Shown: in pieces, positions 1-61,754 of the stretch | Position numbering within the stretch: position 1 is the stretch's first letter | Layout: each line of letters begins with the position of its first letter | Made by a program: the position numbers and the translations under genes | Virus record (IMG/VR): IMGVR_UViG_3300017613_001703 | Length of the DNA stretch: 61,754 nucleotides | Reading direction: 5' to 3' (one strand) | From: a virus | Notes under the pieces: generated by a model | The model's input: the letters and a program-made list of their open reading frames with translations, nothing else | What the model was told of the DNA's origin: nothing | Databases searched by the model: none

Positions 1-121
1 CAATTTTAAACAAAGAATCAACCGGTTAAAAAAGTCGGGTGGAAACAAGGCCGATATTGACAGGCTTGCCAATAAAAGGATAGACTTCATTAAACAATTT
101 CTTAAAGAATAAAGGAGTTAA
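1..121. repeat. Direct terminal repeat, copy 1 (identical to 61634..61754)
   Basis: The first 121 nt match the last 121 nt base for base. Positions 1..112 re-read the last 37 codons plus stop of the giant ORF that ends at 61745. Confidence 0.95.
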
Positions 122-124
122 GCC

Positions 125-559
125 ATGGCTGGTGCATTGACAACCCCAACGAGAACGACCCAGGACATCGGGCAAATAATGAAGGCTGAGATCAAGATCA
201 GCCTTGCGTGTGTTTCCGACAGCGCAACTGGATTGGTGCCTGACCAGGCGTTGACCGGGCTTGATGGATATGTGCTTACCCAAGTTCAACCGGTCCCGGA
301 TGCAGTTGCGCCCTTTACGAGTGCGTTTGAAATCAAGATCATCGATGCGAACACGGCCAGGTTGTATCTCAGCGGTAGCGTTGCCGTAGACAGTTACGAG
401 ATTCTTGGAGGTCAGACCGGGTCAAACGATGGGAACTATCCTAGAATGGATGAAGCATCAACCTTTAAGATTGTGGATCCTGCCGACAGCGTATCCACAT
501 TAAGTGTCGGGAACTCAAAAGAAATCACGATTATCTTAAGGTTCGAAAGACAGGTCTAA
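125..559 (+). CDS. hypothetical protein (144 aa), immediately downstream of giant gene
   Basis: ATG 125 is preceded by AAAGGAG (114..120). No recognisable motif. Confidence 0.6.
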   Translation: MAGALTTPTRTTQDIGQIMKAEIKISLACVSDSATGLVPDQALTGLDGYVLTQVQPVPDAVAPFTSAFEIKIIDANTARLYLSGSVAVDSYEILGGQTGSNDGNYPRMDEASTFKIVDPADSVSTLSVGNSKEITIILRFERQV

Positions 560-581
560 CCCATTTTTGGCTGGTGACGCA

Positions 582-986
582 ATGAAATCCTCCGAACATG
601 ATAGAGCGTTAAAAAAGTATAATGTCGGCAAGAAGTTTTTTGGTTCAGGCAACCTGATGTTTGACGGGAACTTTCTTTTAACCAACCATGAACCGTTTAT
701 AGCCTCGGTTGAATATGCCAGGAATGCATTGAGTTTTTACACATACGTTCCAGAAAGAGATGATTGCGATAATTACGCTTTCATGCAGTATGGCCGGCAG
801 CTTGAATACTTTTCCAGAAACGGTGGTGGTAATTTTTCTCGCACGTTCGGGCCATGTTGGGGATACTGGAACAATAAAAACCATATGTGGGGGTATGGCC
901 TAACCGACATGGGGTTTTTCCATGTGAACTATGGCCACATAGTCACGCCGGATTCATATAAAGGAATTGGGAGCATTACATCATGA
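582..986 (+). CDS. hypothetical protein (134 aa from ATG 582; the ORF opens at TTG 567)
   Basis: The open frame ends in an ATGA overlap with the next gene (983..986). A Cys/His pattern (DDCDNYAF, HMWGY, NYGH) is not assignable. No clear RBS. Confidence 0.5.
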   Translation: MKSSEHDRALKKYNVGKKFFGSGNLMFDGNFLLTNHEPFIASVEYARNALSFYTYVPERDDCDNYAFMQYGRQLEYFSRNGGGNFSRTFGPCWGYWNNKNHMWGYGLTDMGFFHVNYGHIVTPDSYKGIGSITS

Positions 987-2956
987 ATAAAATCATACCA
1001 ATTTTATTGGGCCTTCTTTTGATGACAGGCTGCGCCGGTACAGGATTCAAAACTAAGGCTCAGTCCGGTGTTGCAGATAAAACGACCGGTGATTCATTAA
1101 CGGGCACCGAGTTTACCGCTGTGAAAAACACTGCCGACACAGCGGACGCGCTTGCTACCGTTAACGAATCAGCCATTTCAGGTATAAAGGATGGTTCTGT
1201 TGCTTTAACCACGCCTGCGCTTGGAACACCTGCGTCCGGGACTTTAACCAACGCAACCGGATTGCCAGTCTCAACGGGTGTAAGCGGTCTTGGTGCAAAC
1301 GTTGCCACCGCTCTGGGTGTCGCCGTTGGTCAAACCGGGGCACCGGTTGTTTATGATGGTGCGCTCGGAACCCCAACCGCTGGCACCCTCACGAACGCAG
1401 ACGGCCTACCTATAGACGGTGGCACAACTGGAACATTGCCAATAGCCAGAGGCGGGACAGCGGCAGTAACAGCAGCAGCGGCAAGAGTGAGCCTTGGAGT
1501 TCCACCTGTATCGTCATGGGCAACAGCGACTTCATATGTAACCACCACTGACTCTCCAAACCGGATGGTTTATAATGATGGAATTCTTTACAAGTGTGTT
1601 GTCGCCCACACTTCTGGCGACACCGACGACGAGCCTGGAACCGGTGCGACTTGGCAAACATATTGGGAAGCTGGTGGCAGCGGCTTCGATGCCGAAAATC
1701 CTGGCGAGATTGGTGGAACGACTCCAGACGTGGTTAACGCTACTCAAGTTGTGATTTCAAGGAGTGCCACCCTGGGGGATACGTGGGAATTTCGTGAAGG
1801 CTCAGAGAACGGTGACAATTATACGTCTATCGCTGGTGCGGCTGCACAGGAGTTTGACGTAGATTATGTTCTGATAAACAAAGAAGACGCTGACCTGCTT
1901 GGACCACCTTGGCCTCATCCGGCAAGAACTGCCGAATATAATGCACTTGGTCAATATTCTTCCCATGACATTATTCCGTTTTCTGGTGCCGACACTGCTA
2001 TAAACCTTGCTCCGGTGTCGAGTCTTTCAGCTAATTCGTGGGTTTGGGCGCACTCGTTAGATGCGAATGATAAGTATGTTAATCCTAACGCAAGCGATTA
2101 TATTTGCTACAACGCTGCGGGAACCTTTACTTGTCTCGATGATGGTGATTCAGTTCTTATTACTGATGTAGGCACTGCGATATTTTATAGACGGAACGAT
2201 GGTGCCGGGTGGAACGTGTCTCACCCGAGTTTAACACTCGCTGATGCAGGGGCAGGCTGTAGCGGATGGAATTGTGGAATTGCCTCTGACGGCAATGTTC
2301 AGGCTTGGTATAAATTCGATGATGGAGCTTTGACAACCGATTCCAAGAATTCATGGACCCTTACGTCGAATGGGACTCCCGTTGCTGACACAGTGGACTA
2401 TATCCAAGGAGACGCTTCGGTGGACTTTGAGGGTGATGATAATGACTATTTTTCAATGGCCGGAACGACTGATGATTACGGGTGGGCAACCAGCAGCGAC
2501 CTTGCAATTACTGGATGGTTCAAAGTCGAATCGTCAAACGTGAACAGAAACATATTTTACAAACAGGATGTTATCAGAATTGCGTTTGGCGCGGGAAATA
2601 AATTTGTACTTTCTGTTGATGATGACGATGACGGCAGCTGGGACACATACCAGCATGGATCAACGCTACAGGACGGTAGATGGTATTTCTTTGCGGTCAC
2701 CATAAACGGAGGTGGTGCCGGGGCGTACACTATTCATTTGTGGGATTCAGTGGCGGAAGCAAGGGTTGGTACGGATATTTCGGATGTGTTTGACGATACA
2801 GATTCGCCTTACAATTTTGATGAAACGGACACTGTTTATATATCCAGTACAGGCACGAATGAATTTGACGGCAGGGTGGACGACATTGTTATATGGGATT
2901 CAACTCTATCGGAGACTATAATTGACCAGATTCGGCAGGGGACGTATGGACAGTAA
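983..2956 (+). CDS. tail-fibre-like protein with a lipoprotein-type signal, a CBM5/12-like segment and a LamG/concanavalin-like C-terminal domain (657 aa)
   Basis: N-terminus MNKIIPILLGLLLMTGC. Duplicated ALGTPxxGTLTNAxGLP and LPIARGGTAA fibre motifs. YKCVVAHTSGDTDDEPGTGATWQTYWE. C-terminal GWFK..RWYFFAVT..FDGRVDDIVIWD. Confidence 0.75.
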   Translation: MNKIIPILLGLLLMTGCAGTGFKTKAQSGVADKTTGDSLTGTEFTAVKNTADTADALATVNESAISGIKDGSVALTTPALGTPASGTLTNATGLPVSTGVSGLGANVATALGVAVGQTGAPVVYDGALGTPTAGTLTNADGLPIDGGTTGTLPIARGGTAAVTAAAARVSLGVPPVSSWATATSYVTTTDSPNRMVYNDGILYKCVVAHTSGDTDDEPGTGATWQTYWEAGGSGFDAENPGEIGGTTPDVVNATQVVISRSATLGDTWEFREGSENGDNYTSIAGAAAQEFDVDYVLINKEDADLLGPPWPHPARTAEYNALGQYSSHDIIPFSGADTAINLAPVSSLSANSWVWAHSLDANDKYVNPNASDYICYNAAGTFTCLDDGDSVLITDVGTAIFYRRNDGAGWNVSHPSLTLADAGAGCSGWNCGIASDGNVQAWYKFDDGALTTDSKNSWTLTSNGTPVADTVDYIQGDASVDFEGDDNDYFSMAGTTDDYGWATSSDLAITGWFKVESSNVNRNIFYKQDVIRIAFGAGNKFVLSVDDDDDGSWDTYQHGSTLQDGRWYFFAVTINGGGAGAYTIHLWDSVAEARVGTDISDVFDDTDSPYNFDETDTVYISSTGTNEFDGRVDDIVIWDSTLSETIIDQIRQGTYGQ

Positions 2957-4826
2957 AAAGCTTTTTACTTTTATATTCTTACTTATGTTCGCTACGCCTG
3001 CATCAGCGACCACGTTTTACATCGGATCTCACGCGGCAGCGGAACATCCGGGTGTGGGATATGCGACTTACGACGCCTTTAAATCTACCGCATCACCGTC
3101 AACCAGTGATGATCTGTATTTTGAAAACGGTGAGACTTTCACCTTTGGTGGTGCAAACCATAATATCGTCATAAATTGGCAAGGAACTTCTGGTGACAGG
3201 GCGATTATCGGCGGTTGGTCGTCTGATGCTGAGGCGAGCACCACAAAACCGATTCTTGATTTTGAATGGACGTGGCCGGGTGATGGTTTAGGCGGTGGAA
3301 TAAACGACTGCAAAACAAGCGGAGGATGGGATAAGGGTAAATGCTGGACCCCGGCGATTAAAGTTATGGATAGAGATTATGTAACAATCGAAAATTTAGA
3401 CATTCGAAATGTCGTGGGTGTGGGGCCGGTCCTCGATGATGGTGATTATCCAATCATGGATGGTGTAAAGGTTGATCGAACATGGGGGAAAAGCGGAAGT
3501 GTTAGCGACGTGCCCACGTCCGCTACAATACAAAACTGCGAGTTTTCCAGGTCTGCGCAACTTTTGAAAGAATTTATTTGCTCAAGAAAGGGCGGTTTCG
3601 CGATAACTCGGACAAACGGGGCGGTTTTTACAAAAAACTATATCCACGATCAGCATAACGAGGGCGTTGACATTATTAAGAATAGCCAAAACTTTGAAGC
3701 AAGTTTTAACCGGTTTGATAGTGTGCGCGGACCGGCCTTGGTGGTGTCCAGATCGAGAACAGGCGTGGTTAAATTCAATGTTTTTACGCACACAAAAGAT
3801 TCGATTGTTCCCCTCAAGGGTGCTTGTCTGACTATAGATCAGGAAGACGACACGAAGTATCCTGTAGCTTGGGTAGTCAAAGACATCCTGGTCTATGGAA
3901 ACATTTTTTACGGGATACGCGGGAACGCCATAGATATTGCTAACAATAATATATATGTGGATAACGGCCACTTTTCAAACATTGACGTAATAAATAACAC
4001 TGTAGTCGGTGCGAGAACTCCGTTAAGGCTTCATGACACCTTTGCTTGCGATTGGTCTGGCGGCGAAGTATCGGGGAACATTTTCTATACTGCAGGTACA
4101 ACTTTTATCGATGGAAAACCAGACAAGGTTATCGCGGCAGGCATGACCTTCTATGGTAATTTTTACGCGGCGCTGATGTATTCCGGTCAACTCCCGCCTG
4201 CTTCGGCGCGGCATGCATTGGATAGATATGGTGAACCCCCGTTTAATTCTACCTTGGGAGACGGAAGACAGTTTAATTATGAAGAAGCAATGGTTTCTCA
4301 CGCAGCACTTCCAGCCGGGTCAAGGGCAATAGGGTCAGGCATAAACAATAGCAGCCATAACTCTTCTTTGTTTAATCCCGCGTCAACCGACCCACAAACG
4401 GCAACATTATCAACGGTTGGTGCTACAGCGGATTGGGATTTCGGAGCGGTTGACTACGGGGGAACCTCTACGCCACCCAATGAGACAGATTGCAGCAACG
4501 GTATTGATGATGACGGTGATACGTTTACTGATTGCGACGATTCTGATTGTGTTGACGATCCAGCTTGTGAAGTAGCACTGGAAACCAATTGTTTCAACGG
4601 GTTCGATGACGACGGTAACGGAGATACAGATTGTGCAGACGCGAACTGCCAGGCAACCGAGGATGCTTGTGTGGAAAGTGAAGAATCGCCATACTGCACA
4701 GACGGGATTGACAATGATGGGGACGACTTAATTGATTGCTATTACGGAAGGTCTGACCCTGGATGTGCATGTGGTGAGCCTGAATATCACACACAACCAA
4801 AAATATTAGGTGGAATAAGCAAATAG
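2946..4826 (+). CDS. secreted right-handed beta-helix (pectate-lyase fold) protein with C-terminal Cys/Asp-rich repeats (626 aa)
   Basis: ATG 2946 gives MDSKKLFTFIFLLMFATPASA-TT (signal peptide with AxA site). PbH1-like repeats are present (NLDIRNV, IQNCEFS, VYGNIFYG, INNTVVG, VSGNIFY). There are three CxNGxDDDGDxxxDC repeats. Confidence 0.7.
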   Translation: MDSKKLFTFIFLLMFATPASATTFYIGSHAAAEHPGVGYATYDAFKSTASPSTSDDLYFENGETFTFGGANHNIVINWQGTSGDRAIIGGWSSDAEASTTKPILDFEWTWPGDGLGGGINDCKTSGGWDKGKCWTPAIKVMDRDYVTIENLDIRNVVGVGPVLDDGDYPIMDGVKVDRTWGKSGSVSDVPTSATIQNCEFSRSAQLLKEFICSRKGGFAITRTNGAVFTKNYIHDQHNEGVDIIKNSQNFEASFNRFDSVRGPALVVSRSRTGVVKFNVFTHTKDSIVPLKGACLTIDQEDDTKYPVAWVVKDILVYGNIFYGIRGNAIDIANNNIYVDNGHFSNIDVINNTVVGARTPLRLHDTFACDWSGGEVSGNIFYTAGTTFIDGKPDKVIAAGMTFYGNFYAALMYSGQLPPASARHALDRYGEPPFNSTLGDGRQFNYEEAMVSHAALPAGSRAIGSGINNSSHNSSLFNPASTDPQTATLSTVGATADWDFGAVDYGGTSTPPNETDCSNGIDDDGDTFTDCDDSDCVDDPACEVALETNCFNGFDDDGNGDTDCADANCQATEDACVESEESPYCTDGIDNDGDDLIDCYYGRSDPGCACGEPEYHTQPKILGGISK

Positions 4827-4836
4827 GAGAAACACA

Positions 4837-5124
4837 ATGGGAGAAATTAAAACCACGCCGCAGTATATTGTTACTGCAGAGCCGACGACAAACAAAATTG
4901 AAAAGGTTACTTTCACAATTAACTTCGGTTCTCCATCAACAGTAACAGTAAATTTTAATCTTGTTTCAATAGGCGGAACAGTCTTGAAACGTCATTCGTT
5001 CGACATTGATGGGGCTGAATTTACCGCGCTGTTTGATGGTATAGGATCTACTCTGAACAGCCGGATAGAATCAAATATTTGGTCATATGTTCAGGATAAT
5101 TATGATACCCAAGCAACACCTTAA
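4837..5124 (+). CDS. hypothetical protein (95 aa)
   Basis: AGGAGA RBS lies 6 nt upstream of ATG 4837. No signal peptide and no motif. Confidence 0.6.
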   Translation: MGEIKTTPQYIVTAEPTTNKIEKVTFTINFGSPSTVTVNFNLVSIGGTVLKRHSFDIDGAEFTALFDGIGSTLNSRIESNIWSYVQDNYDTQATP

Positions 5125-5431
5125 AAGGAACTAAAATGAAAAAAGTAGTAGGATTAATTGTATTCATGGCGGCAGCATTTTTGTTCGTCGGGTGTTTCGA
5201 GCGTGAAGAGACGGCTAGTCCGCCAATCGCACCGGCAAAACGGCTGACTGATGCGGAAGTAGCTGCGGGGACATCGACCGCATATGGGTTGATCACCCCT
5301 AAGATTTATGCAGACAACCTTGGCATTGGTGCTGGTGAGGCCACCACCTACGAGGTACTGAATACAAATTCTGACGTAGATACTGATTTAACGGATGGTG
5401 CTACGGCAAGCACTGTCCCGGCTGCTGCGGC
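5117..5431 (+). repeat. 315-bp duplicated module, copy A (RBS plus the first ~98 codons of a fibre gene); partner at 8311..8625
   Basis: Manual alignment gives about 21 mismatches over 315 bp (~93% identity). Homology starts at CACCTTAAAAGGAACTAAAATG. Confidence 0.9.
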
Positions 5432-7718
5432 TACTAAGACGTATGCTGATTTGAAAGAAACCATCGTTACAGAAGGCTCTTTGGGGGATTCTGTTATTGT
5501 ATCTGCTGATATTAAAGATGGAGTAATTCTTGTTGCGGATATGGCGGCAGCAGCGGTGGTTACTGAGTCTGATACTATCGCGGGGAATGATAACGATACG
5601 ACCGTACCGACCAGCGCGGCTGTGAAGGATTATGCTGATTTGAAATTGGATGGATATACCGTATGTTCAAATCTATCGGAGTTTACCACCGCAGAAACCG
5701 CCGGTGAAGGAATTTGGGTGGATGGGACCATCACTATGACGGGTAACATTGAAGTCAATGTGCCTGTGTACGTTTCCCCTGATGATGGTTTGATTGTTAC
5801 GACAGGGCATACATTAACTTTTGGTGATGGTGGATCGATTGATGCCGGTAGATATACTATATTCACAACAGCCTCGGATGGAACTGAAATCGTTGGATTA
5901 AAAGAGGCAAAAGTTGAATGGTTTGGTGCGAGCCCAGGCGCTTCGGCAGCAAACAACAGCACATATTTCGAAACTGCTGATAATGTTTGCGAACAAGGAG
6001 TTGTAACGGTTGGGGTCGGCACGTTCGCAATGAACGGGTGGGGCATTGAGTCTGTGTTTTGGCGCGGCGCTGGGGGCCATGGGACAATATTAGATATAGC
6101 AAGTGGTAGTATTCAAATTGACAACCAAGCCGCAGGATCGTCCTCAAACCCGGGAGAACTGGCATATTTTAGTATTACGGGTGCAACCACTTCTGCGTTG
6201 ATTTCTGTCCAAACCGAAAGCGCATTATTTAAAATTCATAATAATTTAATTTATAGCGGAGGCGGCGACGGAATCCAGCTTGCCACTGGCGGCGCTTCTG
6301 TACATTGCACGGGTATTGAAATATATGACAATAAAATTGCTTTAAATGCAGATGACGGTATTTATGGTACTGCAACATCAACAGCTCAAATTAATACTAT
6401 ATTTATCCATCACAATGATATCGGCAGTAATACAGGTGATGGTATACAGCTTTTTGGTGCGACCAGTATCGTGGTTGAAAACAACCAGATCCAAAACAAC
6501 GGGGTGTATGGAGTAAGTACCCTGGCGGTTGGTGACTCAAGCCAGAATTTTAGCAATTTGCAGATTGTAAAAAATCATTTCGAAGGGAACGATACAGGCA
6601 GTATTTATATGTGGGGTGAAAATGACGATTCACCCGTTAATGTTAGACATATCATAGATTTTGTAATAGATGGAAATTTCTTTTACACAAGCGACACAGT
6701 AGATGCATACATTACCTTTATTGCAACGGGCACAGGTGATGCCGCAGGATACAATGCGTTCAGAAATGGTTCTATCAAAAACAATAGATTTACTTCTAGC
6801 GGAACTGTTACTGACTATATAGATTTCGGAGACACATGTAATAGAGATGTTTTTGTGTTGTTACAATACTCAGATTTTGACGGGGCGGAGCTTAACGGAG
6901 ACCATCGCTATTACGAAGTCAATCTAGATGAATATACTAATTTTGGAACGGAGAGAACTCCGACATTTATTTCCAGTTATTTATGCGGCAATTCCGGGGC
7001 ACCATCTGAGACTCCATTATGGATTGGGCAGGAGTATTACGATTTCACAAACGACGTTTTGTATCGGGCTGTTGAAACGGATTCTGCTGCGGATTGGAAA
7101 ACCAGCGTAATTGTTGGTGAAGATATCGCTACAACAGGATCTATCAGTGGAACAGCCGTGCCTGTTTCGGTGGTAAATTGTACGGGAGCGCATGATACGG
7201 GTGACGATGCATTGATACTCGTGGATTCAGGAGAATCATTGACGGTAGATGCTTATATCGGCATGACATTATATAACATCGACGATGGCTCAAGTTGCAC
7301 AGTTGCTGATAATGACGGAACAAGCATAACGTGCGAAGATTATTCAGTGGGTGTGGCGAGTGGACTTACCGGCGGAACAGATGATAATTGGACTACAACC
7401 GATGTCTGGATGGTCGGCCCTGGACCGGAACAATCAAACCAAGTTTTCTATATTAATGCTGCTACTACAATCGCGCATCCCGCGACAGTCGGATTCGTTG
7501 CGAGTTACTTTTCATCTGGTGCAACTGTTGTAAAGATAGATCCAGCATCGGACTCTATGACAATCAACTTTTCTGACGATGGCGTCTACACAGACCCAAC
7601 TGCCGGTGTAACTGTTGATGGCGATGGAACTGCGGGAGACCACATCACTATCCATAATCAGTCGGTAACTGAAGCACACTCTTGGGGTGTTAATGGCTCA
7701 TGGGCAGCAGGGAGTTAA
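5136..7718 (+). CDS. tailspike/tail-fibre protein with beta-helix repeats, cassette 1 (860 aa)
   Basis: N-terminus MKKVVGLIVFMAAAFLFVGC (lipobox-like). Fibre motifs AEVAAGTSTAYGLITPKIY and TVPTSAAVKDYA. PbH1-type repeats GDGIQL, DDGIYG, GDGIQLFG, NNGVYGV. Confidence 0.8.
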   Translation: MKKVVGLIVFMAAAFLFVGCFEREETASPPIAPAKRLTDAEVAAGTSTAYGLITPKIYADNLGIGAGEATTYEVLNTNSDVDTDLTDGATASTVPAAAATKTYADLKETIVTEGSLGDSVIVSADIKDGVILVADMAAAAVVTESDTIAGNDNDTTVPTSAAVKDYADLKLDGYTVCSNLSEFTTAETAGEGIWVDGTITMTGNIEVNVPVYVSPDDGLIVTTGHTLTFGDGGSIDAGRYTIFTTASDGTEIVGLKEAKVEWFGASPGASAANNSTYFETADNVCEQGVVTVGVGTFAMNGWGIESVFWRGAGGHGTILDIASGSIQIDNQAAGSSSNPGELAYFSITGATTSALISVQTESALFKIHNNLIYSGGGDGIQLATGGASVHCTGIEIYDNKIALNADDGIYGTATSTAQINTIFIHHNDIGSNTGDGIQLFGATSIVVENNQIQNNGVYGVSTLAVGDSSQNFSNLQIVKNHFEGNDTGSIYMWGENDDSPVNVRHIIDFVIDGNFFYTSDTVDAYITFIATGTGDAAGYNAFRNGSIKNNRFTSSGTVTDYIDFGDTCNRDVFVLLQYSDFDGAELNGDHRYYEVNLDEYTNFGTERTPTFISSYLCGNSGAPSETPLWIGQEYYDFTNDVLYRAVETDSAADWKTSVIVGEDIATTGSISGTAVPVSVVNCTGAHDTGDDALILVDSGESLTVDAYIGMTLYNIDDGSSCTVADNDGTSITCEDYSVGVASGLTGGTDDNWTTTDVWMVGPGPEQSNQVFYINAATTIAHPATVGFVASYFSSGATVVKIDPASDSMTINFSDDGVYTDPTAGVTVDGDGTAGDHITIHNQSVTEAHSWGVNGSWAAGS

Positions 7719-7720
7719 CT

Positions 7721-8209
7721 ATGCGTAAATTTTATTTTGGCGCGGTATTTATCCTTAGTTTGATACTGTTGGGAACACTGGCTCATGCGTTTGGTTTGAT
7801 TGGACTGGGTTCTTGGAGAGAGATTACTTATCTCGGCACCAATATGGACTTTACAAATTGGTCGGATGACGACCCGGTCGGGTGGACAGTTTACGGTGAA
7901 AGTGGGTCTGACCCGATGGTAACAGAGGTAAGCGGCGCGGCGAGAATGTATACGTCGAGTGCTTATGTTGATATCACACAAGCTATGATAATGGACGGAC
8001 TTAGTTGTCACATTACACTTGATTATACTCATGTATCTGGAAGTTTTGTTATTGGTAGTACTGATGGTGGATCAGATATTAAGGTGATAGACTCTTCTGA
8101 CGATGACGGCCCATTTGATTTTACGGGGGCTGGCGATGTCTTATGTATCAAACGAAATACTCTCCCGGCCGATGGGACTTTTGATAATATACTAGTGTGG
8201 TGCGATTAG
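7721..8209 (+). CDS. small secreted protein, cassette 1 accessory (162 aa), possibly jelly-roll/CBM-like
   Basis: ATG 7721 gives MRKFYFGAVFILSLILLGTLAHA-F (signal peptide). The C-terminal GTFDNILVW resembles the ends of carbohydrate-binding modules. Same position and architecture as 9316..9792. Confidence 0.6.
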   Translation: MRKFYFGAVFILSLILLGTLAHAFGLIGLGSWREITYLGTNMDFTNWSDDDPVGWTVYGESGSDPMVTEVSGAARMYTSSAYVDITQAMIMDGLSCHITLDYTHVSGSFVIGSTDGGSDIKVIDSSDDDGPFDFTGAGDVLCIKRNTLPADGTFDNILVWCD

Positions 8210-8264
8210 TAGCGAATCTGGAGACAGTGGGGAAATAGCGGCAAAAAACTAACGAGGAAATACC

Positions 8265-8318
8265 ATGCCAGACCGAATGGACCCATTGGACAGGATGTTG
8301 ACCGAAGAGACACCTTAA
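8265..8318 (+). pseudogene. 17-codon 5' remnant of the 11631..11963 gene (recombination footprint)
   Basis: Encodes MPDRMDPLDRMLTEETP then a stop, the same peptide as the first 17 codons at 11631. There are 6/51 nt differences and all are synonymous. It ends at the ACACCT junction with duplicated module B. Confidence 0.75.
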
Positions 8319-8625
8319 AAGGAACTAAAATGAAAAAAGTAGTAGGATTAATTGTATTCATGGCGGCAGCATTTTTATTCGTCGGGTGTTTCGAGCGTGA
8401 AGAGACGGCTAGTCCGCCAACCGCACCAGCAAAACGGTTGACCAATGCGGAAGTAGCTGCGGGGACATCGACCGAGTACGGGTTGATCACCTCTAAGATT
8501 TATAAAGACAACCTTGGCATTGGTGCTGGTGAGGCCACCACCTACGAGGTGCTGAATACAAACTCTGACGTGGACACTGACCTAACGGATGGTGCTACGG
8601 CAAGTACCGTTCCGGCTGCTGCGGC
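8311..8625 (+). repeat. 315-bp duplicated module, copy B; partner at 5117..5431
   Basis: See copy A. Confidence 0.9.
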
Positions 8626-9319
8626 AGTAACGGGTTTGATTGACACCACTCAAAAGTTAGAGGATGCAAGTAGTGCCGGTGCTTACGCAAGCGATATTTT
8701 GGACTGTACTGATCAAGCCGCTCTTGTTACGCTTGTTTCTGGTGTGAGTCCCACAAATGTCACACCAGTCGACACCGGTAACGAGAACACGACTTTTTAT
8801 CTTTTGATGACTGATGGTAGAACAGATACGCAAGCCGTCGAAACTGATCTAGAATTTCCATACAACCCTTCCACCGACACCTTAACAGTGAAGAACATTG
8901 CTATAGCGTCTGGCGGTGGGATAACTAATGTGGGTGTTATATCTCCTGATGGCGTCCTTCCCAGGGTGCTTGACGGCGCAGAACTTGGTGACACCGCAAC
9001 ACCACACGTTATGACAGCGGCAGAAGTAAGCGGAAATATCATCACAAATAATGGTGCAAGTGCAGATGCAGTGTTTACATTTCCGGCTCTGTCGACGATA
9101 GAGGGCTCGACCGGGATTTTTAATGTTGAGGAAGCTTATCAAGTCGATCTTGAACCAAACGGTTCAGAGCAGTTTTATTTAAACGGAGCGCAGATGGGAA
9201 CAGGAGAGCATATCCAAAATACGGCAGATACAATAGGGGATATGATTAGTTGGATATGCACGGAAACCGCGTGCTTTTTTAAATCAGGTAACCCAAATTG
9301 GGTAGAGGCTACACCATGA
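8330..9319 (+). CDS. tail-fibre protein, cassette 2 (329 aa); the N-terminal ~98 aa are shared with 5136..7718 and the C-terminus is unrelated
   Basis: Near-identical MKKVVGLIVFMAAAFLFVGCFEREETASPP...TVPAAAA. It then diverges. Confidence 0.8.
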   Translation: MKKVVGLIVFMAAAFLFVGCFEREETASPPTAPAKRLTNAEVAAGTSTEYGLITSKIYKDNLGIGAGEATTYEVLNTNSDVDTDLTDGATASTVPAAAAVTGLIDTTQKLEDASSAGAYASDILDCTDQAALVTLVSGVSPTNVTPVDTGNENTTFYLLMTDGRTDTQAVETDLEFPYNPSTDTLTVKNIAIASGGGITNVGVISPDGVLPRVLDGAELGDTATPHVMTAAEVSGNIITNNGASADAVFTFPALSTIEGSTGIFNVEEAYQVDLEPNGSEQFYLNGAQMGTGEHIQNTADTIGDMISWICTETACFFKSGNPNWVEATP

Positions 9320-9792
9320 AAAAGTTACTATGCTGTTTAATTATTTTATTGTGCATGGGTGTTTCTGCTTGGGGATTAAATCTCTCAACTATCAATGAGA
9401 TGGGCAGTAAGGGCTACGGCCCAGAAATATTGGCAGATGGTACTTGTGATTCTGATAGCTGGTCAACCACTGAGGTTGGGTGGGCTTATAACGCAACGGA
9501 TGATGACTATGACGTTGATGGCTCTCAAGAGGGTAATGCATATATATATAAAGATACCACTGGCACTGATGACAATACTCCATATTTAGTTGTATTTGAA
9601 ATAAAAGCTATTTCGGCGGGAAGCTGTTACGTATATTTTGGTGGTGTTATTGATACTGGAACCGCAAGATCAACTGCTGACACCTTCGAAGAAGAAATAT
9701 TAACAACAACAGGCGACAATACTTTTGGTTTAAAGTGTACATCTACATTTGTAGGAACCGTAGATAATTTTTCTATAAAACGGGTTAATTAA
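9316..9792 (+). CDS. small secreted protein, cassette 2 accessory (158 aa)
   Basis: ATG 9316 gives MKKLLCCLIILLCMGVSA-WG (signal peptide). The C-terminal GTVDNFSIKRV is CBM-like. Its stop overlaps the next start (ATGA-type junction at 9792). Confidence 0.6.
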   Translation: MKKLLCCLIILLCMGVSAWGLNLSTINEMGSKGYGPEILADGTCDSDSWSTTEVGWAYNATDDDYDVDGSQEGNAYIYKDTTGTDDNTPYLVVFEIKAISAGSCYVYFGGVIDTGTARSTADTFEEEILTTTGDNTFGLKCTSTFVGTVDNFSIKRVN

Positions 9793-11621
9793 TGAGACAA
9801 TTTGTCTTTTTTTTAATAGGGTTTTTACTTTGTTGCTCTTCTGCTTTTGCAGTAGATACTACTTACTACGTTACTAAGGCGGGTAACGACGACACCGGAG
9901 ATGGTACGGTGGAAACTCCATGGTTAACTATTCAACACGCTATAAACCAAGTTGAAGCGAACGAAGCCGAAGACACCAGTTTTCTTGTAACGGTTGGTGC
10001 TGGCACATATACAGAGCAAATCACACTTTCTGATTTTGACGCCAGCGGATCATCTCTCTCTGTGGATGGCGGTGCTGTTGCGACCATTGACGGTGGGGAT
10101 AGATTGTCAGGATGGGTAACTGCCCCTGAAATTGGGGCAGGAGTTTATAAGTATGTTGACGGTGGAACAGCCTTGGGCTATGCGCCTGAGAATATGGCAA
10201 CAGACAATAAAGCGACATTAGATATCACCACCTCCGCTATGGATGCTGGATCTGGGGACGCCATACTTGCCCTTGCAGAAGGCAATGCTGGTTGGGATGG
10301 GGTGGAAGTGAGATGGGGGTATAACTCTGTAAACGACAATATTTATGTTCGCTTCGAAGATGGCAGCGACCCAGATGATAAGGATTGTGCGTTTTCCCCT
10401 GATTCTGGCGGTGCTTTTTTTCTTGATGATTCAAGTAATGTAACAATTACGGGTTTCACAATCCGAAACAACTATTCGGCAATTAGGATGACATATAATT
10501 GTGACAACAATATCATAGAAGACAACACTCTGGAAGGTGGATTGATAACAGTTAATATCAAGGGTTATTCGACCTCCATTCCAGATGGTAATATAATTAG
10601 AAACAATGACATAACCCTTGGTTTTATTTACACCTCTGCTGGATACCAAATGTACAAATCCGCAACTGATGAAAATATTTGGGACACTGTTAAGACTGGC
10701 AATTCTTCAAGTGACCGAATTGGGATTTATATTTATCGTGGTGGAGATGGGAACAAAATATACAGTAATATTATTGCTAAACATTTTGACGGTATTGTTA
10801 TTTCTGATGATACAGCAGACCGAAACGATAATACCGAAATTTATGAGAACACACTGCATCATAATATGGATAGTTCCATCGAATTAAATACGTATGATGG
10901 CGAGGGGATAAAGATATATGACAATTCTCTCCATGAATCCACTACTTTAATACGAATTAAAAGATTAGACACGGGGCCGGTTTATATCTATAATAATGAT
11001 ATTACAGTCGAAACTGCGGTTGGTTATGATTCTCAGACTCTGGCGAGTGGGATCACTTTCTCTCTTACTAGTACACCGGAAACTACCGGTACACTTTACG
11101 TTTACCACAATTCAATAGCCACGGCAGCCGCCGCAATTAATTATGATGTAAACGCATCAAGTACGGCAAAATTTCCAAACTTCTGGTTTATTAATAATAT
11201 TTTTGGTAGTACTAATATTCTCCGACGTATAGAAACAATGGGGGAACCTTTATCTCACACCTGTTATAATTATGCTGCGGGAGCGGAGCAATATGGAGAT
11301 GATTATTGGCCCTTAAGGCATGATAATACTGGTGATCTTCAGAATATTGACGGGACACTAACTGATTTATGGACCTCTTTAGTTAATGTAAACGTAGAAA
11401 TCCCGATTGATCCAACCGATCTTCTTGAAGCTGGCGTCGATGTTTCTGATACATTTTCATGTGATGGTGACAGTAAAAGCGCGTTGCCAGGATTTACTAG
11501 TAACTACTTTGATCGGTCTGCACCAGATATAGGTTCGGTTCAATGGTCGGATGCAAATTCAATACAAGATGGCAACGGCACCATACTATACGGAACCGGA
11601 ACAATAAGTACGTTAGACTAA
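9792..11621 (+). CDS. secreted beta-helix polysaccharide lyase/depolymerase-like protein (609 aa)
   Basis: MRQFVFFLIGFLLCCSSAFA-VD signal. TYYVTKAGNDDTGDGTVETPWLTIQHAINQV is the typical N-terminal cap of pectate-lyase-fold proteins. Repeated N-rich beta-helix rungs are present. Confidence 0.7.
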   Translation: MRQFVFFLIGFLLCCSSAFAVDTTYYVTKAGNDDTGDGTVETPWLTIQHAINQVEANEAEDTSFLVTVGAGTYTEQITLSDFDASGSSLSVDGGAVATIDGGDRLSGWVTAPEIGAGVYKYVDGGTALGYAPENMATDNKATLDITTSAMDAGSGDAILALAEGNAGWDGVEVRWGYNSVNDNIYVRFEDGSDPDDKDCAFSPDSGGAFFLDDSSNVTITGFTIRNNYSAIRMTYNCDNNIIEDNTLEGGLITVNIKGYSTSIPDGNIIRNNDITLGFIYTSAGYQMYKSATDENIWDTVKTGNSSSDRIGIYIYRGGDGNKIYSNIIAKHFDGIVISDDTADRNDNTEIYENTLHHNMDSSIELNTYDGEGIKIYDNSLHESTTLIRIKRLDTGPVYIYNNDITVETAVGYDSQTLASGITFSLTSTPETTGTLYVYHNSIATAAAAINYDVNASSTAKFPNFWFINNIFGSTNILRRIETMGEPLSHTCYNYAAGAEQYGDDYWPLRHDNTGDLQNIDGTLTDLWTSLVNVNVEIPIDPTDLLEAGVDVSDTFSCDGDSKSALPGFTSNYFDRSAPDIGSVQWSDANSIQDGNGTILYGTGTISTLD

Positions 11622-11630
11622 GGAGACGGC

Positions 11631-11963
11631 ATGCCGGACAGAATGGACCCGTTAGATAGAATGTTGACCGAAGAGACACCTGCCGTTCGAGCAATCCACG
11701 AAGAGGTTAAAGATGTTCTAAGGCTAGTTCTTGACAGCAATATTAAAGTTGAGACAGCCATGGCAGATGGTTTTCGTGAGCTTGCCGATAAATTGACGCA
11801 GACTCACAATAGCTGCGAAGCCAGGCGGTCTATCCAAAATGGACAAATTTCAAAACTGGTCACTAAACAGGAAGTCAATCGAACGAAACTAAGCTACCTG
11901 GTTGGCGGGTCTGCTGTTGGTGGTGGGGTTTTTGCGAAAATTGTTGATTGGCTGATGAGGTAG
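11631..11963 (+). CDS. tail-anchored membrane protein (110 aa), first gene of the lysis cluster
   Basis: AAGGAGA RBS. A soluble helical N-terminus is followed by a single C-terminal TM (LSYLVGGSAVGGGVFAKIVDWLM). It lies directly upstream of the endolysin. Confidence 0.65.
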   Translation: MPDRMDPLDRMLTEETPAVRAIHEEVKDVLRLVLDSNIKVETAMADGFRELADKLTQTHNSCEARRSIQNGQISKLVTKQEVNRTKLSYLVGGSAVGGGVFAKIVDWLMR

Positions 11964-11969
11964 GGAAAT

Positions 11970-12401
11970 ATGTATCTTACAGAACAACTTATTCGGCATG
12001 AAGGTTTGCGGTTACACCCATACAAATGTCCTGCGGGATATTGGAGTATAGGAGTGGGCCGGAATCTTGAAGGAAAAGGTATTACTCATCAAGAAGCAAT
12101 GTATATGATGATGCATGACATAGCTGACGCCAAGATTGGCGTTAAACAGATTTTAAGCAATTATCATATTGAAGATTATAAAATAAATTTGCCAAGAAGG
12201 GATGCATTGATCAATGTAGCGTACAACATCGGCCAGTCGTCCTTGATGGGGTTCAGAAAAATGTTTTCTGCCATATATGCAGAAGATTGGGATAAGGCCG
12301 CTGTTCAGCTACTTGATAGTAAATACGCAACAGAGGTTGGGGGAAGGGCTGTTGAATTGTCTAACCAGTTGAGAACAGGAGCATATCAAAGAAATGAATG
12401 A
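11970..12401 (+). CDS. endolysin, T4-lysozyme-like (GH24) muramidase (143 aa)
   Basis: LIRHEGLRLHPYKCPAGYWSIGVGRNL matches the T4L catalytic region [20 protein letters not shown]. The position equivalent to T4L Asp20 is Cys here. Confidence 0.9.
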   Translation: MYLTEQLIRHEGLRLHPYKCPAGYWSIGVGRNLEGKGITHQEAMYMMMHDIADAKIGVKQILSNYHIEDYKINLPRRDALINVAYNIGQSSLMGFRKMFSAIYAEDWDKAAVQLLDSKYATEVGGRAVELSNQLRTGAYQRNE

Positions 12402-12684
12402 TTTAACAATTCGAAAGGCGTTGGCGAATCTAATCGCCAACAGCGATATGGTTGATCTGACAAATATGTATCGGGTTTTGTTCAGAATGTTTTTGTCAGT
12501 CACTATGATTATGGGCGGCGGTAGTTTTTTGTGGGCTGCTGCTTTTACAGAAAAAGCGAGGCTTACCGATATCACCACAATGGTCGTTGGTTTTGTGATT
12601 GGTACTTTTCTCGCTCTGCCAATCGGCTTTTACTTTGGTGGACAAGACAGGCAGAAGAAAAATGATGAACAAAATGAAATATAG
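12394..12684 (+). CDS. two-TM membrane protein, holin candidate (96 aa)
   Basis: Its ATG overlaps the endolysin stop. Hydrophobic segments are MFLSVTMIMGGGSFLWAAAF and TMVVGFVIGTFLALPIGFYFGG, followed by a charged C-terminus. Confidence 0.6.
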   Translation: MNDLTIRKALANLIANSDMVDLTNMYRVLFRMFLSVTMIMGGGSFLWAAAFTEKARLTDITTMVVGFVIGTFLALPIGFYFGGQDRQKKNDEQNEI

Positions 12685-13066
12685 CGCAGGATATAAATAT
12701 ATTTTGCGGGAACCGTTTACTCTCCCGCTGGCAGGGCATTGGCCGAAATGCGGTAATAATTTTGTGCGGATAACATCGGATGGTCAATTGCTTCTCCGGG
12801 AAGGCTATGCCTGGGATGGTGTTAGTGGTCCTGTTGCTGATACGAAAATTAATATGCGGGGTGGTCTTGTTCACGATGCGCTTTATCAGCTTTTACGCAA
12901 CGATATCCTCCCAAGAGAATATCAAATAGTTGCGGATATTGTCGCCAAAAATATATGGATTGAGGACGGCATGTGGGCCTGGCAAGCGGGCATGTACTAT
13001 AGAGTTCTTAGGACCGTATCACCGTTTACAGCTAAAAAACCGAGAGAAGTATTACATGCACCATGA
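12662..13066 (+). CDS. DUF1353-like protein (134 aa)
   Basis: GYAWDGVSGP...GGLVHDALYQLLR matches the DUF1353 pattern (xDGxSxP ... HDxxY), recalled from memory. Confidence 0.55.
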   Translation: MMNKMKYSAGYKYILREPFTLPLAGHWPKCGNNFVRITSDGQLLLREGYAWDGVSGPVADTKINMRGGLVHDALYQLLRNDILPREYQIVADIVAKNIWIEDGMWAWQAGMYYRVLRTVSPFTAKKPREVLHAP

Positions 13067-13082
13067 AAGGGGAGACGCCCAA

Positions 13083-13412
13083 ATGAAAAAAGCTTCAGTT
13101 AGTTTACTAATGGTGTTTTTGGCGGCAATGGTTGGTTGTGCCAATATGGGCAGTTTAGACACGCCTGAAAAACAATTTCTTGGTGCGAGGGGTGAGCTTA
13201 ACATCCTGATCGAACAGTATGTAATGATTCAGGATGATGTACCAATGCCCCTACATTTAAAAATAAAAAGTTATTTTGAAAATGCCGATCTTATATTGGA
13301 CATGTGGCAAACAAATATAAACAAAGATATCGATTTTGCCACAGACTATCGCGCCTGGATAAACATCAAAAGTCAAATACTGCAGACCTTAAAGGAGATT
13401 TACGATGAGTGA
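13083..13412 (+). CDS. small lipoprotein (109 aa), o-spanin-like by position
   Basis: MKKASVSLLMVFLAAMVGC has a lipobox. It lies at the end of the lysis cluster. No partner i-spanin was identified. Confidence 0.5.
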   Translation: MKKASVSLLMVFLAAMVGCANMGSLDTPEKQFLGARGELNILIEQYVMIQDDVPMPLHLKIKSYFENADLILDMWQTNINKDIDFATDYRAWINIKSQILQTLKEIYDE

Positions 13413-13572
13413 TGCACCAAAGATCCTAAACCAAGTGGATGCGTTGTCCAATATCATTCTACTATCACTGTTCTTGATGCAACAGATCACCGGAAAAACT
13501 AAAGAAGAAACAATGAAAATGATTGATCAAGAGGGTATTAAAACTGATGCTTTGTTGATGAAGCTAAAATAG
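13405..13572 (+). CDS. small hypothetical protein (55 aa, below the ORF-track cut-off)
   Basis: Its ATG overlaps the preceding stop (ATGAGTGA). It fills the gap exactly up to the next start at 13574. Confidence 0.4.
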   Translation: MSDAPKILNQVDALSNIILLSLFLMQQITGKTKEETMKMIDQEGIKTDALLMKLK

Positions 13573-13573
13573 C

Positions 13574-13777
13574 GTGGATATCCCCGAAATGGATATCATC
13601 AGACAACCGTGGGTGGTATGCGGTATCTGTATGAGCCGCAACCACCCCCATATGTGGTGCAGAGGTGGCCACGTCCCATTGTGGCAATGCGCCGGGTGCT
13701 CATGCCATATACCCGAAGATGTTTTCGATGAAGTGCTGGAGCTGTTTGAGCCTCAGACTTCAATTACCGAGCCATAG
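13574..13777 (+). CDS. Cys/His-rich zinc-ribbon-like protein (67 aa)
   Basis: CGIC..H.HMWC..H....C..CSCH pattern. GTG start (or ATG 13589). Last + strand gene before the strand switch. Confidence 0.45.
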   Translation: MDIPEMDIIRQPWVVCGICMSRNHPHMWCRGGHVPLWQCAGCSCHIPEDVFDEVLELFEPQTSITEP

Positions 13778-14818
13778 TCAATACCACGCTGTGGTGCTTA
13801 GAAACGCCTTGATAAATGCAGCCGCTACTTGCGGTACGATGGCGTTCCCAGCCCCGCGCAGCGCCCCCACTCGATTGGGTAGCCCATCAGCCAAAGGGAA
13901 AAGTAGGGATTCAATTTCAGGCTGGTTTTCGATCGAGGCCCGTTGTGTTCGAGCCTTATCCCAAGTGCCACGTCTACCTGCCTTGTGTAGTCGCTGCCCC
14001 CGCCTTCGTTGTAGGTTGTCGTTTTCGGAGATAGGGTCTGGGGACTTGGCCACCCTGCCAGGCACCCGCCGCCACTTTCCATCGGCGCAGGGGATGAGGA
14101 TGGAGTTTTGCCAGAAACCATCAGGGCCATCGCCTGGAGATCCCCACCGCCCGACTCTTTCCTGCCTAATTCCTGCTTCCTTTCCGCTGATTCCGGGCCT
14201 CCTGTAACCACTCTTGGCGTTGCCCACCCCGCTGTTTGGCTCATGGTTATTAAATTCAACCTTGATTTTTTGTGTACTGTTTTGTGCGCTCCTCTTTCCC
14301 CATCCGTTTGAGCTGGACTGCGCCACCCACCACAAACGTTGCCTGATGTGCGGTGCGCCAACGCTCGCAGCGCACAAATCAGCGGCCCCGACTGCATATC
14401 CCATCGCTTCCAGATCAAGTCGTACTCCTGAGAGCCATTCACGGCCATCCTTGCTCGCAACCTGCTCTCCAAAGATCGTTGCAGGTTTTCGCTTGGCGTT
14501 AGCGATGAGCCACCGAAAAGCGGGCCAAAGGTGGCGGGAGTCGTCAATTCCTCCACCCTGGCCTGCGACACTGAATGGCTGACATGGGCAGCTTCCTGTC
14601 CAGACGGGTTGGTCTTCTGGCCAACCAGCCAACCTGAGTGCGTAAGGCCAGCCTCCAATGCCTGCGAAAAAGTGACACTGGACAAATCCGTCGAGGTCTG
14701 CCGGTTGGATGTCGTTGATGGATCGGTCGTCAACCTTGCCATTGGGAATCAACTCCTCCTTGATGAGTTCCTTCAGCCACGCGACTGAGGTTTTTTCATT
14801 GTCGTTGTAATAGTTCAT
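13778..14818 (-). CDS. DNA (cytosine-5)-methyltransferase (346 aa from ATG 14818)
   Basis: Motif I FFAGIGGW, motif IV GSCPCQPFSVAG, motif VI-like IFGEQV, motif VIII QRLWWV, motif X GNAIVPQV. A GGGGGG RBS-like run lies upstream of ATG 14818. Confidence 0.9.
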   Translation of the reverse strand: MNYYNDNEKTSVAWLKELIKEELIPNGKVDDRSINDIQPADLDGFVQCHFFAGIGGWPYALRLAGWPEDQPVWTGSCPCQPFSVAGQGGGIDDSRHLWPAFRWLIANAKRKPATIFGEQVASKDGREWLSGVRLDLEAMGYAVGAADLCAASVGAPHIRQRLWWVAQSSSNGWGKRSAQNSTQKIKVEFNNHEPNSGVGNAKSGYRRPGISGKEAGIRQERVGRWGSPGDGPDGFWQNSILIPCADGKWRRVPGRVAKSPDPISENDNLQRRRGQRLHKAGRRGTWDKARTQRASIENQPEIESLLFPLADGLPNRVGALRGAGNAIVPQVAAAFIKAFLSTTAWY

Positions 14819-14862
14819 ACCCCCCCTATTCGACCTCCATTGATGGTATATAAAGCGCCGGC

Positions 14863-16197
14863 TCATTCCTGTGAGGCCGAAATAAAGCACCCTCCACCAC
14901 CACCGGATGATGCCGCCGGAATTTGCGCTTTATCAAACCTTGCTTCGATGGTGCAAGTTTCATAGATGGCGCCTGTAGTGAAGGTTGAGCCTGACAAACT
15001 CCCGCCGCACCCAAAAACGGAACCGATGACATAACCGCTGTCTGGTACGACTTGGAATGTTGCAGTGTCACCGTAATCAACCACCTGCTTCGATGGTATT
15101 AGATGCCCGTGTTTTGTTGGTGCGATCAACACAACGCACGTTTCGATTTCGTAAGCCACATTGATTGTGGTCACTGTGTGTTCGTCAATCTGGACCGTCA
15201 CCGGTTGCGGGATGACCCAACCCCTGACATCACTGAATTCGATTTCCGTCGGTCCTACCGGCAAATTTAGCTGATCTCCGCTGTCATGCCAGGTTTTGCC
15301 GTCTACCAGTCGCCACTTTGCGGCTGCCGGGTCAAGATTGACCTGCAACGTTCCACCTTGATAGCGATATGCCGCGATGACATGCTTCATTTCCCGGCCA
15401 GTCCGAGCGTTATCTGCATCGACAGCGTCGCCGGTTAGTGCGCTCAGATGTGACACGTGTGGGCTGGAAAATACCGGAATCCGAAAGTGTGGGATTCCAT
15501 CAGGAAAATACGAGCCTCCTGAGTACGTCATGACAGAGCAGTATCCTACCCCATCTGACCCCATCCATCGACCCCCGGCACTGTAACTATATACGCCGGG
15601 ACCTGGTTGGAAATTTTGGAGTTTGCTATGGTGCATCCCTATGTTATGGCCCATTTCGTGGACTGTGGTTGGGCCGGCCATTTGTTGAACCCGCACCAGG
15701 GAAAACCCATAATCACTATTGCCGGCTGGTTCTGTCATCAGCCAGGCAATCCCCCCAACATCATTTACTTTCGCAACTAGGACGACTAAATCCGCCCCAA
15801 GATTGTCACGGACTTCGTGTACCTCGTCCATGTACCCATCCGCAGGATTTGTTAGTCGTCGAAGGTCTGTTACTGATTTATTAGACTCGACATAAATTGT
15901 TTCCAACATACCAACTACTAGAAAATCAATTCCGGTATTACTATTGTACGCCGTGAGATTAGCATAGTCGATAGCAGCTTCAATCTCGGCGTCTATGTCA
16001 GTTGCCCATGACTTTGCCGCTTTCGTGTAGACCATCAGCACTGTGATAGTCGCCGGTGTGTCTGGATCGTATGGCGTATCATATGATAAACTCCTTGATA
16101 CATCGTACGGCAGCGGAATAGATATGGGGTTTAATTCGTCTGCCCAACCAGGGACGGCCAGGCACAAAATAATGATGGTGGTGATTAGTGTTTTCAT
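14863..16197 (-). CDS. secreted metzincin-type zinc metalloprotease (reprolysin/M12B-like) with a C-terminal beta-rich repeat domain (444 aa)
   Basis: Signal MKTLITTIIILCLAVPGWA. HEMGHNIGMHH (HExxHxxGxxH) plus a CSVMTY Met-turn. The C-terminus ends SSGGGGGCFISASQE. AGGAGG RBS. Confidence 0.85.
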   Translation of the reverse strand: MKTLITTIIILCLAVPGWADELNPISIPLPYDVSRSLSYDTPYDPDTPATITVLMVYTKAAKSWATDIDAEIEAAIDYANLTAYNSNTGIDFLVVGMLETIYVESNKSVTDLRRLTNPADGYMDEVHEVRDNLGADLVVLVAKVNDVGGIAWLMTEPAGNSDYGFSLVRVQQMAGPTTVHEMGHNIGMHHSKLQNFQPGPGVYSYSAGGRWMGSDGVGYCSVMTYSGGSYFPDGIPHFRIPVFSSPHVSHLSALTGDAVDADNARTGREMKHVIAAYRYQGGTLQVNLDPAAAKWRLVDGKTWHDSGDQLNLPVGPTEIEFSDVRGWVIPQPVTVQIDEHTVTTINVAYEIETCVVLIAPTKHGHLIPSKQVVDYGDTATFQVVPDSGYVIGSVFGCGGSLSGSTFTTGAIYETCTIEARFDKAQIPAASSGGGGGCFISASQE

Positions 16198-16205
16198 GGT
16201 ACCTC

Positions 16206-16352
16206 CTATTTGGTTAGAATTTTTTGATACTCATCAAGAATTTTATTTTCCGCTCTTTTCCGCAGGAAATACTCAATCAAGAAAGTCGCTATTATCCCAA
16301 TATTAATCCCTGTGAAAATGCCTATTAACAATCCTTGATGAAATCCACTCAT
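16206..16352 (-). CDS. tiny single-TM peptide (48 aa)
   Basis: GGAGGAAAAC then ATG. MSGFHQGLLIGIFTGINIGIIATFLIEYF... Its stop lies within the protease RBS. Paralogous to 16349..16453. Confidence 0.45.
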   Translation of the reverse strand: MSGFHQGLLIGIFTGINIGIIATFLIEYFLRKRAENKILDEYQKILTK

Positions 16353-16453
16353 GTTTTCCTCCTTATCGAGCACCAAAAAAGAAAAAGGATTATATTTGCA
16401 AAACTAAAGCCTATGAGAGAACCTAATAGCAACCCCTCGGCAAAAAAATTCAT
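16349..16453 (-). CDS. tiny single-TM peptide (34 aa)
   Basis: MNFFAEGLLLGSLIGFSFANIILFLFWCSIRRKT. ATGA overlap with the next peptide gene. Confidence 0.35.
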   Translation of the reverse strand: MNFFAEGLLLGSLIGFSFANIILFLFWCSIRRKT

Positions 16454-16463
16454 GGTTTCATCC

Positions 16464-17090
16464 TTATGCCTTCCTGTATTTTTCAACCGTTGAATCAAGC
16501 TCGTCACAGAACAATTCCAGTTCTACTTTAAGCTTCTTGATGAATTTTTCATCCCTATCGACAACAACGTCTAACGGCCTCATACCGGTGCAGTATGACC
16601 GAAAGTACCACTGTTTAGCATCGCAGACATACATTGACCCTTGGACCTGGCGGTGGTGGATGGCTGGTAGGATACCAGCCTGCAACCGTTCGTACTGGAT
16701 GCGGCTGATAGCATCCTTGGTTTCAAACCCCGCTACGATTGGCCCACCATCCCAAGCAATTAGACCATCAGGGGAACAACCGAACCGCTTGCGCTCATCC
16801 TTGTAAACGAAAGCGACCTGGGACACATCAACTCCGAACTTCAGTTCAAATGTAAGGCGGCTTTCCGGTTCCATTTCCTTCCCCCGGTTAAAGGCTGACA
16901 ACTCCCACTGTTTGCCACTCCGCCCGGTGATTCGTTCATTGGCCAGTTTGTCAAGATAAGCCGCACGTTCTTTGGACCGGGTGCCGTCCATCTTGACGAT
17001 TTTGTGAAAGTTGCTGGCCGATGGCAGGCCCAGCTTCAGCGCGAACCATTCCGGGGATGATTGGTCTATGTCTGTTATTACGATTGGCAT
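16464..17090 (-). CDS. YqaJ-like (lambda-Exo-type, PD-(D/E)XK) recombination exonuclease (208 aa)
   Basis: QSSPEWFALKLGLPSASNFHKI (YqaJ N-terminal signature). GCSPDG ... GFETKD (D..ExK). Confidence 0.85.
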   Translation of the reverse strand: MPIVITDIDQSSPEWFALKLGLPSASNFHKIVKMDGTRSKERAAYLDKLANERITGRSGKQWELSAFNRGKEMEPESRLTFELKFGVDVSQVAFVYKDERKRFGCSPDGLIAWDGGPIVAGFETKDAISRIQYERLQAGILPAIHHRQVQGSMYVCDAKQWYFRSYCTGMRPLDVVVDRDEKFIKKLKVELELFCDELDSTVEKYRKA

Positions 17091-17092
17091 GG

Positions 17093-17893
17093 CTATCCTT
17101 CCTCACCAGGTTCACGGTCAACCGGTTTTGCATCAATAGCCGCGCTGATGGCCTGGCGTACCTTGGCAAAGTTTTCTGCTCGAATTGTCCCAAGCGTTTC
17201 GGCCTCGGCAATCTCCATCAGCTTTTCTTTCTGCTTTGCGCTTGGGTTAAGCTCCTTATACATCGCCTTGAGTTCTTTTAATTGGGTGTCTGTGATGGTT
17301 TTGATAGATGTTCCAGAATTGCCATCATCATCGGCGCTTGCATCCGTTCCCGCTAACCCGGTTATTGACTCAAATGTGGCCGACCGTAGATAGGTAAGTG
17401 TCGATCTGATTTCCTGCAAGGGGTTTTTTTTGCCGCTTGAATCCGGTGGGCCAAACATCGAAACAGAGTCGGTATGACCAAACCTGTGTTGCAAAACGCA
17501 CTCAACTCCTATTTTTTTGTCGGGCTGAATCGGTATAAACTTTGTGGAAAAGCCGTGTTTGGCAAGGAATGGGGATACCGTTTCAAGCATTTGCCCCAAG
17601 GAAGTATACCAAGACTCGTATTGTCGGTTGAACTTGTCTTTTTTCAACTCGATTTTTTCTTGGTGAAATAAAGCCAGGTCTTTGAAGTACGCTTTCCTCG
17701 CCTCGTTTGCTTCATCCTCGCGCTTTAACTGCAAGAACTTTTCGAGCTGGTCAAGCGGGGTATCTTTGGTGAGTGCCACTTCAAGAACCCGGTCGTACAT
17801 GGATGCTGTTGCCACCGAGATTTCTGCCGGTGCTGGTTTGGTGATTTCCAGCTTTTTCAAAACTTCAACCGCGTGTGTTCCTTTGTCGTTCAT
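17093..17893 (-). CDS. single-strand annealing protein, ERF-like (266 aa)
   Basis: Immediately upstream of the YqaJ exonuclease. WYTSLGQMLETVSPFLAKHGFS...VECVLQHRFGH resembles the ERF core, recalled from memory. Confidence 0.6.
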   Translation of the reverse strand: MNDKGTHAVEVLKKLEITKPAPAEISVATASMYDRVLEVALTKDTPLDQLEKFLQLKREDEANEARKAYFKDLALFHQEKIELKKDKFNRQYESWYTSLGQMLETVSPFLAKHGFSTKFIPIQPDKKIGVECVLQHRFGHTDSVSMFGPPDSSGKKNPLQEIRSTLTYLRSATFESITGLAGTDASADDDGNSGTSIKTITDTQLKELKAMYKELNPSAKQKEKLMEIAEAETLGTIRAENFAKVRQAISAAIDAKPVDREPGEEG

Positions 17894-17895
17894 GG

Positions 17896-18222
17896 CTACA
17901 TCCCCTTTTTAAGTTTAATTTCCCTTGCACTCCAAAAATATTCAAAGTCGCAATCATCTGGTTCAAAATCATCTTGAGCCTTTTCAATAGCGTCCGCCTT
18001 TGAAACTGCCAAGATGTCAAAGGTTTCGTCGTATGAGACTTCAATACTGACTTGATACATCTTCATTTCACCAGACTCCATCAATGCCTTTTCCGTAGCG
18101 ATTTTATGGAGGCGGCTATCTATTTCGTTTAAAGCCTCTATTTGTTCCCTGTCCCCAAATTTAAGAGGACGCTTTAAAACTGACGGTACCTCCGCGTCCG
18201 GTAAAATTGAATGTAACGGCAT
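17896..18222 (-). CDS. hypothetical acidic protein (108 aa)
   Basis: AGGAGGGAACC then ATG. Tightly packed in the operon. Confidence 0.6.
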   Translation of the reverse strand: MPLHSILPDAEVPSVLKRPLKFGDREQIEALNEIDSRLHKIATEKALMESGEMKMYQVSIEVSYDETFDILAVSKADAIEKAQDDFEPDDCDFEYFWSAREIKLKKGM

Positions 18223-18245
18223 GGTTCCCTCCTAATAGTTGATCG

Positions 18246-18452
18246 TCATTTGCGGGATTTCACCATTGTTTTTAGTCGATACCCACCACCCGGCATCCAA
18301 CGGCGATCGGTTAAGTGTTGGAATTTTTCCTGGTAAACTTTATGCTGCTCATAGGTATTTTCCAGATCATCAAGAAGGATCTCAAAGCAATGATCACAAA
18401 TACCCTCATCGTCAACCAGATCCGCATTACAGGTTTCGCATTTTAATGCCAT
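18246..18452 (-). CDS. small zinc-ribbon protein (68 aa)
   Basis: CETC ... CDHC. AGGAGGCAGGACT then ATG. Confidence 0.6.
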   Translation of the reverse strand: MALKCETCNADLVDDEGICDHCFEILLDDLENTYEQHKVYQEKFQHLTDRRWMPGGGYRLKTMVKSRK

Positions 18453-18733
18453 AGTCCTGCCTCCTTCATAGCCTCATACTGGTATTCAGCCTTATCTGCC
18501 TCATACTCAGCCGCCTGCCGATCGAGATCCCCCAGGATAGCATCAATCAGGTAATCCTCTTGGCCTGCGTTGATGTTAATTTCAGCGCCATCGGCTACAA
18601 CGCTGTAGATGCAGACCTGTTCTGCAAAGCGAGGTTCATGCCACCCGTCACCGCACGGTGGCTCGTATTCGTAATGCACCACCACTTCCACATCGTCATC
18701 ATCGATTATCATGTCCGTTTCGTAGGTTGGCAT
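18443..18733 (-). CDS. strongly acidic small protein (96 aa)
   Basis: AAGGAGGGACAT context. My count gives about 25 D/E against 4 K/R. Confidence 0.6.
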
Positions 18734-18843
18734 ATGTCCCTCCTTGTAAATCCCCCCCGGCCATTGCTAACTCGTCGGTTATGGCGCAATCAGAAGCGCC
18801 GTTAGCTGGGGCCATACCCCAGGCCGGGGGGAAACTGTGATTG

Positions 18844-19110
18844 TTACTCCCCGTACCCGTACCCGTACCCGTACCCGTCCCCGTCCCCGTCCCCGTACCC
18901 GTACCCGTACTCGTACCCGTCCCCGTACCCGTTCCCGTACCCGGTCCCGTACCCGTTCCCGTTCCCGTCCCCGTACCCGGTCCCGTTCCCGTCCCCGTAC
19001 CCGGTCCCGTTCCAGTTCCCGTACCCGTTCCCGTACCCGTGCCCGTCCCCGTCCCCGTACCCGTACTCGTACCCGTAAGTATTATGACTTTCGCCGTCAA
19101 TTATTCCCAT
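18844..19110 (-). CDS. Gly-(Tyr/Asp/Asn) dipeptide-repeat protein, copy 1 (88 aa)
   Basis: TGAGGAAATC then [17 protein letters not shown] followed by (G-X)n with X mostly Y/D/N/H (NAC codons). The start, RBS and GE-stop are conserved with copy 2. Confidence 0.55.
18850..19077. repeat. hexanucleotide array 1: (CCCGTN)38 on the + strand, equal to (NACGGG)38 on the - strand
   Basis: Read directly. 228 bp of period-6 repeat with few interruptions (tactcg, ccggtc, ccagtt). Confidence 0.95.
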
Positions 19111-19151
19111 GATTTCCTCACTCGGTGATGGCGCAATCAGAAGCGCCGTTA

Positions 19152-19454
<303 letters not shown>

Positions 19455-19464
<10 letters not shown>

Positions 19465-19778
19465 GATTTCCTCACACAGTCTATCATGGAAACCACGGTG
19501 AGCATGTTAAATCGGACGGTAGGACAGGGATCTAAAACCGTTTCCGGCAAGGGGCCTTTTTCCGCAAGCTCACCAAGTCCTTTTGTCGTACCCCATCGAC
19601 GGATGACAGAGGCATCTTCAAGCTTGCCATGCTCATTACCGTGACCATCAGCTTTGGATGTAAACAACCCCACGAACACCCAACCGCGTTGCATGATAAC
19701 GATACGCATATCACCGGTTGTTGAGTCCTTTGCCACGTACCTTACTCCGTCTAATTCTATTTCGTTTGGACAGTTCAT
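19455..19778 (-). CDS. hypothetical protein (107 aa from ATG 19778)
   Basis: AAGGAGGAAAGC then ATG. Conserved-looking core RGWVFVG...IRRWGTTKGLGELAEKGP. Function unknown. Confidence 0.65.
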
Positions 19779-19852
19779 GCTTTCCTCCTTGTGGTGAGCC
19801 GCCCCGCACAAGCCCGTTGCAGGCCAGGGACCGCAGGGCGGCTGTTGGTAGG

Positions 19853-19948
19853 TTACGGCCAAAACAGTGACGCTATAATCATGATCGGTGCGAGTACGAA
19901 TATCACTGTTAAAAAAAATGCGTTGATTATTATTTGCGTGTCTTTCAT
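19853..19948 (-). CDS. tiny single-TM peptide (31 aa), first ORF of the leftward operon
   Basis: AAGGAGGCACC then ATG. MKDTQIIINAFFLTVIFVLAPIMIIASLFWP. Confidence 0.4.
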   Translation of the reverse strand: MKDTQIIINAFFLTVIFVLAPIMIIASLFWP

Positions 19949-19972
19949 GGTGCCTCCTTGATTGGATAATTC

Positions 19973-20001
19973 ACCTTACGAATTCAAAACCATCATGTCA
20001 A
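19973..20001 (-). promoter_or_regulatory. candidate leftward sigma70-type promoter
   Basis: On the - strand: CTTGACATGATG, with -35 TTGACA, a 17-nt spacer and TAAGGT. The same CTTGACATGATG box recurs at 28432..28444. Confidence 0.4.
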
Positions 20002-20029
20002 GCATAAAATGCAAGACCAGAAATAATTC

Positions 20030-20057
20030 TTGACACGATATGCAAATGTGATAAGGA
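20030..20057 (+). promoter_or_regulatory. candidate rightward promoter
   Basis: TTGACA, 16-nt spacer, TAAGGA. The AAATGTGATAAGGATA box is shared with 28478..28495. Confidence 0.4.
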
Positions 20058-20063
20058 TAGACT

Positions 20064-20267
20064 ATGAAACCTAAATATAGAACAATTACAGACGTAGCAA
20101 GCGAATTGGGGGTTCAGGTCTGGAACCTGAGCCGGTGGCTGAATGGTAAGGCGCGGCCTCGACTACATGAGGCTGAACGCCTTGCAGGTTGTGTGAAGGG
20201 GACCACCCTGATCATGTGGTTAAGGCCCGACACAAAGGCGCTCAAAAAGGCGTTGAGGATAAAATGA
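20064..20267 (+). CDS. Cro/YdaS-like helix-turn-helix regulator (67 aa)
   Basis: TITDVASELGVQVWNLSRWLNGKARP is a helix-turn-helix pattern. First gene after the divergent promoter region. Confidence 0.65.
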   Translation: MKPKYRTITDVASELGVQVWNLSRWLNGKARPRLHEAERLAGCVKGTTLIMWLRPDTKALKKALRIK

Positions 20268-20281
20268 AGAAAGGAGAATAA

Positions 20282-20656
20282 ATGTTCGACTCGATGAGCG
20301 TTGAAGTGCAGGAAGACCCAATGAAAGAAAGCTGTTGTATAACATGCTCGCATCGCGGAGAACTGCCCGCCGCAAAATGTATGCAACAACCCCACTGCCC
20401 GCTCAACCAGCCGAGGGAACCAATTTCGTGTTTTCTGCCAAAAAAATATCCACGGCTGCATAAGGCTCGGATAAAGCCCGAAGACAGAATGCAATGTAAG
20501 TATGAGGGCTGCAACAGGATGACGGGTAATAAGGTTCCCGATATCCTGTGTTATATCCATAAAATTGTGGTACTCCGGCGAATAGCGGGGGGAGTAACCG
20601 GGCCGGACCTTTTGAAATCAGGGTGGAGAAAAAGGAAATGGCTTACCACAAAGTAG
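20282..20656 (+). CDS. Cys-rich hypothetical protein (124 aa)
   Basis: AAAGGAGAATAA then ATG. CCITCSH...C...HCP, C..EGC. Confidence 0.6.
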   Translation: MFDSMSVEVQEDPMKESCCITCSHRGELPAAKCMQQPHCPLNQPREPISCFLPKKYPRLHKARIKPEDRMQCKYEGCNRMTGNKVPDILCYIHKIVVLRRIAGGVTGPDLLKSGWRKRKWLTTK

Positions 20657-20657
20657 C

Positions 20658-20831
20658 ATGCCACACTGTGGCACTTGCGCGGCGAACCAGAGTGTGTTAG
20701 GTTGGATAAAACCTTCAGCCTGGATAGAGGCTATGCACACAATCTTTGAACATGAAAATGGACCCATCACAAGCGGCATTCCCGATGCCGTGGAGCTATC
20801 CCTCCCGTGGTGGGTCTTTTTGCGTGGTTAA
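20658..20831 (+). CDS. possible small protein (57 aa)
   Basis: The ATG lies 1 nt after the preceding stop. The ORF fills the gap exactly and stops just before the next RBS. No SD of its own. Confidence 0.3.
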   Translation: MPHCGTCAANQSVLGWIKPSAWIEAMHTIFEHENGPITSGIPDAVELSLPWWVFLRG

Positions 20832-20840
20832 GGAGTGGCT

Positions 20841-21284
20841 ATGATCTATTTTATCCAGTGCGGAACCAACGGACCTATCAAAATCGGGCAGACTGACAAC
20901 GGTGTTGAACAACGTATGGCGCAGCTTCAGACCGGGTGCCCGTATGAACTGAAACTACTTTGGGTTTATAACGGCGAGGAATACACTGAGGCGTCAATCC
21001 ATGTAAATTTTAAACATGAATGTGTCCGTGGCGAATGGTTCCACCCAAGCAAAAAGCTTATTTATTTTATTAAATCAGAACTGTGTAATTATCACTATAT
21101 AGAAACCGATAATGGTAGATATTTGGAATTTATAGAAACCTTTAAAGGTAATGACCAATTAGGTATAAAAACAAGCAAAAAAAGAAATATATGGCACAAT
21201 TTTTACTTTGACTATGAGGGCCATGGCCTATGTATCGCACCATGCGACACAAAAGTTAAATTAAAACTGTACGGTTCAGATTAA
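20841..21284 (+). CDS. T5orf172/MUG113-type (GIY-YIG superfamily) domain protein (147 aa)
   Basis: IYFIQCGTNGPIKIGQTDNGVEQRMAQLQTGCPYELKLL...RGEWF matches the T5orf172 pattern. AAGGAG RBS. Confidence 0.7.
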   Translation: MIYFIQCGTNGPIKIGQTDNGVEQRMAQLQTGCPYELKLLWVYNGEEYTEASIHVNFKHECVRGEWFHPSKKLIYFIKSELCNYHYIETDNGRYLEFIETFKGNDQLGIKTSKKRNIWHNFYFDYEGHGLCIAPCDTKVKLKLYGSD

Positions 21285-21286
21285 AA

Positions 21287-22129
21287 ATGGCCTCCCCTCA
21301 AAAAGAAAATGGGTACACTCCAATAGCCAATGAAATTATGGACGAATTAGCAAAGTCTAAAATAACAGGGCAAGAGTTCAGGCTTATAATGCACATACTT
21401 AGAAACACATATGGATATTCAAGAAAAGAGTACACAGCAAGCCTTTCAAAAATAGGCCAAGTTATTGGAATGAATCGTATTGTTGTTAAAAAAACATCAG
21501 ACATGCTGTTATCGCGGAAGGTAATAGGTGTTACCCCCGGCGGTAACAGCAACCCCTCAACATACTGGATTAATAAGGATTATGATTCTTGGTGTTACCC
21601 TATAAGGTTACAGCAAGGTGTTACCGCGGGAGGTAACAAAGCTGTTACCGCGGGGGGTAACAAATTAAAGATTCTACCTATAGATGAAAACAATAAAAGC
21701 AAAAAGAAAAAAAGAAAAAAAGAAAAATACAACTTCAGAAACTTTTCCGAATATCCAAACTGGTTGGATATGGCTTTGTTTTTTGAGTTTTGCGATGCCA
21801 GGGAAAAGCTAAAAAATGGCGGCATAAATTCAGATAGGGCTGTGAATGGGCTTTTGAATAAACTAAAAGGCTTTGTAGATGTTGGGTACACTCAAGAACA
21901 AGTTATTGACGAAGCGATAACCGGAAATTGGAAATCATTTTACGAACCGAAACTTCCACCGGCCTATAAAGGCACCATCAAACCTACCACCTACGCCCAG
22001 AAGCAACACTATGACACCCAACTACAAGTCGCAGCCATAAGGAAATACGAGGATGAATGTAGACAAGAGAACGATCAGTGCAGAGATAGCGAAGCTAAAC
22101 CTCGCCTTGAACGCAAGAAGATCGGTTGA
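21287..22129 (+). CDS. replication initiator, lambda O-like N-terminal domain (280 aa)
   Basis: YTPIANEIMDELAKSKITGQEFRLIMHILRNTYGYSRKE..SLSKIGQVIGMNRIVVKK matches the Phage_rep_O pattern. Iterons and an AT-rich tract lie inside the gene. Confidence 0.75.
   Translation: MASPQKENGYTPIANEIMDELAKSKITGQEFRLIMHILRNTYGYSRKEYTASLSKIGQVIGMNRIVVKKTSDMLLSRKVIGVTPGGNSNPSTYWINKDYDSWCYPIRLQQGVTAGGNKAVTAGGNKLKILPIDENNKSKKKKRKKEKYNFRNFSEYPNWLDMALFFEFCDAREKLKNGGINSDRAVNGLLNKLKGFVDVGYTQEQVIDEAITGNWKSFYEPKLPPAYKGTIKPTTYAQKQHYDTQLQVAAIRKYEDECRQENDQCRDSEAKPRLERKKIG
21509..21740. promoter_or_regulatory. candidate replication origin: five 18-bp palindromic iterons plus an A-rich tract inside the O-like gene
   Basis: GTTAYC-N6-GGTWAY at 21509, 21531, 21595, 21621 and 21645. 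This is followed by 21663..21740, which is A/T-rich (aaaagcaaaaagaaaaaaagaaaaaaagaaaaa). Confidence 0.65.
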
Positions 22130-22526
22130 CGAACTGAGGCTGCTTACCGACATCTGGTGGGTGGACTGCCAGCACATGTCAACTAATAGATTTATCGAGG
22201 CGGTTGCTGAATGCCGCAAGACATCCAAGTGGTTTCCATCCCCATCCGAAATTTGCAAAGCATACGATCAGATCGTTTGGAACCTTCCTGAACCGGGAGT
22301 GAAATTGCTGGATGTTTCCGAACGCCTTGACGCTGACCAAGAAGCCGAACGGATGGAAGCGTTAAAAGCAATAATGGCGCCAGAGGCACAAACGATATTC
22401 ATTGCTGAGAGGTATAAGCCTGACAACCTGATGTGCGAAAAAGATTTGAATGTTGTTTATGTTCCGGAACCGTTGAAGGAAAACAAGCGGCGTTACAAGG
22501 CGGGATTGGAGTTTATTACCCAATAA
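22053..22526 (+). CDS. hypothetical protein (157 aa), replication-module position
   Basis: Long ORF overlapping the O-like gene end by 77 nt. The start is uncertain. No motif. Confidence 0.5.
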   Translation: MNVDKRTISAEIAKLNLALNARRSVDELRLLTDIWWVDCQHMSTNRFIEAVAECRKTSKWFPSPSEICKAYDQIVWNLPEPGVKLLDVSERLDADQEAERMEALKAIMAPEAQTIFIAERYKPDNLMCEKDLNVVYVPEPLKENKRRYKAGLEFITQ

Positions 22527-22572
22527 CCAGCAGATAGGAGTGGGCGATGAAGGGCCGAGTCAGGAGGGACGA

Positions 22573-22995
22573 ATGTCACACATAATGCCTTTCCATCCAA
22601 AATTCGGGGTTAGGTTGGTATGGATCTTCATACAAGAAGTTTTCCCACTTTTACGCAACCGGGACCATATTCTTGAAATCAAGGAACGATCCGGCACAAG
22701 GACACCGACGATCAACGCATATTATTTCAAGATTGTGATAGGCGCGTTTATGCTGGAAATGGGTGTGCCAGAATCAGAAAGCGGTAGGGCCTACGTGCAC
22801 TATGATATATTGGGGCAGGAGTTACGGCAGATACCGGATCCACACCGGCCAGGCAAGACCATGACACAGCGCACACGAGATATGACCGGATCGGAGTTCT
22901 GGAAATATCTTGGCAAGTGCTCCAATTTGTTCCAGCATTTTTACTACTATGTTTATCCGCCGCCTGAAAACAGTTTGCGGCCGAGGGAGGAATAA
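22573..22995 (+). CDS. hypothetical protein, weak NinB/Orf-like resemblance (140 aa)
   Basis: AGGAGGGACGA then ATG 22573. ERSGTRTPTINAYYFKIV and TRDMTGSEFWKYL resemble NinB segments, from memory only. Confidence 0.4.
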   Translation: MSHIMPFHPKFGVRLVWIFIQEVFPLLRNRDHILEIKERSGTRTPTINAYYFKIVIGAFMLEMGVPESESGRAYVHYDILGQELRQIPDPHRPGKTMTQRTRDMTGSEFWKYLGKCSNLFQHFYYYVYPPPENSLRPREE

Positions 22996-22996
22996 A

Positions 22997-23197
22997 ATGA
23001 AACCATGCGACTGCGATAGCATTGCCGATACAATGAGACTACAAGAAGCGGGTCTTGAATCAAACAATTTCAGTATCACTGTAAAGCCGATGTCTGTTTT
23101 TATACGAATTAAACCGTATGCCGAGATCCGCTTGCCGATGAAATACTTTAAACTCTTTGCGGAATGGTATTTAACCGATCAGGTTGGGGAGGAATAA
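22997..23197 (+). CDS. hypothetical protein (66 aa)
   Basis: GGGAGGAATAAA then ATGAAACCA. The same 21-nt start context recurs at 23187. Confidence 0.55.
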   Translation: MKPCDCDSIADTMRLQEAGLESNNFSITVKPMSVFIRIKPYAEIRLPMKYFKLFAEWYLTDQVGEE

Positions 23198-23198
23198 A

Positions 23199-23399
23199 AT
23201 GAAACCAATAGCCATAAAGATAGTTTATCTCAAACCGGCACAGTACGCATATGATGCAGATGTTAAGCCTGAAGTTGAATTCCCTCTTACCCAAGAAACA
23301 TTACGGATGGTGAAGGATGTTATAAATAAGTTTGGAGATGGCTACACCGGCCACGACCTTCTTGCGGCGTGGGAGAGTGACAATGACGGGGAGGGGTGA
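23199..23399 (+). CDS. hypothetical protein (66 aa)
   Basis: GGGAGGAATAAA then ATGAAACCA start context. Confidence 0.55.
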   Translation: MKPIAIKIVYLKPAQYAYDADVKPEVEFPLTQETLRMVKDVINKFGDGYTGHDLLAAWESDNDGEG

Positions 23400-23400
23400 A

Positions 23401-23652
23401 ATGGCTCACAAATGTAAAGTATGCGACCAATTATCGGACAGTCTGACTAAATTTGGAAAACATGGGTGGTATCATCCAATATGTGTATTTGATGCGTGGC
23501 AAGCGGCACTTGAAGAATTAGACGGGTATAGATGTGCTGAATACGCTCGTAAACACCCCACGCCGATTTTACGCAAAAGTCGATGCACCTGCGACATCCA
23601 CGACAAAGTGTATTACGGGTGCCATTGCGGGGCGGCAGAACATGACTCCTGA
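23401..23652 (+). CDS. small Cys-rich protein (83 aa)
   Basis: ATG 23401 follows GGGGTGAA. CKVCD ... HPIC ... CTCD ... CHC. Confidence 0.55.
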   Translation: MAHKCKVCDQLSDSLTKFGKHGWYHPICVFDAWQAALEELDGYRCAEYARKHPTPILRKSRCTCDIHDKVYYGCHCGAAEHDS

Positions 23653-23965
23653 TCCGAAGCCGCCCAAGCACCGGAAGCGCAAGCGATCTGGCCGACTGAA
23701 CGGGCTCGCTTTGAAACGGTTTAGGGACGCGGTGCTATATCGTGACGGGTACGCCTGTGTTAATCCTAACTGCGAATGCCGGACGAACCCAACACTGCCC
23801 TCCATATGCTACCTGTTATCCATTCATCACCGTCAGAAACGCTCTCAGGGCGGTTCAGACACTATCGGGAATTGTGTGACTTTGTGTAATTTATGCCACG
23901 ACCTTGTTGAAAAACACAAATTATCAGAGGATTTTATTGATGAATATTTGGAGGGGATGAAATGA
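23642..23965 (+). CDS. HNH endonuclease (107 aa)
   Basis: CVNPNCEC ... SIHHRQKRSQGGSDTIGNCVTLCNLCHDLVEKH (HNH with Zn-binding Cys pairs). Confidence 0.85.
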   Translation: MTPDPKPPKHRKRKRSGRLNGLALKRFRDAVLYRDGYACVNPNCECRTNPTLPSICYLLSIHHRQKRSQGGSDTIGNCVTLCNLCHDLVEKHKLSEDFIDEYLEGMK

Positions 23966-24171
23966 AAGACTACGCAAAACCGTTATGGTGGCCTGAATGT
24001 CCATACAGCAAGGATGTTTTCACAATGGAACTGAGTGAACTCACCAAGATTATAAAAAACGACAAGATATTAACGGCGATCAGTGGTTGCCTTGGGCGTT
24101 ATTTCTGGACGGTGGCGTCGAACATGATTTATGAAAGTTGGATAAAATACGAGGACAACCAGTCTAAGTAG
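23962..24171 (+). CDS. hypothetical protein (69 aa)
   Basis: GGAGGGGATGAA then ATG, with an ATGA overlap. Confidence 0.55.
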   Translation: MKDYAKPLWWPECPYSKDVFTMELSELTKIIKNDKILTAISGCLGRYFWTVASNMIYESWIKYEDNQSK

Positions 24172-24185
24172 CGGTAAGCGAACCA

Positions 24186-24220
24186 GGCCGGTGCAGGATG
24201 GGAAAAGGGCTGCACCGGCC
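24186..24220 (+). terminator. perfect 11-bp GC-rich hairpin (GGCCGGTGCAG-N13-CTGCACCGGCC), no U-tract
   Basis: Read directly in the 72-nt gap between 24171 and 24244. Confidence 0.4.
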
Positions 24221-24243
24221 CCACTCACAACAAGGAGGGGAAT

Positions 24244-24639
24244 ATGTACGAAGAATCGAAACAACCATATTTAATGGAGTTGAAGGAACGGCGCGAACTG
24301 GAAAAGTGGATAGAGTTTAAGGAACGGCACGAAGCGGAACAAGAGGCTAAAATGAGTCTTGGCGCTGGTAAAGTGGGTAGTATGGCTGTACAGCAGGACG
24401 GCGAGGTTATCAGGGCAATGAATGAAATAAACTCAGCGATAGACAGATCTGAATCTTTGGTCAACACCCTTTCCGAAAAGCTTGTGCCGGTTTTGAGCCA
24501 ACCGCACCCGGAACCGGGAGAAACTAATAAACGGGAACAGCCGGACGCTCCACTCGCGAGTACGATGCGGCATTTGTCGGATCGTGTTGATAACATCACT
24601 GGTGTTTTGCAGGACTTGATTGAAAGGATCGAGCTTTGA
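24244..24639 (+). CDS. hypothetical coiled-coil protein (131 aa)
   Basis: ACAAGGAGGGGAAT then ATG. Confidence 0.65.
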   Translation: MYEESKQPYLMELKERRELEKWIEFKERHEAEQEAKMSLGAGKVGSMAVQQDGEVIRAMNEINSAIDRSESLVNTLSEKLVPVLSQPHPEPGETNKREQPDAPLASTMRHLSDRVDNITGVLQDLIERIEL

Positions 24640-25103
24640 AAAACCCAAAAACAAAACGGGGTGAAGCTGAAAGAGCGGGAGAATGGTTTTTGCATGAAAT
24701 CGAGGGATGTGTCGAAACTGTTAGGGCAATACGCACCAAATGGCAGCGGCAAGACCTGTTTGCGTCCGATGTAGTGGGTAAAAAGAAAAACGGTGCCCAT
24801 GTGTACGCTCAAGTGACAGCGGGCCAGGATGGGGCTGTAAGGGTGCGTAGGCGCAAGCTGGATAAAATACCGTGGCACCCGTCAGACAAGGTTTTTCTGC
24901 TTCAGCTTGTTCATACCGCGAACCCGGCAAATGCAAGGTCGAAGTTGTGGTTTTTCAGGGTCCATCGAATGAATACGGCTATGTTGACTTGGAAGGTTGA
25001 CGATGTTGCCCAGGATGTTCCTAAACTTTGGTTTAAGGCGTGGAAGAACGAGGAAAAAAAGAGGATGGACGCCGCCTGCGACATTGCAGATAAGTGTTTT
25101 TGA
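24636..25103 (+). CDS. hypothetical protein (155 aa, TTG start), possible PD-(D/E)XK-like nuclease fold
   Basis: The TTG overlaps the preceding TGA and AAAGGA lies upstream. E..G...DLFASDVVG...VYAQVT is only loosely nuclease-like. Confidence 0.45.
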   Translation: MKNPKTKRGEAERAGEWFLHEIEGCVETVRAIRTKWQRQDLFASDVVGKKKNGAHVYAQVTAGQDGAVRVRRRKLDKIPWHPSDKVFLLQLVHTANPANARSKLWFFRVHRMNTAMLTWKVDDVAQDVPKLWFKAWKNEEKKRMDAACDIADKCF

Positions 25104-25116
25104 TAGGGGGGATGAA

Positions 25117-25332
25117 ATGAAAGACCATGAAACCGAATACCTGGCACTAAAAAACCGGATTCTTTTCAACTGCGGTAGCAGAAAGGTTGGACTATCGATC
25201 ATCTGCGATGTTGACCGGCTGCGGGAAGCTGATGAGGCCGCGACGATTGATAACACGCTTGACCTGGTACGGAGCATGATACAAGAGCACGGGGTTTCTA
25301 TTCTTTACGAGAAGGAATTGGTTGAGGGGTAA
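25117..25332 (+). CDS. hypothetical protein (71 aa)
   Basis: GGGGGGATGAA then ATG 25117. Confidence 0.55.
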   Translation: MKDHETEYLALKNRILFNCGSRKVGLSIICDVDRLREADEAATIDNTLDLVRSMIQEHGVSILYEKELVEG

Positions 25333-25481
25333 ATTCATGGGGGTATATGCTAAAACCTTATTTTGAAACAGAAAACGGCAAATTATTTCATATCGGAAAG
25401 AAAAGCAACACTTTTTATTAAGTGTAATAACGGGTATTTATTATTAGCCCTGTTTTTTATTTCCGAAACGGAAAATATATG

Positions 25482-25509
25482 TTGTTTTTAAAAAAGACGA
25501 GTATAAGGT
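25482..25509 (+). promoter_or_regulatory. candidate rightward promoter
   Basis: TTGTTT, 16-nt spacer, TAAGGT (TATAAGGTA) in an AT-rich 210-bp gap. Confidence 0.3.
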
Positions 25510-25541
25510 AGTAAACACAGCAACCAAAACAGGAGGAGAAT

Positions 25542-25775
25542 ATGTTTGAACTCGAAAAAGGGGTGCCCGTCCCAAAGGGACGAAGGGGTGCAAAATACCC
25601 CATTCCCGAAATGGAAGTAGGTGACAGTTTCTTCATTCCTACAAAAGACAGGGCTGAATCCGCAAGGTTCAGAAACTCCATTAATGGTGTATGTAGATAT
25701 GCAAAAGTAGGCAGCAGCAAAGAGTTCACCCTTAGGGCTGTAGAAGGCGGTTTGCGTTGTTGGAGGATAAAATGA
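25542..25775 (+). CDS. hypothetical protein (77 aa)
   Basis: CAGGAGGAGAAT then ATG. Confidence 0.65.
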   Translation: MFELEKGVPVPKGRRGAKYPIPEMEVGDSFFIPTKDRAESARFRNSINGVCRYAKVGSSKEFTLRAVEGGLRCWRIK

Positions 25776-25864
25776 GAACCACATAAGATAGCATAACGGA
25801 CCAGCTTAAATCAATCCCTCTTATACCACGAACGGTCATAAGATAACTGCGTCCAAAAGGAAAA

Positions 25865-25887
25865 GCCGCCCCAAGCAACAGGGCGGC
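25865..25887. terminator. bidirectional intrinsic terminator between convergent genes
   Basis: GCCGCCC-N9-GGGCGGC. An A-run lies upstream, giving a U-run for the - strand transcript. Confidence 0.6.
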
Positions 25888-25904
25888 TCGTTAAGTAAGG
25901 CGGG

Positions 25905-26144
25905 TTATTCGGGGTAATGCGGGATCATTCTTTCTGTTTCACATTTTTCAAGGGCATCCATCAGCTTTTGATTCAGCGCATGTTCGGCCAGGTATAAATC
26001 CCCGCACCGCTTTTGAGCCTCGTAGGAGTCCTGCAGATCGTTAGTCACCCGGCTGATGTCTACCAGGAGAACCCCGACAGCTACCAACCCGGCGACCATG
26101 ACCACCGAAACCATAACCAGCACGGCGTTTTTAAGGTATTTCAT
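25905..26144 (-). CDS. N-terminally anchored membrane protein (79 aa)
   Basis: MKYLKNAVLVMVSVVMVAGLVAVGVLLV TM segment. Confidence 0.6.
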   Translation of the reverse strand: MKYLKNAVLVMVSVVMVAGLVAVGVLLVDISRVTNDLQDSYEAQKRCGDLYLAEHALNQKLMDALEKCETERMIPHYPE

Positions 26145-26206
26145 TTTCCCCTCTCTGCCAGCGCGAAATAAAAAACAATAGCGATGGCTAATAGTTGGAT
26201 TTCCAC
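26141..26206 (-). CDS. possible 21-aa hydrophobic peptide (GTG start)
   Basis: GGAGG, then TTTAA, then GTG. (M)EIQLLAIAIVFYFALAERGK. ATGA overlap with the next gene. Confidence 0.25.
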   Translation of the reverse strand: MEIQLLAIAIVFYFALAERGK

Positions 26207-26449
26207 TTAAACCTCCAAAACTTTTATCGTCTGTACGGTTTTAACCAGCTTGAAAGTCATACGCGGGTTTTTTTTACGGACATAAGCAAGCACTTTTTTT
26301 GCGTGGTGGATGCTTGATGAGTCCAGTGTTTTGGTGATACCGGCTTCAACTCTTTGAGCCATAGTCCCGTATTTCCTCATGTAAAATGATAAAGAGTGCT
26401 GCGTTGTATATCCGCGAGCACCTTTTTGAATGATTGCATATTTTGTCAT
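26207..26449 (-). CDS. basic hypothetical protein (80 aa)
   Basis: GGGAGGTTTGAG then ATG. Confidence 0.6.
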   Translation of the reverse strand: MTKYAIIQKGARGYTTQHSLSFYMRKYGTMAQRVEAGITKTLDSSSIHHAKKVLAYVRKKNPRMTFKLVKTVQTIKVLEV

Positions 26450-26464
26450 CTCAAACCTCCCGAT

Positions 26465-26683
26465 TCAGGAACTTAATTTCTGCTTCTTGCCGGCCGGCGC
26501 CTCGGGCAGTCTCCGGTACGCCTCAAGGACGTTCTCGATGGTCTGCACGTCGTAAACGTGCCGGTTCAGGACATACTCAAGATAGCTGTTGAGCGACCTG
26601 TGCTCTTGCTTTGCTCGGACTTTCAATTGTTTGACCAGGATCGGGTCCAGGCGGATTGTGGTTCTGAGTTTATCCATTTTCAT
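26465..26683 (-). CDS. ribbon-helix-helix (Arc/MetJ/CopG-type) DNA-binding protein (72 aa)
   Basis: TTIRLDPILVKQLKVRAKQEHRSLNSYLEYVL is a beta-strand, helix, helix pattern. GGAGGAGG RBS. Confidence 0.7.
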   Translation of the reverse strand: MKMDKLRTTIRLDPILVKQLKVRAKQEHRSLNSYLEYVLNRHVYDVQTIENVLEAYRRLPEAPAGKKQKLSS

Positions 26684-26753
26684 CCTCCTCCGTTTAGGTT
26701 TAACCGCTTATCATGGCCCCCGACCAGACAGGCCCGGGGGCTCAGGGAAGGGG

Positions 26754-27092
26754 TTAACGGGTCCCGGGCCATCCCGTTGCAGATATCCAAATTTCGTCCA
26801 TTTCCTTTCTGTGCCGACCTTGCAACCCGCCTTCTTCGATCCACGCCTTGACCTTTTCACGGCTACCCCAACAAGCATTGGGGCAGTTGTTGAAAAGCAC
26901 CGCCACATAATCGACCAGCTTGTTGATGTTTACCGAGTCAGCATGGGCAACCGCCTTTGACAGATCGTTCTCAAGAACCGCTGTCAGGAAGTCTCCCGGC
27001 TTGTAGCCGTGGTTAACGTACATTTCCAGGCCGTCTTGCATGTGACCTGGGATTGATCTGTCCTTGCCGTTGTAATTGACTGTGAATTTCAA
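26754..27092 (-). CDS. hypothetical protein (112 aa from TTG 27092; the ORF extends to 27122)
   Basis: AAGGAGGAAAAC then TTG. Confidence 0.55.
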   Translation of the reverse strand: MKFTVNYNGKDRSIPGHMQDGLEMYVNHGYKPGDFLTAVLENDLSKAVAHADSVNINKLVDYVAVLFNNCPNACWGSREKVKAWIEEGGLQGRHRKEMDEIWISATGWPGTR

Positions 27093-27112
27093 GTTTTCCT
27101 CCTTGTTGGTGG

Positions 27113-27286
27113 TTAATCCCAATCAGGTGTAAAATTTAGCCAACTAACCAAGTGATAGATATTTTTGGTTTTCAACTTGCCACACAGAAGGCATTCCCGC
27201 GCTTCCCACACTACGACTTCTGGAACCCGGTGACCTTTCCAGGGAGTCCAAGCGTGGAACCCCAAAAAACAAAATAGTTTGTTCAT
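27113..27286 (-). CDS. small Cys-containing protein (57 aa, below the ORF-track cut-off)
   Basis: CAGGGAGAAATTTT then ATG. MNKLFCFLGFHAW...CLLCG. Confidence 0.45.
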   Translation of the reverse strand: MNKLFCFLGFHAWTPWKGHRVPEVVVWEARECLLCGKLKTKNIYHLVSWLNFTPDWD

Positions 27287-27638
27287 AAAATTTCTCCCTG
27301 TTGTGGTTGGGATTGGTGCGGTTTCCTGCCTCCGGTAAGCCGCAAGGCCCGTTGTCAGCTACGATCCGGTTCCGATACTGGCGACTCCAACAAAGTTGAA
27401 GCGACCGGCCTGCGATACTGTGTCCGTGTTCCCCTCTTTTGCCATGCTTCGGTATCGATTCCTATCGACGGGTACTTAATTTCCCCGAGTGTTTTCCCTA
27501 ACACATGCGCTCAAGGGTGATCGCGTCCTTATCGATTCTTACCATTGCGTTCGTTTCCCTGTTCCCCGCACCAAATTTTAAAAGATCGGTTGATAACTCA
27601 ACTCTGCCAACGACCGGGCCGCTGGCAGGCCTGGGGTA

Positions 27639-27815
27639 TCAAGTGGTACTTACTTTCGGTCTTTTCGTTTTACATCTTGGGCATTCGGAAGTGCCTAAAT
27701 ATTGTTTGCGCCCACAATTCTCACATTCCCACAGCTTCCCATATCCCGCAGCCTTAATACGAGCTACGGTTGATTTATGGGTTTTGGTGTAGTCCCTGTT
27801 TGATCCGAGTGCCAT
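27639..27815 (-). CDS. zinc-ribbon protein (58 aa, below the ORF-track cut-off)
   Basis: CCAAGGAGGGATAAC then ATG. CENCG ... CPRC. Confidence 0.55.
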   Translation of the reverse strand: MALGSNRDYTKTHKSTVARIKAAGYGKLWECENCGRKQYLGTSECPRCKTKRPKVSTT

Positions 27816-27839
27816 GTTATCCCTCCTTGGTTGGTGTTT

Positions 27840-28019
27840 TTATTTTCCATCAACGGATGAAACCCAGTTAATGGCATCAAACAGCGTTAGATGATATTTT
27901 TCTGGAGTGCGGCTGCCCACTGTTTTCCAAAGCCCATTTCGTAACGCTATCTTCACTTTGGTCGGTTTTCCACTGAACCAAGAGGTCTTACTTGTTTTAG
28001 TGCGACGATATTCTCTCAT
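27840..28019 (-). CDS. basic hypothetical protein (59 aa from ATG 28019)
   Basis: AAGGGGAAACACC then ATG. Confidence 0.5.
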   Translation of the reverse strand: MREYRRTKTSKTSWFSGKPTKVKIALRNGLWKTVGSRTPEKYHLTLFDAINWVSSVDGK

Positions 28020-28058
28020 GGTGTTTCCCCTTCGTTTGGGTTGATAACTCAACGTTGC

Positions 28059-28370
28059 TCAACAGATCTCGTTACATCTGCTGATTGCGATTTGGGTCCA
28101 ACTCAAATTTTTTGGGTACAGCCCGTTGAGGCCATTATTGACCTCAACTGCGTCGTACGTCTCAGAAACGTGTACAGCCTCGTAATAAGGCCGAAACATT
28201 TCCAAAGCCTCTTTTTCAGAGGCGTTGAATACGAACTCCGCACAAAAGTGCGGAAGGTGGAAAGGGTTATGACTTCCATAGTCACCACTTTCTTCCCCTC
28301 TTTCACAGTCTGGGCATTGGTGCTGGCACTCTACAATTATGAGAGAGCGTTTGATCTCTTTGTAATTCAT
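28059..28370 (-). CDS. Cys-rich hypothetical protein (103 aa from ATG 28370)
   Basis: AGGAGGAGG, then ATGAAC, then ATG. CQHQCPDC. Confidence 0.6.
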   Translation of the reverse strand: MNYKEIKRSLIIVECQHQCPDCERGEESGDYGSHNPFHLPHFCAEFVFNASEKEALEMFRPYYEAVHVSETYDAVEVNNGLNGLYPKNLSWTQIAISRCNEIC

Positions 28371-28414
28371 GTTCATCCTCCTCCTGTTTGGGTTGTTTGT
28401 TATCTCTTGACACC

Positions 28415-28443
28415 AAACTAACATCACAAAGACATCATGTCAA
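28415..28443 (-). promoter_or_regulatory. candidate leftward promoter
   Basis: On the - strand: CTTGACATGATG box (-35 TTGACA), 17-nt spacer, TAGTTT. Confidence 0.4.
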
Positions 28444-28462
28444 GTAAAAAGTGAAAATAATG

Positions 28463-28491
28463 TTGAAAAAATATAAAAAATGTAATAAGAG
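28463..28491 (+). promoter_or_regulatory. candidate rightward (packaging/late) promoter
   Basis: TTGAAA, 17-nt spacer, TAAGAG. The AAATGTAATAAGAGGATA box is similar to 20044..20060. Confidence 0.35.
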
Positions 28492-28586
28492 GATATATTA
28501 GATTAGACCATTATTTGACTTCGAAACGCGATAGTTAGAGGTAAACTTGTGTAATTAATGCGAACTACGACGATTGAACGGTTGTC

Positions 28587-28781
28587 ATGAGTTGGATTTC
28601 AAAACGATGGGAGGATAATGATATCGTTTTCCGTTGCGAAGATGGCCGGAAATTTCGGATGGGGCCGAAATTCACACACCCAGCAATGCCATGTGTTAGA
28701 ACGCGCATGGAGGAATCAATGGGAATCGAAGAATCTATCATGACTTTCTGCTGCCCTTTACCACCGGAGGGTGAAGAATGA
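28587..28781 (+). CDS. possible small protein (64 aa)
   Basis: ORF between the promoter region and TerS. No SD. Confidence 0.3.
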   Translation: MSWISKRWEDNDIVFRCEDGRKFRMGPKFTHPAMPCVRTRMEESMGIEESIMTFCCPLPPEGEE

Positions 28782-28791
28782 CACCATCTCA

Positions 28792-29199
28792 ATGACACTA
28801 ACGCCAAGGCAAGAGGCCTATAAAAACAACCTATTAGAAGGAATGAACCAACAGTCGGCGTATATCGCCGCAGGGTATTCGGCAAATCCGAACACCGCAA
28901 AGGTAAATGCTGCCAGGTTGCTAACCAATGCTAACTTCCGTGCAGAATACAACAAAGCCAAAGACAAAGCCGCCAAAAAAGCCGAGGTATGTAAGGCTGA
29001 TGTTTTAAAAAGACTCTGGTTGGAAGCCAGGGGGGGTGGTGACGATACAGCATCGAGCGCCAGAGTTTCAGCCCTGGACAAACTCGCAAAGCATTTCGGC
29101 ATCTACGAGGTAGACAACGCTCAGAAGGTCCCGAAGATAGAAACCATCAAGATTAACCTGGTCAGGCCTGACGGGACAACGCAGACGGTGGACGAATAA
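28792..29199 (+). CDS. terS: terminase small subunit (Terminase_2-like; 135 aa from ATG 28792, or from GTG 28771)
   Basis: LTPRQEAYKNNLLEGMNQQSAYIAAGYSANPNTAKVNAARLLTNANF matches the TerS HTH pattern. It abuts TerL. Confidence 0.8.
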   Translation: MTLTPRQEAYKNNLLEGMNQQSAYIAAGYSANPNTAKVNAARLLTNANFRAEYNKAKDKAAKKAEVCKADVLKRLWLEARGGGDDTASSARVSALDKLAKHFGIYEVDNAQKVPKIETIKINLVRPDGTTQTVDE

Positions 29200-30554
29200 T
29201 GGAACTGGCCGCGGACTTTCCCGAAAAGCTTGGGTTCTTATTCTTCCCTTCACCGTACAAAATTGCAAGGGGTGGACGATCGGGCGCGAAATCTTGGGGT
29301 TTTGCAAGAGCCCTGTTGATTCAAGGGGCGAGGACAAAGCTCAGGATGCTATGCGCCCGTGAAATACAGAAGTCCATTAAAGACTCAGTCCATAAACTTT
29401 TGAAAGATCAGATCGTCCTTCTTGGGTTAGAAGATTTCTATACGGTTCTTGAAACAGAGATCCGTGGGGCCAACGGGACCGAGTTCGCTTTTACCGGCCT
29501 GTCAGAACACACAACAACCACGATTAAATCGTTTGAGGGTGTTGACCGGTGTTGGGTCGAGGAAGGCCAGGCCGTTTCTAAACGATCATGGGACGTTCTA
29601 ATCCCGACCATCCGTAAAGAAGGTTCAGAAATTTGGGTGTCCCTGAACCCGGAATTAGAGACAGACGATACCTATCAACGCTTTGTTGTCAACCCGCCCG
29701 AGGGTTGCCGGGGTGTTGAAATCAACTATCGAGACAATCCCTGGCACAATGACCTGCAGGAAGCTAAACGCCTACACTGTAAGATAAACGATCCCGACCT
29801 GTACGACCATATATGGGAAGGAAAACCGCTGCCAGCCGTCGAGGGCGCAATCTACTATCGTCAGATCATGGAGATGGAGGCACAGAAACGGAACTGCAAC
29901 GTGCCTTACGATCCCATGCTGAAAGTTCACGCGATTCTTGACCTGGGCTGGAACGACTCGTTATCATGCGGTCTGGTACAAAAGGGCGTATCGGACGTTC
30001 GGATCATTGAATCGCTTGAGTGCCACCAGACACCGCTTGACATATTTTCATCCGAGTTAAAGACCAGGCCGTATAATTGGGGCAAGGTCTGGCTCCCGCA
30101 CGATGGTTTCTCCAAGAGCCTGAACAGCGGTGGCCGTTCGTCGTATGACATCCTGACCGCATTGGGTTGGAACTGCGCCACGGAGGAAGAAATCATTAAG
30201 ATGAGCATCGAGGAGGGGATCCGGGCGGTGCGCCTGATGTTTTCACGGTTGTACTTCGATAAGACCAAGGCGTACAACGTCCCGAAAGAGGATGTACCAA
30301 AACCGATCACACCCGGTTTTCATCCCACCGAGTACCATAACCGCCTGGGCGAATCGATCAAGCGGTATCGCCGGCACATCAACCAGAAGACACAAGCCGC
30401 GGGTCAGCCTGTCAAAGATGAAGTTGCCCACGGCGCCGACATGCTTAGATACATCGCTTGCAACATAGACGAGATGACCAATGAAGACGACAACCAGGCC
30501 TTTCGGCTTTCTGGATACAGCTACCAGCCGCTTGACCAAGGAGTAGGGATGTAA
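29199..30554 (+). CDS. terL: terminase large subunit, PBSX/Terminase_3 type (451 aa)
   Basis: ARGGRSGAKSWG (Walker A), RMLCAREIQKSIKDSV, DRCWVEEG (Walker B), IPTIRKEGSEIWVSLNP. Confidence 0.92.
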   Translation: MELAADFPEKLGFLFFPSPYKIARGGRSGAKSWGFARALLIQGARTKLRMLCAREIQKSIKDSVHKLLKDQIVLLGLEDFYTVLETEIRGANGTEFAFTGLSEHTTTTIKSFEGVDRCWVEEGQAVSKRSWDVLIPTIRKEGSEIWVSLNPELETDDTYQRFVVNPPEGCRGVEINYRDNPWHNDLQEAKRLHCKINDPDLYDHIWEGKPLPAVEGAIYYRQIMEMEAQKRNCNVPYDPMLKVHAILDLGWNDSLSCGLVQKGVSDVRIIESLECHQTPLDIFSSELKTRPYNWGKVWLPHDGFSKSLNSGGRSSYDILTALGWNCATEEEIIKMSIEEGIRAVRLMFSRLYFDKTKAYNVPKEDVPKPITPGFHPTEYHNRLGESIKRYRRHINQKTQAAGQPVKDEVAHGADMLRYIACNIDEMTNEDDNQAFRLSGYSYQPLDQGVGM

Positions 30555-32767
30555 TGGATCCAAAAGATACCGACAAACCAGAACAGGATGGTAAGGACCG
30601 CCGTGACCGACTGAACAACCTGGCCGACACTCTTGTAAGTAAGAGGGACAAGGCCGTTTTGTATCGTGCCAGCACTGGCGTTGAGAGACGGTGGCGTGAA
30701 GACCAGGAAATGCTTGACGTACTAACTTCTAAATCAGGGACCAGTATGATTGATTACGCGACCGGCGAGGCGCCCATGAAAAGCCATGGACCTGTCCGAT
30801 CAATGGCGGAAATCAATGTGTTGCGGGGTAAGTGCAATGTCGGCAGCGGCCGGTTTGAGGAAATCCTGTTTCCAGTGGACGACAAGAACTACGCTCTTGA
30901 GGTAACACCGGTACCGACTTTGGTGAAAGGCATGAAGGATGAGCGCCCGGTTGTTAACACCGAGACAGGGCAGCCCATGGTCGAGGACGGAGAGCCCGTC
31001 ACCGCGGCGAAAGTGGCTGCCGCTAAGATGGCCAAGGCCAATGAGGCCATGGAAGGCATGGAAGCCGAGATTGACGACCAACTGACCGAATCCGATTACA
31101 ACGGGGAGTGCCGGAAAGTTATCCGCCAATCGCCACGTTTAGGCACAGGCGTTCTAAAAGGTCCGGGCATCGTCATGGAGACGCGCAGGGCGTGGGTGAA
31201 ACAGACCGATGAGGCCGGCGAGGCCTACGTTATGAAAACGGTTGAAGAAGCCAAACCCAAAAGTAAGTGGGTGGACTGCCGGAATTGTTACCCTGATCCA
31301 CGATGCGGATCGGATGTCAAGAAATCATCGTATATGTGGGAATACGACGAGATTTTACCGCGCGACCTCCGGGCCCTGATTGGTGTTGAGGGGTATTTTG
31401 ATGATGTGATTATGGAAATCCTCAAGGAAGAACCCCAGCGCATCCGGGTCGGCTATACCCGCAAGGAACAGCGGATCGAAAAGGATTACCTGGACAGGGG
31501 CAATGCTTTTGAGTATTGGGAATACAACGGCGAAGTGGACACCGAGGATCTGCTTTCGCTTGGGTGCGAGTGCGAAGATGCCGGAAATAAGACGCTATCG
31601 GCGTGTGTGATTTTAGTGAACGATAGACCGATCAAGGTGGCATTGAATATCCTCGACACCATGGACATCCCATACGACTTTTTCCAGTGGGAAGAAGTTG
31701 ATGGGAGCCCGTTCGGGATAGGCCTGGTTCGTATGGGTATGTGGATGGCAAGGGTTATCAAGGCGGCATTCAGGACCATGATGGACAACGGCCGCGACTC
31801 TGCCGGCGTGAACGTGGTCATTGGCCAGGGCATTGTGCCCGATGACAGAAATTGGGAAATCACAGGCAAGAAGATATGGAGGGCTAACAAGGATATTACA
31901 GACATCCGAAAGGCCGTGTATCAGTTTCAGATAGCCAACAACCAGGCTGAACTCCAGGCGATCATTGAATTGGCGATCCGGTTCCTTGACCTTGAAACCG
32001 AACTGCCGATGATGTGGCAGGGTGAAAAGGCCGAGATGCCCGAAACCCTGGGCGCCACGAACATCATACTCGATTCCAGCAATATCGGTGTGCGAACCCG
32101 GGTGAAGCGGTGGGACGATCAAGTCACCAAACCGCACATGACCCGGTATTACAACTGGAACATGATGTATAATGAAAAGACCGAGATCAAGGGCGATTAT
32201 AATGTTGTGCCGCGGGGAGCCTCCGCATTGTTGGAAAAGGATCAACAGACCAAAGCCCTAATGCAGATCGTTGGATTAAGGGGTGACGGCAGGTTCGATA
32301 AGGATGTGGATTGGAGCAAGGCTGTTAAAATGCTTTGCGAATACTTGAAGCTGGACATTTTGAAGACGGACGACCAGAAGAAGGCCGACGAGAAGGCAGC
32401 GCAGGAGAACCCGCCGCAGGATCCGAAGATACAGGTGGCTCAGATTAGGTCGCAGGGTGAGTTGGAGAAAGCTAAACTCAACCAGTCTTCTGATATGTCC
32501 GAACTGAAGATCAAAAAACAAATGGCTGACGATAAGATCCGGCATGAAGCGGCCCTGGCGGAACTGGACTGCGAGATACAGGTGATGGAGTTTGCTGAGA
32601 ACCGCGGGATTACATTGGAAAAGGCTAAGGTCGAGCTAACCAAGGAAGCATCGAAGCAAAACCTTCAGCGGGAATTATCCGTTGTGAAGGCATCCGGGCC
32701 ACAAGTGGCCACGCCATCGGTCGAACCTGCCGGTCGCGCACCAGAGGGGCAGGCTTACCAGAAATGA
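30554..32767 (+). CDS. portal protein (737 aa)
   Basis: ATG overlaps the TerL stop. Size and position match. Charged coiled-coil C-terminal tail. Confidence 0.75.
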   Translation: MDPKDTDKPEQDGKDRRDRLNNLADTLVSKRDKAVLYRASTGVERRWREDQEMLDVLTSKSGTSMIDYATGEAPMKSHGPVRSMAEINVLRGKCNVGSGRFEEILFPVDDKNYALEVTPVPTLVKGMKDERPVVNTETGQPMVEDGEPVTAAKVAAAKMAKANEAMEGMEAEIDDQLTESDYNGECRKVIRQSPRLGTGVLKGPGIVMETRRAWVKQTDEAGEAYVMKTVEEAKPKSKWVDCRNCYPDPRCGSDVKKSSYMWEYDEILPRDLRALIGVEGYFDDVIMEILKEEPQRIRVGYTRKEQRIEKDYLDRGNAFEYWEYNGEVDTEDLLSLGCECEDAGNKTLSACVILVNDRPIKVALNILDTMDIPYDFFQWEEVDGSPFGIGLVRMGMWMARVIKAAFRTMMDNGRDSAGVNVVIGQGIVPDDRNWEITGKKIWRANKDITDIRKAVYQFQIANNQAELQAIIELAIRFLDLETELPMMWQGEKAEMPETLGATNIILDSSNIGVRTRVKRWDDQVTKPHMTRYYNWNMMYNEKTEIKGDYNVVPRGASALLEKDQQTKALMQIVGLRGDGRFDKDVDWSKAVKMLCEYLKLDILKTDDQKKADEKAAQENPPQDPKIQVAQIRSQGELEKAKLNQSSDMSELKIKKQMADDKIRHEAALAELDCEIQVMEFAENRGITLEKAKVELTKEASKQNLQRELSVVKASGPQVATPSVEPAGRAPEGQAYQK

Positions 32768-32865
32768 TAACTATATCGTCTTGTGGCGATGTAAATCAGT
32801 CTCCCCATGGGAGGCAAGACCTATATTCCGAATGAGCGATATCATTTTAACCAAGGGAAGGAGAT

Positions 32866-33006
32866 ATGAACATGCAATGGGTACTAAAGGAAGATTTTGA
32901 CAAGGCAATGGCAAAGATGCAGGCCCAGATCGACAAACTGGCCATGCAGAAGACCTGGCTGCAGAAGGAAGCGAAGCCGAAGAAGAAGGTAACGGCCAAG
33001 AAATAA
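32866..33006 (+). CDS. small Lys-rich coiled-coil protein (46 aa)
   Basis: GGGAAGGAGAT then ATG. Confidence 0.45.
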   Translation: MNMQWVLKEDFDKAMAKMQAQIDKLAMQKTWLQKEAKPKKKVTAKK

Positions 33007-33029
33007 CATTTTAATCCAGGGGGATTGCT

Positions 33030-33290
33030 ATGGATCAAGAAGAAGCGGCGATGTCCATTCAAGTAGGAATAGGCGCGGCAATGTTTACGATGGCCAAGGT
33101 CTGTGACCAAAAGGATATTGATTCGTTATTTGAAGTAGAGATCGACGCGATCAAAGAAAAAACACAGATACATCCTGCCAAAGTTGACGCCTTCTTGGAG
33201 GAAATGAAAGAAAACCTGATGGTTATGCACAAGGGGTTCAACAAATTAAAGGCATCCAGGGGGATTGATGATAACAAGAACAAGGCATAG
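33030..33290 (+). CDS. hypothetical protein (86 aa)
   Basis: Preceded by the CCAGGGGGATT box. Confidence 0.6.
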   Translation: MDQEEAAMSIQVGIGAAMFTMAKVCDQKDIDSLFEVEIDAIKEKTQIHPAKVDAFLEEMKENLMVMHKGFNKLKASRGIDDNKNKA

Positions 33291-33570
33291 AAGGCGGAAA
33301 CGTGCAGGGTGGCAAGGGCGAAGCGACGAAACAGAAGTGCTGAGAACCCGGCAACAGATTTGGGATGACATTGAAACAGAGAGTTGTGAGCAGTTTTTTA
33401 AGTCCGTTGAGGGGCCGTTGCATTTGAAACTGGCAAGATCTACCCTCCCGACCGTTTATTGTGCCCGGGGGATACGGATACAACTTGGAGACAAACAGAC
33501 GAAGAAGGCCGCGGTTTTTGGGGTTTATGGAGACAACATTCATTTTCATACTTTTAAGTACACCGACTAA
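33265..33570 (+). CDS. hypothetical basic protein (101 aa)
   Basis: Preceded by the CCAGGGGGATT box. Overlaps the previous gene by 26 nt. Confidence 0.5.
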   Translation: MMITRTRHRRRKRAGWQGRSDETEVLRTRQQIWDDIETESCEQFFKSVEGPLHLKLARSTLPTVYCARGIRIQLGDKQTKKAAVFGVYGDNIHFHTFKYTD

Positions 33571-33589
33571 AACCCAGGGGGATTAAGCC

Positions 33590-33868
33590 ATGACAGACCA
33601 CAGAATAATGAATGTTCGACTGAACGCCCATGTTTTAGGCCGGCTGGTAAAAAACACCGGTACCGCGTACCAGGTGATCAAAGGGGTGCCCGGGGATGCC
33701 AATCTGGTGGGCGCGGTGTACGTCGAAGAAAAGCATGATTTTATACTTGGCTATGAGCATGACAGTTTCGACCCTGTTCCCGAGGGGGAGAAAATTCCAG
33801 AGGTTGAAACTGAATTCCGGGCACTTCAGCCCGTGGCCGTGGAAAGTGACGCCGATGTGGTTCACTAA
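33590..33868 (+). CDS. hypothetical protein (92 aa)
   Basis: Preceded by the CCAGGGGGATT box. Confidence 0.6.
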   Translation: MTDHRIMNVRLNAHVLGRLVKNTGTAYQVIKGVPGDANLVGAVYVEEKHDFILGYEHDSFDPVPEGEKIPEVETEFRALQPVAVESDADVVH

Positions 33869-34187
33869 GAAAAAGGACCGGGAACGGCTTGCCGAGAAGG
33901 AGAAGCCGTTTGCTGAGAAGGAGAAGCCGTCTATTTTCGGCCGTGGTATTCCCACGGTTCCGCGGCTGAACGTCCACGATGGCGCCTGGATCTACATGGT
34001 TCAGTATTGTGACCGGAAACTCAAGGAACTGCGCGAGATGAACGATAGTTTGGATCTTGACGCAACCCAAACCGCTGTTATCCGGGGCCGGATCCGGGCG
34101 TTGAAGGATGTGCTTGAAATTCCGAACGAGGACAGGCCGGTCAAACCCTTGGGGATAGTTGAGCGAGTCGTGGAGGATCCTTACTGA
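33855..34187 (+). CDS. hypothetical protein (110 aa from ATG 33855)
   Basis: In-frame ATG overlapping the end of the previous gene. Confidence 0.55.
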   Translation: MWFTKKKDRERLAEKEKPFAEKEKPSIFGRGIPTVPRLNVHDGAWIYMVQYCDRKLKELREMNDSLDLDATQTAVIRGRIRALKDVLEIPNEDRPVKPLGIVERVVEDPY

Positions 34188-34381
34188 TGCAAACCCGACC
34201 GGTCAGAATTGATATGCAGATGAGCGAGAGCCGTGGTCTGACGGAGCAGCAGGCCAGGTGCATCCTCAACGATTTAAAGAAGGTCTTGATTTGTCACGGG
34301 ATATGGCATACGATATGGGAAACGAACGAGCCCGACCTGAAACGGGTTGATTTTAAGGGCTGTATTGTGGTGGGAAAATGA
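34187..34381 (+). CDS. hypothetical protein (64 aa)
   Basis: ATGA-type coupling on both sides. Confidence 0.55.
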   Translation: MQTRPVRIDMQMSESRGLTEQQARCILNDLKKVLICHGIWHTIWETNEPDLKRVDFKGCIVVGK

Positions 34382-34731
34382 ATCGCAGGACGTTTTTAAA
34401 ACTTTCCGGTAGCGCCTTCGCAATGAGCTTGGTTCCGTTTCAGTTATTCGCCAAGAGTGTAACCGAGATTAGTATGGAGGACTTGCTCATTATCAAGGTC
34501 CATGATGAATCACCGATGATATTCATCAATATAAATGGCCGCCATGCGACTATTCCCACAAACACAAAAGCTATTGCCAAACGCAAGTATGTGGAGGCGC
34601 TGGCCAAAGCCAAGGTCCACCGGTACAGGGAGACACCCTCCGGCATGAAGGAAAGTATTGAGAACCAATATCCCTTTACAGTAATTAAAGACCCAAATAC
34701 AGAGGGTGCTAAATGGCTGGCTCAGTTATAA
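34378..34731 (+). CDS. protein with a twin-arginine (Tat) type signal (117 aa); its C-terminal domain is paralogous to 39385..39828
   Basis: MNRRTFLKLSGSAFAMSLVPFQLFA-KS. C-terminal KRKYVEALAKAK...YPFTVIKDPNTEGAKWL. Confidence 0.65.
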   Translation: MNRRTFLKLSGSAFAMSLVPFQLFAKSVTEISMEDLLIIKVHDESPMIFININGRHATIPTNTKAIAKRKYVEALAKAKVHRYRETPSGMKESIENQYPFTVIKDPNTEGAKWLAQL

Positions 34732-35024
34732 ACCGCAGGATGTTTTTAAAGGTTGTTGGTGGGCTTGCAGCATCGCTTGCGATACCGTTCACCCTGGCTG
34801 AGAAAAAGAAAGCCCTTCTTCCTATGGAATGGGGCAGCCTTGAGTCTACTCGTTTCATTACGAGCGAAGACATCCAGGCTGCACAAGACGCCATTTATAG
34901 AGCCAAGCCAATTATTCCGGCGTATTGGGTTCATCCAAAGGCATACGAGGATCCCAACATTCAGATCAACAGCCTTGTCAGGGTAGCCAAACGTCCGAAC
35001 CTTTTTCACAAGAGGCGGGTATGA
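34713..35024 (+). CDS. protein with a twin-arginine (Tat) type signal (103 aa)
   Basis: MAGSVINRRMFLKVVGGLAASLAIPFTLA-EK. Confidence 0.6.
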   Translation: MAGSVINRRMFLKVVGGLAASLAIPFTLAEKKKALLPMEWGSLESTRFITSEDIQAAQDAIYRAKPIIPAYWVHPKAYEDPNIQINSLVRVAKRPNLFHKRRV

Positions 35025-35049
35025 CCGACATCGAATCCAGGGTGGGGAA

Positions 35050-35178
35050 ATGAACCCGATAGAGGCAAGAGCTATTGCTTACGGGTACAAGATTTTAAAA
35101 GAGCGTCGTAAAATTACAGTTTGGCAACGAGGCATAAACCTTATTTACCGATTGACGCGGATCTTAACCGGCAGGTAA
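35050..35178 (+). CDS. possible small basic protein (42 aa)
   Basis: GGTGGGGAA then ATG. Followed by the hairpin GCAGGT-AAAA-ACCTGC. Confidence 0.3.
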   Translation: MNPIEARAIAYGYKILKERRKITVWQRGINLIYRLTRILTGR

Positions 35179-35222
35179 AAACCTGCAAGACATAATTTAA
35201 AGCACGACCACCGAACACACGG

Positions 35223-35267
35223 GGCGGCTTTTGAAGGAAACACCTTCAGGAGTCGCCTTTTCTTTTT
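35223..35267 (+). terminator. intrinsic terminator upstream of the scaffold/capsid genes
   Basis: Compound stem GGCGGCT..TGAAGG-aaaca-CCTTCA..AGTCGCC followed by TTTTCTTTTT. Confidence 0.6.
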
Positions 35268-35337
35268 GCACCGGGCCGGGAAACCGCCCCGAAACCGTTC
35301 ACCGCAAATAGGCGCTGGACAACAGGAGATTAAAGTA

Positions 35338-36201
35338 ATGGCAGAGGACCAGGGAATATTGACCGAAGAAGAAGCCGCCCAGGAAAGGGCCGATGCTGCA
35401 AAGGAGATTTTTGGTAGTGAGGGAACCGCCGATGATGATTCGCCGGGAACACCCCCCGACCCAAAACCCGGAGTAGAACCAGCGCCCGAGAAAGACCCTT
35501 GGGATGGAGTTGACCCCGTTATCCGGGAAAAGTTTGAGGCAATGGAAACCAAGCTGGTAGATTACGATTCAGTGGCCACCCGATTAAAGCAGGCTGAGTC
35601 ACGAATCGGAGCAATCACCAACGAGGCCGCCGCCAAAGCTAAGCAAGACAAGGAAGCACCGACACAAGATGAGATAGATGCCGCTGCAGAATCTGAGTCT
35701 GATTGGGATGACCTGAAAGAGGAATTTCCGCAATGGGCCAAGGCTGTTGACAACCGGATTAAAAAAGAGGGTGAAACCTTCAAGAAGCTTCAAGACCAAA
35801 TCGACAGCCTGGAATCGAACCGTTCCACCGGAGGCAACGAGGATCTGCTTAAAGAGGTAGACAGCCTGAAAAGGTTGGCGATCACGATCAAGCATAAGGA
35901 TTGGCTTCAGACGGTAAAGACCCCTGAGTTTAACGAGTTCGCCAAGTCGAGCGAGGAAAACCAGCGGTTGTTTGCCAGCCAGAACCCCGCAGAAGCGATC
36001 GAACTGCTTGACAGGTACGCCGACAGAAAACCACCGGAAAAGAAAACCACCGCGCAGATTGCGGAGGAGCGCAAGAAACGGCTCAAACAATCACAAACAC
36101 CAAACACAGCGTCTTCTCGACCAACGGCCAAGTCAGATGATGACATGGACGATGCCGAGTTTAGGGCGCGTGAGGCGAGACGGATTTTCGCCGAAGGATA
36201 A
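35338..36201 (+). CDS. scaffolding protein (287 aa from ATG 35338)
   Basis: CAGGAGATTAAAGTA then ATG. Acidic, helical and low-complexity. Immediately upstream of the major capsid gene. Confidence 0.65.
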   Translation: MAEDQGILTEEEAAQERADAAKEIFGSEGTADDDSPGTPPDPKPGVEPAPEKDPWDGVDPVIREKFEAMETKLVDYDSVATRLKQAESRIGAITNEAAAKAKQDKEAPTQDEIDAAAESESDWDDLKEEFPQWAKAVDNRIKKEGETFKKLQDQIDSLESNRSTGGNEDLLKEVDSLKRLAITIKHKDWLQTVKTPEFNEFAKSSEENQRLFASQNPAEAIELLDRYADRKPPEKKTTAQIAEERKKRLKQSQTPNTASSRPTAKSDDDMDDAEFRAREARRIFAEG

Positions 36202-36213
36202 AGGAGCAGCACA

Positions 36214-37254
36214 ATGGCTACCCAGAAATATAGTACTAAAGCGTCCCGGAATCTTATCCGGGCAGAACTCAAGATGCTGAAGCATGTTGAAAACATTACC
36301 GTTCTTGGCAAGTTCGGTCAGCAGAAGGAGCAACCGCTTCGCAAAACTGACACAATCGTTTTCCGGCGGCTGCAGCCCTTCAACGCGACCGCCACCGAAA
36401 CCCCGGACATCACCACCGCGAATTTCGTCACCAGTGAGGGCACGACCCCCACGGCGAACACGATTACCTACACGGATGTGTCCGTTACCCTGAGCCAGTT
36501 TGCCGTCCTGTTCAAGTTTTCCAGCAAGACCGAACTGATGTACGAGGAGGACATTCCTGACGATATGGCCACCCTGACCGGACAGACCCTTGGCGAAGTG
36601 GCCGAGCTTGTTTGTTACGGCGCCATGAGAGCCGGATCATCCGTGGTTTACGCCAACGGTGCCAGCCGGGCCGTTGTCAACACCGCCATTTCCATTCGGA
36701 AGCTGCGCCAGTCCGCCCGGACCTTAGAAAGCAACCGGGCCATGCGCGTCACCAAGATGGTTAAGCCGGGTGAAAATTTCGGCACATCGAGCGTGGAGCC
36801 GGCCTATCTGGTTTTTCATCATACCGATTGCAATGCCGACATTCGGGACTTGCCCGGGTTTACCAAGATTCAGGATTACGGGACCGCCATCAAACCGGTG
36901 CATCCCAGAGAGATCGGCGCCTGTGAAGAATTTCGGTTTATTCCCTCCCCGCTGTTTGCTCCGTTCCTGGCGGGCGGCGCGGTTGTTGGGACTTCCGGTA
37001 TGGAAGCCGCTAACAGTACCAACGTCGATGTTTACCCGATGATTATCACCGCCGAGGACGCATGGGGCCATGTGAGCCTTAAGGGCAAGGGTTACACCAG
37101 TATTAGCCCGACCATCATTCCGTCCAACGTGAAAAACCATGCCAACCCATCAGGCATGTTCGGATATGTGGGTGCTGACTTCTGGTATCAGAGCGTTCGG
37201 CTTAACGAAAACTGGATGACCCGGATCGAAGTTTGTGTCTCCGATCTGGATTAA
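36214..37254 (+). CDS. major capsid protein, HK97 fold (N4-gp56-like pattern) (346 aa)
   Basis: AAAGGAGCAGCACA then ATG. TIVFRRLQPF...TSEGTTP...VTLSQFAVLFKFS resembles the N4-gp56 family signature (from memory). Position after the scaffold gene. Confidence 0.8.
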   Translation: MATQKYSTKASRNLIRAELKMLKHVENITVLGKFGQQKEQPLRKTDTIVFRRLQPFNATATETPDITTANFVTSEGTTPTANTITYTDVSVTLSQFAVLFKFSSKTELMYEEDIPDDMATLTGQTLGEVAELVCYGAMRAGSSVVYANGASRAVVNTAISIRKLRQSARTLESNRAMRVTKMVKPGENFGTSSVEPAYLVFHHTDCNADIRDLPGFTKIQDYGTAIKPVHPREIGACEEFRFIPSPLFAPFLAGGAVVGTSGMEAANSTNVDVYPMIITAEDAWGHVSLKGKGYTSISPTIIPSNVKNHANPSGMFGYVGADFWYQSVRLNENWMTRIEVCVSDLD

Positions 37255-37295
37255 TCCATAACTGTTCCCGGCATCAATAAAAAGGAGATCGCCAC

Positions 37296-38285
37296 ATGAA
37301 CAACAAAATTCAGCAGTTTATCAACTACGTTGCCGACCCGAGGGCGAGAGCGTCCCTTACCGGCATTTATAAGTACCAGCAACAGGGCGATACCATTCCG
37401 CCTGCTGCTGGCACTGGATACCCGACCGGTGCGAAGTTTCTTTTAACCAACGCTGCCCCGGGCCAGTGTACCGAATGGACTAATGTGGGCACGGTTGCAT
37501 CCTGCCTATTCGTTCCGACCGGCCCGATTAATGGGTATGGGTGTGCGTTTGCAGGTGGTCCGGTTGACCTGACCGATGACGCAGACGAAACGTATGTGGA
37601 AATCCCCGGTCACCTTCAGAGCACCGATCTGTGCTTCGCGCAACATTCTTTGACCGCCGCGGCTGACCAGTTTAACACGGTTGTCCCGGTCGGTGTTGGC
37701 ACCTTGCTGATTAACATGGCAATGGGAGGCAACCCGACCGACAGCATGGATGCCAATTACGCGGGTTTCCGAGCGAACTGTACCCCAACGCATGATATTT
37801 GGGCGGCGGGTACGGTCAGTTGCCTGGCAGCCGACGACGCGACCATTGCAAGGACCATCACCGGACTTCTGGCTACCGATATTGCCATTGTTACCCAGGA
37901 GCGTCAGTCATCCACCCAAACACTCAATTTGGTTGTGTGTACCGCGAACACCTTGACCATTACTTACTCAGCCGACCCGGGAGCCTCAGACGGCGCCCAA
38001 AAGTGGAACTACATGATCCTGCGGCCGAGAGGGACCTTCAAACCGAGTCATTATGTGGCTTTTGCCGGGCAGTATACCGCATTAACAGCTGACACCACGG
38101 CCGTTGCCATCACCGTGACCGGAGCTCTTGCCACCGATATTGCCATTGTTCAGTGCTACGATTCTGACGATGATGATTGTTTTGTCGAGGGTGCGGTAAT
38201 GACGGCCAACACCTTAACCCTGGAATTAACCAACGATCCGGTGACCGACCACAGCTGGTCGTATCTGGTTCTACGGGCATACTAA
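37296..38285 (+). CDS. capsid-associated protein with an internal duplication (329 aa)
   Basis: AAAGGAGATCGCCAC then ATG. Repeats ITGLLATDIAIVTQ..ANTLTITYSADPG..WNYMILR and VTGALATDIAIVQC..ANTLTLELTNDP..WSYLVLR. Confidence 0.65.
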   Translation: MNNKIQQFINYVADPRARASLTGIYKYQQQGDTIPPAAGTGYPTGAKFLLTNAAPGQCTEWTNVGTVASCLFVPTGPINGYGCAFAGGPVDLTDDADETYVEIPGHLQSTDLCFAQHSLTAAADQFNTVVPVGVGTLLINMAMGGNPTDSMDANYAGFRANCTPTHDIWAAGTVSCLAADDATIARTITGLLATDIAIVTQERQSSTQTLNLVVCTANTLTITYSADPGASDGAQKWNYMILRPRGTFKPSHYVAFAGQYTALTADTTAVAITVTGALATDIAIVQCYDSDDDDCFVEGAVMTANTLTLELTNDPVTDHSWSYLVLRAY

Positions 38286-38385
38286 AACAATTTTGGGGGA
38301 TAGGGATACTCACCCATCCTGACCCGAAAAGCCGAACCCCTGGCGGCCTTCCCCCAACTCTTTACAGGGAATTAGGAGATGAACC

Positions 38386-38853
38386 ATGATTAACCTGAAT
38401 GAAGCTCACAGAGGCGGGACAATGTGTCTGGCCAAGGCTGGCCTTGCGGTTGGCGGGACCTCTACGATTGGCCGGACCAACGCGCCCAACGGTGCCGGAA
38501 TCGATTTTGCCATCAATGGCCTTTTGTACCATTTGGCCGATGCCGATGACAATATCGCCCTTACCGGTGTTGCAGTGGCTGATGGATATACCAGCCTTGT
38601 GGTGGTTTGCGTCAGTACAGCCGGGGCGCTTACCGTTGTTCAGGGCAATTCGGCCTTGACAACCGACCTGACGGCGGGAACCGATGTTTTGCATTGGCCA
38701 ACCCCGACTGACGGAACCTGCGCGATTGGTGCAATCAAAATTGCCATGGATGGCGCTGCCTTTGTTGGCGCAACCACAGGCCTGGATGCTGCAGAGTGTA
38801 CCGACACTTACTATGATTTCGTAACCGTGCCGACCGCGCCCCTGGCATCATAA
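38386..38853 (+). CDS. structural paralog A (155 aa), decoration-like by position
   Basis: AGGAGATGAACC then ATG. MINLNEAHRGGTMCLAKAGLA...APNGAGIDFAINGLLYHLADAD. Confidence 0.65.
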   Translation: MINLNEAHRGGTMCLAKAGLAVGGTSTIGRTNAPNGAGIDFAINGLLYHLADADDNIALTGVAVADGYTSLVVVCVSTAGALTVVQGNSALTTDLTAGTDVLHWPTPTDGTCAIGAIKIAMDGAAFVGATTGLDAAECTDTYYDFVTVPTAPLAS

Positions 38854-38866
38854 AAGGAGATGCTCG

Positions 38867-39331
38867 ATGATAAACTTAAGTGAAGCCCATAGGGGCGCGA
38901 CAATGTGTTTCAGCAAGGCTGGTTTAGCCGAGGGAACCAACGCCCATACCATTAAGACCGCTGCGCCCAACGGTGCTGGTGTTGATTTTGCGATCAACGG
39001 CTTGCTGTATCACCTGGCCGATGCGGACAACATCGATCCGACCGCGTGTGACGAACAGGCTGCCGATACCACCTGCTTGTATTTGGTGACGGTTAATGCC
39101 GCCGGAACCGTGGATACCATAAAGGGAACCGAGATCCTTACTGCGACCCTCACCGCTGGTGACGGTGTAGTGCATTGGCCAGAACCGGCCGCCAATACCT
39201 GCGCGATTGGTGCAATCAAGGTTGTTACGACCGCCGCTTTCACCATGGCAACAACCGACCTTGGAGCAGGAGCGGTAACGGATACCTATTACGATTTTCT
39301 GACCATACCGGTTGAACCGTTGACGTCCTAA
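38867..39331 (+). CDS. structural paralog B (154 aa)
   Basis: AAAGGAGATGCTCG then ATG. MINLSEAHRGATMCFSKAGLA...APNGAGVDFAINGLLYHLADAD. Confidence 0.65.
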   Translation: MINLSEAHRGATMCFSKAGLAEGTNAHTIKTAAPNGAGVDFAINGLLYHLADADNIDPTACDEQAADTTCLYLVTVNAAGTVDTIKGTEILTATLTAGDGVVHWPEPAANTCAIGAIKVVTTAAFTMATTDLGAGAVTDTYYDFLTIPVEPLTS

Positions 39332-39384
39332 CTACTAACGGGGGGTGAATTGCCCCCAAGAACCCACCAGGGGAGAGCATAGCC

Positions 39385-39828
39385 ATGCCGAAAAGAAAAG
39401 ACAACGATGTTGTAGACGAAAACTTAGGACAGGAAGAAGCCATTAACCTTGGCGAAGTTGGCGACCCGGGGCCGATTGAAAAGGCCGTTGAGGGTGATGT
39501 CAAGATGGAAGCGTTTATGAACGACCTCCTTGAAATTGTTGTTCATGAAACCGGGAATGAGGGCGATCTCCCCGTTATTTGTCCCCAAGTGAACGGCACC
39601 AATCAGCCGATCATTAGAGGCCGAAAGACAATGGTAAAGCGCAAGTACGTTGAAGCCCTGGCCCGCTGCACGACAACCAAGTACACGCAGACAACGCCGG
39701 ATGCCGCGCACCCGGACAACATGCAGATGATTCCGCGCCGGTCGCTCACATACCCGTTTACCGTTGTCCGGGATCCGCATCCGAAAGGTGATGCTTGGCT
39801 TGATATGATTAAAGCACAGCCGGCATAA
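39385..39828 (+). CDS. hypothetical head/neck protein (147 aa); its C-terminal domain is paralogous to 34378..34731
   Basis: VKRKYVEALARCTTTKY...YPFTVVRDPHPKGDAWL. No signal peptide. Confidence 0.6.
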   Translation: MPKRKDNDVVDENLGQEEAINLGEVGDPGPIEKAVEGDVKMEAFMNDLLEIVVHETGNEGDLPVICPQVNGTNQPIIRGRKTMVKRKYVEALARCTTTKYTQTTPDAAHPDNMQMIPRRSLTYPFTVVRDPHPKGDAWLDMIKAQPA

Positions 39829-39915
39829 ATAGTCTTGGCCGGTGGGGCCTTTCCCCTCTAATGGTCCTACCTCCAACCATTCCAGGTCTCATCGGTCAAG
39901 TTTAAAAGGAGTGGC

Positions 39916-40599
39916 ATGAACTACCTGCAAATGTTCCAACGACTCCATTCCGAGTCCCGGCGCCAGGGCACGACACCGACAGCGGTTACGAGTCAGACGG
40001 GCATGAACCAACGCCTTTTGAATTGGATCGATACGTCATACGAAGATATTCAGTTATTGCACGAAACGTGGTTGTTCAGGCGGGCGTCTTTTAGCGGGTC
40101 CACTGTAGACGCGACACAGAACTACACCGCGGCCGACCTTGGAGTCACTGATCTTTCGATGTGGTGGTTCTACTCCGGCCAGGGCCTTTCCGGGATTCGT
40201 CTTTATTCTTCTGCGGCCGACGAAACCGATCTTCAGTATGTTCCCTGGGACGATTTCTTAAGGGAATATAAGTTTGGTGCCCGCCGGTCAACGACCGGAA
40301 GGCCATCCGTTTTTACCGTCAAGACCGATCAGTCTATTGACCTATGGCCCATTCCGAACGCCATTTTTACCTTGAACGGCGAATACGTTCAGCAGCCTGA
40401 CGTTATGGAAGCCAACGCCGATATTCCTGTTTTCAACGACTTTCACATGGCGATTGTATGGCGGGCCTTGATGTATTACGGAGCATCCTCCGGGGCCGGT
40501 GACGTTTACATCCACGGTCAAAACCAATACGACGATCTTCTTTACAAGCTTGAAAAGCGGTATTTGCCTATCATTACATGGGGAAATCCACTCGTATGA
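39916..40599 (+). CDS. head-tail adaptor / tail tubular protein A-like (227 aa), assigned by position
   Basis: AAAGGAGTGGC then ATG. LLNWIDTSYEDIQLLHETWLF resembles the N-terminal logic of gp11-type adaptors. It precedes a ~715-aa protein, as in T7-like tails. Confidence 0.45.
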   Translation: MNYLQMFQRLHSESRRQGTTPTAVTSQTGMNQRLLNWIDTSYEDIQLLHETWLFRRASFSGSTVDATQNYTAADLGVTDLSMWWFYSGQGLSGIRLYSSAADETDLQYVPWDDFLREYKFGARRSTTGRPSVFTVKTDQSIDLWPIPNAIFTLNGEYVQQPDVMEANADIPVFNDFHMAIVWRALMYYGASSGAGDVYIHGQNQYDDLLYKLEKRYLPIITWGNPLV

Positions 40600-42743
40600 T
40601 GAAACTCCCGAGGGTTAACATTAGAGAAGACTATTTTCAAACGGTCGGCGGTGAGGATCTTATATCCCCGACAATCACCGTTGATCCCGGCAGGGCTATT
40701 ATTACCCAGAATTACGAGCTTGACACCCTTGGTCGTTACCGACTTATCGACGGGTACGAAGCGTTTGACGGTCGGCCTAAGCCGTCAGCGGCAAGCTATT
40801 GGATACTGAACTTCGATGCAGGCAGTGTTGAAATTGACGACGACGATATTTTGACCGGTGCCGGTGGTGCGTCCGGGATTATTATGCGGGTATCGAGGGC
40901 ATCAGGCACCTGGGCAGGTGGTGACGCGGCCGGTTACGTTGTTCTTTTTGGTGTCACGGGCGATTACGTTGATGACGAAACATTGTCTGTGCTTGGCGGG
41001 CCTGTTGCGGTGGCGAATGGGGTGGCCACAGAACGAGGCTATGCTGACGAAACACAGGATACTATCTGGTTATTGGCAGCCGTAGAAGCGACAAGGGGCA
41101 ATATCGCCGGTGTTGCTGGTTCGGGCAATATACTTGGTGTTTGGCAATACAAAGGCGTCAAGTACGCATTTCGTAACAACGCTGGCGGGACTGCCGCGGT
41201 GATGTTCAAATCATCAACATCCGGGTGGACGGCCGTCGATCTTGGTCGATACCTGGCGTTTAGCAGTGGCGGCGTTACCGAGATATCGGAAGCGGATACC
41301 ATCGAGGGCGAAACCGGTGGAGCGACCGCAACGGTTGAGAGGGTTGTGCTACAAAGTGGTACTTGGGCCGGTGGTGATGCAGCGGGGTATTTTATTCTGT
41401 CCGGTCAAACCGGTACGTTTGAGTCAGAAACAGTCAAGGTTGGTGTGAATCTTAACCTTGCCACAATAACCACAGACTCAACGGTGCAGACGCTTTTACC
41501 TGATGGCCGGTACGAATTCGTCAACAAAAACTTCAGGGGTCATTCCAACACGGCCAGGATGTACGGATGCGATGGTGTCAATAAAGGGTTTGAGTTCGAT
41601 GGGACAGTCTATACGCCGATAGAAACCGGGATGACCACAGACAAGCCTGTTCACATAACCGCCCACAAAAAGCATTTATTCTTTATCTTCCCGGGTGGTT
41701 CGATACAACATAGCTCAACAGGTGACCCGCTTACATGGTCTGCCATTACAGGATCGGCCGAATTGGCCCTTGGTGATGAAGGGGTGGCTTTTGTTTCCAT
41801 GCCGAACACCTTAGCGATCTTCACCAGGAACACCACGCATATCCTTTATGGATCGTCAACCGATGATTGGGATTTAAGGCCACACTCTAACGAGGCGGGT
41901 GCGGTTGAATGGTCGGTGCAAAAAATCGGATTGGGTATTTATTTGGATGACAGGGGCCTGACTTCCCTATCAGCCGTTCAGGAATACGGTGATTTCAAGG
42001 CGAACACGTTATCAAAATATGTTGACCCGTTTTTAAAAACGATGATGGGCAATGTACAGAGTTCGGCCAGGGTGAAAAGTAAAAACCAGTATCGTCTATT
42101 CTTCGATGACCTTCAGGTTTTAACGCTCAATGTCGAAGGAAACAAGGTGATCGGATTCACTAGGCAATTTTACGATCACTTGCCCGTTTGCGTTTGTTCC
42201 TCCGAGAATACCTCGGGAGAAGAGGAGATTTTTTTTGGCTCTACAGACGGGTACGTTTACGAACTGGACAAGGGAACTTCTTTTAACGGCGACCCGATAG
42301 AAGCAATGGCGAAGTTCCATTTCAACCACTTGAAGTCTCCAAGACGAAGAAAGCAGATACGCGGGATTGTTTTAGAGCTTGCCGCACCGGCTGACACTTA
42401 CTTGAGCGCAAATGTAGAATTCGATTATGGAGAAACGGCCAATGCTGGAGTTATCTTCAGCACTGAGTCACAGGGCGGCATTTGGGGTGTGGCGAATTGG
42501 GGCGAGTTTTATTGGGACGGTGGCAGTAAAAGTTCGCAACCTCTTGATGTAGATGCGGAATGTATGAATTTTTCGCTCACTGTTTATTATTCTGGTGTAT
42601 GGGAATTACAAGAGGATGATCCGATATTAGGGACCGGCTTTTTTCCTGCAGTTTTTGGAGGGCTTGAAGGCCTGACCGGAGCGGTTCCCCATACTCTACA
42701 GGGTTATATTGTCCTTTACGATTTAAGGAGCCTTCAACGATGA
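40596..42743 (+). CDS. nozzle / tail tubular protein B-like (715 aa from ATG 40596), assigned by position
   Basis: ATGA overlap, plus size and synteny. No motif recognised. Confidence 0.45.
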   Translation: MMKLPRVNIREDYFQTVGGEDLISPTITVDPGRAIITQNYELDTLGRYRLIDGYEAFDGRPKPSAASYWILNFDAGSVEIDDDDILTGAGGASGIIMRVSRASGTWAGGDAAGYVVLFGVTGDYVDDETLSVLGGPVAVANGVATERGYADETQDTIWLLAAVEATRGNIAGVAGSGNILGVWQYKGVKYAFRNNAGGTAAVMFKSSTSGWTAVDLGRYLAFSSGGVTEISEADTIEGETGGATATVERVVLQSGTWAGGDAAGYFILSGQTGTFESETVKVGVNLNLATITTDSTVQTLLPDGRYEFVNKNFRGHSNTARMYGCDGVNKGFEFDGTVYTPIETGMTTDKPVHITAHKKHLFFIFPGGSIQHSSTGDPLTWSAITGSAELALGDEGVAFVSMPNTLAIFTRNTTHILYGSSTDDWDLRPHSNEAGAVEWSVQKIGLGIYLDDRGLTSLSAVQEYGDFKANTLSKYVDPFLKTMMGNVQSSARVKSKNQYRLFFDDLQVLTLNVEGNKVIGFTRQFYDHLPVCVCSSENTSGEEEIFFGSTDGYVYELDKGTSFNGDPIEAMAKFHFNHLKSPRRRKQIRGIVLELAAPADTYLSANVEFDYGETANAGVIFSTESQGGIWGVANWGEFYWDGGSKSSQPLDVDAECMNFSLTVYYSGVWELQEDDPILGTGFFPAVFGGLEGLTGAVPHTLQGYIVLYDLRSLQR

Positions 42744-43783
42744 ACGATTTTTATGATGCGGACGTTTTTACCGGATCTGCCGGAACCCGGGCCAGGGCTT
42801 CTCAAGTGTCCGCTGTTTCTGAGGCCGTCGAGGATGCTTTTGATTTGTTGCCCGACGAAGACGATATTAACATGGGCTTGATTAACTACGCGGTTGATTC
42901 CGGTGCAGCGGACGCCTATATTGTCACGCTTCCCCAAGAGCCAACCGCTCTTACTGATGGTATGCAGGTTGTTTTCAAGGCTTCTGCAGCCAACACGGGC
43001 GCTTGCACGATCAACCCGGACCTCCTTGGGGCCATCAGCATCAAACGCCATGACGGGACTGACCCTGTTGCTGGCGATATCGGCACAAACAAGATTACCG
43101 AACTGAGATACAATTCGACATCAGCCACCTTTGAAATACAGGGCTCAATTGGTATTGCGGCCGGGACCGGGACAATGGCGGCCCAAAACGCAAATGCTGT
43201 TGCAATTACCGGTGGAACAGTAACGGGATTAGGGACACCGCTTGCCCTCGCGTCTGGTGGGACTGCAGCCGCTAGTGCAGCAGCAGCATTAACCAGCCTT
43301 GGTTTTACGGCTGTAGTGGCTGAAGTTAATACCGGTTGTGACGGTATATCAGATCCGCCTATTGCCGGTGATGCGACACCCGGGCGGGTGCTTAGAGCGT
43401 CAACTTTGCTAATAGAGGACGGTTTGGCAGCGACATCATTAAAAATGACACTGACCAGCCTGTTTAATGGAGATGCTGTAACCGTACAAGACAGTATGAC
43501 AGATGGCGTAACGAAAGAAGGCCTAGAGTTTACGCAGGCTGTTGCTGATTCAATCTCTATCGAGGTGATGAACAGTGCTTTGACTGGTGATTGCGTCCAA
43601 ACCCTTGCCGTTATTGTTTCCAGTAATGCAACCGCCGTAGACATTACGACTTACCCGGTTGCGTCAGCTTCAGGAATAAAGTTCTGGATATTTAAAGCGC
43701 CGGATAGAGGGAACTTAACCATGACAACACTGGTTGATACTGGTGATATTATCCTAACAATAATCTACCTCACCGACGAATAA
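42740..43783 (+). CDS. tail fibre protein (347 aa)
   Basis: NYAVDSGAADAYIVTLPQEPTALTDGMQVVFKASAANTGACTIN and LALASGGTAAASAAAALTSLG are classic fibre N-terminal motifs. Confidence 0.75.
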   Translation: MNDFYDADVFTGSAGTRARASQVSAVSEAVEDAFDLLPDEDDINMGLINYAVDSGAADAYIVTLPQEPTALTDGMQVVFKASAANTGACTINPDLLGAISIKRHDGTDPVAGDIGTNKITELRYNSTSATFEIQGSIGIAAGTGTMAAQNANAVAITGGTVTGLGTPLALASGGTAAASAAAALTSLGFTAVVAEVNTGCDGISDPPIAGDATPGRVLRASTLLIEDGLAATSLKMTLTSLFNGDAVTVQDSMTDGVTKEGLEFTQAVADSISIEVMNSALTGDCVQTLAVIVSSNATAVDITTYPVASASGIKFWIFKAPDRGNLTMTTLVDTGDIILTIIYLTDE

Positions 43784-43794
43784 AGGGAACAGTT

Positions 43795-44709
43795 ATGCCA
43801 AACGAAGACATTTTTGAAACCAAACCAAAACAGGGGATTTTGTCCTCTCAGGCGGTTGTTCCTCCACCCCCGGAGGCGCCGGCCAACCGGCCGATTGATC
43901 AAGGTCTTGCGAATGGTGAACTGAAGATTGACGAGTCGGGCGCTTTTTTTACACCCGGGAATACCTTGTCAGCCGGTCAATCAGGGATGGGTGCGGAAAA
44001 TACTGTTGCTGGTCAAATGACAGGTCTGCTTTCCAGTGAGAGCCCGTATAGAAAGGCGGCTGAGGCTTCTGCACAGAGGCAAGCCAACGATAGGGGCTTG
44101 TTAAATTCTAGTCTCGCGGCCACCGCTGGCACCAAAGCGGCCATTGAATCGGCCCTGCCAATCGCGCAACAGGATGCCGGGTATTTTCAGCAACGTGGAC
44201 TTCAGGAGCAGCAGGGCAACATCCAAAAAGGTTTGTATGAAACGCAGGGGGATATTTCGAAGCAACTTGCAACGGCAGGATTTGCCCACGAAAAGGAACT
44301 TGCAGCCGCAGGGTACACCCACGAAAAGGCTACACAAGAGGCTGATCTTGCCTGGAAAAATGCCGACCTTGCGTCACGGATGGACCTTGAATTTACCCGG
44401 ATGGACGATGAAAAAAAAGCTCAATTTGACGTAACCACCCGGCAGGCCATGGAGGATTATACCAAACAGTATATTGCCATTCTTGCCGACCCTGCGTTTA
44501 GCACAGAGGGCGACAGGAAGGTTGCCATCAACACACTGATTGAATCCACTGGTCATCGTCTTCAAATAGCCGCGGACATCGCCGGGGTTGAGCTAATCTG
44601 GAAACCGGAAGTGCCGACACCGCCGACCAATCCGACCGAAGAAGAGGCAATAAGTCCCAAACTTGATTTTTCCTTGACCAAACCAAGATTTGATGGTGGT
44701 GGGCCTTGA
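43795..44709 (+). CDS. Gln/Ala-rich structural protein (304 aa), internal-virion candidate
   Basis: AAGGGAACAGTT then ATG. Assigned by position in the block after the tail genes. Confidence 0.55.
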   Translation: MPNEDIFETKPKQGILSSQAVVPPPPEAPANRPIDQGLANGELKIDESGAFFTPGNTLSAGQSGMGAENTVAGQMTGLLSSESPYRKAAEASAQRQANDRGLLNSSLAATAGTKAAIESALPIAQQDAGYFQQRGLQEQQGNIQKGLYETQGDISKQLATAGFAHEKELAAAGYTHEKATQEADLAWKNADLASRMDLEFTRMDDEKKAQFDVTTRQAMEDYTKQYIAILADPAFSTEGDRKVAINTLIESTGHRLQIAADIAGVELIWKPEVPTPPTNPTEEEAISPKLDFSLTKPRFDGGGP

Positions 44710-45152
44710 ACCCCGAATGGATAGTGGATCCGTATCCAGTGTGGGATGATATTCGATCATACCTGGCCGACGATACCGGAGAACTTGAAACAGAAGGGCA
44801 GTTTTTGGGAATTTTCGATGGGGAGATTATGGCCGGCGCCTTCTTGATAAAACCATGGAGCGCATATTGTTACGAACTGCACGGCGGAGTTTTGAAAAAA
44901 TATTGGGGGAAAGGTCCAGAAATTTGCGCAATGGCAGGCAGAACAGTATTTTACTCGTCACCATGCTTGAAACTGGTGGCGATCGTACCTGAGTTTAATC
45001 GACCTATGAGATCGTGTGTTCAGAAAGCAGGCATGAAACAAGAAGGGATTGTAAAGAATTCCTATCTTAAATGGAGCAGGCTACACGATCAATATGTTTA
45101 TGGGGTTACAAGAACAGAGATGAGACAAATACCAGTGAAGGGAGAGTCATAA
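44706..45152 (+). CDS. GNAT-family N-acetyltransferase (148 aa; TTG 44706 or GTG 44724 start)
   Basis: ELHGGVLKKYWGKGPEICAMAGRTVFY...LVAIVPEFNRPMRSCVQKAGMKQEGIVKNSY...DQYVYGVTRTE follows the RimJ/RimL-type pattern. Confidence 0.65.
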   Translation: MNPEWIVDPYPVWDDIRSYLADDTGELETEGQFLGIFDGEIMAGAFLIKPWSAYCYELHGGVLKKYWGKGPEICAMAGRTVFYSSPCLKLVAIVPEFNRPMRSCVQKAGMKQEGIVKNSYLKWSRLHDQYVYGVTRTEMRQIPVKGES

Positions 45153-45853
45153 TGCCACCCGCAGTAGTAGCAGGAGGGTTTGCAGCCGTTGGAGCTACGG
45201 CGATAACAACTTCGGTTGTGTCTGCCGTTTATGTCGGTGCAGCAGTTGGCGCGATTGTTGGTGCAGCCACATCGGCCATAACCGGTGGTGATATTTTAGA
45301 AGGTGCCTTAAAGGGTGCCATCATTGGTGGGGTGACCGGTGGTGTGGGTGAGGCACTATCGGCGCCGGCCCAAGTTGGGGTCAATGTTGCAAAAGTAGGT
45401 GTTGACGGTGTTACCGGTGCCGAAGCTGGCCACATGGCTAATGCGGGAATCGAAGCAGTAAGTGCGGGAGGCACGACAGGGGGTGTTGGAGGGGGTGTTG
45501 GAGGGGGATCAGGGGGAAGTGGAGGGGGCTCAGGGGGTGTTGGAGGGGGATCAGGGACAACAGGCGGAACAGGAAATGGCTTTCTTTCTGGTGCCGCCAA
45601 CTGGATAAATAACAATCCAATGCCTGCTACCTTGCTTGCTCAGACGGTAGGGGGCGCGGCCACCAGCATGGCAGACGCCCGGTCTACCGAAAAACAGCTT
45701 GAAGCCGACATGGAACGAGATCGGCTGTTAATCGATTCAAAGAAAGTGTCCGGGTTGAGCAATATGGATATCAAGATTGCCTTGCCGACCATTGGCGCTT
45801 TTGCCGAGAAACCAAAGTGGACTGCCCCGAGTGGCGGCCTGCTTGCAACCTGA
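45152..45853 (+). CDS. Gly-rich membrane protein (233 aa), internal-virion/ejection candidate
   Basis: TAATG overlap. Hydrophobic Gly/Ala N-terminus. GGVGGGVGGGSGGSGGGSGGVGGGSG tract. Confidence 0.6.
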   Translation: MPPAVVAGGFAAVGATAITTSVVSAVYVGAAVGAIVGAATSAITGGDILEGALKGAIIGGVTGGVGEALSAPAQVGVNVAKVGVDGVTGAEAGHMANAGIEAVSAGGTTGGVGGGVGGGSGGSGGGSGGVGGGSGTTGGTGNGFLSGAANWINNNPMPATLLAQTVGGAATSMADARSTEKQLEADMERDRLLIDSKKVSGLSNMDIKIALPTIGAFAEKPKWTAPSGGLLAT

Positions 45854-45864
45854 TAGGTGAAACA

Positions 45865-46350
45865 ATGCCTGAACAAATGCAACCACAACCCCAGGGACAG
45901 GGCCTTGACCAAAGCGGGTATGACATATTCGTAGCACAAGGGTTTAAGATTCTGGCCGGCATGGGAGCCAAGCTAAAGGGAAAAGCCAGCGTTGAGCAGC
46001 TTGGCAACACGCTCTTTGAGATTGTGAAAAAGATTGAAGCCGAGGGCGCCAAGAACGGCGTTGATTTTGGCATTGAAGTTGTCCTTCATGGTTCCAACGA
46101 GATTCTATCTAAGATGATCGAAGTCGCCCAGGTGGACATTCAAGAGGAACAAATCAAGGCCGTTATCGGTGTGGCCGTTGGCCGATACATTGACAACGCC
46201 ATCAAGACCGGCAAAATGACACCGGAGGAGGTTCAGGGACTTGCACAGCAGGCGCAACAGTCTGCACCAGGGCAAGGGCCTCAACCCGGCCAGGAACCGG
46301 CCCAACCGCCGCCACAGGCCCAAAAGCCAGGCATACTACAAGGAGCGTAA
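45865..46350 (+). CDS. hypothetical structural protein (161 aa) with Gln/Pro-rich termini
   Basis: ATG 45865. Assigned by position. Confidence 0.55.
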   Translation: MPEQMQPQPQGQGLDQSGYDIFVAQGFKILAGMGAKLKGKASVEQLGNTLFEIVKKIEAEGAKNGVDFGIEVVLHGSNEILSKMIEVAQVDIQEEQIKAVIGVAVGRYIDNAIKTGKMTPEEVQGLAQQAQQSAPGQGPQPGQEPAQPPPQAQKPGILQGA

Positions 46351-46352
46351 CA

Positions 46353-47432
46353 ATGGGTTTAGATTGGACAGCGGGACTCTTGGGTGCAGCGGCCGGTGGC
46401 GCGAACGCGGTTGACAAGCTTTCTGAGGAACGGCGCAGGGAACTTGCCGAACAACTGAAGCGGGAAGCCCTGGAAGCCATTGCGGTAAGGTCTGATGAAC
46501 GCCGGCACGGTTACGACAAGTCGTTGCAAAAGACTGACATCGAATCGAGTGAAAAGATTGCCGGCGAGCGTAACGACACCAGCCGAGAAATTGCCGGTGA
46601 ACATGACGCTACCAGCCGGGAGATTGCTCAGACACGGCAGAACAACGCCTATAACATTGCCGAGGCAAGAAACACCGTTCTAAAAGACCTTGAGGCGATG
46701 CGTCAGGAAACGGATAAACTAAAGCTTGGTTCGACTGAAGAAAACACTAATGCACGCATGGTGCAGGCAAGGACAGCCGCCTTTAAAGAAGTCGGGAATA
46801 TTGTTGAACGCGGAGGATCCCTTGACGAAATAAATTCGCTCCTATCCCCTTTTAACGTTATGTATAAAATGGGCGTTATTAAGAAGGGAACAGAGGGTGG
46901 ATGGCTACAAAACGGGAGCATTTACGACAAAGGGGAACCCGATGTTACTGGTTTGGTTCTGGTAACGACAGACGGTAAGCCGGTGGGTGGCACTGAAGGA
47001 GGCGCACCGCAAACCGGCCTGAGCCCTTTTTTGTCGGATCTTATCGGTGATCCAGGAGGGGAAACCGGGATAATGTCCGACGAGCCCGGGACGGCGCAGG
47101 CTGCCGAGAGCGCACCGCCAAAAGAGGCTCAGTCCAGGTCACCAGTATCTACCGAGACTGCAGCACCAGAACGGAAAGGCCTTTTAGAGACAGGGGGGCC
47201 AGCACCAAAAGGTCTACCCGAGGATATGGCCGATTGGGATGTAACCACCAAAACAGTGAACGGTAAGAAAGTCCCGGTTGTTATTACTGATTCGGGACCG
47301 GTGGAGTTAACCCAGGAAGAATACGAGTTGTGGAAAAAGTGGCAGGCTGGTCAAGAGCCATCCGGCGTAACCGCTTTGAAGAATGCAAGAAACATAAACG
47401 AAACACCCAACCCCGGACCGAGGCCTTTTTAA
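46353..47432 (+). CDS. hypothetical structural protein (359 aa), internal-virion candidate
   Basis: Abuts the giant gene. Charged helical N-terminus and Pro/Gly-rich middle. Confidence 0.6.
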   Translation: MGLDWTAGLLGAAAGGANAVDKLSEERRRELAEQLKREALEAIAVRSDERRHGYDKSLQKTDIESSEKIAGERNDTSREIAGEHDATSREIAQTRQNNAYNIAEARNTVLKDLEAMRQETDKLKLGSTEENTNARMVQARTAAFKEVGNIVERGGSLDEINSLLSPFNVMYKMGVIKKGTEGGWLQNGSIYDKGEPDVTGLVLVTTDGKPVGGTEGGAPQTGLSPFLSDLIGDPGGETGIMSDEPGTAQAAESAPPKEAQSRSPVSTETAAPERKGLLETGGPAPKGLPEDMADWDVTTKTVNGKKVPVVITDSGPVELTQEEYELWKKWQAGQEPSGVTALKNARNINETPNPGPRPF

Positions 47433-50400
47433 TTGGAACCGCAATACGATTGGCAGACCATCCAGAGCAGCCCTGAATATTGGGATTTAAAACCTGAACA
47501 AAGGGCTCTTGCAAAAGCTGAATACTGGAAGCGATACGTTGAACCGTCCGAAGAACTGAAAGCGTACTCCCCGGAAAAGCAGGAACTCGCCAAGTCCAGG
47601 TTTTTGGAACCGGAAAACTACGTTCCTTATGAGCGTGGCTTTATCGGTGATGTTGGTTCGAGGCTTGCGCGAGGCGGTGTAGGCCTGCTTGAAAGTGTTG
47701 GTGGGGCTATGCGTCTTGCCGATGCGGATCCTACCCAGGAAACCGGGATAGTTGCCAAGGCTGGCAAGAGCCTGGCCGACTTTGCGGAAAGAACCAGGGA
47801 AGGCAGCGACTTTCTAAAACCGGACATTTCCGAAGCGACCGGAGCCGAGGGTGTTGTAAAGCGTGGTTTTGGTGGTGCTGTTGAAAGTGCCATCCCTTCA
47901 CTGGCTCCACTGGCCGGTACGATAGCCGGTGCCAAGGCTGGCGGTCTTTTGGGAACGGCACTCGCCGGGCCTGCTGGCACCCTGCCCGGCACGATCATCG
48001 GTGGCGGGATAGGTGGTATCGGGACCTTGTTTGCTACGTTTGGGTTGGGTCAGTACCAAACCACTTATGACGATACGGTGTCCGAGCTTACCGGTAAGGG
48101 CGTATCCCCGGAAGAAGCGGACATCAAGGCCAGGAAGAACGCGCTTGTTTCAGCTACAGCAGAGGCCGGTGGCGAACTGATTGGCGACCTGGCAGCCATG
48201 ACCTTCTTTGGCGTGTTCGGCGGCCAGGCGGCAAAACAACCGTTGAAGCTGACCATCAAGCAACTGTTGGGCGCCGGCAAGGTCGGATTCGCAAAAGCAA
48301 TAGCCAAATCCGTACCGTTTGAAGTCGGTTCGGAAATGGGCACCGCATATTTTCAGGCCAAGGCCGCGCAAGAAGCGGGTGTCTCGACACTTCCCCCGGG
48401 CGAGGCAATGGCCGAGGCTGTTCTTCCTGCAGTATTCCTTTCCTTAATGTTCGGTGGCGCTGTCCATGGCATGAACCATATCGAGGCCACCAACATCTAT
48501 AACGGTCTGAACTCCAAGGATCCAGAAACCCGGATTCGCGCGGCCGAGTCTATTTCATTGAGGATTAAAGACAAGGAGGAACGGCAGCAGTGGGCGAACA
48601 TCGCCACCGGTTATATTGATTCTGGCGAACAAATGCCACTGGACAAGCCGATCATCGATTTCGCCATCCAGAAAAAAGAGGATGACGGTGGCAAGACGGC
48701 TGACATCCAGAGTGCAACATCTGTTGACGAAGCCCTAAAGGCTTTTGAAGATGCGACCAGACCGCTTGCTCCATCTATCGCTGCCCTAACCGATCCACTG
48801 TACCAGGACAGACTCCAAAGACAGGGGATGATTGATCGAGAGTGGGGTTACGGTCCCGAGTCCGACATTCAGAGGCAAGCACAGTTTCCGGCGCAGACTC
48901 CCGAGGAACAGGCGGCCATGGAAGCTGCCATTGTTGAGCAGCGTAATAAGGGCCCGCGTGAACAGGCTTTAAAAGCAGCGGGTTTGCTGCAGACCTCCGG
49001 TGAAATACCCAGCCAGGGTGTTGACGAAGCGCAGCAGCGCAGGGAAGTCGGCCGGGCCGCCCTGAAATATCCCAAGCCGGAAACACCGACCGGGATAGCG
49101 TTTCCCGAAACCGGGCCTACTCCCGATCGTGTGCCGCCCGGGATGGAGAGGACCGGTGCCTGGACGCATGATCCGGTAGGTGATTATTGGAAAGGCGTTG
49201 CTGCTAAAGAAGGTTTGCTTGAGTCGGCCGCCGAGCCTGAACGTGACTTGACCGAATATTGGGCTAATGTACGGGAAAAGTACGGACTGCAGGAAGAAAC
49301 ACCCGAGCCGCCACCGGTTGACACATCCGATGCAGAGTTTAAAGCGTGGGAACAGAAAGCCCAACGGGGTTTGACCGAAGAAGAAAAGGCCGAGTTTGCC
49401 GCCGAGATAGAAAAAGCGTCTGAATACAAAGGCATAATATCCGGCAAGGGGGAAGACGGCAAGACGGTCAAGCCTGCGCCTGCCGGGAAGAACGTCAAGG
49501 GAATCGTGGTTGAAGAGGAGTTTGAACCGACATCAAAAGATGAGTTAATAGAAAAATATCGCATCTATGAACGTGAGTTTGACAAAAAGATCAAGGAACA
49601 CGGAAGCGTTAGCGCAGCAGAAACACATGCGCTTGCATCTTCTGGACTGTTGCAGGAAGGTGTTGCTGCGGCAAGACATCATTTAGGTTTGCCAAATACA
49701 ATGAAGCCAGGGACGCCTTTAATGGAACGGGAAAAACCCACCCCCCCCATCAAAGGCCCCCAGACCAAGAAAGAAAAGGCGGCCAAGGCAACAGGAGTGC
49801 GTCGTGGTGAAGTCGGTGGGAAGATGCGCGAGGGCGAAGTTGTTATAACTTCTTCTGGCAGAAAAACGTCACCGTTCCCCAAAGTATCGTTTGGCACAAA
49901 CCGCAAGGCCACCCTCACAGTTAGGAGGGGAGAACAGTGGTTAATTAAAGAAGCTGCCGAAGAAGCAAAATCAAGGGGTGACGGATTTAACCAGCGCAGC
50001 TTTGAACAAGACATTGGTGTTAAAAATGTCCCGCAGGCCAGCAAGGATTCAGCAGAGGAATACCTTTTTGGCGAACAACCGGAAATACCTAAAAGCATTT
50101 TAAAGCCGCTGATACCGAAAGAACCTATCAAAGGCCCAACCTCAAAGAAAGAAAAGGCGCTGAAGGAATACCGTGACTATGTTGCCGCCCTTTCCACCGA
50201 ACAGCGCGAGGCGGTTTCCGACCTGATTGAAAAGGAACCGAAGCGACCGTCCGGGGCGCTGTTTAAGTTGCGGAAGGCTGTTGATGCGGCGAAACCGAAA
50301 AAGGCAGCGACAGAACCAAAGGCGCCTAAAACTGCTATCCCTGTTCAAGATAAAGATTTAAAAACGATACAAGAAATAACAGACCGAATAAAATCTATTG

Positions 50401-53400
50401 AAAAACAACGTGATGAATTAGAGCCCCCTGTTGAACATCACAAGTTTGCTGATTTTGAAAAAAGACTTGCTCGATTTACGAAAAGGCATGATTTTTTGTG
50501 GGCAAAACGGGCGAAACTTTTGTCTGAACAGAAAAGCCAGAAAGACACGCCGGGACCGGAAACCAAAGAGCCCAAAGCACCGGCCAGTAAGCCAAAGTAC
50601 GGCGAGAAGAACAAACTTTTCACCAAGGATTCCGCAGATGCGGCCCGTGAATTGTTACGGAAAAAGCTCGGCCAGGTCAGCACAGGGCTTGACCCTGAAC
50701 TAGTTCAGGCCGGTATCCAGCTTGCAGGGTATCATATTGAAGCCGGTGCGCGATCTTTTGGTGATTATGCAGCAGCCATGATTGCCGACCTCGGGAATGC
50801 GGTTAAGCCTTACCTCCGTGGATGGTATGAAGCAGTCCGGTATTATCCCAGCTTTGACGCAAAGGGTATGACGGAAGCGGCTGACATAAACGAAAAAGAC
50901 TTGACCGACACCAAAAAAGTGATTAACAATAAGGAAGAAAAGGAGGTGCCTGATGGAACGCTACGCGAACCAACTGAGGAACCACCTGAAGGAGAACAAG
51001 CAGGCGATGTTTCTGGAACTGTTGAAGGCGAAACGCCTGGATCAACATTGCCGGGACCGGGGGGCCGAGGCAGAAAAGGAACTTCACGAAATGACGGCGG
51101 CAGGGATGCCGGACTTCATGGCGAACGAGATCGTGGTCAAGAACCTGCTGACAATGTAGATTATTCGATAACCCCCGATGATGCTCTCGGCGCAGGTGGA
51201 CCGAAGCAAAAATATAAAGATAATGTAGCCGCTATCCGGGTTTTAAAAGACCTCGGACCCCGCAAGGCTACACCCGAAGAACAGGCCATTCTTGTTAAAT
51301 ACGTTGGATGGGGTGGCCTGCCACAAGCTTTCCCAAAGCCTAACGGCGATGTTTCAACCGGTTGGCAATCCGAAGTCGACGAACTCCAAGACGTTTTATC
51401 GTCCGAAGAATACGCGGCAGCGCGGAAAAGCACCCAGGACGCCCATTACACCAGCGCCACCGTAGTTGGTAAGATTTACGATGCCATTAAAAAGTTTGGG
51501 TTTAAGCAAGGCAAGATCCTTGAGCCAGCCATCGGCACGGGTAATTTTGTCGGCCTCATGCCTGCATCTATTCGCAGCAGGTCGAGCATAACAGGGATTG
51601 AGCTTGACCCCATCACGGCGACCATAGCAGATAAGCTTTACCCGAAACAGCGCATTGTTAATTCTGGGTTTGAATCAGTTTCAATAGCGCCGGGTAGTTT
51701 CGATCTTGCTATTGGCAACCCGCCTTTTGGTGATAAAAAGCTATTCGATTCACAACATCCTGAGTTTAAATCCTTCTCTATTCATAATTTCTTTTTCGCC
51801 AAAAGCCTTGTCGGTTTGCGTCCTAACGGCCTTTTGTCCATGGTGGTAAGTTCATCAATGATGGATAAGCGCGGAATGGACCAGCGTAAATGGTTGGCAG
51901 GCAGGGCCGAGCTTGTTGGGGCAATCAGGCTCCCGAACACTGCTTTTAAAAGCAATGCCGGCACAGAAGTTACAACTGACATCCTGTTCCTACGAAAACT
52001 GATGGACGGCGAACAAATCCCAGACGCTAAATGGATAGATTTAAAACCGATAGAAGCAGAGGACGGTACAAGCTACCTCGTTAATGAATATTTTGCCGAT
52101 CATCCTGAAATGGTTTTAGGTGTACCGGTAAAAAATAAGCTCCACCCGGGCGAAGTCGTTGACGGCGTTTATAAGGGAGTCGCCGGGTTTGCCCCGAATG
52201 AGGGTGTTGACCTGGGAGAAGCGATTGATGCGGCTGTATCGTTTTTGCCGAAAGATATTTATAGGGCAGGACAAACAGTTGAAGAAGTGCAACGCCCTGA
52301 GATTCTTGTTTCAGACGTTGGTTTTTCGCAACCTTACGGATATACGGTTGACGATAGCGGCAATGCTGTCCGGCGCCTACCGGATGTAAACGGCGAGCAT
52401 GTGTTTGAGCCGGTCCTGTACGCGGGTAAACCGTTGGCTGGCAAGCGCCTTGAAAAATTTAAAGGGCTCTTGAAAATAAGGGACGCGGTTAGAACGCTAA
52501 TCCGGGCAGAAATTGCAGACGAAAGCAAAGCGACTCTTGACCGGTACAGAAAAAAACTGAATAGGGTTTATGATGGTTTCGTAAAAAAGCACGGCTATAT
52601 TTCAGTGCCGGCTACCTCGAAAGTTTTAAATCAGGATCCGACTGACCTTCCCCTGTTGAGATCACTGGAGGAAAAATTCGATTCGGGTGTTTCCGCTGCT
52701 GTTGCCAGAAGGACCGGAGAGAAACCGCGTGGTCCGAGAGCAAATAAATCTTCTATTTTTACAGTAAGAACCCGGGAACCATACCGTGAAGCAACAACCG
52801 CGGCAAACGCTAAAGATGGTCTTGCGATTGTCTTGCGCGAAGACGGCTATGCTGACATTGACCGGATTGCAGAACTGACAGGGAAGACGGTTGACGAAGC
52901 GGTAAAGGACCTGGCCGACATAATTTTCAAGAACCCGGTGACTGAAGGATATGAGACTTCAGACATCTACCTTTCTGGTAACGTAAAGAAAAAACTCACG
53001 CAGGCTAAGGAAGCACGATCAAGGGATGCAGTTTATAACGATAACGTGGAAGCGTTAAAAAAGGTTCTCCCTAAAGATGTACCGGTCGAGAAAATCCACT
53101 TTGAAGTCGGAGCTACTTGGATTCCGGCCCAGGTCTACGAAGATTTTTCAAGGGAAGTCCTTGAGCGAAATGCAACGGTTCAATATATCGAGGATGTTGG
53201 TGTCTGGAACATCAAAGTTGAAAAGGGAATAAGCCCTTTTGACAGTACCCGGAGATCGGCGGCAAAAATATACACCGACTTAGTTACCGGTTCTGATGTT
53301 GCTGTTTATGAATATATAGATAAAAAACGGGTTTTCGATAGGGAAGGCACCGTAGACGCGCAACAGAAAGCGAAAGAAATCAATAGTGCCTTTCAGGATT

Positions 53401-56400
53401 GGGCGTTGAACGATACAGACAGAAGAAAGATAATATCTAAGAATTTCAACGATAAAGTAAATACGACCATTGATGGCAAGTTTGATGGCAGCCACATGGT
53501 TTTTCCTGGTATGGGAGTTATAACCACTGGCGTCAAGCGCGACGATCAACTAATGGCCCACCAAAAGAATGTTGTTTGGCGGCTCATTCAAAAAGGGAAG
53601 GGTCTTGTCGATCATGTTGTCGGAAGCGGGAAAACCTTTCTTTCAATAGCAACCGGGATTGAAATGAAGCGCATGGGCCTTTTAAAGAAACCCATGTATG
53701 TTGTCCCTAACCATCTTGTAGGGCAGTGGGCAATGGATTTCCAACGGCTTTATCCTGGCGCAAAAGTCCTTGTGATTGACAAAACAAACTTTGTTAAAAG
53801 CAAGCGGCAAGAATCTATGGGCCGAATCGCCACGGGTGAGTGGGATGCGGTGCTTGTGGCTCATTCCAGTTTTGGTTTTGTAAAGATGCCGTATGAATAT
53901 GAAAAGAAATTCTATGCCGACCAGATTGCCCAATACGAAGCGGCAATAGTCGCACTTTCCAAGTCAGAAGGGAAAAAGTCTCGGTCCGTTAAACAGATGG
54001 AGAACGCCAAGGATAAACTCAAATCGAAGATGCAAGCCTTGGCTAATCGACCAAAGGATGCAACGGTTGACTTCTCCGAGCTTGGTGTTGATGCCCTGTT
54101 TGTGGATGAGGCGCATGAGTTTAAAAACCTGTTCTATGCAACTAAACGCAACAGGGTAGCAGGGCTTGGGAACCAAAAAGGAAGCCAAAAAGCCTTTGAT
54201 ATGTTCGTTAAGACTCAGTTTATTAGCGAAACGAACAACGGCAGAGGGGTATTCTTTTTAACCGGCACACCCGTTTCAAACTCCATTTCTGAAATGTATA
54301 CAATGATGCGGTATCTTGAATATGACCGCATGAAAGAAATGGGTATCCGACATTTTGACCAGTGGGCAAATATGTTTGCGTCTGCTGTTTCAGATTGGGA
54401 GGTTGACCCATCTGGGACACGGTATCGTCTTCAGACAAAAATGGATTTCGTTAATGTCCCGGGATTAATGGCGTTTTATAAAGACTTTGCCGATGTGGTT
54501 AGCACAGACGATTTGCAAAAATGGGCCAAAGAACGTGGGCAGACTTGGCCTATTCCAGACATAAAGGGTGGAAAGCCTGAAACGGTTGTTGCTGAAAAGT
54601 CGGACCTGCAAAAGAACTTTATGGATTGGATTGTCCAACGGTTTGATAATATGCCGTCCGATCCAAAAGAAGATAATCCGCTGAAAGCAACCGGCGAGGC
54701 AATGAAGGGATCGCTCGATATTAGGTTGATTAATCCATCCTTACCTGACCATCCGGGTTCCAAAGTCAACCTTGCGGTAAAGAATATTACAGCAACTCAT
54801 AAAAAATGGAACGCCCGGAAGGGAACTCAGCTTGTTTTTTGTGACTTGAGCGTACCAAGCAAAGCAAAGGGTAAACACACTGCTGAAATAAAAGCACTTC
54901 AGCAACGAATCCGCAAACTTGAAACAAAACTTGAAGCGGAAACAGATCCAGAAAAGCTGTCAAGTATTGAAGAAGAATACACGAAACTGACAGACAAGTT
55001 TGAAAAATATTCGCCTGCCGAGCTTATGGCCGCGAGTTCAAAGTTTTCAGTCTATGACGATGTAAAGGCAAAGCTGATTTCTAACGGGATACCTGAAAAC
55101 GAGATTGCTTTTATCCATGACGCTAACACCGATCTTCAAAAAGAAGACTTATTTTCAAGGGTTAGGAATGGTCGTGTTCGTGTGCTAATCGGGTCAACAA
55201 GCAAAATGGGCGCTGGCATGAACGTTCAAAATCGTTTAGTTGCCTTGCACCACCTTGACGCACCATGGAGGCCGAGCGATCTTGAACAGCGTGAAGGCCG
55301 TATTATCAGGCAGGGCAACAAGTTTTTCATGGAGGCCCTAAAGAAAGGCGAGAAATTTGCTGTTGATATTTTCCGATACGCCACAAAAGAAACGCTGGAT
55401 ACAAGGCGCTGGCAGATAATCGAGCGCAAAGCGAAAACGATTGAACAGCTCAGAACTGGCAACCTTCAATGGGGTGAAGTGATTTCAGACACTACGGGTG
55501 CCGCCGCGAACGCCGCAGAAATGAAGGCGGCGAGTAGCGGGAACCCGCTTATACTTGAAGAAATCCAGGCAAAAAAAGACCTTGAAACTCTTGAGATGGA
55601 AAAGCGGTCAGACCGGTCAAAACGTTTTGGGTTCAAAAATACTATCGAGCATAGGGACAAACTTGAAAAGAGTTATAAAGGCGACCGCAAGACCATTGAA
55701 AAAGACATAAAATTTATTGAAAACCATCCGAGAGATAACACCCCAGAAGGTTGGTCGGTTTTCATCAACGAAAAACAATACACGGCAAAGGGCCTTATAA
55801 GTGTTCCTAAAAAATACGAAGGCAAGGACAAGGGCGAAAAGAAAGCCAACGCGAAAGCGATTAAAGATGCAACAGAAAACAATGCCAAAGCCCTGAAGAA
55901 AGCAAAGGCCGATTTTGAAGTTGGCATTAAAAAAGAACTTGTCCCGTATCTTGTAAGGGACTTGAAGGCTAATCTTGCAGATTTTACCGTATCAATTAGA
56001 GGAATAGAGTTTGATGTAACCAGGAACCATTATTCACCAACTATAAATTTTGAGCCAAGCATTGGTGTGGCGCAAATTTTTAGCCGTGCGTTATGGCACA
56101 GTTACGGGCCCTCTTATGATGTGAGAGATTTGAATTCAGACGGTCTTTTTGTTGAAGGGCTTATTATCCGGTTGCACAATGCTATCGGCAGCATGGTAAA
56201 TGATAGAGAAGTCGCCGAACAAAACATGAAAAAGAATCGGGAAGAAGCGAACCGGGAAGCCGACATTGCCGATCGTGGCCTCAAGAAACCTCCGTTTGAT
56301 GAAACCAAGATTCAAGATGCCCGGAAAAAGCACACGGACATTTTAACTCAACTTCAAACAGAAAGCGCAAACGAGCCTACCGAGGTTCCTGATTTTTCAA

Positions 56401-59400
56401 TGTGGACCGATCAGGTGATCGAACGGTCAGCGAGTCCGACACCTACCCCGGGATACTATGAACGGGCCAAGGGACCCAGCGGCGAAATGGAATGGCTTCC
56501 CGCAATAGGGTCTAAAAAGATAGAAATTTACCCTTGGGTAGAAACTTTTGTAAGAAAAAAGGAAATCGGCACTAAAAATATTTGGTCTGTTTCCGAGGCG
56601 TCAACAGGTTCAAAGTTTCCTGGTTCATTCGGTACTCGTAAGGCCGCTGTATCTGATGCGAAAAGACAACTTGATAATGTAGGAAAAGATGCTTTTCTTG
56701 ATATGATAAAGAGCCATATCGCTAATATAGGGGAGTCTCCATGGAGTACTGGCAAGCCGAAACTCTCCACCAAGACCGACCGCCGCACCCATCCCAAAGA
56801 TCCTGGCGGAGCAGAGTACACAGAACAAACCCGTCGTAGTCCGTTAACGCCAAGATTACGCAGAAAAGACCGGCGCGGCGACACGATTACCGCTAAACAA
56901 GTAGCGGCAGAATTTCGCAAGATGGGGTTTGGTTCAAATATTGCCGGTGATAGTGTCACCGTCAGAACTCCGACCGGCAGTATAGCCATAAACGTTGCTG
57001 ACAGCATCGTAACGGACGACGGTGCCACGATTTCATTCTCTTACGGGCGCGAGGCCAAGGCGGGGGAGAAAGTCGCAGGGTCGTACTTTAATGGCGCTAT
57101 TGACCTGAAGCGCAATTTAGCCGACAAATTTACGTTATCGCACGAACTGTTCCACCACATGAAAACGGCGGGGCTATTCAATCCTGCTGAAGAAGCCCTG
57201 TTGGCAAAGCACGGTGACGAAGAAGCGCAGGCCCGTTGGATTGAAGGACAGTTGCGAAATCGAAAGAATACTCGCGGTATTGCCGGCAAGCTGGTTCAGA
57301 AGGTTCGGGACTTTATTGACGCGATCGTCAATTCATTCATCAGGACGGAACGAGGCATATTGAGGGATGTCGAGGCCGGTAATATTCTGCAGCGCCAGGG
57401 AACCCCGAACGCCAATGAAACACAGCACTCCACCATAGCCGGTCGGTGGCAGTCGCAGATGGCCAACTTCCTTTCCGACAAACTCCCCGGTTCAGGTAGT
57501 CCAAAACAGATTTTACAGACGTTGGATTCTTGGGCCAAGAAGGGGTTGATAAAGTCTGAGGAACTGGAATGGTCGGGGTTGCGGGAGTGGCTTGCAGAGC
57601 AAGATGGCAAGGTCGGGAAACAGGACATCCTCGACTTCCTGGCGGCGAATCATGTTCAGGTTAAGGAAGTGGTGAAAGGGAAGCAGTCCAAATACACTAT
57701 AGATGATATCGAAAACGGGGAATTAGAGCAATTAGAAGACGGGACTTGGGCTGTATGGCAGGGTGAATTTGCAGAACAAGTGGGCGAAGGTGAAACCGAA
57801 CAAGCCGCAATTGATGATGCTGTTAAGACTCTCGGAATAGCCGGTATGTCTGTAGACGACACCAAATTCTCCCAATACCAGGAACCCGGCGGGGAAAATT
57901 ATAAAGAGCTTCTGCTTACGCTGCCGGAAACGAAGCAAAAAGTCGAAATCCCAAAAATAGCAGAGACGAAACAGGGGTACGATGATAGATGGTTTGTGTC
58001 TGACCAAAATGGGGATCAAATAAGTGGTGATGGTCACCCAACGAAAGAGGGAGCAATTGAGAAAGCCAAAGCTCATATTGATAGATATACTAAAGAGATA
58101 GCTCCGCAAAAATCTCAATACAAATCCCGCCACTTCGACGAGCCAAACGTATTAGCGCATGTCCGCTTCAACGAACGCACCGGGCCTGACGGTGAGCGGG
58201 TTTTGTTTATTGAGGAAATCCAGAGTGACTGGCATCAGGAGGGGCGTAAGAAGGGGTACAAAGGTAAAGGATTGCCGCCTGGTTACCGGGTATCGGGGTC
58301 ACCAAATGATTTGGGCCGTTTTGTTGTTTACGATAGTAATGGAGTGATTATACCCTCCCCACGCGGACACGCCACAGAACAAGAAGCCATTGCTTATGCA
58401 GTGAAGAAAATCGACGTACCCCCCAACGCCCCCTTCAAAAAGACCTGGCCCATGCTCGCCATGAAGCGCATGGTCCGCTACGCAGCGGAGAACGGCTTCG
58501 ATCAGATTGCTTGGACACCGGGGGAGGTGCAGGCTGATAGATATGATTTTAGTAAACAGATAAAAGAAATTTTCTATCGTCAACATAGCGATCAGTCTGA
58601 TAAATATGAGTTTAAAGCAACTGCTCATAGTGGTGAAACCGTAATTGAAGAAGTTGGTATACCGTTATCGCGCATTGAAGAAATATCGGGGAAAGAAATT
58701 GCCGAAAAGATAAAAAACGGAAAGGGCACGGACAATTCTGCCGCCCTTAGAGAATGGGGAGAACAGACCGGGGTTAACCTTAATGTTCAGGCTGGCCAAG
58801 AAGGAAGGGTACTCTCCGGCCTCGACCTAAAAGTAGGCGGCGAAGGCATGAAGGGTTTTTACGACAAAATTCTGCCTGCTGCCGCCAACAAATTCTTCGG
58901 CAAGAAGGCTTGGGGTGGGGCGCGGGTGGGAACGGCAAAAGTAGCCGCTGATGATACTAAATACACCGTTGAAAAATACGGTGAAATTTACAGGATACGT
59001 CAAAACGGTGTGTTGTTGCACGGCCCCGGATTTAAATCCGCAGAGGCCGCATGGTCAAGGGTAGAAAAGGCCCAAGAATCCGATTTAAAAGAAGTCTGGT
59101 CCCTCCCCATAACCCCCCAGATGCGGAGCAAGGCGTTGTACGAGGGGATGCCGATGTTCAGCACAAAGATCATCGACACCCTAACCAACGAAGTCGGCAG
59201 CAGCCAGCTGGCCACGGACATCTACAACTTTGCGAACGGCCTGGTACAATCAGGAATTAAATCGTTCAAGGTTTTTACGGCCAGAATTTACAATAAATTC
59301 AAGGAAGTTTACAAAAAGATCAAACCTCACTTAAAATCAATGTGGGACACCCTGAACAATCAGGGCGGCTACATCGTACTCCAAGAGGGCGAACAGAAAC

Positions 59401-61745
59401 ACTCCTACCAGGAAACGCTTGAGCCCGTTACAGATCAGGACGTTATTGAAAACCGGAAATCGAAACGGAACGTCAAGCTTGCTGCAGAAACAACTATTGC
59501 CCGGATCGGATCGGAAATGGCCGAGGGGATTGATAAGTTTACCGGGGCCATATCGACCAGGTTGGGCAACATCAGTAAAAAAATAAAATCCAAGATACGG
59601 CGGCTGGACTTTGACATCAACAAAAAATCAGCCGCGGACGTTGAGGCAGTCATGCCTCTGCTTAAAAAAGCCCGGAAGAAGATGACCCGGGACGATTACG
59701 CAGATTGGGACTATGTCCGTAAAAACTCAGCCATCGACAAGATAAATGAGCTAATCGACAAGTATGGCCTGCGAACCGAATACGATAAGTACCGGGAGGT
59801 TTTAACCCGGTTGCGGCGTGAGGGTCTTGATGTGGGCCTTGAGATAGGGCTCATACAAGAATACGCGCCCAGGATATTAAAGGACCCCAAAGGTTTTCTG
59901 ACCGCCATTGGCAAGGATCCTGATTGGGGGGTTTACAGCGAACAGATAAAGAAACGGGCTAAAGAGCTAGATATGGACATGGAGGATATGGACATCGACC
60001 AGAAAGCGGCGATCGTATCCAACATGATCCTTGGCGGTTACTCAGGCCTGGGTGGTGTGCCAGCAACGAAAGAAAGAAAGCTCAAAAAAATACCTGCCTA
60101 TCTGAATCGATTCTACATGGATTCGGACGGGGCCCTGATGCGGCATATCTACGGGATGCGGAAACTAATCGAGGGTAGAAAGTTTTTCGGTAAGATCCCG
60201 AAGAAGGTTGCCGAGATGCGGCGGCGGTTGCGCCTGGCCGAAACTCACATGCGGAAGCTTCAGGATGAAATGAAAACCGCGTCCACCGAAGATAAAGCCA
60301 AGATGAAAAAACGGTGGAACAAACTGTTCGGGCTCAAAAAACAGTACCAGGCGTATCTTGATAAATACTCGATGCAACGTGATTACCGGCAGAATATCGG
60401 TGCCTATGTGGTGGAACTGATCGAATCGGGCGAGATCCGGCCTCACCAAGAACGTGTTGTCAATGAGATCCTAAACGCGAGATTCCACGAAAAAGGCGCC
60501 TACGGAGTCGTACAGGCGTACAAAAACCTTTCCTATATGGATACCATGGGTTCACCCATCAGCGCCTTGACACAGATAGGTGACATGGCTTGGGCGGCCT
60601 TTGACGGTGGACTTATAAAGGCACTGAAACATGCCGGCCGATCGATACTTAAAAAATCACGGATTACCAAGGAGGATGTTGGGATAGAACGAATCGCCCA
60701 AGAGTTTGAGGACGCCGGATCCTTGGGCAAGGCGGTTTCGTTTGTGTTCAAATGGGTAGGCCTGGAAAAGATTGACTCGATCGGTAAAGAGGCTTTGCTG
60801 AACACGGCCTTTGAAAAATATAAAAAGCAGGCCAAGAGCAACCCGGACAAGTTGAAGTCCCAAATATCAGAAATCTTTGAAGATGAAACCGATCAGGTTA
60901 TCGAAGACCTGAATAATGACGAAATTACCGACAACGTAAAGCTATTGGTTTACAGCAGGCTGCTTGACTTTCAACCGGTGGCCCTGTCCGAGATGCCTGA
61001 AAAATACCTGACGGCCGGTAATGGTCGCCTGTTTTACATGCTGAAAACATTCACGTTAAAGCAGTTTGATATTTATCGCAACGAGATTTACAACAAATTC
61101 AAGAACGGCGATCGGGCAGACAAGGTTCAGGCCATAAAGAATCTTGTGAGGCTCACAATGTTTTTTGTGATTGCCAATGCTGGCGCCGACGAACTGAAGG
61201 ATTGGGTGCTTGGCAGAAAGACCGACTTTGAGGACAGGGCGGTGGATAACATGCTACGCCTGGCCGGGGTATCGAAGTTTTACACATGGAAAGCCCGGAC
61301 GGAGGGTATCGGGTCCGCTACCCTGAAACTGATACTGCCGCCTGTGAAGTTCATCGATTCGCTGACCAAGGACATCACAAAGGCCGGGGATGAAAAGGGC
61401 CTGGAAACTGTTGGATCCATACCGCTGGTTGGTAAGTGGGCATACTGGCGCATGGGCCGCGGGGTAAGTAAGCGTGACGATCTTTGGGACATTCGGCTTA
61501 GAAAAGAAAAGCGCCGGCTGAACGATATTAAAAACCGGATGGAAGAAGCCCCCAACCAAAACGCCTTCAGGCAAAAATATAACCGGGAACTATCGAGACT
61601 CCGTAGGGCAAACGCGCTGCAGGGCAGGTTGAACAATTTTAAACAAAGAATCAACCGGTTAAAAAAGTCGGGTGGAAACAAGGCCGATATTGACAGGCTT
61701 GCCAATAAAAGGATAGACTTCATTAAACAATTTCTTAAAGAATAA
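47433..61745 (+). CDS. giant polyvalent-type protein (4,770 codons): Gly-rich TM segments, N6-adenine DNA MTase, SNF2-family helicase, HExxH metallopeptidase and further conserved modules; putative ejected internal virion protein
   Basis: Uninterrupted 14,313-nt frame, TTG start directly after the preceding TAA. Motifs are listed in the sub-features. It sits where T7-like phages carry gp16. Confidence 0.85.
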   Translation: MEPQYDWQTIQSSPEYWDLKPEQRALAKAEYWKRYVEPSEELKAYSPEKQELAKSRFLEPENYVPYERGFIGDVGSRLARGGVGLLESVGGAMRLADADPTQETGIVAKAGKSLADFAERTREGSDFLKPDISEATGAEGVVKRGFGGAVESAIPSLAPLAGTIAGAKAGGLLGTALAGPAGTLPGTIIGGGIGGIGTLFATFGLGQYQTTYDDTVSELTGKGVSPEEADIKARKNALVSATAEAGGELIGDLAAMTFFGVFGGQAAKQPLKLTIKQLLGAGKVGFAKAIAKSVPFEVGSEMGTAYFQAKAAQEAGVSTLPPGEAMAEAVLPAVFLSLMFGGAVHGMNHIEATNIYNGLNSKDPETRIRAAESISLRIKDKEERQQWANIATGYIDSGEQMPLDKPIIDFAIQKKEDDGGKTADIQSATSVDEALKAFEDATRPLAPSIAALTDPLYQDRLQRQGMIDREWGYGPESDIQRQAQFPAQTPEEQAAMEAAIVEQRNKGPREQALKAAGLLQTSGEIPSQGVDEAQQRREVGRAALKYPKPETPTGIAFPETGPTPDRVPPGMERTGAWTHDPVGDYWKGVAAKEGLLESAAEPERDLTEYWANVREKYGLQEETPEPPPVDTSDAEFKAWEQKAQRGLTEEEKAEFAAEIEKASEYKGIISGKGEDGKTVKPAPAGKNVKGIVVEEEFEPTSKDELIEKYRIYEREFDKKIKEHGSVSAAETHALASSGLLQEGVAAARHHLGLPNTMKPGTPLMEREKPTPPIKGPQTKKEKAAKATGVRRGEVGGKMREGEVVITSSGRKTSPFPKVSFGTNRKATLTVRRGEQWLIKEAAEEAKSRGDGFNQRSFEQDIGVKNVPQASKDSAEEYLFGEQPEIPKSILKPLIPKEPIKGPTSKKEKALKEYRDYVAALSTEQREAVSDLIEKEPKRPSGALFKLRKAVDAAKPKKAATEPKAPKTAIPVQDKDLKTIQEITDRIKSIEKQRDELEPPVEHHKFADFEKRLARFTKRHDFLWAKRAKLLSEQKSQKDTPGPETKEPKAPASKPKYGEKNKLFTKDSADAARELLRKKLGQVSTGLDPELVQAGIQLAGYHIEAGARSFGDYAAAMIADLGNAVKPYLRGWYEAVRYYPSFDAKGMTEAADINEKDLTDTKKVINNKEEKEVPDGTLREPTEEPPEGEQAGDVSGTVEGETPGSTLPGPGGRGRKGTSRNDGGRDAGLHGERDRGQEPADNVDYSITPDDALGAGGPKQKYKDNVAAIRVLKDLGPRKATPEEQAILVKYVGWGGLPQAFPKPNGDVSTGWQSEVDELQDVLSSEEYAAARKSTQDAHYTSATVVGKIYDAIKKFGFKQGKILEPAIGTGNFVGLMPASIRSRSSITGIELDPITATIADKLYPKQRIVNSGFESVSIAPGSFDLAIGNPPFGDKKLFDSQHPEFKSFSIHNFFFAKSLVGLRPNGLLSMVVSSSMMDKRGMDQRKWLAGRAELVGAIRLPNTAFKSNAGTEVTTDILFLRKLMDGEQIPDAKWIDLKPIEAEDGTSYLVNEYFADHPEMVLGVPVKNKLHPGEVVDGVYKGVAGFAPNEGVDLGEAIDAAVSFLPKDIYRAGQTVEEVQRPEILVSDVGFSQPYGYTVDDSGNAVRRLPDVNGEHVFEPVLYAGKPLAGKRLEKFKGLLKIRDAVRTLIRAEIADESKATLDRYRKKLNRVYDGFVKKHGYISVPATSKVLNQDPTDLPLLRSLEEKFDSGVSAAVARRTGEKPRGPRANKSSIFTVRTREPYREATTAANAKDGLAIVLREDGYADIDRIAELTGKTVDEAVKDLADIIFKNPVTEGYETSDIYLSGNVKKKLTQAKEARSRDAVYNDNVEALKKVLPKDVPVEKIHFEVGATWIPAQVYEDFSREVLERNATVQYIEDVGVWNIKVEKGISPFDSTRRSAAKIYTDLVTGSDVAVYEYIDKKRVFDREGTVDAQQKAKEINSAFQDWALNDTDRRKIISKNFNDKVNTTIDGKFDGSHMVFPGMGVITTGVKRDDQLMAHQKNVVWRLIQKGKGLVDHVVGSGKTFLSIATGIEMKRMGLLKKPMYVVPNHLVGQWAMDFQRLYPGAKVLVIDKTNFVKSKRQESMGRIATGEWDAVLVAHSSFGFVKMPYEYEKKFYADQIAQYEAAIVALSKSEGKKSRSVKQMENAKDKLKSKMQALANRPKDATVDFSELGVDALFVDEAHEFKNLFYATKRNRVAGLGNQKGSQKAFDMFVKTQFISETNNGRGVFFLTGTPVSNSISEMYTMMRYLEYDRMKEMGIRHFDQWANMFASAVSDWEVDPSGTRYRLQTKMDFVNVPGLMAFYKDFADVVSTDDLQKWAKERGQTWPIPDIKGGKPETVVAEKSDLQKNFMDWIVQRFDNMPSDPKEDNPLKATGEAMKGSLDIRLINPSLPDHPGSKVNLAVKNITATHKKWNARKGTQLVFCDLSVPSKAKGKHTAEIKALQQRIRKLETKLEAETDPEKLSSIEEEYTKLTDKFEKYSPAELMAASSKFSVYDDVKAKLISNGIPENEIAFIHDANTDLQKEDLFSRVRNGRVRVLIGSTSKMGAGMNVQNRLVALHHLDAPWRPSDLEQREGRIIRQGNKFFMEALKKGEKFAVDIFRYATKETLDTRRWQIIERKAKTIEQLRTGNLQWGEVISDTTGAAANAAEMKAASSGNPLILEEIQAKKDLETLEMEKRSDRSKRFGFKNTIEHRDKLEKSYKGDRKTIEKDIKFIENHPRDNTPEGWSVFINEKQYTAKGLISVPKKYEGKDKGEKKANAKAIKDATENNAKALKKAKADFEVGIKKELVPYLVRDLKANLADFTVSIRGIEFDVTRNHYSPTINFEPSIGVAQIFSRALWHSYGPSYDVRDLNSDGLFVEGLIIRLHNAIGSMVNDREVAEQNMKKNREEANREADIADRGLKKPPFDETKIQDARKKHTDILTQLQTESANEPTEVPDFSMWTDQVIERSASPTPTPGYYERAKGPSGEMEWLPAIGSKKIEIYPWVETFVRKKEIGTKNIWSVSEASTGSKFPGSFGTRKAAVSDAKRQLDNVGKDAFLDMIKSHIANIGESPWSTGKPKLSTKTDRRTHPKDPGGAEYTEQTRRSPLTPRLRRKDRRGDTITAKQVAAEFRKMGFGSNIAGDSVTVRTPTGSIAINVADSIVTDDGATISFSYGREAKAGEKVAGSYFNGAIDLKRNLADKFTLSHELFHHMKTAGLFNPAEEALLAKHGDEEAQARWIEGQLRNRKNTRGIAGKLVQKVRDFIDAIVNSFIRTERGILRDVEAGNILQRQGTPNANETQHSTIAGRWQSQMANFLSDKLPGSGSPKQILQTLDSWAKKGLIKSEELEWSGLREWLAEQDGKVGKQDILDFLAANHVQVKEVVKGKQSKYTIDDIENGELEQLEDGTWAVWQGEFAEQVGEGETEQAAIDDAVKTLGIAGMSVDDTKFSQYQEPGGENYKELLLTLPETKQKVEIPKIAETKQGYDDRWFVSDQNGDQISGDGHPTKEGAIEKAKAHIDRYTKEIAPQKSQYKSRHFDEPNVLAHVRFNERTGPDGERVLFIEEIQSDWHQEGRKKGYKGKGLPPGYRVSGSPNDLGRFVVYDSNGVIIPSPRGHATEQEAIAYAVKKIDVPPNAPFKKTWPMLAMKRMVRYAAENGFDQIAWTPGEVQADRYDFSKQIKEIFYRQHSDQSDKYEFKATAHSGETVIEEVGIPLSRIEEISGKEIAEKIKNGKGTDNSAALREWGEQTGVNLNVQAGQEGRVLSGLDLKVGGEGMKGFYDKILPAAANKFFGKKAWGGARVGTAKVAADDTKYTVEKYGEIYRIRQNGVLLHGPGFKSAEAAWSRVEKAQESDLKEVWSLPITPQMRSKALYEGMPMFSTKIIDTLTNEVGSSQLATDIYNFANGLVQSGIKSFKVFTARIYNKFKEVYKKIKPHLKSMWDTLNNQGGYIVLQEGEQKHSYQETLEPVTDQDVIENRKSKRNVKLAAETTIARIGSEMAEGIDKFTGAISTRLGNISKKIKSKIRRLDFDINKKSAADVEAVMPLLKKARKKMTRDDYADWDYVRKNSAIDKINELIDKYGLRTEYDKYREVLTRLRREGLDVGLEIGLIQEYAPRILKDPKGFLTAIGKDPDWGVYSEQIKKRAKELDMDMEDMDIDQKAAIVSNMILGGYSGLGGVPATKERKLKKIPAYLNRFYMDSDGALMRHIYGMRKLIEGRKFFGKIPKKVAEMRRRLRLAETHMRKLQDEMKTASTEDKAKMKKRWNKLFGLKKQYQAYLDKYSMQRDYRQNIGAYVVELIESGEIRPHQERVVNEILNARFHEKGAYGVVQAYKNLSYMDTMGSPISALTQIGDMAWAAFDGGLIKALKHAGRSILKKSRITKEDVGIERIAQEFEDAGSLGKAVSFVFKWVGLEKIDSIGKEALLNTAFEKYKKQAKSNPDKLKSQISEIFEDETDQVIEDLNNDEITDNVKLLVYSRLLDFQPVALSEMPEKYLTAGNGRLFYMLKTFTLKQFDIYRNEIYNKFKNGDRADKVQAIKNLVRLTMFFVIANAGADELKDWVLGRKTDFEDRAVDNMLRLAGVSKFYTWKARTEGIGSATLKLILPPVKFIDSLTKDITKAGDEKGLETVGSIPLVGKWAYWRMGRGVSKRDDLWDIRLRKEKRRLNDIKNRMEEAPNQNAFRQKYNRELSRLRRANALQGRLNNFKQRINRLKKSGGNKADIDRLANKRIDFIKQFLKE
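47889..48470 (+). other. giant protein: Gly/Ala-rich hydrophobic (membrane-inserting) segments
   Basis: AIPSLAPLAGTIAGAKAGGLLGTALAGPAGTLPGTIIGGGIGGIGTLFATFGLG; GELIGDLAAMTFFGVFGG; AVLPAVFLSLMFGGAVHG. Confidence 0.6.
50953..51159 (+). CDS. embedded out-of-frame ORF (68 aa) inside the giant gene; candidate overlapping gene
   Basis: AAAGGAGGTG (50938..50948), 4-nt spacer (CCTG), ATG 50953. The peptide MERYANQLRNHLKENKQAMFLELLKAKRLDQH...AGMPDFMANEIVVKNLL is helical and not junk-like. The main frame here is E/G/P/R low complexity. Confidence 0.4.
   Translation: MERYANQLRNHLKENKQAMFLELLKAKRLDQHCRDRGAEAEKELHEMTAAGMPDFMANEIVVKNLLTM
51160..52150 (+). other. giant protein: N6-adenine DNA methyltransferase module
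   Basis: KYVGWGGLPQAFP (about 51296). Motif I ILEPAIGTGNFVG (51516..51554). Motif IV AIGNPPFGD (NPPF at 51717..51728). Confidence 0.85.
53540..55450 (+). other. giant protein: SNF2/DEAD-like helicase module
   Basis: Motif I VGSGKTF (~53619..53639), motif II VDEAHEFKN (DEAH 54105..54116), motif III FLTGTPVSNS, motif V GSTSKMGAGMNVQ, motif VI LEQREGRIIRQGN (~55281..55319). Confidence 0.85.
56990..57330 (+). other. giant protein: zincin-like metallopeptidase module
   Basis: LSHELFHHM (HELFH at 57141..57155). Confidence 0.55.
58130..58560 (+). other. giant protein: conserved module of unknown function
   Basis: HFDEPNVLAHVRFNERTG..RVLFIEEIQSDWHQEGRKKGY and TWPMLAMKRMVRYAAENGFDQIAWTPGEVQADRY look like domain cores seen in other very large phage/plasmid proteins (from memory, unnamed). 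Confidence 0.4.
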
Positions 61746-61754
61746 AGGAGTTAA
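61634..61754. repeat. Direct terminal repeat, copy 2 (identical to 1..121)
   Basis: See copy 1. Confidence 0.95.

What the first reader, a model, noticed from the sequence alone, without database searches (positions are those of the whole stretch)
983..11621. Seven of eight consecutive fibre/depolymerase genes begin with Sec or lipoprotein signal peptides
- **Genes with signals:** The genes at 983, 2946, 5136, 7721, 8330, 9316 and 9792 all open with a basic n-region, a 12-18 residue hydrophobic core, and either an AxA-type site (ASA-T, AHA-F, VSA-W, AFA-V) or a lipobox-like xxGC (LMTGC, FVGC twice).
- **Virion hallmarks in the same proteins:** GGTAA and AGTSxxxxITP fibre motifs, PbH1 beta-helix rungs, and LamG and CBM-like domains.
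- **Why it is odd:** Tail assembly is cytoplasmic, so cleavable export signals on fibres or spikes are unexpected.
- **Possible explanations:** The proteins may be exported soluble or surface-anchored depolymerases that strip or remodel the host envelope, for superinfection exclusion or progeny release. They may have dual fates. Or the hydrophobic N-termini may be used for something other than export.
Basis: partly seen in the sequence, partly recalled or inferred. Interest (0 to 1): 0.65.

Follow-up and report, generated by a model that had tools for sequence, protein, structure and literature searches.

The report
Phage fibre and depolymerase genes carrying export signals
Seven of eight neighbouring fibre-, lectin- and sugar-cutting-enzyme genes in this tailed phage begin with real-looking secretion or lipoprotein signals, and related phages share the trait, so these proteins are probably sent to the host envelope, not built into the virus tail.

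Summary
Seven of the eight genes in 983-11621 start with a basic n-region, a 13-20 residue uncharged hydrophobic stretch, and either an AxA-type site or a lipobox. In about 150 related phage and prophage loci the rate is 5-7% of ORFs, and runs of three occur only in lysis cassettes.

The trait is conserved. Three related phage contigs carry the same layout: giant protein, two small conserved proteins, a hypervariable module, then a holin-like gene. In them 14 of 14 module genes have such N-termini, although the signal sequences themselves differ. Five unrelated phage contigs carry similar runs, one of them away from the tail genes.

All full-length homologues of the 9792 beta-helix also carry signals. 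Its helix starts directly after the signal, with no particle-binding domain.

Best reading, at about 0.45: these are late, Sec- or lipoprotein-exported glycan-binding and glycan-cutting proteins. They act on the producer cell's envelope or matrix, for progeny release, to stop progeny being trapped on debris, or for exclusion. The virion uses the signal-less fibre at 42740.

Not excluded: exported proteins that join virions at lysis.

I found no precedent in the searchable literature. No trained signal predictor and no proteomics were available.

The parts
125..559 (+). Conserved small protein (144 aa), no signal. First of two genes that always precede the module.
   Evidence: 24% identical to L003 4073-4474. 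The same position is held in L004 and L076. No family hit.
582..986 (+). Conserved small protein (134 aa), no signal, with an invariant D-C ... K-N-H-x-W motif. Its stop overlaps the start of gene 983.
   Evidence: 33% identical to L003 4462-4887. Homologues sit directly upstream of the module in L004 and L076. A thiol-enzyme reading of the motif is my inference only.
983..2956 (+). 657-aa lipoprotein-type precursor: lipobox LMTG|C17, phage fibre repeats at about residues 35-190, a middle domain, and a C-terminal LamG lectin domain (501-645).
   Evidence: The full-length homologue P0023 (43% identity) also has ...LTTGC|AG.
2946..4826 (+). 626-aa Sec-type precursor (ASA|T). Right-handed beta-helix at 141-288, then three acidic double-disulfide repeats near the C-terminus. 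18 Cys in the mature part.
4837..5124 (+). 95-aa protein without a signal, the one exception. Function unknown.
5136..7718 (+). 860-aa lipoprotein-type precursor (LFVG|C20). Pro-rich tether, AGTSxxxxITP and NDNDTTxPTSAAVKDY fibre motifs, beta-helix at 356-503.
7721..8209 (+). 162-aa Sec-type precursor (AHA|F). No family hit.
8255..8315 (+). Relic copy of the ribosome-binding site and first 17 codons of the holin-like gene 11631. It marks a cassette-insertion joint.
   Evidence: 84% identical to 11621-11681.
8330..9319 (+). 329-aa lipoprotein-type precursor. Its first roughly 100 residues are about 95% identical to those of 5136; the shared DNA is 5107-5406 = 8301-8600 at 93%. The C-terminal beta-sandwich (about 210-329) resembles phage spike and adaptor (T4 gp10-like) domains.
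   Evidence: Model confidence is adequate only for the C-terminal domain.
9316..9792 (+). 158-aa Sec-type precursor (VSA|WGLNL). The counterpart in L076 also begins ...VSA|WALNL.
9792..11621 (+). 609-aa Sec-type precursor (AFA|V). The beta-helix carbohydrate-active-enzyme fold starts at residue 23, directly after the signal.
11631..12401 (+). Downstream flank: a holin-like 110-aa protein with a C-terminal membrane helix (11631-11963) and a phage lysozyme (11970-12401).
   Evidence: A holin-like gene follows the module in L003, L004 and L076 as well.

Best explanation
The eight genes form a hypervariable late-gene module. It lies between the injected giant protein genes and the lysis cassette of a 61.6-kb podovirus.

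**Export (inferred from sequence).** Seven products are made as precursors with working export signals.
- Four are cut by signal peptidase I and released into the periplasm or extracytoplasmic space.
- Three are lipid-modified at the lipobox cysteine and tethered to a membrane by a Pro-rich linker.

**What the mature proteins are.** They have the build of phage receptor-binding proteins but are not built into the particle. They have fibre stalks, a LamG lectin, three beta-helix glycan-cutting enzymes and an adaptor-like beta-sandwich.

**What they do (inferred, less certain).** They act on the infected cell's own surface or nascent glycans and on the surrounding matrix late in infection. Cutting or masking the glycan would free progeny from capsule, EPS and debris and would block further adsorption. 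After lysis the soluble enzymes would diffuse as free depolymerases.

**The virion's own fibre.** The particle uses the signal-less conserved fibre at 42740-43783.

**How the module changes.** It diversifies by cassette exchange at conserved joints.
For: **Shown:**
- Signal architecture on 7 of 8 genes, far above background.
- The same module position in L003 (5 of 5 genes), L004 (5 of 5) and L076 (4 of 4). The signal sequences differ and gene content differs even between L003 and L004, whose flanks are near-identical. So the signal property itself is under selection.
- Three window proteins and their counterparts match lipobox patterns and continue with Pro-rich tethers.
- Early mature regions are not positively charged (mean -0.5).
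- Homologues P0007-P0013 of 9792 all carry a signal, lipobox or N-terminal anchor. One lies on a 536-kb contig of a candidate division WWE3 (candidate phyla radiation) bacterium, so it is cellular. The signal-less phage proteins P0015 and P0016 share only the cap motif, and it lies behind N-terminal extensions.
- In the AF2 model the beta-helix starts at residue 23. The best solved-structure matches are cellular glycosidases and lyases, and tailspikes rank lower.
- 2946 has three double-disulfide repeats.
- A signal-less fibre next to the nozzle gene resembles, at its N-terminus, the fibre at the same position in relative MW202426. That relative and vB_Pun_Y3 have no signal-bearing fibre genes.
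- In the P22-like contig L160 a similar run of four signal-bearing genes lies between lysis genes and the small terminase, not at the tailspike position.
- The phage also encodes a signal-bearing metzincin resembling the biofilm-associated protease Mep72.

**From papers:** non-virion late depolymerases exist (phiNIT1 PghP and LevP, PMC6966330). Bacteria export tailspike-like EPS enzymes (WceF, PMC7949094). Phages export late proteins through Sec (Lys44, PMC6116005).
Against: - No trained predictor, proteomics or expression data were available, so export is inferred from sequence alone.
- The proteins carry virion-type parts. These are fibre repeats shared with thousands of fibre proteins and a C-terminal domain of 8330 that resembles phage spike and gp10-like adaptor domains. 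One L076 protein also has endosialidase-N and Phage_tail_beta Pfam hits.
- The module sits where many podoviruses keep tail fibres.
- In the siphovirus-like L157 no large signal-less receptor-binding protein is obvious near the tape-measure gene.
- In a two-membrane host, Sec alone delivers proteins only to the periplasm. How they would reach surface glycans is unexplained.
- Cysteine parity supports disulfide bonding only in the pooled set (17 even, 6 odd), not in the window itself (3 even, 4 odd).
- The host is unknown.
Confidence: 0.45

Rival explanations
1. Exported virion parts. The whole accessory receptor-binding set is routed through Sec and the lipoprotein pathway. It folds, oxidises or is lipidated outside the cytoplasm, and it docks onto finished particles only when holin lesions and lysis mix the compartments.
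For: - Virion-type architecture: fibre repeats, a gp10-like or spike-like domain in 8330, and endosialidase-N and Phage_tail_beta hits in L076.
- Position next to structural genes, and hypervariability typical of receptor-binding proteins.
- L157 shows no obvious signal-less large receptor-binding protein.
- Disulfide-rich domains would benefit from an oxidising compartment.
- From established knowledge: in-vitro attachment of tailspikes to tail-less particles is classical for P22.
Against: - No docking element is shared among the module proteins or with the 42740 fibre.
- 9792 has no N-terminal domain between the signal and the beta-helix.
- Lipid-anchored proteins would hold particles on membrane debris.
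- In L160 the run is unlinked to the tail genes.
- I know of no tailed phage that assembles this way.
Confidence: 0.2
2. Host-benefit or conversion cargo (morons). These would be exported adhesins, lectins or enzymes that change the host's surface or matrix for the cell's benefit or for defence against other phages. They would have no role in this phage's own exit.
For: - Lower GC than the head-tail genes (0.45 against 0.52).
- Cassette-type turnover.
- Similar runs in temperate-looking contigs: L159 carries an integrase, with the run after gpJ where lambda carries lom and stf. L160 carries its run beside the lysis genes.
- From established knowledge: lambda Bor and Lom and T5 Llp are precedents for exported phage cargo.
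Against: - The genes are packed without detectable promoters or terminators of their own inside the late + strand block.
- No integrase was seen in the window, although I did not search every ORF.
- At 10.6 kb, or 17% of the genome, the module is very large for cargo.
- Its position is fixed in four related phages.
Confidence: 0.15
3. Not export signals. The hydrophobic N-termini would be cytoplasmic assembly or docking helices, or uncleaved anchors that hold fibres at the inner membrane until assembly. The proteins would be ordinary virion fibres.
For: - Tail assembly is cytoplasmic in every studied tailed phage.
- The N-termini are predicted helical.
- The 1005-aa L076 protein lacks a clear cleavage site.
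Against: - A docking helix should be conserved in sequence. Only the generic n/h/c layout is conserved.
- Lipoboxes with an invariant Cys and -3/-1 small residues have no reason to exist in a docking helix.
- Positively charged n-regions predict that the bulk of the protein faces outwards.
- Cellular homologues use the same position for true signals.
Confidence: 0.08
4. Chance or gene-calling artefact.
For: My predictor is a hand-made rule set, and it gave false positives from internal start codons in the background loci.
Against: - p is about 1e-7 at the background rate.
- All seven are first-ATG starts with SD-like sites.
- The pattern is reproduced in eight other contigs.
Confidence: 0.01

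Closest known systems
Virion tailspikes and branched depolymerase sets (P22 and HK620 tailspikes, K1F endosialidase, CBA120 TSP1-4, Klebsiella phage K64-1)
   Same: - Beta-helix enzymes, fibre stalks and a gp10-like adaptor-type domain.
- Several different enzymes side by side.
- Hypervariable cassettes with a conserved N-terminal part (5136 and 8330).
   Different: - Known tailspikes have no signal peptide or lipobox and start with a particle-binding or adaptor domain.
- Here the N-terminus is an export signal, and in 9792 the helix follows it directly.
Non-virion phage depolymerases (Bacillus phage phiNIT1 PghP and LevP; free tailspike forms), as described in PMC6966330
   Same: Late-made polymer-degrading enzymes that are not part of the particle and clear capsule or EPS around the burst.
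   Different: - Per that review, those are burst-released from infected cells or arise from alternative start codons.
- It describes no arrays of signal- and lipobox-bearing fibre-like proteins.
Exported phage lipoproteins encoded near receptor-binding genes (T5 Llp, Cor of phi80/T1/N15, lambda Bor and Lom). From my own knowledge.
   Same: - Phage-encoded lipoproteins or outer-membrane proteins that change what the cell surface offers to phages.
- They protect progeny from receptor on debris.
   Different: - Those are small single-domain proteins (about 60-200 aa) that mask a protein receptor.
- These are 158-860 aa multidomain fibre, enzyme and lectin proteins in runs of four to seven.
- No sequence relation was found.
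Bacterial exported tailspike-like EPS enzymes (Pantoea WceF, PMC7949094)
   Same: A tailspike-like beta-helix without a capsid-binding domain, exported by a signal peptide to act on the cell's own exopolysaccharide.
   Different: - WceF has a Tat signal and is encoded in a bacterial EPS cluster.
- These proteins have Sec or lipoprotein signals and sit in a phage late operon.
Sec-exported and signal-anchor-release (SAR) endolysins (fOg44 Lys44 and SAR lysozymes, PMC6116005)
   Same: Late phage lysis-associated proteins that use the host Sec system before lysis. The module abuts the lysis cassette.
   Different: Those are peptidoglycan hydrolases. These are glycan-binding and glycan-cutting fibre-like proteins.

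Membership tests
Sec-type (signal peptidase I) signal peptide | Short positively charged n-region | tested here: met
   MDSKK, MRK, MKK and MR in 2946, 7721, 9316 and 9792.
Sec-type (signal peptidase I) signal peptide | Uncharged hydrophobic core shorter than a membrane-spanning helix | tested here: met
   The h+c region is 15-20 residues and the whole signal 18-23 residues.
Sec-type (signal peptidase I) signal peptide | Small residues at -3 and -1 | tested here: met
   ASA|T, AHA|F, VSA|W and AFA|V.
Sec-type (signal peptidase I) signal peptide | Positive call by a trained predictor (SignalP 6, DeepTMHMM) | not tested
Only my own rule set was used.
Sec-type (signal peptidase I) signal peptide | Actual export and cleavage | not testable with these tools
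   Needs reporter fusions or N-terminal proteomics.
Bacterial lipoprotein signal (Lgt/LspA) | Lipobox ending in Cys directly after the hydrophobic core | tested here: met
   983 (LMTG|C17) and 5136 and 8330 (LFVG|C20) match the G+LPPv2 and PS51257 patterns, which I wrote from memory. The counterparts in L003, L004 and L076 match too.
Bacterial lipoprotein signal (Lgt/LspA) | Flexible tether after the Cys | tested here: met
   CFEREETASPPIAPAK in the window, and CAGVTDTPPTAPSP and CAGYSERGAAGPLVAPSP in homologues.
Bacterial lipoprotein signal (Lgt/LspA) | Lipid modification and globomycin-sensitive cleavage | not testable with these tools
   Needs an experiment.
Virion tailspike or tail-fibre receptor-binding protein | Beta-helix or fibre-repeat body | tested here: met
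   Pfam Beta_helix in three proteins. The fibre repeats match 5461 proteins. AF2 model plus Foldseek.
Virion tailspike or tail-fibre receptor-binding protein | N-terminal particle-binding or adaptor domain | tested here: not met
   - In 9792 the helix cap begins at residue 23, right after the signal.
- No similarity of any module protein to the 42740 fibre or to other tail proteins.
- For 983, 5136 and 8330 the low-confidence fibre regions leave this open.
Virion tailspike or tail-fibre receptor-binding protein | Physical presence in purified particles | not testable with these tools
   No isolate and no proteome. No sequencing run was found.
Receptor-masking phage lipoproteins (T5 Llp, Cor) | Small single-domain lipoprotein with homology to Llp or Cor | tested here: not met
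   The proteins are 329-860 aa and multidomain. There are no Pfam or PHROG hits of that kind.
Bacterial exported tailspike-like EPS enzymes (WceF type) | Twin-arginine (Tat) signal | tested here: not met
   No RR motif in any of the seven n-regions. Tat-like motifs occur only in two unrelated small ORFs at 34378 and 34713.
Bacterial exported tailspike-like EPS enzymes (WceF type) | Beta-helix without a capsid-binding domain, exported | tested here: met
   9792. Export itself is inferred.

The most novel reading that the evidence does not exclude
A set of tailed phages routes an entire tailspike-type apparatus through the host Sec and lipoprotein pathways. The apparatus comprises fibres, an adaptor domain, lectins and several depolymerases. 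One possibility is that the parts mature outside the cytoplasm and are loaded onto particles only at lysis. The other is that they assemble into a virion-like, lipid-tethered tailspike complex on the cell envelope. Either would be a mode of phage protein deployment not described for Caudoviricetes. About 20% of the closest homologues of the 983 protein (matched mostly through its fibre repeat) also carry signals, so it may be widespread.
Probability: 0.2. Interest if true: 0.9.

Novelty: new variant of a known kind. Interest (0 to 1): 0.66.

Why it matters
**Annotation.** Pipelines label such genes 'tail fibre' or 'tailspike' and use them for host-range inference and depolymerase mining. If a recurrent class of them is exported and not built into the virion, those labels are wrong for that class.

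**Biology.** It would add an envelope- and matrix-directed exit or exclusion step to the lytic programme, alongside holin, endolysin and spanin. That would be a bacterial-virus counterpart of receptor-destroying enzymes.

**Use.** Proteins that fold after Sec export, some with disulfide repeats, may be stable free depolymerases.

**The rival reading.** If instead they join virions after export, that would overturn the rule that tails are assembled entirely in the cytoplasm.

Tried and rejected
- **Masking paralogues.** I asked whether the module proteins are exported copies of the virion fibre (42740) or of any tail protein. All-against-all BLASTP found only 5136/8330 and the unrelated pair 38386/38867. 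Rejected.
- **Cysteine parity as a test for disulfide-bonded exported proteins.** Pooled over five contigs it is 17 even and 6 odd. The window alone is 3 even and 4 odd, and the L003 and L004 proteins are not independent. Inconclusive.
- **Own promoters or terminators in the module.** Counts equal the shuffled expectation. Uninformative.
- **Sequence searches against solved structures** for 9792, 2946 and 5136 found nothing useful.
- **tblastn against cultured phages** for 9792 and 983 found nothing or only short repeat matches.
- **Relatives through the C-terminus of the giant protein** in IMG/VR: none. The metagenome scan with the 134-aa protein returned only the L004 contig again.
- **The closest genome hit of the portal** (47%, a contig binned with 'Ca. 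Desulfobacula maris') does not reach the fibre region. It gives only a weak host hint.
- **AF2 of 8330** is poor (mean pLDDT 49) except for the C-terminal domain, so its fold matches are tentative.
- **Sequencing-run look-ups** found nothing.
- **Four literature searches** found no report of signal peptides on tailed-phage fibres. The library is limited to open-access papers.
- **Large signal-like ORFs in the background loci.** I inspected five of the loci that had them. In the genes next to the nozzle the calls came from internal start codons and are false positives.

Full report
**What the window is.** The 61,754-base window has an exact 121-bp repeat at its two ends, so it is a complete circular assembly of about 61.6 kb.

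It encodes, in order:
- large terminase (29199-30554);
- portal (30554-32767);
- an N4-gp56-type major capsid protein (36214-37254);
- adaptor and nozzle proteins (39916-42743);
- a 347-aa fibre (42740-43783);
- internal proteins and a 4770-aa giant ORF (47433-61745).

Across the circular junction the giant gene is followed by two small genes (125-559, 582-986), then the eight genes of the finding (983-11621). After them come a holin-like gene, a lysozyme and further lysis-region genes. Shine-Dalgarno-like sites precede most genes. There are no tRNA genes.

**Checking the observation.**
- Seven of the eight genes start at an ATG with an SD-like site.
- Each of the seven encodes a short basic n-region, a 13-20 residue uncharged hydrophobic stretch, and then either small residues at -3/-1 or a lipobox cysteine. 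The -3/-1 sites are ASA|T, AHA|F, VSA|W and AFA|V. The lipoboxes are LMTG|C in 983 and LFVG|C in 5136 and 8330.
- The first ten mature residues are neutral or acidic on average.
- The 95-aa gene 4837-5124 has no signal.
- My rule-based scan of 7 module ORFs of at least 100 aa signal-like, against 4 of 43 elsewhere in the window (Fisher p = 3e-6).
- In 70 related phage and prophage loci found through the portal, 7.5% of ORFs are signal-like. Runs of three occur only in lysis cassettes (SAR endolysin plus spanins).
- In 80 viral loci found through the nozzle protein the rate is 5.3%, with no run longer than two. I inspected five of the loci with large signal-like ORFs. The calls next to the nozzle gene were internal-start false positives.
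SignalP and LipoP were not available.

**What the proteins are.**
- **983:** fibre repeats (residues about 35-190) that match 5461 proteins, plus a C-terminal LamG domain.
- **2946:** a beta-helix and three acidic double-disulfide repeats.
- **5136:** fibre motifs shared with other phage fibre-like proteins, plus a beta-helix.
- **9792:** a beta-helix.
  - The AF2 model (pLDDT 77, pTM 0.82) has an N-terminal helix at residues 2-17 and strands starting at residue 23.
  - Its best solved-structure matches are cellular glycosidases and lyases: GH120 XylC, BT_1002, GH110, GH136 and Pel9A. Capsule lyases and tailspikes rank lower.
  - Many phage beta-helix proteins match in BFVD.
- **8330:** shares its first roughly 100 residues with 5136.
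  - Only its C-terminal domain (about 210-329) is modelled with usable confidence.
  - That domain resembles a phage capsid spike, the N-terminal adaptor region of CBA120 TSP4 and baseplate proteins. I treat these matches as tentative.
- **7721 and 9316:** no family hits.

**The signals are conserved as a property, not as a sequence.** Homologue searches led to three related phage contigs. They are L003 (59.4 kb), L004 (59.9 kb, also returned as L075) and L076 (54.8 kb).

All three have the same layout: giant polyvalent protein, homologues of 125-559 and 582-986, a run of genes, then a holin-like gene.
- In those runs 5 of 5, 5 of 5 and 4 of 4 genes start with a signal, a lipobox or (once) an anchor-like hydrophobic N-terminus.
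- L003 and L004 have nearly identical flanking genes but largely different module genes. The module turns over quickly while every newcomer keeps a signal.
- Every homologue of 8330 (P0018-P0021) has a signal or lipobox.
- So does each of P0007-P0013, the full-length homologues of 9792. P0011 among them lies on a 536-kb contig of a candidate division WWE3 (candidate phyla radiation) bacterium. The shorter P0014 begins directly at the mature domain, so it may be truncated.
- The signal-less phage proteins P0015 and P0016 share only the helix-cap motif, and it lies behind N-terminal extensions.
- Relatives with 35-39% capsid identity (MW202426 and Pseudoalteromonas phage vB_Pun_Y3) have ordinary signal-less fibre genes.

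**The pattern recurs in unrelated phages.** Runs of three or four signal-bearing fibre, beta-helix or LamG genes occur in:
- L001, a phage with a Terminase_3-type terminase;
- L006;
- L157, a 66% GC siphovirus-like genome of 42.4 kb, found on 21 contigs across public assemblies;
- L159, lambda-like, where the run lies after gpJ and directly before the endolysin;
- L160, P22-like, where the run lies between lysis genes and the small terminase, away from the tailspike position.

Of the 150 best representatives matching 983, mostly through its fibre repeat, my scan flags 35 as signal-like. About 30 of these are convincing. Those I looked up sit on contigs of 2.6-68 kb, several of them phage-sized.

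**How the module grows.** The segment 5107-5406 recurs at 8301-8600 (93% identity). It covers the ribosome-binding site plus the first 90 codons of the lipobox fibre.

The gap before gene 8330 holds an 84% copy of the ribosome-binding site and first 17 codons of the holin-like gene 11631. Either 8316-11620 or 5107-8300 was therefore added as a cassette, by recombination at conserved joints.

The module's GC content (0.45) is lower than that of the head-tail genes (0.52).

**Interpretation.** Two features have no evident role other than export and processing. One is a canonical lipobox followed by a Pro-rich tether. The other is the -3/-1 rule maintained across divergent signals.

A docking helix would be conserved in sequence, and it is not. 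I therefore take export as very likely, at about 0.85.

Whether the exported proteins end up on particles is the open point.

Against virion membership:
- a conserved signal-less fibre sits next to the nozzle gene;
- no shared docking element was found;
- 9792 has no particle-binding domain;
- in L160 the run is unlinked to tail genes;
- lipid anchors would tie particles to debris.

For virion membership:
- the parts are of virion type (fibre repeats, a gp10-like domain, endosialidase-type domains in L076);
- L157 lacks an obvious alternative receptor-binding protein.

The module's neighbourhood with lysis genes, which holds in at least six of the nine contigs, fits an exit-related role. The signal-bearing Mep72-like metzincin at 14863-16197 points the same way. 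That role could be cutting or masking the producer cell's glycans and matrix, so that progeny escape and are not lost on debris. Exclusion of other phages and free depolymerase after the burst would be side effects.

These functional steps are inference.

**Comparison with what is known.** The principle has precedents:
- non-virion depolymerases (phiNIT1 PghP and LevP, PMC6966330);
- exported bacterial tailspike-like enzymes (WceF, PMC7949094);
- Sec-exported endolysins (PMC6116005);
- small receptor-masking lipoproteins such as T5 Llp (my own knowledge).

None of these is an array of large fibre-like proteins with Sec and lipoprotein signals. Four literature searches found no such report.

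I therefore class the finding as a new variant of a known kind. There is roughly a 0.2 chance of something more unusual: export followed by virion loading, or an envelope-anchored tailspike complex.

**Limits.**
- The host is unknown. The only hint is a 47% portal match on a contig binned with 'Ca. Desulfobacula maris'.
- There is no expression or proteome data, and no sequencing runs were found.
- Signal calls come from my own heuristic.
- One of the two structure models is weak.

Noticed in passing
window 8255-8315 and 5107-5406 / 8301-8600: An 84% copy of the ribosome-binding site and first 17 codons of the holin-like gene 11631 lies in the gap before gene 8330. It sits next to a 93% duplicate of the start of gene 5136. 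Together they look like a scar of cassette insertion by recombination at conserved joints.
   Followed up: partly
window 14863-16197 (- strand): A 444-aa protein with a Sec-type signal (…LAVPGWA|DELN) and a reprolysin/metzincin domain. Its best NCBIfam match is the biofilm-associated protease Mep72. It is a further exported phage protein outside the module.
   Followed up: partly
window 34378-34731 and 34713-35024: Two small overlapping ORFs (117 and 103 aa) between the portal and scaffold genes begin with textbook twin-arginine motifs (NRRTFLK and NRRMFLK) and hydrophobic cores. Neither has a family hit.
   Followed up: no
window 18850-19077 and 19198-19430: Long hexamer tandem arrays, (CCCGTA) x38 and (CCCGTC/CCCATT) x about 40, lie between the - strand early genes and the next + strand block. 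They translate as Gly-Thr or Pro-Val/Ile repeats in open frames.
   Followed up: no
window 1-121 and 61634-61754: An exact 121-bp terminal repeat. The window is a complete circular assembly, so the giant gene is directly upstream of gene 125.
   Followed up: yes
window 47433-61745; L003 1-4071; L076 1-2470: A giant 4770-aa ORF with almost no cysteine (1 Cys). Its counterparts in relatives carry ART-PolyVal and LPD38 domains, or Eco57I and helicase domains. These look like polyvalent injected proteins.
   Followed up: partly
window 582-986; L003 4462-4887; L076 2875-3294: The small protein always found just upstream of the module keeps an invariant D-C ... K-N-H-x-W motif. It could be a Cys/His enzyme of papain or transglutaminase type. 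It has no family hit, and any link to the module proteins is unknown.
   Followed up: no
window 38386-38853 and 38867-39331: Tandem paralogues (56% identical, 155 aa each) between the capsid and adaptor genes.
   Followed up: no
window 12662-13066 and 13083-13412: Inside the lysis region, a 134-aa protein matches PHROG 1158, labelled 'tail assembly chaperone'. It is followed by a 109-aa lipobox protein that does not look like a spanin. No clear spanin pair was seen.
   Followed up: no
ends of genes 4837, 8330 and homologues (L003 4884, L004 14325, P0018, P0021): Several module proteins end in ...(E/A)TP just before the next gene's start (ACACC-ATG-A overlap). The holin-like gene has EETP at the recombination joint. 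This may be a shared coupling and recombination sequence.
   Followed up: partly
proteins P0022-P0171 (homologues of 983): About one in five of the 150 closest representatives matching 983, mostly through its fibre repeat, begin with a convincing signal peptide. They come from both low-GC and high-GC sources, so the phenomenon seems widespread.
   Followed up: partly

Follow-up and report, generated by a model that had tools for sequence, protein, structure and literature searches.

Injected phage polyvalent proteins, described by Iyer et al. (2017, J Bacteriol 199:e00245-17; PMC5512222), have as hub domains a methyltransferase (MTase)-SF2 dyad and a zincin metallopeptidase. The DarB-like/PLxRFG giants of podoviruses include Bcep22 gp75, JC1 gp69, PEp14 gp27 (4,914 aa), SopranoGao gp06 (4,369 aa) and F116/H66 gp60. 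They measure 3,800-4,900 aa, are encoded in the virion module and occupy some 20-24% of genomes of ~60 kb; a lytic transglycosylase forms their N-terminus and a PLxRFG domain their C-terminus. Mass spectrometry of CsCl-purified particles recovered 51 unique peptides of JC1 gp69, which has 4,515 aa and accounts for 22.1% of the JC1 genome (PMC9144972), and the record of H66 gp60 carries the note "verified by mass spectrometry". DarB of the myovirus P1, proposed to guard incoming DNA in cis against type I restriction and dependent on DarA, Hdf and DdrA for its packaging, is shorter (2,255 aa). The P1 antirestriction system also needs DarA, Hdf, DdrA, DdrB and Ulx (PMC9144972).

Here we describe a 4,770-codon gene of an uncultivated podovirus from the virus record IMGVR_UViG_3300017613_001703, analysed as one stretch of 61,754 nt (the window). 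Its product is a further example of the class described in 2017 and no new kind of system; we consider it probable that this phage protein is polyvalent, has an antirestriction core of DarB type, is packed in the virion and injected, and serves to blunt host defences. What is new here is a near-always N-terminal module, an 849-aa all-alpha C-terminal module and the differing cargo found between them, including a module with EEIQSDWHQ and AWTPGE motifs (the EEIQ module). An earlier note on this DNA had regarded the size and location of the gene as unusual; neither these nor its share of the genome stand out against JC1 gp69, PEp14 gp27 and SopranoGao gp06. Giants of uncultivated phages exceed 5,000 aa (5,043 aa for a complete one, at least 5,075 aa where the edge of the locus clips the ORF), and in the protein library they reach 5,194 aa.

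The giant gene and its surroundings

The first 121 nt of the window are identical to its last 121 nt, and the genome is thus a circle of 61,633 bp. The giant gene, at 47433..61745 on the plus strand, is listed as one unbroken ORF with a TTG start, a TAA stop and no internal stop codon, and its 14,313 nt make up 23.2% of the genome, in agreement with the uninterrupted frame and the share of about 23% given in the earlier note. As stop codons are expected at random at a frequency of ~3/64 per codon, a frame of this length did not stay open by chance; the gene is real, and every one of its modules has independent homologues.

The start codon is preceded, 9 nt upstream, by a GAGG Shine-Dalgarno-like site (47420..47423, plus strand) and directly abuts the TAA of an upstream ORF (TAATTG) that encodes a 359-aa protein (46353..47432, plus strand) in the same frame, so that one TAA separates the two; the same stop/start abutment occurs in the related loci L083 and L084. 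Read-through or recoding at this TAA was considered and rejected: no stop codon is used more often in the genome (TAA ends 16 of the 27 ORFs checked), and the TTG with its Shine-Dalgarno-like site follows directly. Only codons 58 (TTG) and 93 (ATG) offer alternative starts, the latter lying 3' of an RGFIGD motif (aa 68-73) that homologues keep near their own N-termini.

The gene order runs from TerL, portal and major capsid protein through an SU10-type head-to-tail adaptor (39916..40599, plus strand; Pfam PF24175, E=2e-11) and a nozzle-sized tail protein of 721 aa (40578..42743, plus strand; phrog_5107), which follows the adaptor as in L084, to six small unannotated proteins (42740-47432), one of them with a Gly-zipper, and then the giant. 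Beyond it, across the circular junction, are the genes of a lectin-like protein and of three candidate beta-helix tailspikes (983..11621, plus strand; ORFs 983-2956, 2922-4826, 5136-7718 and 9792-11621; Pfam Laminin_G_3 and Beta_helix), a region that also yields a match to the tail-protein N-terminus phrog_4577. In the DarB-like/PLxRFG giants, by contrast, a lysis cassette follows the gene. L083 and L084 have similar layouts, and BLASTP found no homology between their neighbouring genes and those of the present locus. A search of GenBank phages with the final 21.7 kb of the window found no near-identical DNA, and the genome has no tRNAs that could serve as host clues.

A core of DarB type and two putative enzymatic modules

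The central part of the protein (aa 1190-2985; 51000..56387, plus strand) comprises an MTase, an inter-domain region, an SF2 helicase and a post-helicase region, and matches the PHROG family of DarB-like antirestriction proteins (phrog_10089) with E=0. The N6-adenine DNA MTase (aa ~1326-1523; 51408..52001, plus strand), preceded by GWGG at aa 1292, carries motif I, EPAIGTGNF (aa 1364-1372), ahead of motif IV, NPPF (aa 1429-1432), and exceeds the curated Pfam cut-offs for Eco57I (E=1.5e-9) and N6_Mtase (E=1e-4) alike. The SNF2/SF2 helicase (aa ~2040-2630; 53550..55322, plus strand) contains GSGKT (aa 2064), DEAH (aa 2225), TGTP (aa 2277) and QREGRIIRQGN (aa 2619), and matches ResIII, SNF2-rel_dom and Helicase_C, all above their curated cut-offs. 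P1 DarB has the same MTase-to-helicase order and is colinear with the core in three BLASTP blocks, all of them significant (E 5e-21 for the MTase, 5e-15 and 6e-9 for the helicase lobes), at only 21-27% identity; the present giant has about 2,900 further residues. Closer relatives are the giants of VvAW1, Itty13, Pavtok, PEp14 and SopranoGao, with 43-45% identity over ~1,600 aa of the core. Over aa 1190-2985 the values are 43% for PEp14 gp27 and 38.5% for SopranoGao gp06, and for the central MTase-helicase of the DarB-like/PLxRFG giants generally they lie at 38-45%. The MTase-helicase pair proposed from motifs in the earlier note is therefore confirmed at profile level by Pfam, PHROG and the colinear DarB alignment, and all the motifs quoted there are found in the translation.

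That note had also called for windowed Pfam and LPD scans; run on ten overlapping 620-aa segments at E<=5, the Pfam search returned the MTase and the helicase and no peptidase, LPD, SLT or ART domain. A search against NCBIfam gave sub-threshold helicase matches only and no PLxRFG.

Downstream of the core lies a module with the motif HELFH at aa 3237 (aa 3110-3335; 56760..57437, plus strand), which probably represents a zincin-like metallopeptidase. Residues H3237, E3238, H3241 and E3264 are invariant in an alignment of 24 homologues whose identity falls to 20%; the family as a whole thus has the gluzincin signature, in which HExxH is followed, on a later helix, by a Glu as third ligand, and on this ground a zincin peptidase is likely. 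The core of the AF2 model (pLDDT 81-94) runs through a helix, strands, the HExxH helix, another helix and the Glu helix, a predicted topology compatible with a minimal zincin. An hhalign comparison with the metallopeptidase region of P1 DdrB gave a weak match (E=6e-4, probability only 28%), and no peptidase was matched in Pfam, in the PDB profile search or among the best 50 Foldseek hits. The peptidase named in the earlier note thus stands as a putative one: its HExxH and Glu residues are invariant, and curated profiles and structures give no match. Foldseek with a model of the HELFH and EEIQ modules together found nothing in the PDB at E<=0.001, and PDB sequence-profile searches with the HELFH and the HELFH+EEIQ alignments gave nothing meaningful. 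A GNAT-fold theme recurred among the Foldseek hits of the joint model at insignificant E values (0.1-1).

The adjoining EEIQ module (aa 3336-3921; 57438..59195, plus strand), of ~590 aa and with EEIQSDWHQ at aa 3594 and AWTPGE at aa 3693, appears to be autonomous and enzyme-like. At least 900 homologous proteins were found, stand-alone proteins of 520-700 aa among them, together with at least 600 matches in viral contigs. Some 25 polar residues of the module are near-invariant. Pfam at E<=5, Foldseek and the PDB profile search revealed no relatives of this module. Neither it nor the HELFH module has a BLASTP match in the PEp14 or SopranoGao giants.

With an MTase, an SF2 helicase, an invariant HExxH+E module and an enzyme-like EEIQ module in one polypeptide, encoded amid late and virion genes (TerL, portal, capsid, adaptor and tailspikes), the protein is polyvalent, as had been proposed. 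It shares with the proteins of Iyer et al. the unrelated enzymatic domains, the virion-gene neighbourhood, the MTase-SF2 dyad and the zincin-like HExxH module. Its homologues carry LPD38, ART-PolyVal, LPD22/23, RadC, ParB and InPase domains, whereas the present giant has no match to Pfam LPD or MPTase models even at E<=5. The LPD22, LPD38, DUF7178, L5_gp82 and ART-PolyVal domains of homologues map outside the shared regions and so cannot be transferred to it.

Conserved modules towards the two ends

The Gly/Ala-rich N-terminal module (aa ~43-490; 47559..48902, plus strand), delimited by phmmer homologues and their alignment, had 251 matches at E<=1e-3 among 1.84 billion representatives, in proteins of up to 5,194 aa. 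Among the matches listed, nearly all of 150 representatives have its start no further than ~130 residues from their N-terminus, with one non-fragment exception that begins at residue 223. A Kyte-Doolittle scan located two hydrophobic segments in it, the glycine-zipper-like IIGGGIGGIGTLFATFGLG (aa 188-206; 47994..48050, plus strand), with weak, sub-threshold matches to Pfam glycine-zipper models, and MAEAVLPAVFLSLMFGGAV (aa 326-344; 48408..48464, plus strand), which are the only TM-like segments of the whole protein. The DarB-like/PLxRFG giants begin differently: PEp14 and SopranoGao carry an SLT motif at the N-terminus and have no N-terminal similarity to the present protein, in which Pfam detects no SLT domain.

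Between this module and the MTase the earlier note had seen about 700 aa of K/E/P-rich linkers; the stretch in fact holds two conserved domains. One (aa 773-928; 49749..50216, plus strand) recurs, at 45-55% identity, in giant virion proteins encoded by F116-like Pseudomonas phages, and is bracketed by a 43-nt direct repeat whose left copy (49746..49788, plus strand) encodes PIKGPQTKKEKAAK and whose right copy (50124..50166, plus strand), 378 nt downstream, is 77% identical to it. The other, a small domain upstream of the MTase (aa 1053-1152; 50589..50888, plus strand), is 71% identical to its counterpart in P0009 and is also found in PEp14 gp27.

The last 849 aa (aa 3922-4770; 59196..61742, plus strand), part of some 1,100 C-terminal residues that had been thought unassignable, form a conserved all-alpha module, as delimited by homologues, an AF2 model (pTM 0.70) and BFVD matches. 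It has 89 homologues, at most 66% identical, in which it is joined to ART-PolyVal, LPD23, RadC, ParB, GNAT or zeta-toxin domains, and of 97 homologues almost all carry it at their C-terminal end. A search for hosts turned it up in only 14 MAG contigs and in no isolate genome. BFVD matches of the model are polyvalent and "structural" podovirus proteins, among them the "Structural protein" of KPP25 (E=4.5e-8). Foldseek against the PDB returned only generic helical proteins and none at E<=0.001, and a PDB sequence-profile search with the alignment found nothing meaningful. We also considered a divergent PLxRFG/LPD38 domain, the C-terminus of the DarB-like/PLxRFG giants; hhalign of family against family gave a probability of 0.4%, and this identity can therefore not be claimed. 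A colinear resemblance of YAPRILKD to YVPLYREG is noted here as a possible lead.

No Pfam model was detected for the N-terminal, EEIQ or C-terminal modules, and hhalign, Foldseek and the PDB profile search gave no homologue of known function for the two terminal ones. The two terminal modules occur together in at least 31 of 149 representatives, with varying cargo between them: among the homologues the termini are fixed in position and the interior is shuffled.

Proposed delivery and processing, and the case for a virion-borne effector

Virion packaging, injection, antirestriction activity and self-processing of the giant are inferred here from homology or analogy. Since JC1 gp69 and H66 gp60 occur in virions by mass spectrometry and the C-terminal model matches the KPP25 "Structural protein", the protein is probably a virion component that enters the host together with the DNA and acts against host defences. 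It would be made late in infection, alongside the virion proteins, and a few copies may be packed per podovirus particle. The N-terminal module, with its two hydrophobic helices, and the all-alpha C-terminal module would mediate incorporation and exit, a role in delivery that we propose from their positional constraint, and the protein would be expelled into the next host with the DNA or just ahead of it. There the SNF2-type motor could move the linked N6-adenine MTase along the entering genome and, in the manner proposed for P1 DarB, shield that DNA in cis against restriction, while the HExxH module might cut the polyprotein into working pieces or attack host proteins and the EEIQ module might add a further enzymatic activity.

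The earlier note went further and placed the gene at the gp16 (ejectosome) position, with a membrane-channel N-terminus that conducts DNA entry. In that reading, which we consider unlikely, the giant is the counterpart of T7 gp16 (acting with gp14 and gp15), its N-terminal helices enter the host membranes, and the protein forms or extends a DNA conduit while carrying effectors. The T7 proteins are indeed alike in their slot between adaptor/nozzle and fibres, in large size and in presumed ejection with the DNA; the giant sits between adaptor, nozzle and small proteins on one side and tail fibres or spikes on the other, the only two TM-like segments both fall in the conserved and almost always N-terminal module, and weaker BFVD matches of the C-terminal model include "Protein inside capsid D" of Marinomonas phage CB5A (E=8e-3) and a lysozyme-annotated CPP1m protein (E=7e-3). 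Profiles of the N- and C-terminal modules, however, align to T7 gp14, gp15 and gp16 with probabilities below 1% in hhalign, which, with the lack of a PDB match to the C-terminal model, led us to reject homology to these proteins; Pfam detects no lytic transglycosylase domain, and two hydrophobic helices in 4,770 residues, together with gene position, are a thin basis for a channel. The "gp16 position" is thus retained as a positional analogy only. Although no other ejection protein is recognizable among the six upstream proteins, a conduit could come from these, one of which has the Gly-zipper.

A second possibility, somewhat doubtful in our judgement, is that the ORF serves chiefly to package several proteins in one translation product, cut during assembly by the zincin module or a head protease into structural termini and free enzymes, so that neither the mature virion nor the host would contain a 530-kDa protein. 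An invariant HExxH+E module between cargo blocks, long K/E/P-rich linkers between modules and the occurrence of the same modules as stand-alone proteins elsewhere all fit such processing, as do the autoprocessing proposed by Iyer et al. and the cleavage of P1 DdrB to ~76 kDa before packaging (PMC5512222). Yet the virion RNA polymerase of N4 has a peptidase domain of this kind and enters the particle without being processed (PMC5512222), cleavage sites are not identifiable from the sequence, and the HELFH peptidase is itself putative. That the gene is an artefact, either chimeric through misassembly or fused from adjacent genes by sequencing error, is highly improbable. The contig is of metagenome type with a 121-nt terminal overlap, and its exact module combination is not found in any other protein among the matches listed, but each junction is reproduced independently (N-terminal module to MTase-helicase in P0242; helicase, HELFH and EEIQ modules in L034; EEIQ to C-terminal module in L011 and P0284), protein-level homology is conserved in one frame over 14.3 kb, and giants in which the modules follow a similar order, some exceeding 5,000 aa, occur commonly.

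The giant is a well-resolved example from an uncultivated lineage and draws attention to three recurrent modules outside Pfam, PHROGs and the PDB: the N-terminal, the EEIQ and the all-alpha C-terminal modules. The EEIQ module is nominated for biochemical study as an abundant, enzyme-like family. Fixed termini around a shuffled interior also suggest, as a hypothesis open to test, a way in which phages might package arbitrary effector domains and bring them into hosts. In its boldest form, which we put forward tentatively and consider rather doubtful, the two-helix N-terminal and 849-aa C-terminal modules would be the cargo-independent chassis of a large uncultivated podovirus lineage, anchoring the protein in the particle, carrying it through the tail into the host and functionally replacing T7-type core proteins, with almost any effector in between, and EEIQSDWHQ would mark an undescribed enzyme family of at least 900 phage-associated proteins. 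If true, this chassis would constitute a natural modular platform for protein injection.

The giant gene and its genome

The first 121 nt of the window recur exactly at its end (1-121 = 61634-61754), and it is therefore a complete genome of 61,633 bp, circularly closed or else terminally redundant. As the earlier note had claimed, the giant gene (47433..61745, plus strand) is one uninterrupted frame of 4,770 codons, for which the ORF listing of the window shows no internal stop, and its share of the genome, put there at about 23%, is 23.2% of the circle; its last ~112 nt fall within the terminal overlap. Translation starts at a TTG with GAGG 9 nt upstream. A non-ATG start is required because the earliest ATG, codon 93, comes after RGFIGD (aa 68-73), a motif conserved near the N-termini of homologues. 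The upstream ORF (46353..47432, 359 aa) is in the same frame, and its TAA stop abuts the TTG (TAATTG, window 47430-47435); since TAA is the most frequent stop in this genome, recoding there is not indicated. The polyvalent genes of two related contigs, L084 and L083, are also preceded by an abutting stop and start (TAAATG and TAATG, respectively), a recurrence that suggests conserved translational coupling. No homology was detectable between the proteins encoded upstream in these contigs and that of the window. Neither tRNA genes in the genome nor a nucleotide-level relative among GenBank phages were found.

The virion block includes genes for TerL (29199-30554), portal (30554-32767) and major capsid protein (36214-37254). 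An SU10-type adaptor (39916-40599; Pfam PF24175, E=2e-11) is followed by a nozzle-sized protein of 721 aa, and between the latter and the giant gene are encoded six small proteins without assigned function, one with a Gly-zipper. Three ORFs with overlapping ends are listed at window 44706-46350 (44706-45152, 45071-45853 and 45817-46350), of which the middle one has a sub-threshold Pfam match to a YMGG-type glycine zipper. The small proteins encoded immediately before the giant gene are candidate membrane-active ejection proteins. As no tape-measure-sized gene exists besides the giant, the layout is of podovirus type. Downstream of the giant, across the circular junction (window 983-11621), are encoded a lectin-like (ConA-like) protein and three right-handed beta-helix proteins, candidate tailspikes, one with a tail-protein N-terminal anchor. 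Such a series of four consecutive large genes of receptor-binding type is an unusually rich set for a 61-kb podovirus and suggests a branched or multivalent receptor-binding apparatus. Two blocks of minus-strand ORFs (window ~13700-20600 and ~24200-28900), with GC and AT skew inverted relative to the remaining genome and almost no PHROG matches, are presumably an early/regulatory or replication region.

Modules of the giant protein

The protein begins with a Gly/Ala-rich N-terminal module (aa 43-490) holding its only two TM-like segments (188-206 and 326-344), followed by a K/E/P-rich linker (aa 491-772), a domain common to giant virion proteins of F116-like Pseudomonas phages (aa 773-928; 45-55% identity), a small domain (aa 1053-1152) that recurs in PEp14 gp27, the DarB-like core (aa 1190-2985), the HELFH module (aa 3110-3335), the EEIQSDWHQ/AWTPGE (EEIQ) module (aa 3336-3921) and an all-alpha C-terminal module (aa 3922-4770). 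All module junctions recur in independent contigs or proteins (homologous proteins P0242 and P0284, loci L034 and L011), which argues against an assembly chimera. A 43-nt direct repeat (49746-49788 and 50124-50166) brackets the aa 773-928 domain; its copies, 77% identical and exactly 126 codons apart, encode PIKGPxxKKEKAxK. They could be a scar left by a linker duplication or by the insertion of a cassette; alternatively, the two may be processing sites. The homologous domain of Pseudomonas phage H66 has no repeat flanks.

The motifs quoted in the earlier note were all found at their expected places, and its N6-adenine methyltransferase and SNF2-type helicase hold at profile level, with Pfam matches above curated cut-offs to Eco57I and N6_Mtase (aa ~1326-1523) and to ResIII, SNF2-rel_dom and Helicase_C (aa ~2040-2630). 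In PHROGs, aa 1190-2985 match phrog_10089, 'DarB-like antirestriction', a profile of 4,647 positions, at E=0. By tblastn, ~1,600 residues are 43-45% identical to proteins of Vibrio phage VvAW1, Pseudomonas Itty13, Erwinia Pavtok and PEp14, Klebsiella SopranoGao and LASTA, Agrobacterium Atu_ph08 and others. The proposed parallel with P1 DarB was borne out directly, the methyltransferase (27% identity, E=5e-21) and both helicase lobes (E=5e-15 and 6e-9) being colinear. On sequence comparison, the DarB-type assignment is solid.

In an alignment of 24 HELFH-module homologues, down to 20% identity, the sole invariant residues are H3237, E3238, H3241, E3264 and A3267, that is, HExxH and, 23 residues further on, a Glu, together the ligand set of gluzincins. 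The AlphaFold2 core (pLDDT 81-94; helix, beta-strands, HExxH helix, helix, Glu helix) agrees with the minimal zincin topology of Iyer et al. (PMC5512222). Profile-to-sequence comparison aligned the module with P1 DdrB, predicted to be a polyvalent-protein metallopeptidase, in the latter's HExxH region (E=6e-4, probability 28%). The ligand set is that of the zincin peptidase proposed in the earlier note, and the modelled topology is compatible with one, but Pfam models, PDB sequence profiles and Foldseek matches name no peptidase. We consider a zincin peptidase probable but not proven.

The EEIQ module is autonomous (~590 aa), with at least 900 matching proteins at E<=1e-5 in a 5.8-billion-sequence collection, stand-alone proteins of 520-700 aa among them, and at least 600 matching stretches in IMG/VR viral contigs. 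Its ~25 near-invariant polar residues, including H3567, H3576, R3578, E3594, E3595, Q3597, D3599, H3601, R3679, D3690, R3703 and D3811, form, judged by conservation, an active-site pattern. Pfam, PHROG, NCBIfam and PDB yielded no relatives. We regard the module as a further, putative effector enzyme.

Conserved termini and the known giants

The ~1,100 C-terminal residues that the earlier note could not assign contain the 849-aa module, which has 89 homologues (<=66% identity) in proteins of 800-1,500 aa, preceded by ART-PolyVal, LPD23, RadC, ParB, GNAT or zeta-toxin domains. Its end lies no more than ~60 residues from the stop in nearly every one of 97 homologues. Its predicted structure is a confident all-alpha domain (pTM 0.70) for which no PDB relative was found. 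Its significant matches in a viral predicted-structure library are all C-terminal chunks, taken from proteins with the annotations polyvalent-domain protein, 'Structural protein' (Pseudomonas phage KPP25, E=4.5e-8), PolyVal-ART, RelA/SpoT, nuclease, DNA methylase and MuF-C; a weaker match is to 'Protein inside capsid D' of Marinomonas phage CB5A (E=8e-3). At E<=1e-3 the N-terminal module has 251 matching cluster representatives, in proteins of up to 5,194 aa, and its start falls before about residue 130 in nearly every one of the 150 matches listed. Both termini occur together, around differing interiors, in at least 31 of 149 representatives. Neither module was found in PEp14, SopranoGao or any GenBank phage record searched. 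In L083 (Logan SRR21359156 contig, 57 kb; locus 16997-22835), the phage structural block that holds a relative with the same C-terminal module immediately adjoins the bacterial flagellar motor genes FliM, FliN, FliL, MotA and MotB, so that this contig represents an integrated prophage or else a phage with motility genes of its own.

The giant belongs to the phage 'polyvalent proteins' described by Iyer et al. 2017 (PMC5512222), a class proposed to be packaged and injected, with the methyltransferase-SF2 dyad (archetype DarB) and zincin peptidases as hub domains. Its size, considered unusual in the earlier note, and its share of the genome are not exceptional: JC1 gp69 has 4,515 aa and takes up 22.1% of its genome (51 unique peptides in CsCl-purified virions, PMC9144972), and PEp14 gp27 (4,914 aa) and SopranoGao gp06 (4,369 aa) occupy the same kind of gene slot; H66 gp60 (3,787 aa) is noted in its record as 'verified by mass spectrometry'. 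Uncultivated phage contigs surpass it: L010 (IMGVR_UViG_3300005512_000259) has a complete 5,043-aa ORF with the same methyltransferase-helicase-EEIQ order, and L006, L028 and L070 have ORFs of at least 5,057-5,075 aa, cut off at the locus edge. Unlike the cultured giants, it has neither an N-terminal lytic transglycosylase nor a PLxRFG C-terminus, and downstream of its gene lie the candidate tailspike genes instead of a lysis cassette.

Proposed delivery with the DNA

The best-supported model is a virion-packaged polyvalent protein delivered together with the DNA. From relatives and the literature we infer packaging, injection, antirestriction and self-cleavage: the DarB-type motor-methylase would shield the entering genome, the zincin module would probably process the polyprotein, the EEIQ module may contribute an additional activity, and the conserved termini are candidates for incorporation and exit functions. 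That the giant itself conducts DNA entry, the ejectosome reading of the earlier note, draws on the hydrophobicity of the N-terminal segments and on gene position, which does correspond to that of T7 gp16; homology tests against T7 gp14, gp15 and gp16 failed, however, neither terminal module resembling any of them, so that the likeness is an analogy of position, not homology, and we consider this reading unlikely. The most useful by-products of the finding are three uncatalogued modules (N-terminal, EEIQ and C-terminal) and the pattern of fixed termini with variable cargo.

Follow-up and report, generated by a model that had tools for sequence, protein, structure and literature searches.

A putative TnpV-family gene nested out of frame in a giant DarB-like antirestriction gene of a tailed phage

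Genes nested out of frame within another gene are known from phages, as in the case of Rz1 inside Rz of lambda, and of E inside D and B inside A of phiX174. Nested genes are suppressed by annotation pipelines, and we know of few well-supported same-strand cases in bacteria and their DNA phages. The function of TnpV, encoded by Tn4451/Tn4453-type transposons and by Firmicutes conjugative elements, is unknown, and the protein has been postulated to be Xis-like (PMC3158075). The survey of polyvalent proteins by Iyer et al. (2017; PMC5512222) mentions neither TnpV nor overlapping genes, nor reading frames in the sense of overlap, and no published description of TnpV nesting in giant genes was found. 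Here we examine a stretch of 61,754 nucleotides (hereafter the window), which is assigned to a tailed phage from its gene context. An ORF lying in the +1 frame of its giant DarB-like gene is very likely a genuine, independently translated gene, a conclusion drawn from comparative evidence in the absence of expression data. The features concerned are the following:

47433..61745, + strand: host gene of 4,770 codons, encoding a polyvalent DarB-like antirestriction protein (phrog_10089, E = 0; Pfam)
50547..50897, + strand: conserved helical domain of the host protein (aa 1039-1155, LDPELVQAGIQLAGYHIEAGARSF...), phrog_938 region, upstream of the linker
50940..50948, + strand: Shine-Dalgarno sequence (SD) AAGGAGGTG, an 8-nt match to the anti-SD complement
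50952..51158, + strand: host-frame linker (aa 1174-1242, DGTLREPTEEPPEGEQAGDVSG...GQEPADNV), low complexity
50953..51159, + strand: putative nested gene, 68 codons and TAG, for a short TnpV-family protein (predicted four helices, 8.0 kDa, pI 6.8)
51159..56387, + strand: MTase-helicase module (aa 1243-2985, start DYSITPDDALGAGG), directly after the nested stop

The host gene forms the end of the phage structural module. Its product consists of an N-terminal region, an MTase, an SNF2/ResIII helicase and a long C-terminal region, with the Pfam domains Eco57I, ResIII, SNF2-rel_dom and Helicase_C all scoring over threshold. The host protein satisfies the criterion for a DarB-like polyvalent protein, namely an N6-adenine MTase and an SNF2/ResIII helicase within one giant polypeptide of a phage or conjugative element. 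As in P1 DarB and polyvalent proteins, the core (phrog_10089) of MTase and SNF2-type helicase is accompanied by extra domains and the gene is placed with virion genes, while the nested gene is a component beyond the domain list of the polypeptide. Homology with three related loci (L021, L101 and L001) begins at the helical domain (50547..50897). Small, polar or charged residues make up 90% of the linker downstream (23% Gly), hydrophobic ones 9%, and no cross-group conservation of this segment was found among the loci compared. AlphaFold2 predicted it as coil from the single sequence with a pLDDT of 39, a model too poor to count.

The nested frame possesses its own initiation signals, namely AAGGAGGTG, which in the host frame supplies codons for K-E-V, a spacer of 4 nt (CCTG, 50949..50952) and an ATG at 50953; its TAG is located at 51157..51159. 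All of these elements, together with the 68-residue peptide, had been correctly reported in an earlier sequence-only reading of the region. However, that reading labeled the frame +2, while it is actually +1 relative to the giant gene (start = main frame + 1), and placed the TAG one codon before the MTase module, while it overlaps the module's first codon (GAT, 51159). In the search for an internal promoter only one weak sigma-70-like match was detected (50901-50930), not above shuffles, and local RNA structure around the SD was not significant (z = -1.5). As with Rz1/Rz and the phiX174 pairs E/D and B/A, a longer gene on the same strand fully contains a complete ORF in another frame that is equipped with an SD and start codon of its own, and both products are presumed to be made. 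What differs from those pairs is the host, a polyvalent gene of 14 kb, and the overlapped part of it, which encodes a linker and not a folded domain. Moreover, the nested reading is the conserved and probably the older one, the host reading being degenerate, and phages and conjugative elements from several phyla have conserved the TnpV/giant-gene pair.

Regarding the identity of the small protein, the resemblance to TnpV that the sequence-only reading had suggested is supported by profile comparisons. The window peptide matched Pfam TnpV (PF14198) with 24.7 bits (E 2.4e-5), below the gathering threshold of 27 bits, while its positional homologue in locus L005 passed the threshold with 46.2 bits (E 5e-12); scores at two other loci were 20.3 bits (L004, E 5e-4) and 14.9 bits (L006). 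When the short family was aligned by hhalign to canonical TnpV, i.e., proteins so named by NCBI, the probability was 96.8% (E 2.8e-10) over 48 aligned columns, and a jackhmmer search begun with the window peptide attained canonical Firmicutes TnpV ORFs. Homologue searches of the 68-aa peptide, which the same reading had proposed, thus yielded end-to-end homologues in addition to the TnpV link: seven proteins of 66-69 aa could be aligned over their entire length at 35-45% identity, and the best homologue among 1.8 billion proteins searched had an E-value of 9e-10. None of the NCBIfam models matched any TnpV-like peptide, and a word-indexed protein search with the window peptide alone gave no match. 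Against GenBank phages tblastn with the window peptide returned just one chance match (E = 2), and blastn of the region against phages detected short MTase fragments only.

The peptide aligns to positions 25-72 of 111 in the Pfam profile and to columns 35-82 of 124 in the hhalign alignment. It shares with TnpV a homologous helical core with the motif ..Y...L+..LKE..P..Y..L...G.L..+ and a consistent location on mobile DNA, the window being a tailed phage and the relatives occurring in phages, prophages, plasmids and conjugative elements. It does not reach the length of TnpV proteins (about 113-125 aa, with an N-terminal GDYLIPNL segment), lacking this segment and much of the C-terminal part. 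As judged from these alignments, the window-type short proteins are a truncated TnpV subfamily. A further difference is that tnpV appears in the literature as a free-standing gene, while that of the window is nested out of frame. From no more than 8 sequences, AlphaFold2 predicted four helices (pLDDT 92.5), and Foldseek related this model to a TnpV-like segment annotated in frame, probably of phage PBC5 (TM 0.88). The best solved structure was PG0816 of Porphyromonas gingivalis (PDB 2apl; probability 0.98, TM 0.71 over 62 residues, rmsd 1.7 Å), a structural-genomics protein that is similar in fold but different in length (149 aa) and sequence (18% identity, E-value 0.94). Since PG0816 has no known function, the match is uninformative on mechanism.

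The arrangement is not confined to the window. At least 90 of the ~118 related loci have a TnpV-like ORF in the +1 frame relative to the local host frame, those with the nested ORF being drawn from viral contigs, named genomes and metagenomes, and a jackhmmer search of all six-frame ORFs placed them on the gene strand only. The loci with the nested +1 arrangement include 12 cultured phages and Firmicutes conjugative elements. Altogether, it extends to around a hundred distant phages, prophages and conjugative elements, among them phages of Klebsiella, Erwinia, Agrobacterium, Pseudomonas and Vibrio; examples are Klebsiella phages SopranoGao and LASTA, Erwinia phages PEp14 and Pavtok, Agrobacterium phage Atu_ph08 and Pseudomonas phage Itty13. 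The arrangement is mostly unannotated, and in at least 12 cultured phages the annotation lacks the nested gene. An SD match of ≥6 nt at a distance of 3-11 nt precedes 48 of 75 TnpV-like ORFs (64%) vs. 1.1% of 8,115 control ATGs situated out of frame within giant genes, an enrichment of about 58-fold, and only weak SDs were found in some Rhizobiales loci, L008 and L036. At a nucleotide identity of 59-67%, the homologues in L021 (a Desulfosarcina MAG), L016 and L104 have retained the ATG, a strong SD, the conserved residues and a length of 68-69 codons. L021 and L016, which are independent assemblies, share with the window the SD, the ATG, the 68 codons and a stop 2 nt before the module, whose start was set by a tblastn anchor in all loci. 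A metagenome scan with a single protein did not find relatives, and they were recovered with a two-sequence alignment. On this comparative evidence, nesting is a conserved feature of such polyvalent genes in tailed phages, prophages and Firmicutes conjugative elements.

In the other host frame, unavoidable TGA codons were found in 65 of 70 loci. The uniform +1 relation, considered as proof of a single origin, was rejected, because the frame relation is partly forced, the other frame being mechanically impossible in those loci. Free-standing members of the family were also identified (P0002 in L017, P0007 in L125/L126 and P0054 in L127); Firmicutes giant genes have second TnpV copies just downstream, and Tn4451-type tnpV genes are free-standing as well. 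The existence of free-standing relatives shows that the small protein works on its own.

Selection on the two frames was evaluated from substitutions at nested codon positions 1/2/3, which amounted to 554/448/842 in the Rhizobiales and 37,907/28,526/52,491 in the Firmicutes. Amino-acid identity was 0.64 in the nested vs. 0.44 in the host frame for the former and 0.60 vs. 0.42 for the latter. In the closest trio (window, L021 and L016) substitutions were flat (77/67/76) and identity was equal in both frames (0.475 vs. 0.473). Purifying selection on the nested frame is indicated in the Rhizobiales and Firmicutes groups by the excess of third-position substitutions and the higher amino-acid identity; given the flat signal in the closest trio, it is inferred mainly from homology and the other subgroups. 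The nested-frame substitution patterns in relatives agree with the previous proposal that the main frame is degenerate since the other one is constrained. For a given nested protein and genome codon usage, the probability that the host frame is open had a median of 0.035 for the domain and 0.002 for the full ORF. It was 0.006 for the window, i.e., the host frame remained open in a mere 0.6% of cases when the codons of the nested protein were resampled, yet this frame is open in 67 of 67 strictly embedded relatives. In the window, 4 of the 68 nested codons end in T, compared with 25% in the giant gene. These statistics suggest that the host frame is held open by selection.

The alternative that survives best, although improbable, is that a tnpV-like gene was swallowed when the modules fused and that its DNA is now linker-coding only, with ORF and SD unused. 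An open, flexible stretch is all the host frame would need, both frames are equally conserved in the closest trio, and resampling of the linker codons left the +1 frame open in 57% of cases. A silent relic, however, would lose its ATG, SD and length, which are retained in L021, L016 and L104 at the identity given above. The third-position-biased nested-frame substitution in relatives and the confident AlphaFold2 model argue against it as well. The sequence-only reading had mentioned a relic of a captured domain; this holds insofar as the small gene is probably older and read through by the giant gene, but the gene appears to be maintained and not a relic.

Somewhat less probable still is recoding, in which ribosomes coming from the N-terminal part would slip into the nested frame and produce a fusion of this part with TnpV that terminates at the TAG, while non-shifted ribosomes make the MTase-helicase. 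Such a scheme would accommodate PBC5, where the TnpV-like segment continues the frame of the N-terminal ORF (orf33), both ending at one stop, and the methylase is a separate orf23, and also L019 and L020, where the frame changes just upstream of the nested ATG. However, an error in the sequencing of 2001 may account for the PBC5 shift; the relative Atu_ph08 is continuous, and the canonical SD and ATG in the window and most relatives fit independent initiation. No usable slippery site was found in the window: the candidate A-run at 50911-50916 was rejected, as it meets a TGA at once in the +1 frame. Recoding in the window, another option raised previously, was left without support.

A chance ORF is very unlikely. 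In this scenario a purine-rich linker of E/G/K codons would by itself yield an SD-like string, an ATG, an open frame and a helical-looking, K/E/L-rich translation. The SD does arise from K-E-V codons, similar open stretches occur elsewhere in the +1 frame, and the probability of the frame being open given the linker amino acids is 0.57. The last figure was obtained by synonymous resampling across the 68 codons for the given G/E/R/P-rich main-frame amino acids, and the +1 frame of the giant gene has two open stretches that are longer than the one concerned (78 codons from stop to stop). ORF length alone is consequently within chance, contrary to what the sequence-only reading implied about the open frame. 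It is the start signals, the homology and the conservation of the nested ORF that are beyond chance. Among ten same-strand alternative-frame ORFs of at least 50 aa in the giant gene, only the one at 50953 combines an ATG, an 8-nt SD and a conserved homologue (E 1e-22, L021), and none of the other nine has the same properties. Chance is further opposed by the significant sequence homologues, free-standing genes among them, by the TnpV link through Pfam and hhalign, and by the recurring position and frame in about 90 loci. Finally, an assembly artefact, in which two compensating indels displace a helical in-frame domain, is effectively excluded, as the geometry is identical in independent assemblies (L021, L016 and L104) and finished cultured-phage genomes, and start and stop codons of the nested ORF itself fall exactly at the boundaries. 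No public sequencing run was found to contain this stretch.

An overprinted gene, the leading option of the sequence-only reading, fits the homology, the SDs, the conservation and the substitution patterns. Ribosomes would bind at the internal SD AAGGAGGTG, start at ATG 50953, synthesize a TnpV-family protein of 68 residues and four helices, and terminate at the TAG, 2 nt before the MTase module. Those translating the giant gene would be in the frame that begins one base earlier, in which these 207 nt specify a glycine- and charge-rich flexible linker joining the upstream helical domain to the MTase module. Judged from sequence comparison, the small protein is the constrained and probably the older reading, through which the giant gene reads, and the nested codon choice, with few T-ending codons, is tuned to keep the read-through frame stop-free. 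Nesting would guarantee co-inheritance and co-transcription with the delivered anti-restriction protein, although this is only inferred. The biochemical function of the TnpV-like protein is unknown. By inference alone, a role in DNA entry or element establishment seems most likely, in which the small protein would either assist the giant one, as its partner or chaperone, or serve as a small DNA-transaction factor. A direct partnership with the giant protein is possible but doubtful as an inference, and the homologues in Tn4451 and phage early regions without a giant gene argue against an obligatory one.

Support for the nested gene comes from homology, conserved start signals, the pattern of substitutions, codon-choice statistics and the existence of free-standing relatives, and extends over about a hundred loci. 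The low-complexity linkers of many anti-restriction polyvalent proteins would accordingly be accounted for as a shifted reading of tnpV, and the enigmatic TnpV family would become physically linked to a defined machine. The phages of Klebsiella, Erwinia, Agrobacterium, Pseudomonas and Vibrio provide tractable systems for TnpV function. We put forward only tentatively a joint reading, in which an old, cross-phylum dual coding, linkers derived from small-gene read-through and a small protein acting as a required co-factor are combined. It may span Desulfobacterota, Alpha- and Gammaproteobacteria, cyanobacterial and Firmicutes elements, and the co-factor may be a chaperone, adaptor or regulator of an anti-restriction machine that is co-delivered with DNA. 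If this is true, the pair would be among the best-supported and most widespread same-strand nested pairs of prokaryotic mobile elements, and the odd low-complexity stretches of giant proteins would be explained.

The nested ORF lies within the last gene of a tailed-phage structural module, a giant gene whose product matches the DarB-like antirestriction family (phrog_10089, E = 0) and carries Eco57I-type MTase, ResIII, SNF2 and Helicase_C domains.

Features of the window
29199..30554: terminase
30554..32767: head-tail connector-family protein of 737 aa (phrog_332, annotated head-tail adaptor)
36214..37254: major head protein, with tail proteins after it
47433..61745, plus strand: giant ORF, 4,770 codons
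50940..50948, plus strand: SD of the nested ORF, AAGGAGGTG, followed by CCTG and the ATG at 50953
50953..51159, plus strand: nested ORF of 68 codons inside the giant gene, ATG 50953, TAG 51157..51159

The sequence-only reading had placed the nested ORF in the +2 frame, and this has to be corrected to +1 relative to the host gene. Its TAG overlaps the first codon of the conserved MTase module (DYSITPDDALGAGG), while the host-frame reading of the same DNA is DGTLREPTEEPPEGEQAGDVSG...GQEPADNV, with 23% glycine and 9% hydrophobic residues. A weak sigma-70-like promoter match (50901..50930; TTGACC, 18 nt, AACAAT; 9/12) is found about 10 nt 5' of the nested SD; the number of promoter matches in this region was not above that in shuffles, and the promoter type of the host is unknown. 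Upstream of the giant gene and in the same frame lies a 359-codon ORF (46353..47435), with one TAA (47430..47432) between the two. The earliest possible start of the giant ORF, TTG 47433, abuts the stop of that ORF (TAATTG) and is preceded by GAGG about 10 nt upstream; the two ORFs might be translationally coupled, or they could be a single, even longer gene in fused or split form. At the C-terminal end of the giant protein, some 1,800 residues (aa 2986-4770; 56388..61745) that account for over a third of the gene gave only faint matches and no significant Pfam or PHROG annotation.

The open frame by itself is no more than chance: it was retained in 57% of trials in which the linker amino acids were fixed and the codons resampled, and longer open stretches are present elsewhere in the +1 frame of the giant gene. 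The remaining features of the nested ORF are beyond chance. Of 10 same-strand alternative-frame ORFs of at least 50 aa in the giant gene, it alone combines a strong SD with an ATG start and has a conserved homologue (in the related locus L021, E 1e-22). The peptide matches Pfam TnpV at E 2.4e-5 and 24.7 bits, below the gathering score of 27. Exhaustive HMMER searching of 1.8 billion representative proteins recovered seven homologues of 66-69 aa, aligned end-to-end at 35-45% identity (best E 9e-10), and profile-profile comparison linked this short family to canonical NCBI-named TnpV (96.8% probability, E 2.8e-10). AlphaFold2, given only these eight sequences (the window peptide and the seven homologues), returned a four-helix model with a pLDDT of 92.5, and the best solved-structure match of the nested protein is PG0816 (2apl), of unknown function. 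The 532-aa protein P0005 from the search of representative proteins, in which eight tandem repeats (...LSTWDTERLRQYCRDRGQYAGGSRQDVEQRV...) match residues 17-40 of the window peptide (E 6e-6), looks like an unrelated repeat protein with a common 'L.QYCRDRG' string and was excluded from the short-family alignment.

With the MTase module start as anchor, the analysis of relatives covered 15 loci from IMG/VR viral contigs, 80 from named genomes, 20 from metagenome contigs and several from GenBank phages and plasmids. The closest, L021 (a Desulfosarcina MAG contig; MTase 72% identical), shares with L016 the same SD, ATG, 68 codons and stop 2 nt ahead of the module; L104 has the same layout but 69 codons. 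In more distant loci (MTase 27-55% identical), the TnpV-like ORFs are longer and occupy the same place or lie further upstream; that of L005 scores above the Pfam TnpV threshold (46 bits). In Firmicutes conjugative-element genes, a canonical 113-117-aa TnpV lies 2-3 kb upstream of the module, overlapping a host-frame low-complexity stretch (...SDEQHQELSGGDSFIGADLQLN). When every six-frame ORF of all loci was searched by jackhmmer with the window peptide, matches occurred on the gene strand only and at +1 to the local host frame, with three apparent exceptions. In two of these (L050, L100), a frame break or N-runs separate the TnpV region from the module, and the ORF is still +1 locally; the third is a free-standing TnpV gene beyond the end of the giant gene. 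The pattern was reproduced in the metagenome set (14 HMM matches, 14/14 at +1), most of whose remaining loci carry a related +1 ORF family. The nested ORF was also found inside the giant gene of 12 cultured phages (Atu_ph08, PBC5, POI1126, Pavtok, PEp14, Stean, Mwe-JY07, VvAW1, Itty13, LASTA, SJM3 and SopranoGao), where the annotation over it shows the giant gene alone, as is the case in a circular 59-kb Brucella element with the same nesting. On a Monoglobus pectinilyticus plasmid (L102, NZ_OY725736.1), a 'TnpV protein' is annotated at 5992..6345 within a frame open from ~5307 to the module at 8847, and no giant CDS is listed over 5307..8847; the explanation is either a gap in the PLSDB gene table or a pseudogene flag on the giant gene.

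In favour of a gene in the nested frame, an SD match of at least 6 nt at 3-11 nt precedes 48 of 75 TnpV-like ORFs, compared with 1.1% of the 8,115 out-of-frame ATGs taken as controls from the same genes. Differences at nested codon positions 1/2/3 number 554/448/842 in Rhizobiales and 37,907/28,526/52,491 in Firmicutes, and amino-acid identity is higher in the nested than in the host frame (0.64 vs 0.44 and 0.60 vs 0.42, respectively). This pattern is the signature of a nested-frame protein and the reverse of the host-frame expectation. A weak point is the three-member subgroup nearest the window, in which the pattern is flat (77/67/76).

The host frame is maintained as well. With the TnpV-like protein fixed and codons resampled from genome usage, the median probability of an open host frame was 0.035 over the domain and 0.002 over the full ORF (0.006 for the window), while it is open in 67/67 strictly embedded cases and continues for kilobases on both sides. 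Only 4/68 codons of the window's nested ORF end in T, as opposed to 25% in the giant gene, so that T|AA, T|AG and T|GA are avoided. The alternative host frame would meet an unavoidable TGA (ATG followed by A) in 65/70 loci; the uniform +1 relation is thus partly forced and alone does not prove a single origin.

Frame changes near the nested ORF were seen in a few relatives. In the Sinorhizobium phage PBC5 (AF448724.1, 6500..8100), the N-terminal part of the giant gene (orf33) shares the frame of the TnpV-like segment and runs to the stop of that segment, and the methylase is annotated as a separate orf23; this probably accounts for a BFVD match at TM 0.88. In its close relative Atu_ph08 the giant gene is unbroken, and the TnpV-like ORF is nested in it at +1. 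The PBC5 split reflects either a frameshift introduced by sequencing in 2001 or a natural fission of the gene. In L019 (548..620) and L020, metagenome contigs from different samples, the frame changes just upstream of the nested ATG, the N-terminal ORF stops ~10 codons past that ATG, and three different frames are in use: one for the helical domain upstream, a second for the nested ORF and a third for the linker together with the MTase start. Since both contigs carry the same change, it may be real. All three cases could be either errors or products of natural fission, at a junction where frame changes seem to arise easily.

Nested phage genes and the TnpV family are already known. NCBI names nested Firmicutes ORFs 'TnpV protein' (e.g., WP_242826959.1), and databases thus already contain the family and even some of the nested copies. 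The short subfamily of the window is almost entirely missing from gene calls: among 5.8 billion clusters, a profile search recovered 9 proteins, none of them named, and those traced are free-standing genes or lie on contigs too short for a giant ORF. Within the incomplete library available, the nesting was not described in the full-text literature searched on TnpV, overlapping genes in such elements and polyvalent proteins, and in the reference survey of polyvalent proteins there is no mention of TnpV or of overlapping genes.

Further evidence for a gene in the nested frame is that family members also occur as free-standing genes, including P0002 (other frames closed), P0007 (a phage early-region gene with DUF1376 and IstB-like neighbours), P0054 (beside hipBA) and the Tn4451-type tnpV next to recombinases. 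In several Firmicutes conjugative-element loci, a second free-standing copy lies just past the giant gene, besides the nested one; these copies have their own strong SD (GGAGGT, spacing 8).

Second TnpV copies
L051: 8170..8520
L070: 8869..9240
L083 and L095: 8890..9261
L091: 10249..10617

Dual coding of the region is the best-supported explanation, inferred without expression data: internal initiation would yield a small TnpV-family protein, while host-frame read-through would supply a flexible linker in the giant protein. Of the two readings, that of the small gene is probably the older, and the linker of the giant gene is the one overprinted, given that cross-phylum homology exists in the nested frame only and that the family is also free-standing. 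A direct partnership of the small protein with the giant protein is plausible and untested. An excision role of TnpV has only been postulated, from weak likeness to lambda Xis (PMC3158075). The function of the family is unknown. A role at DNA entry or establishment is suggested by the contexts in which it occurs, namely serine-recombinase transposons, phage early regions and delivered anti-restriction genes.
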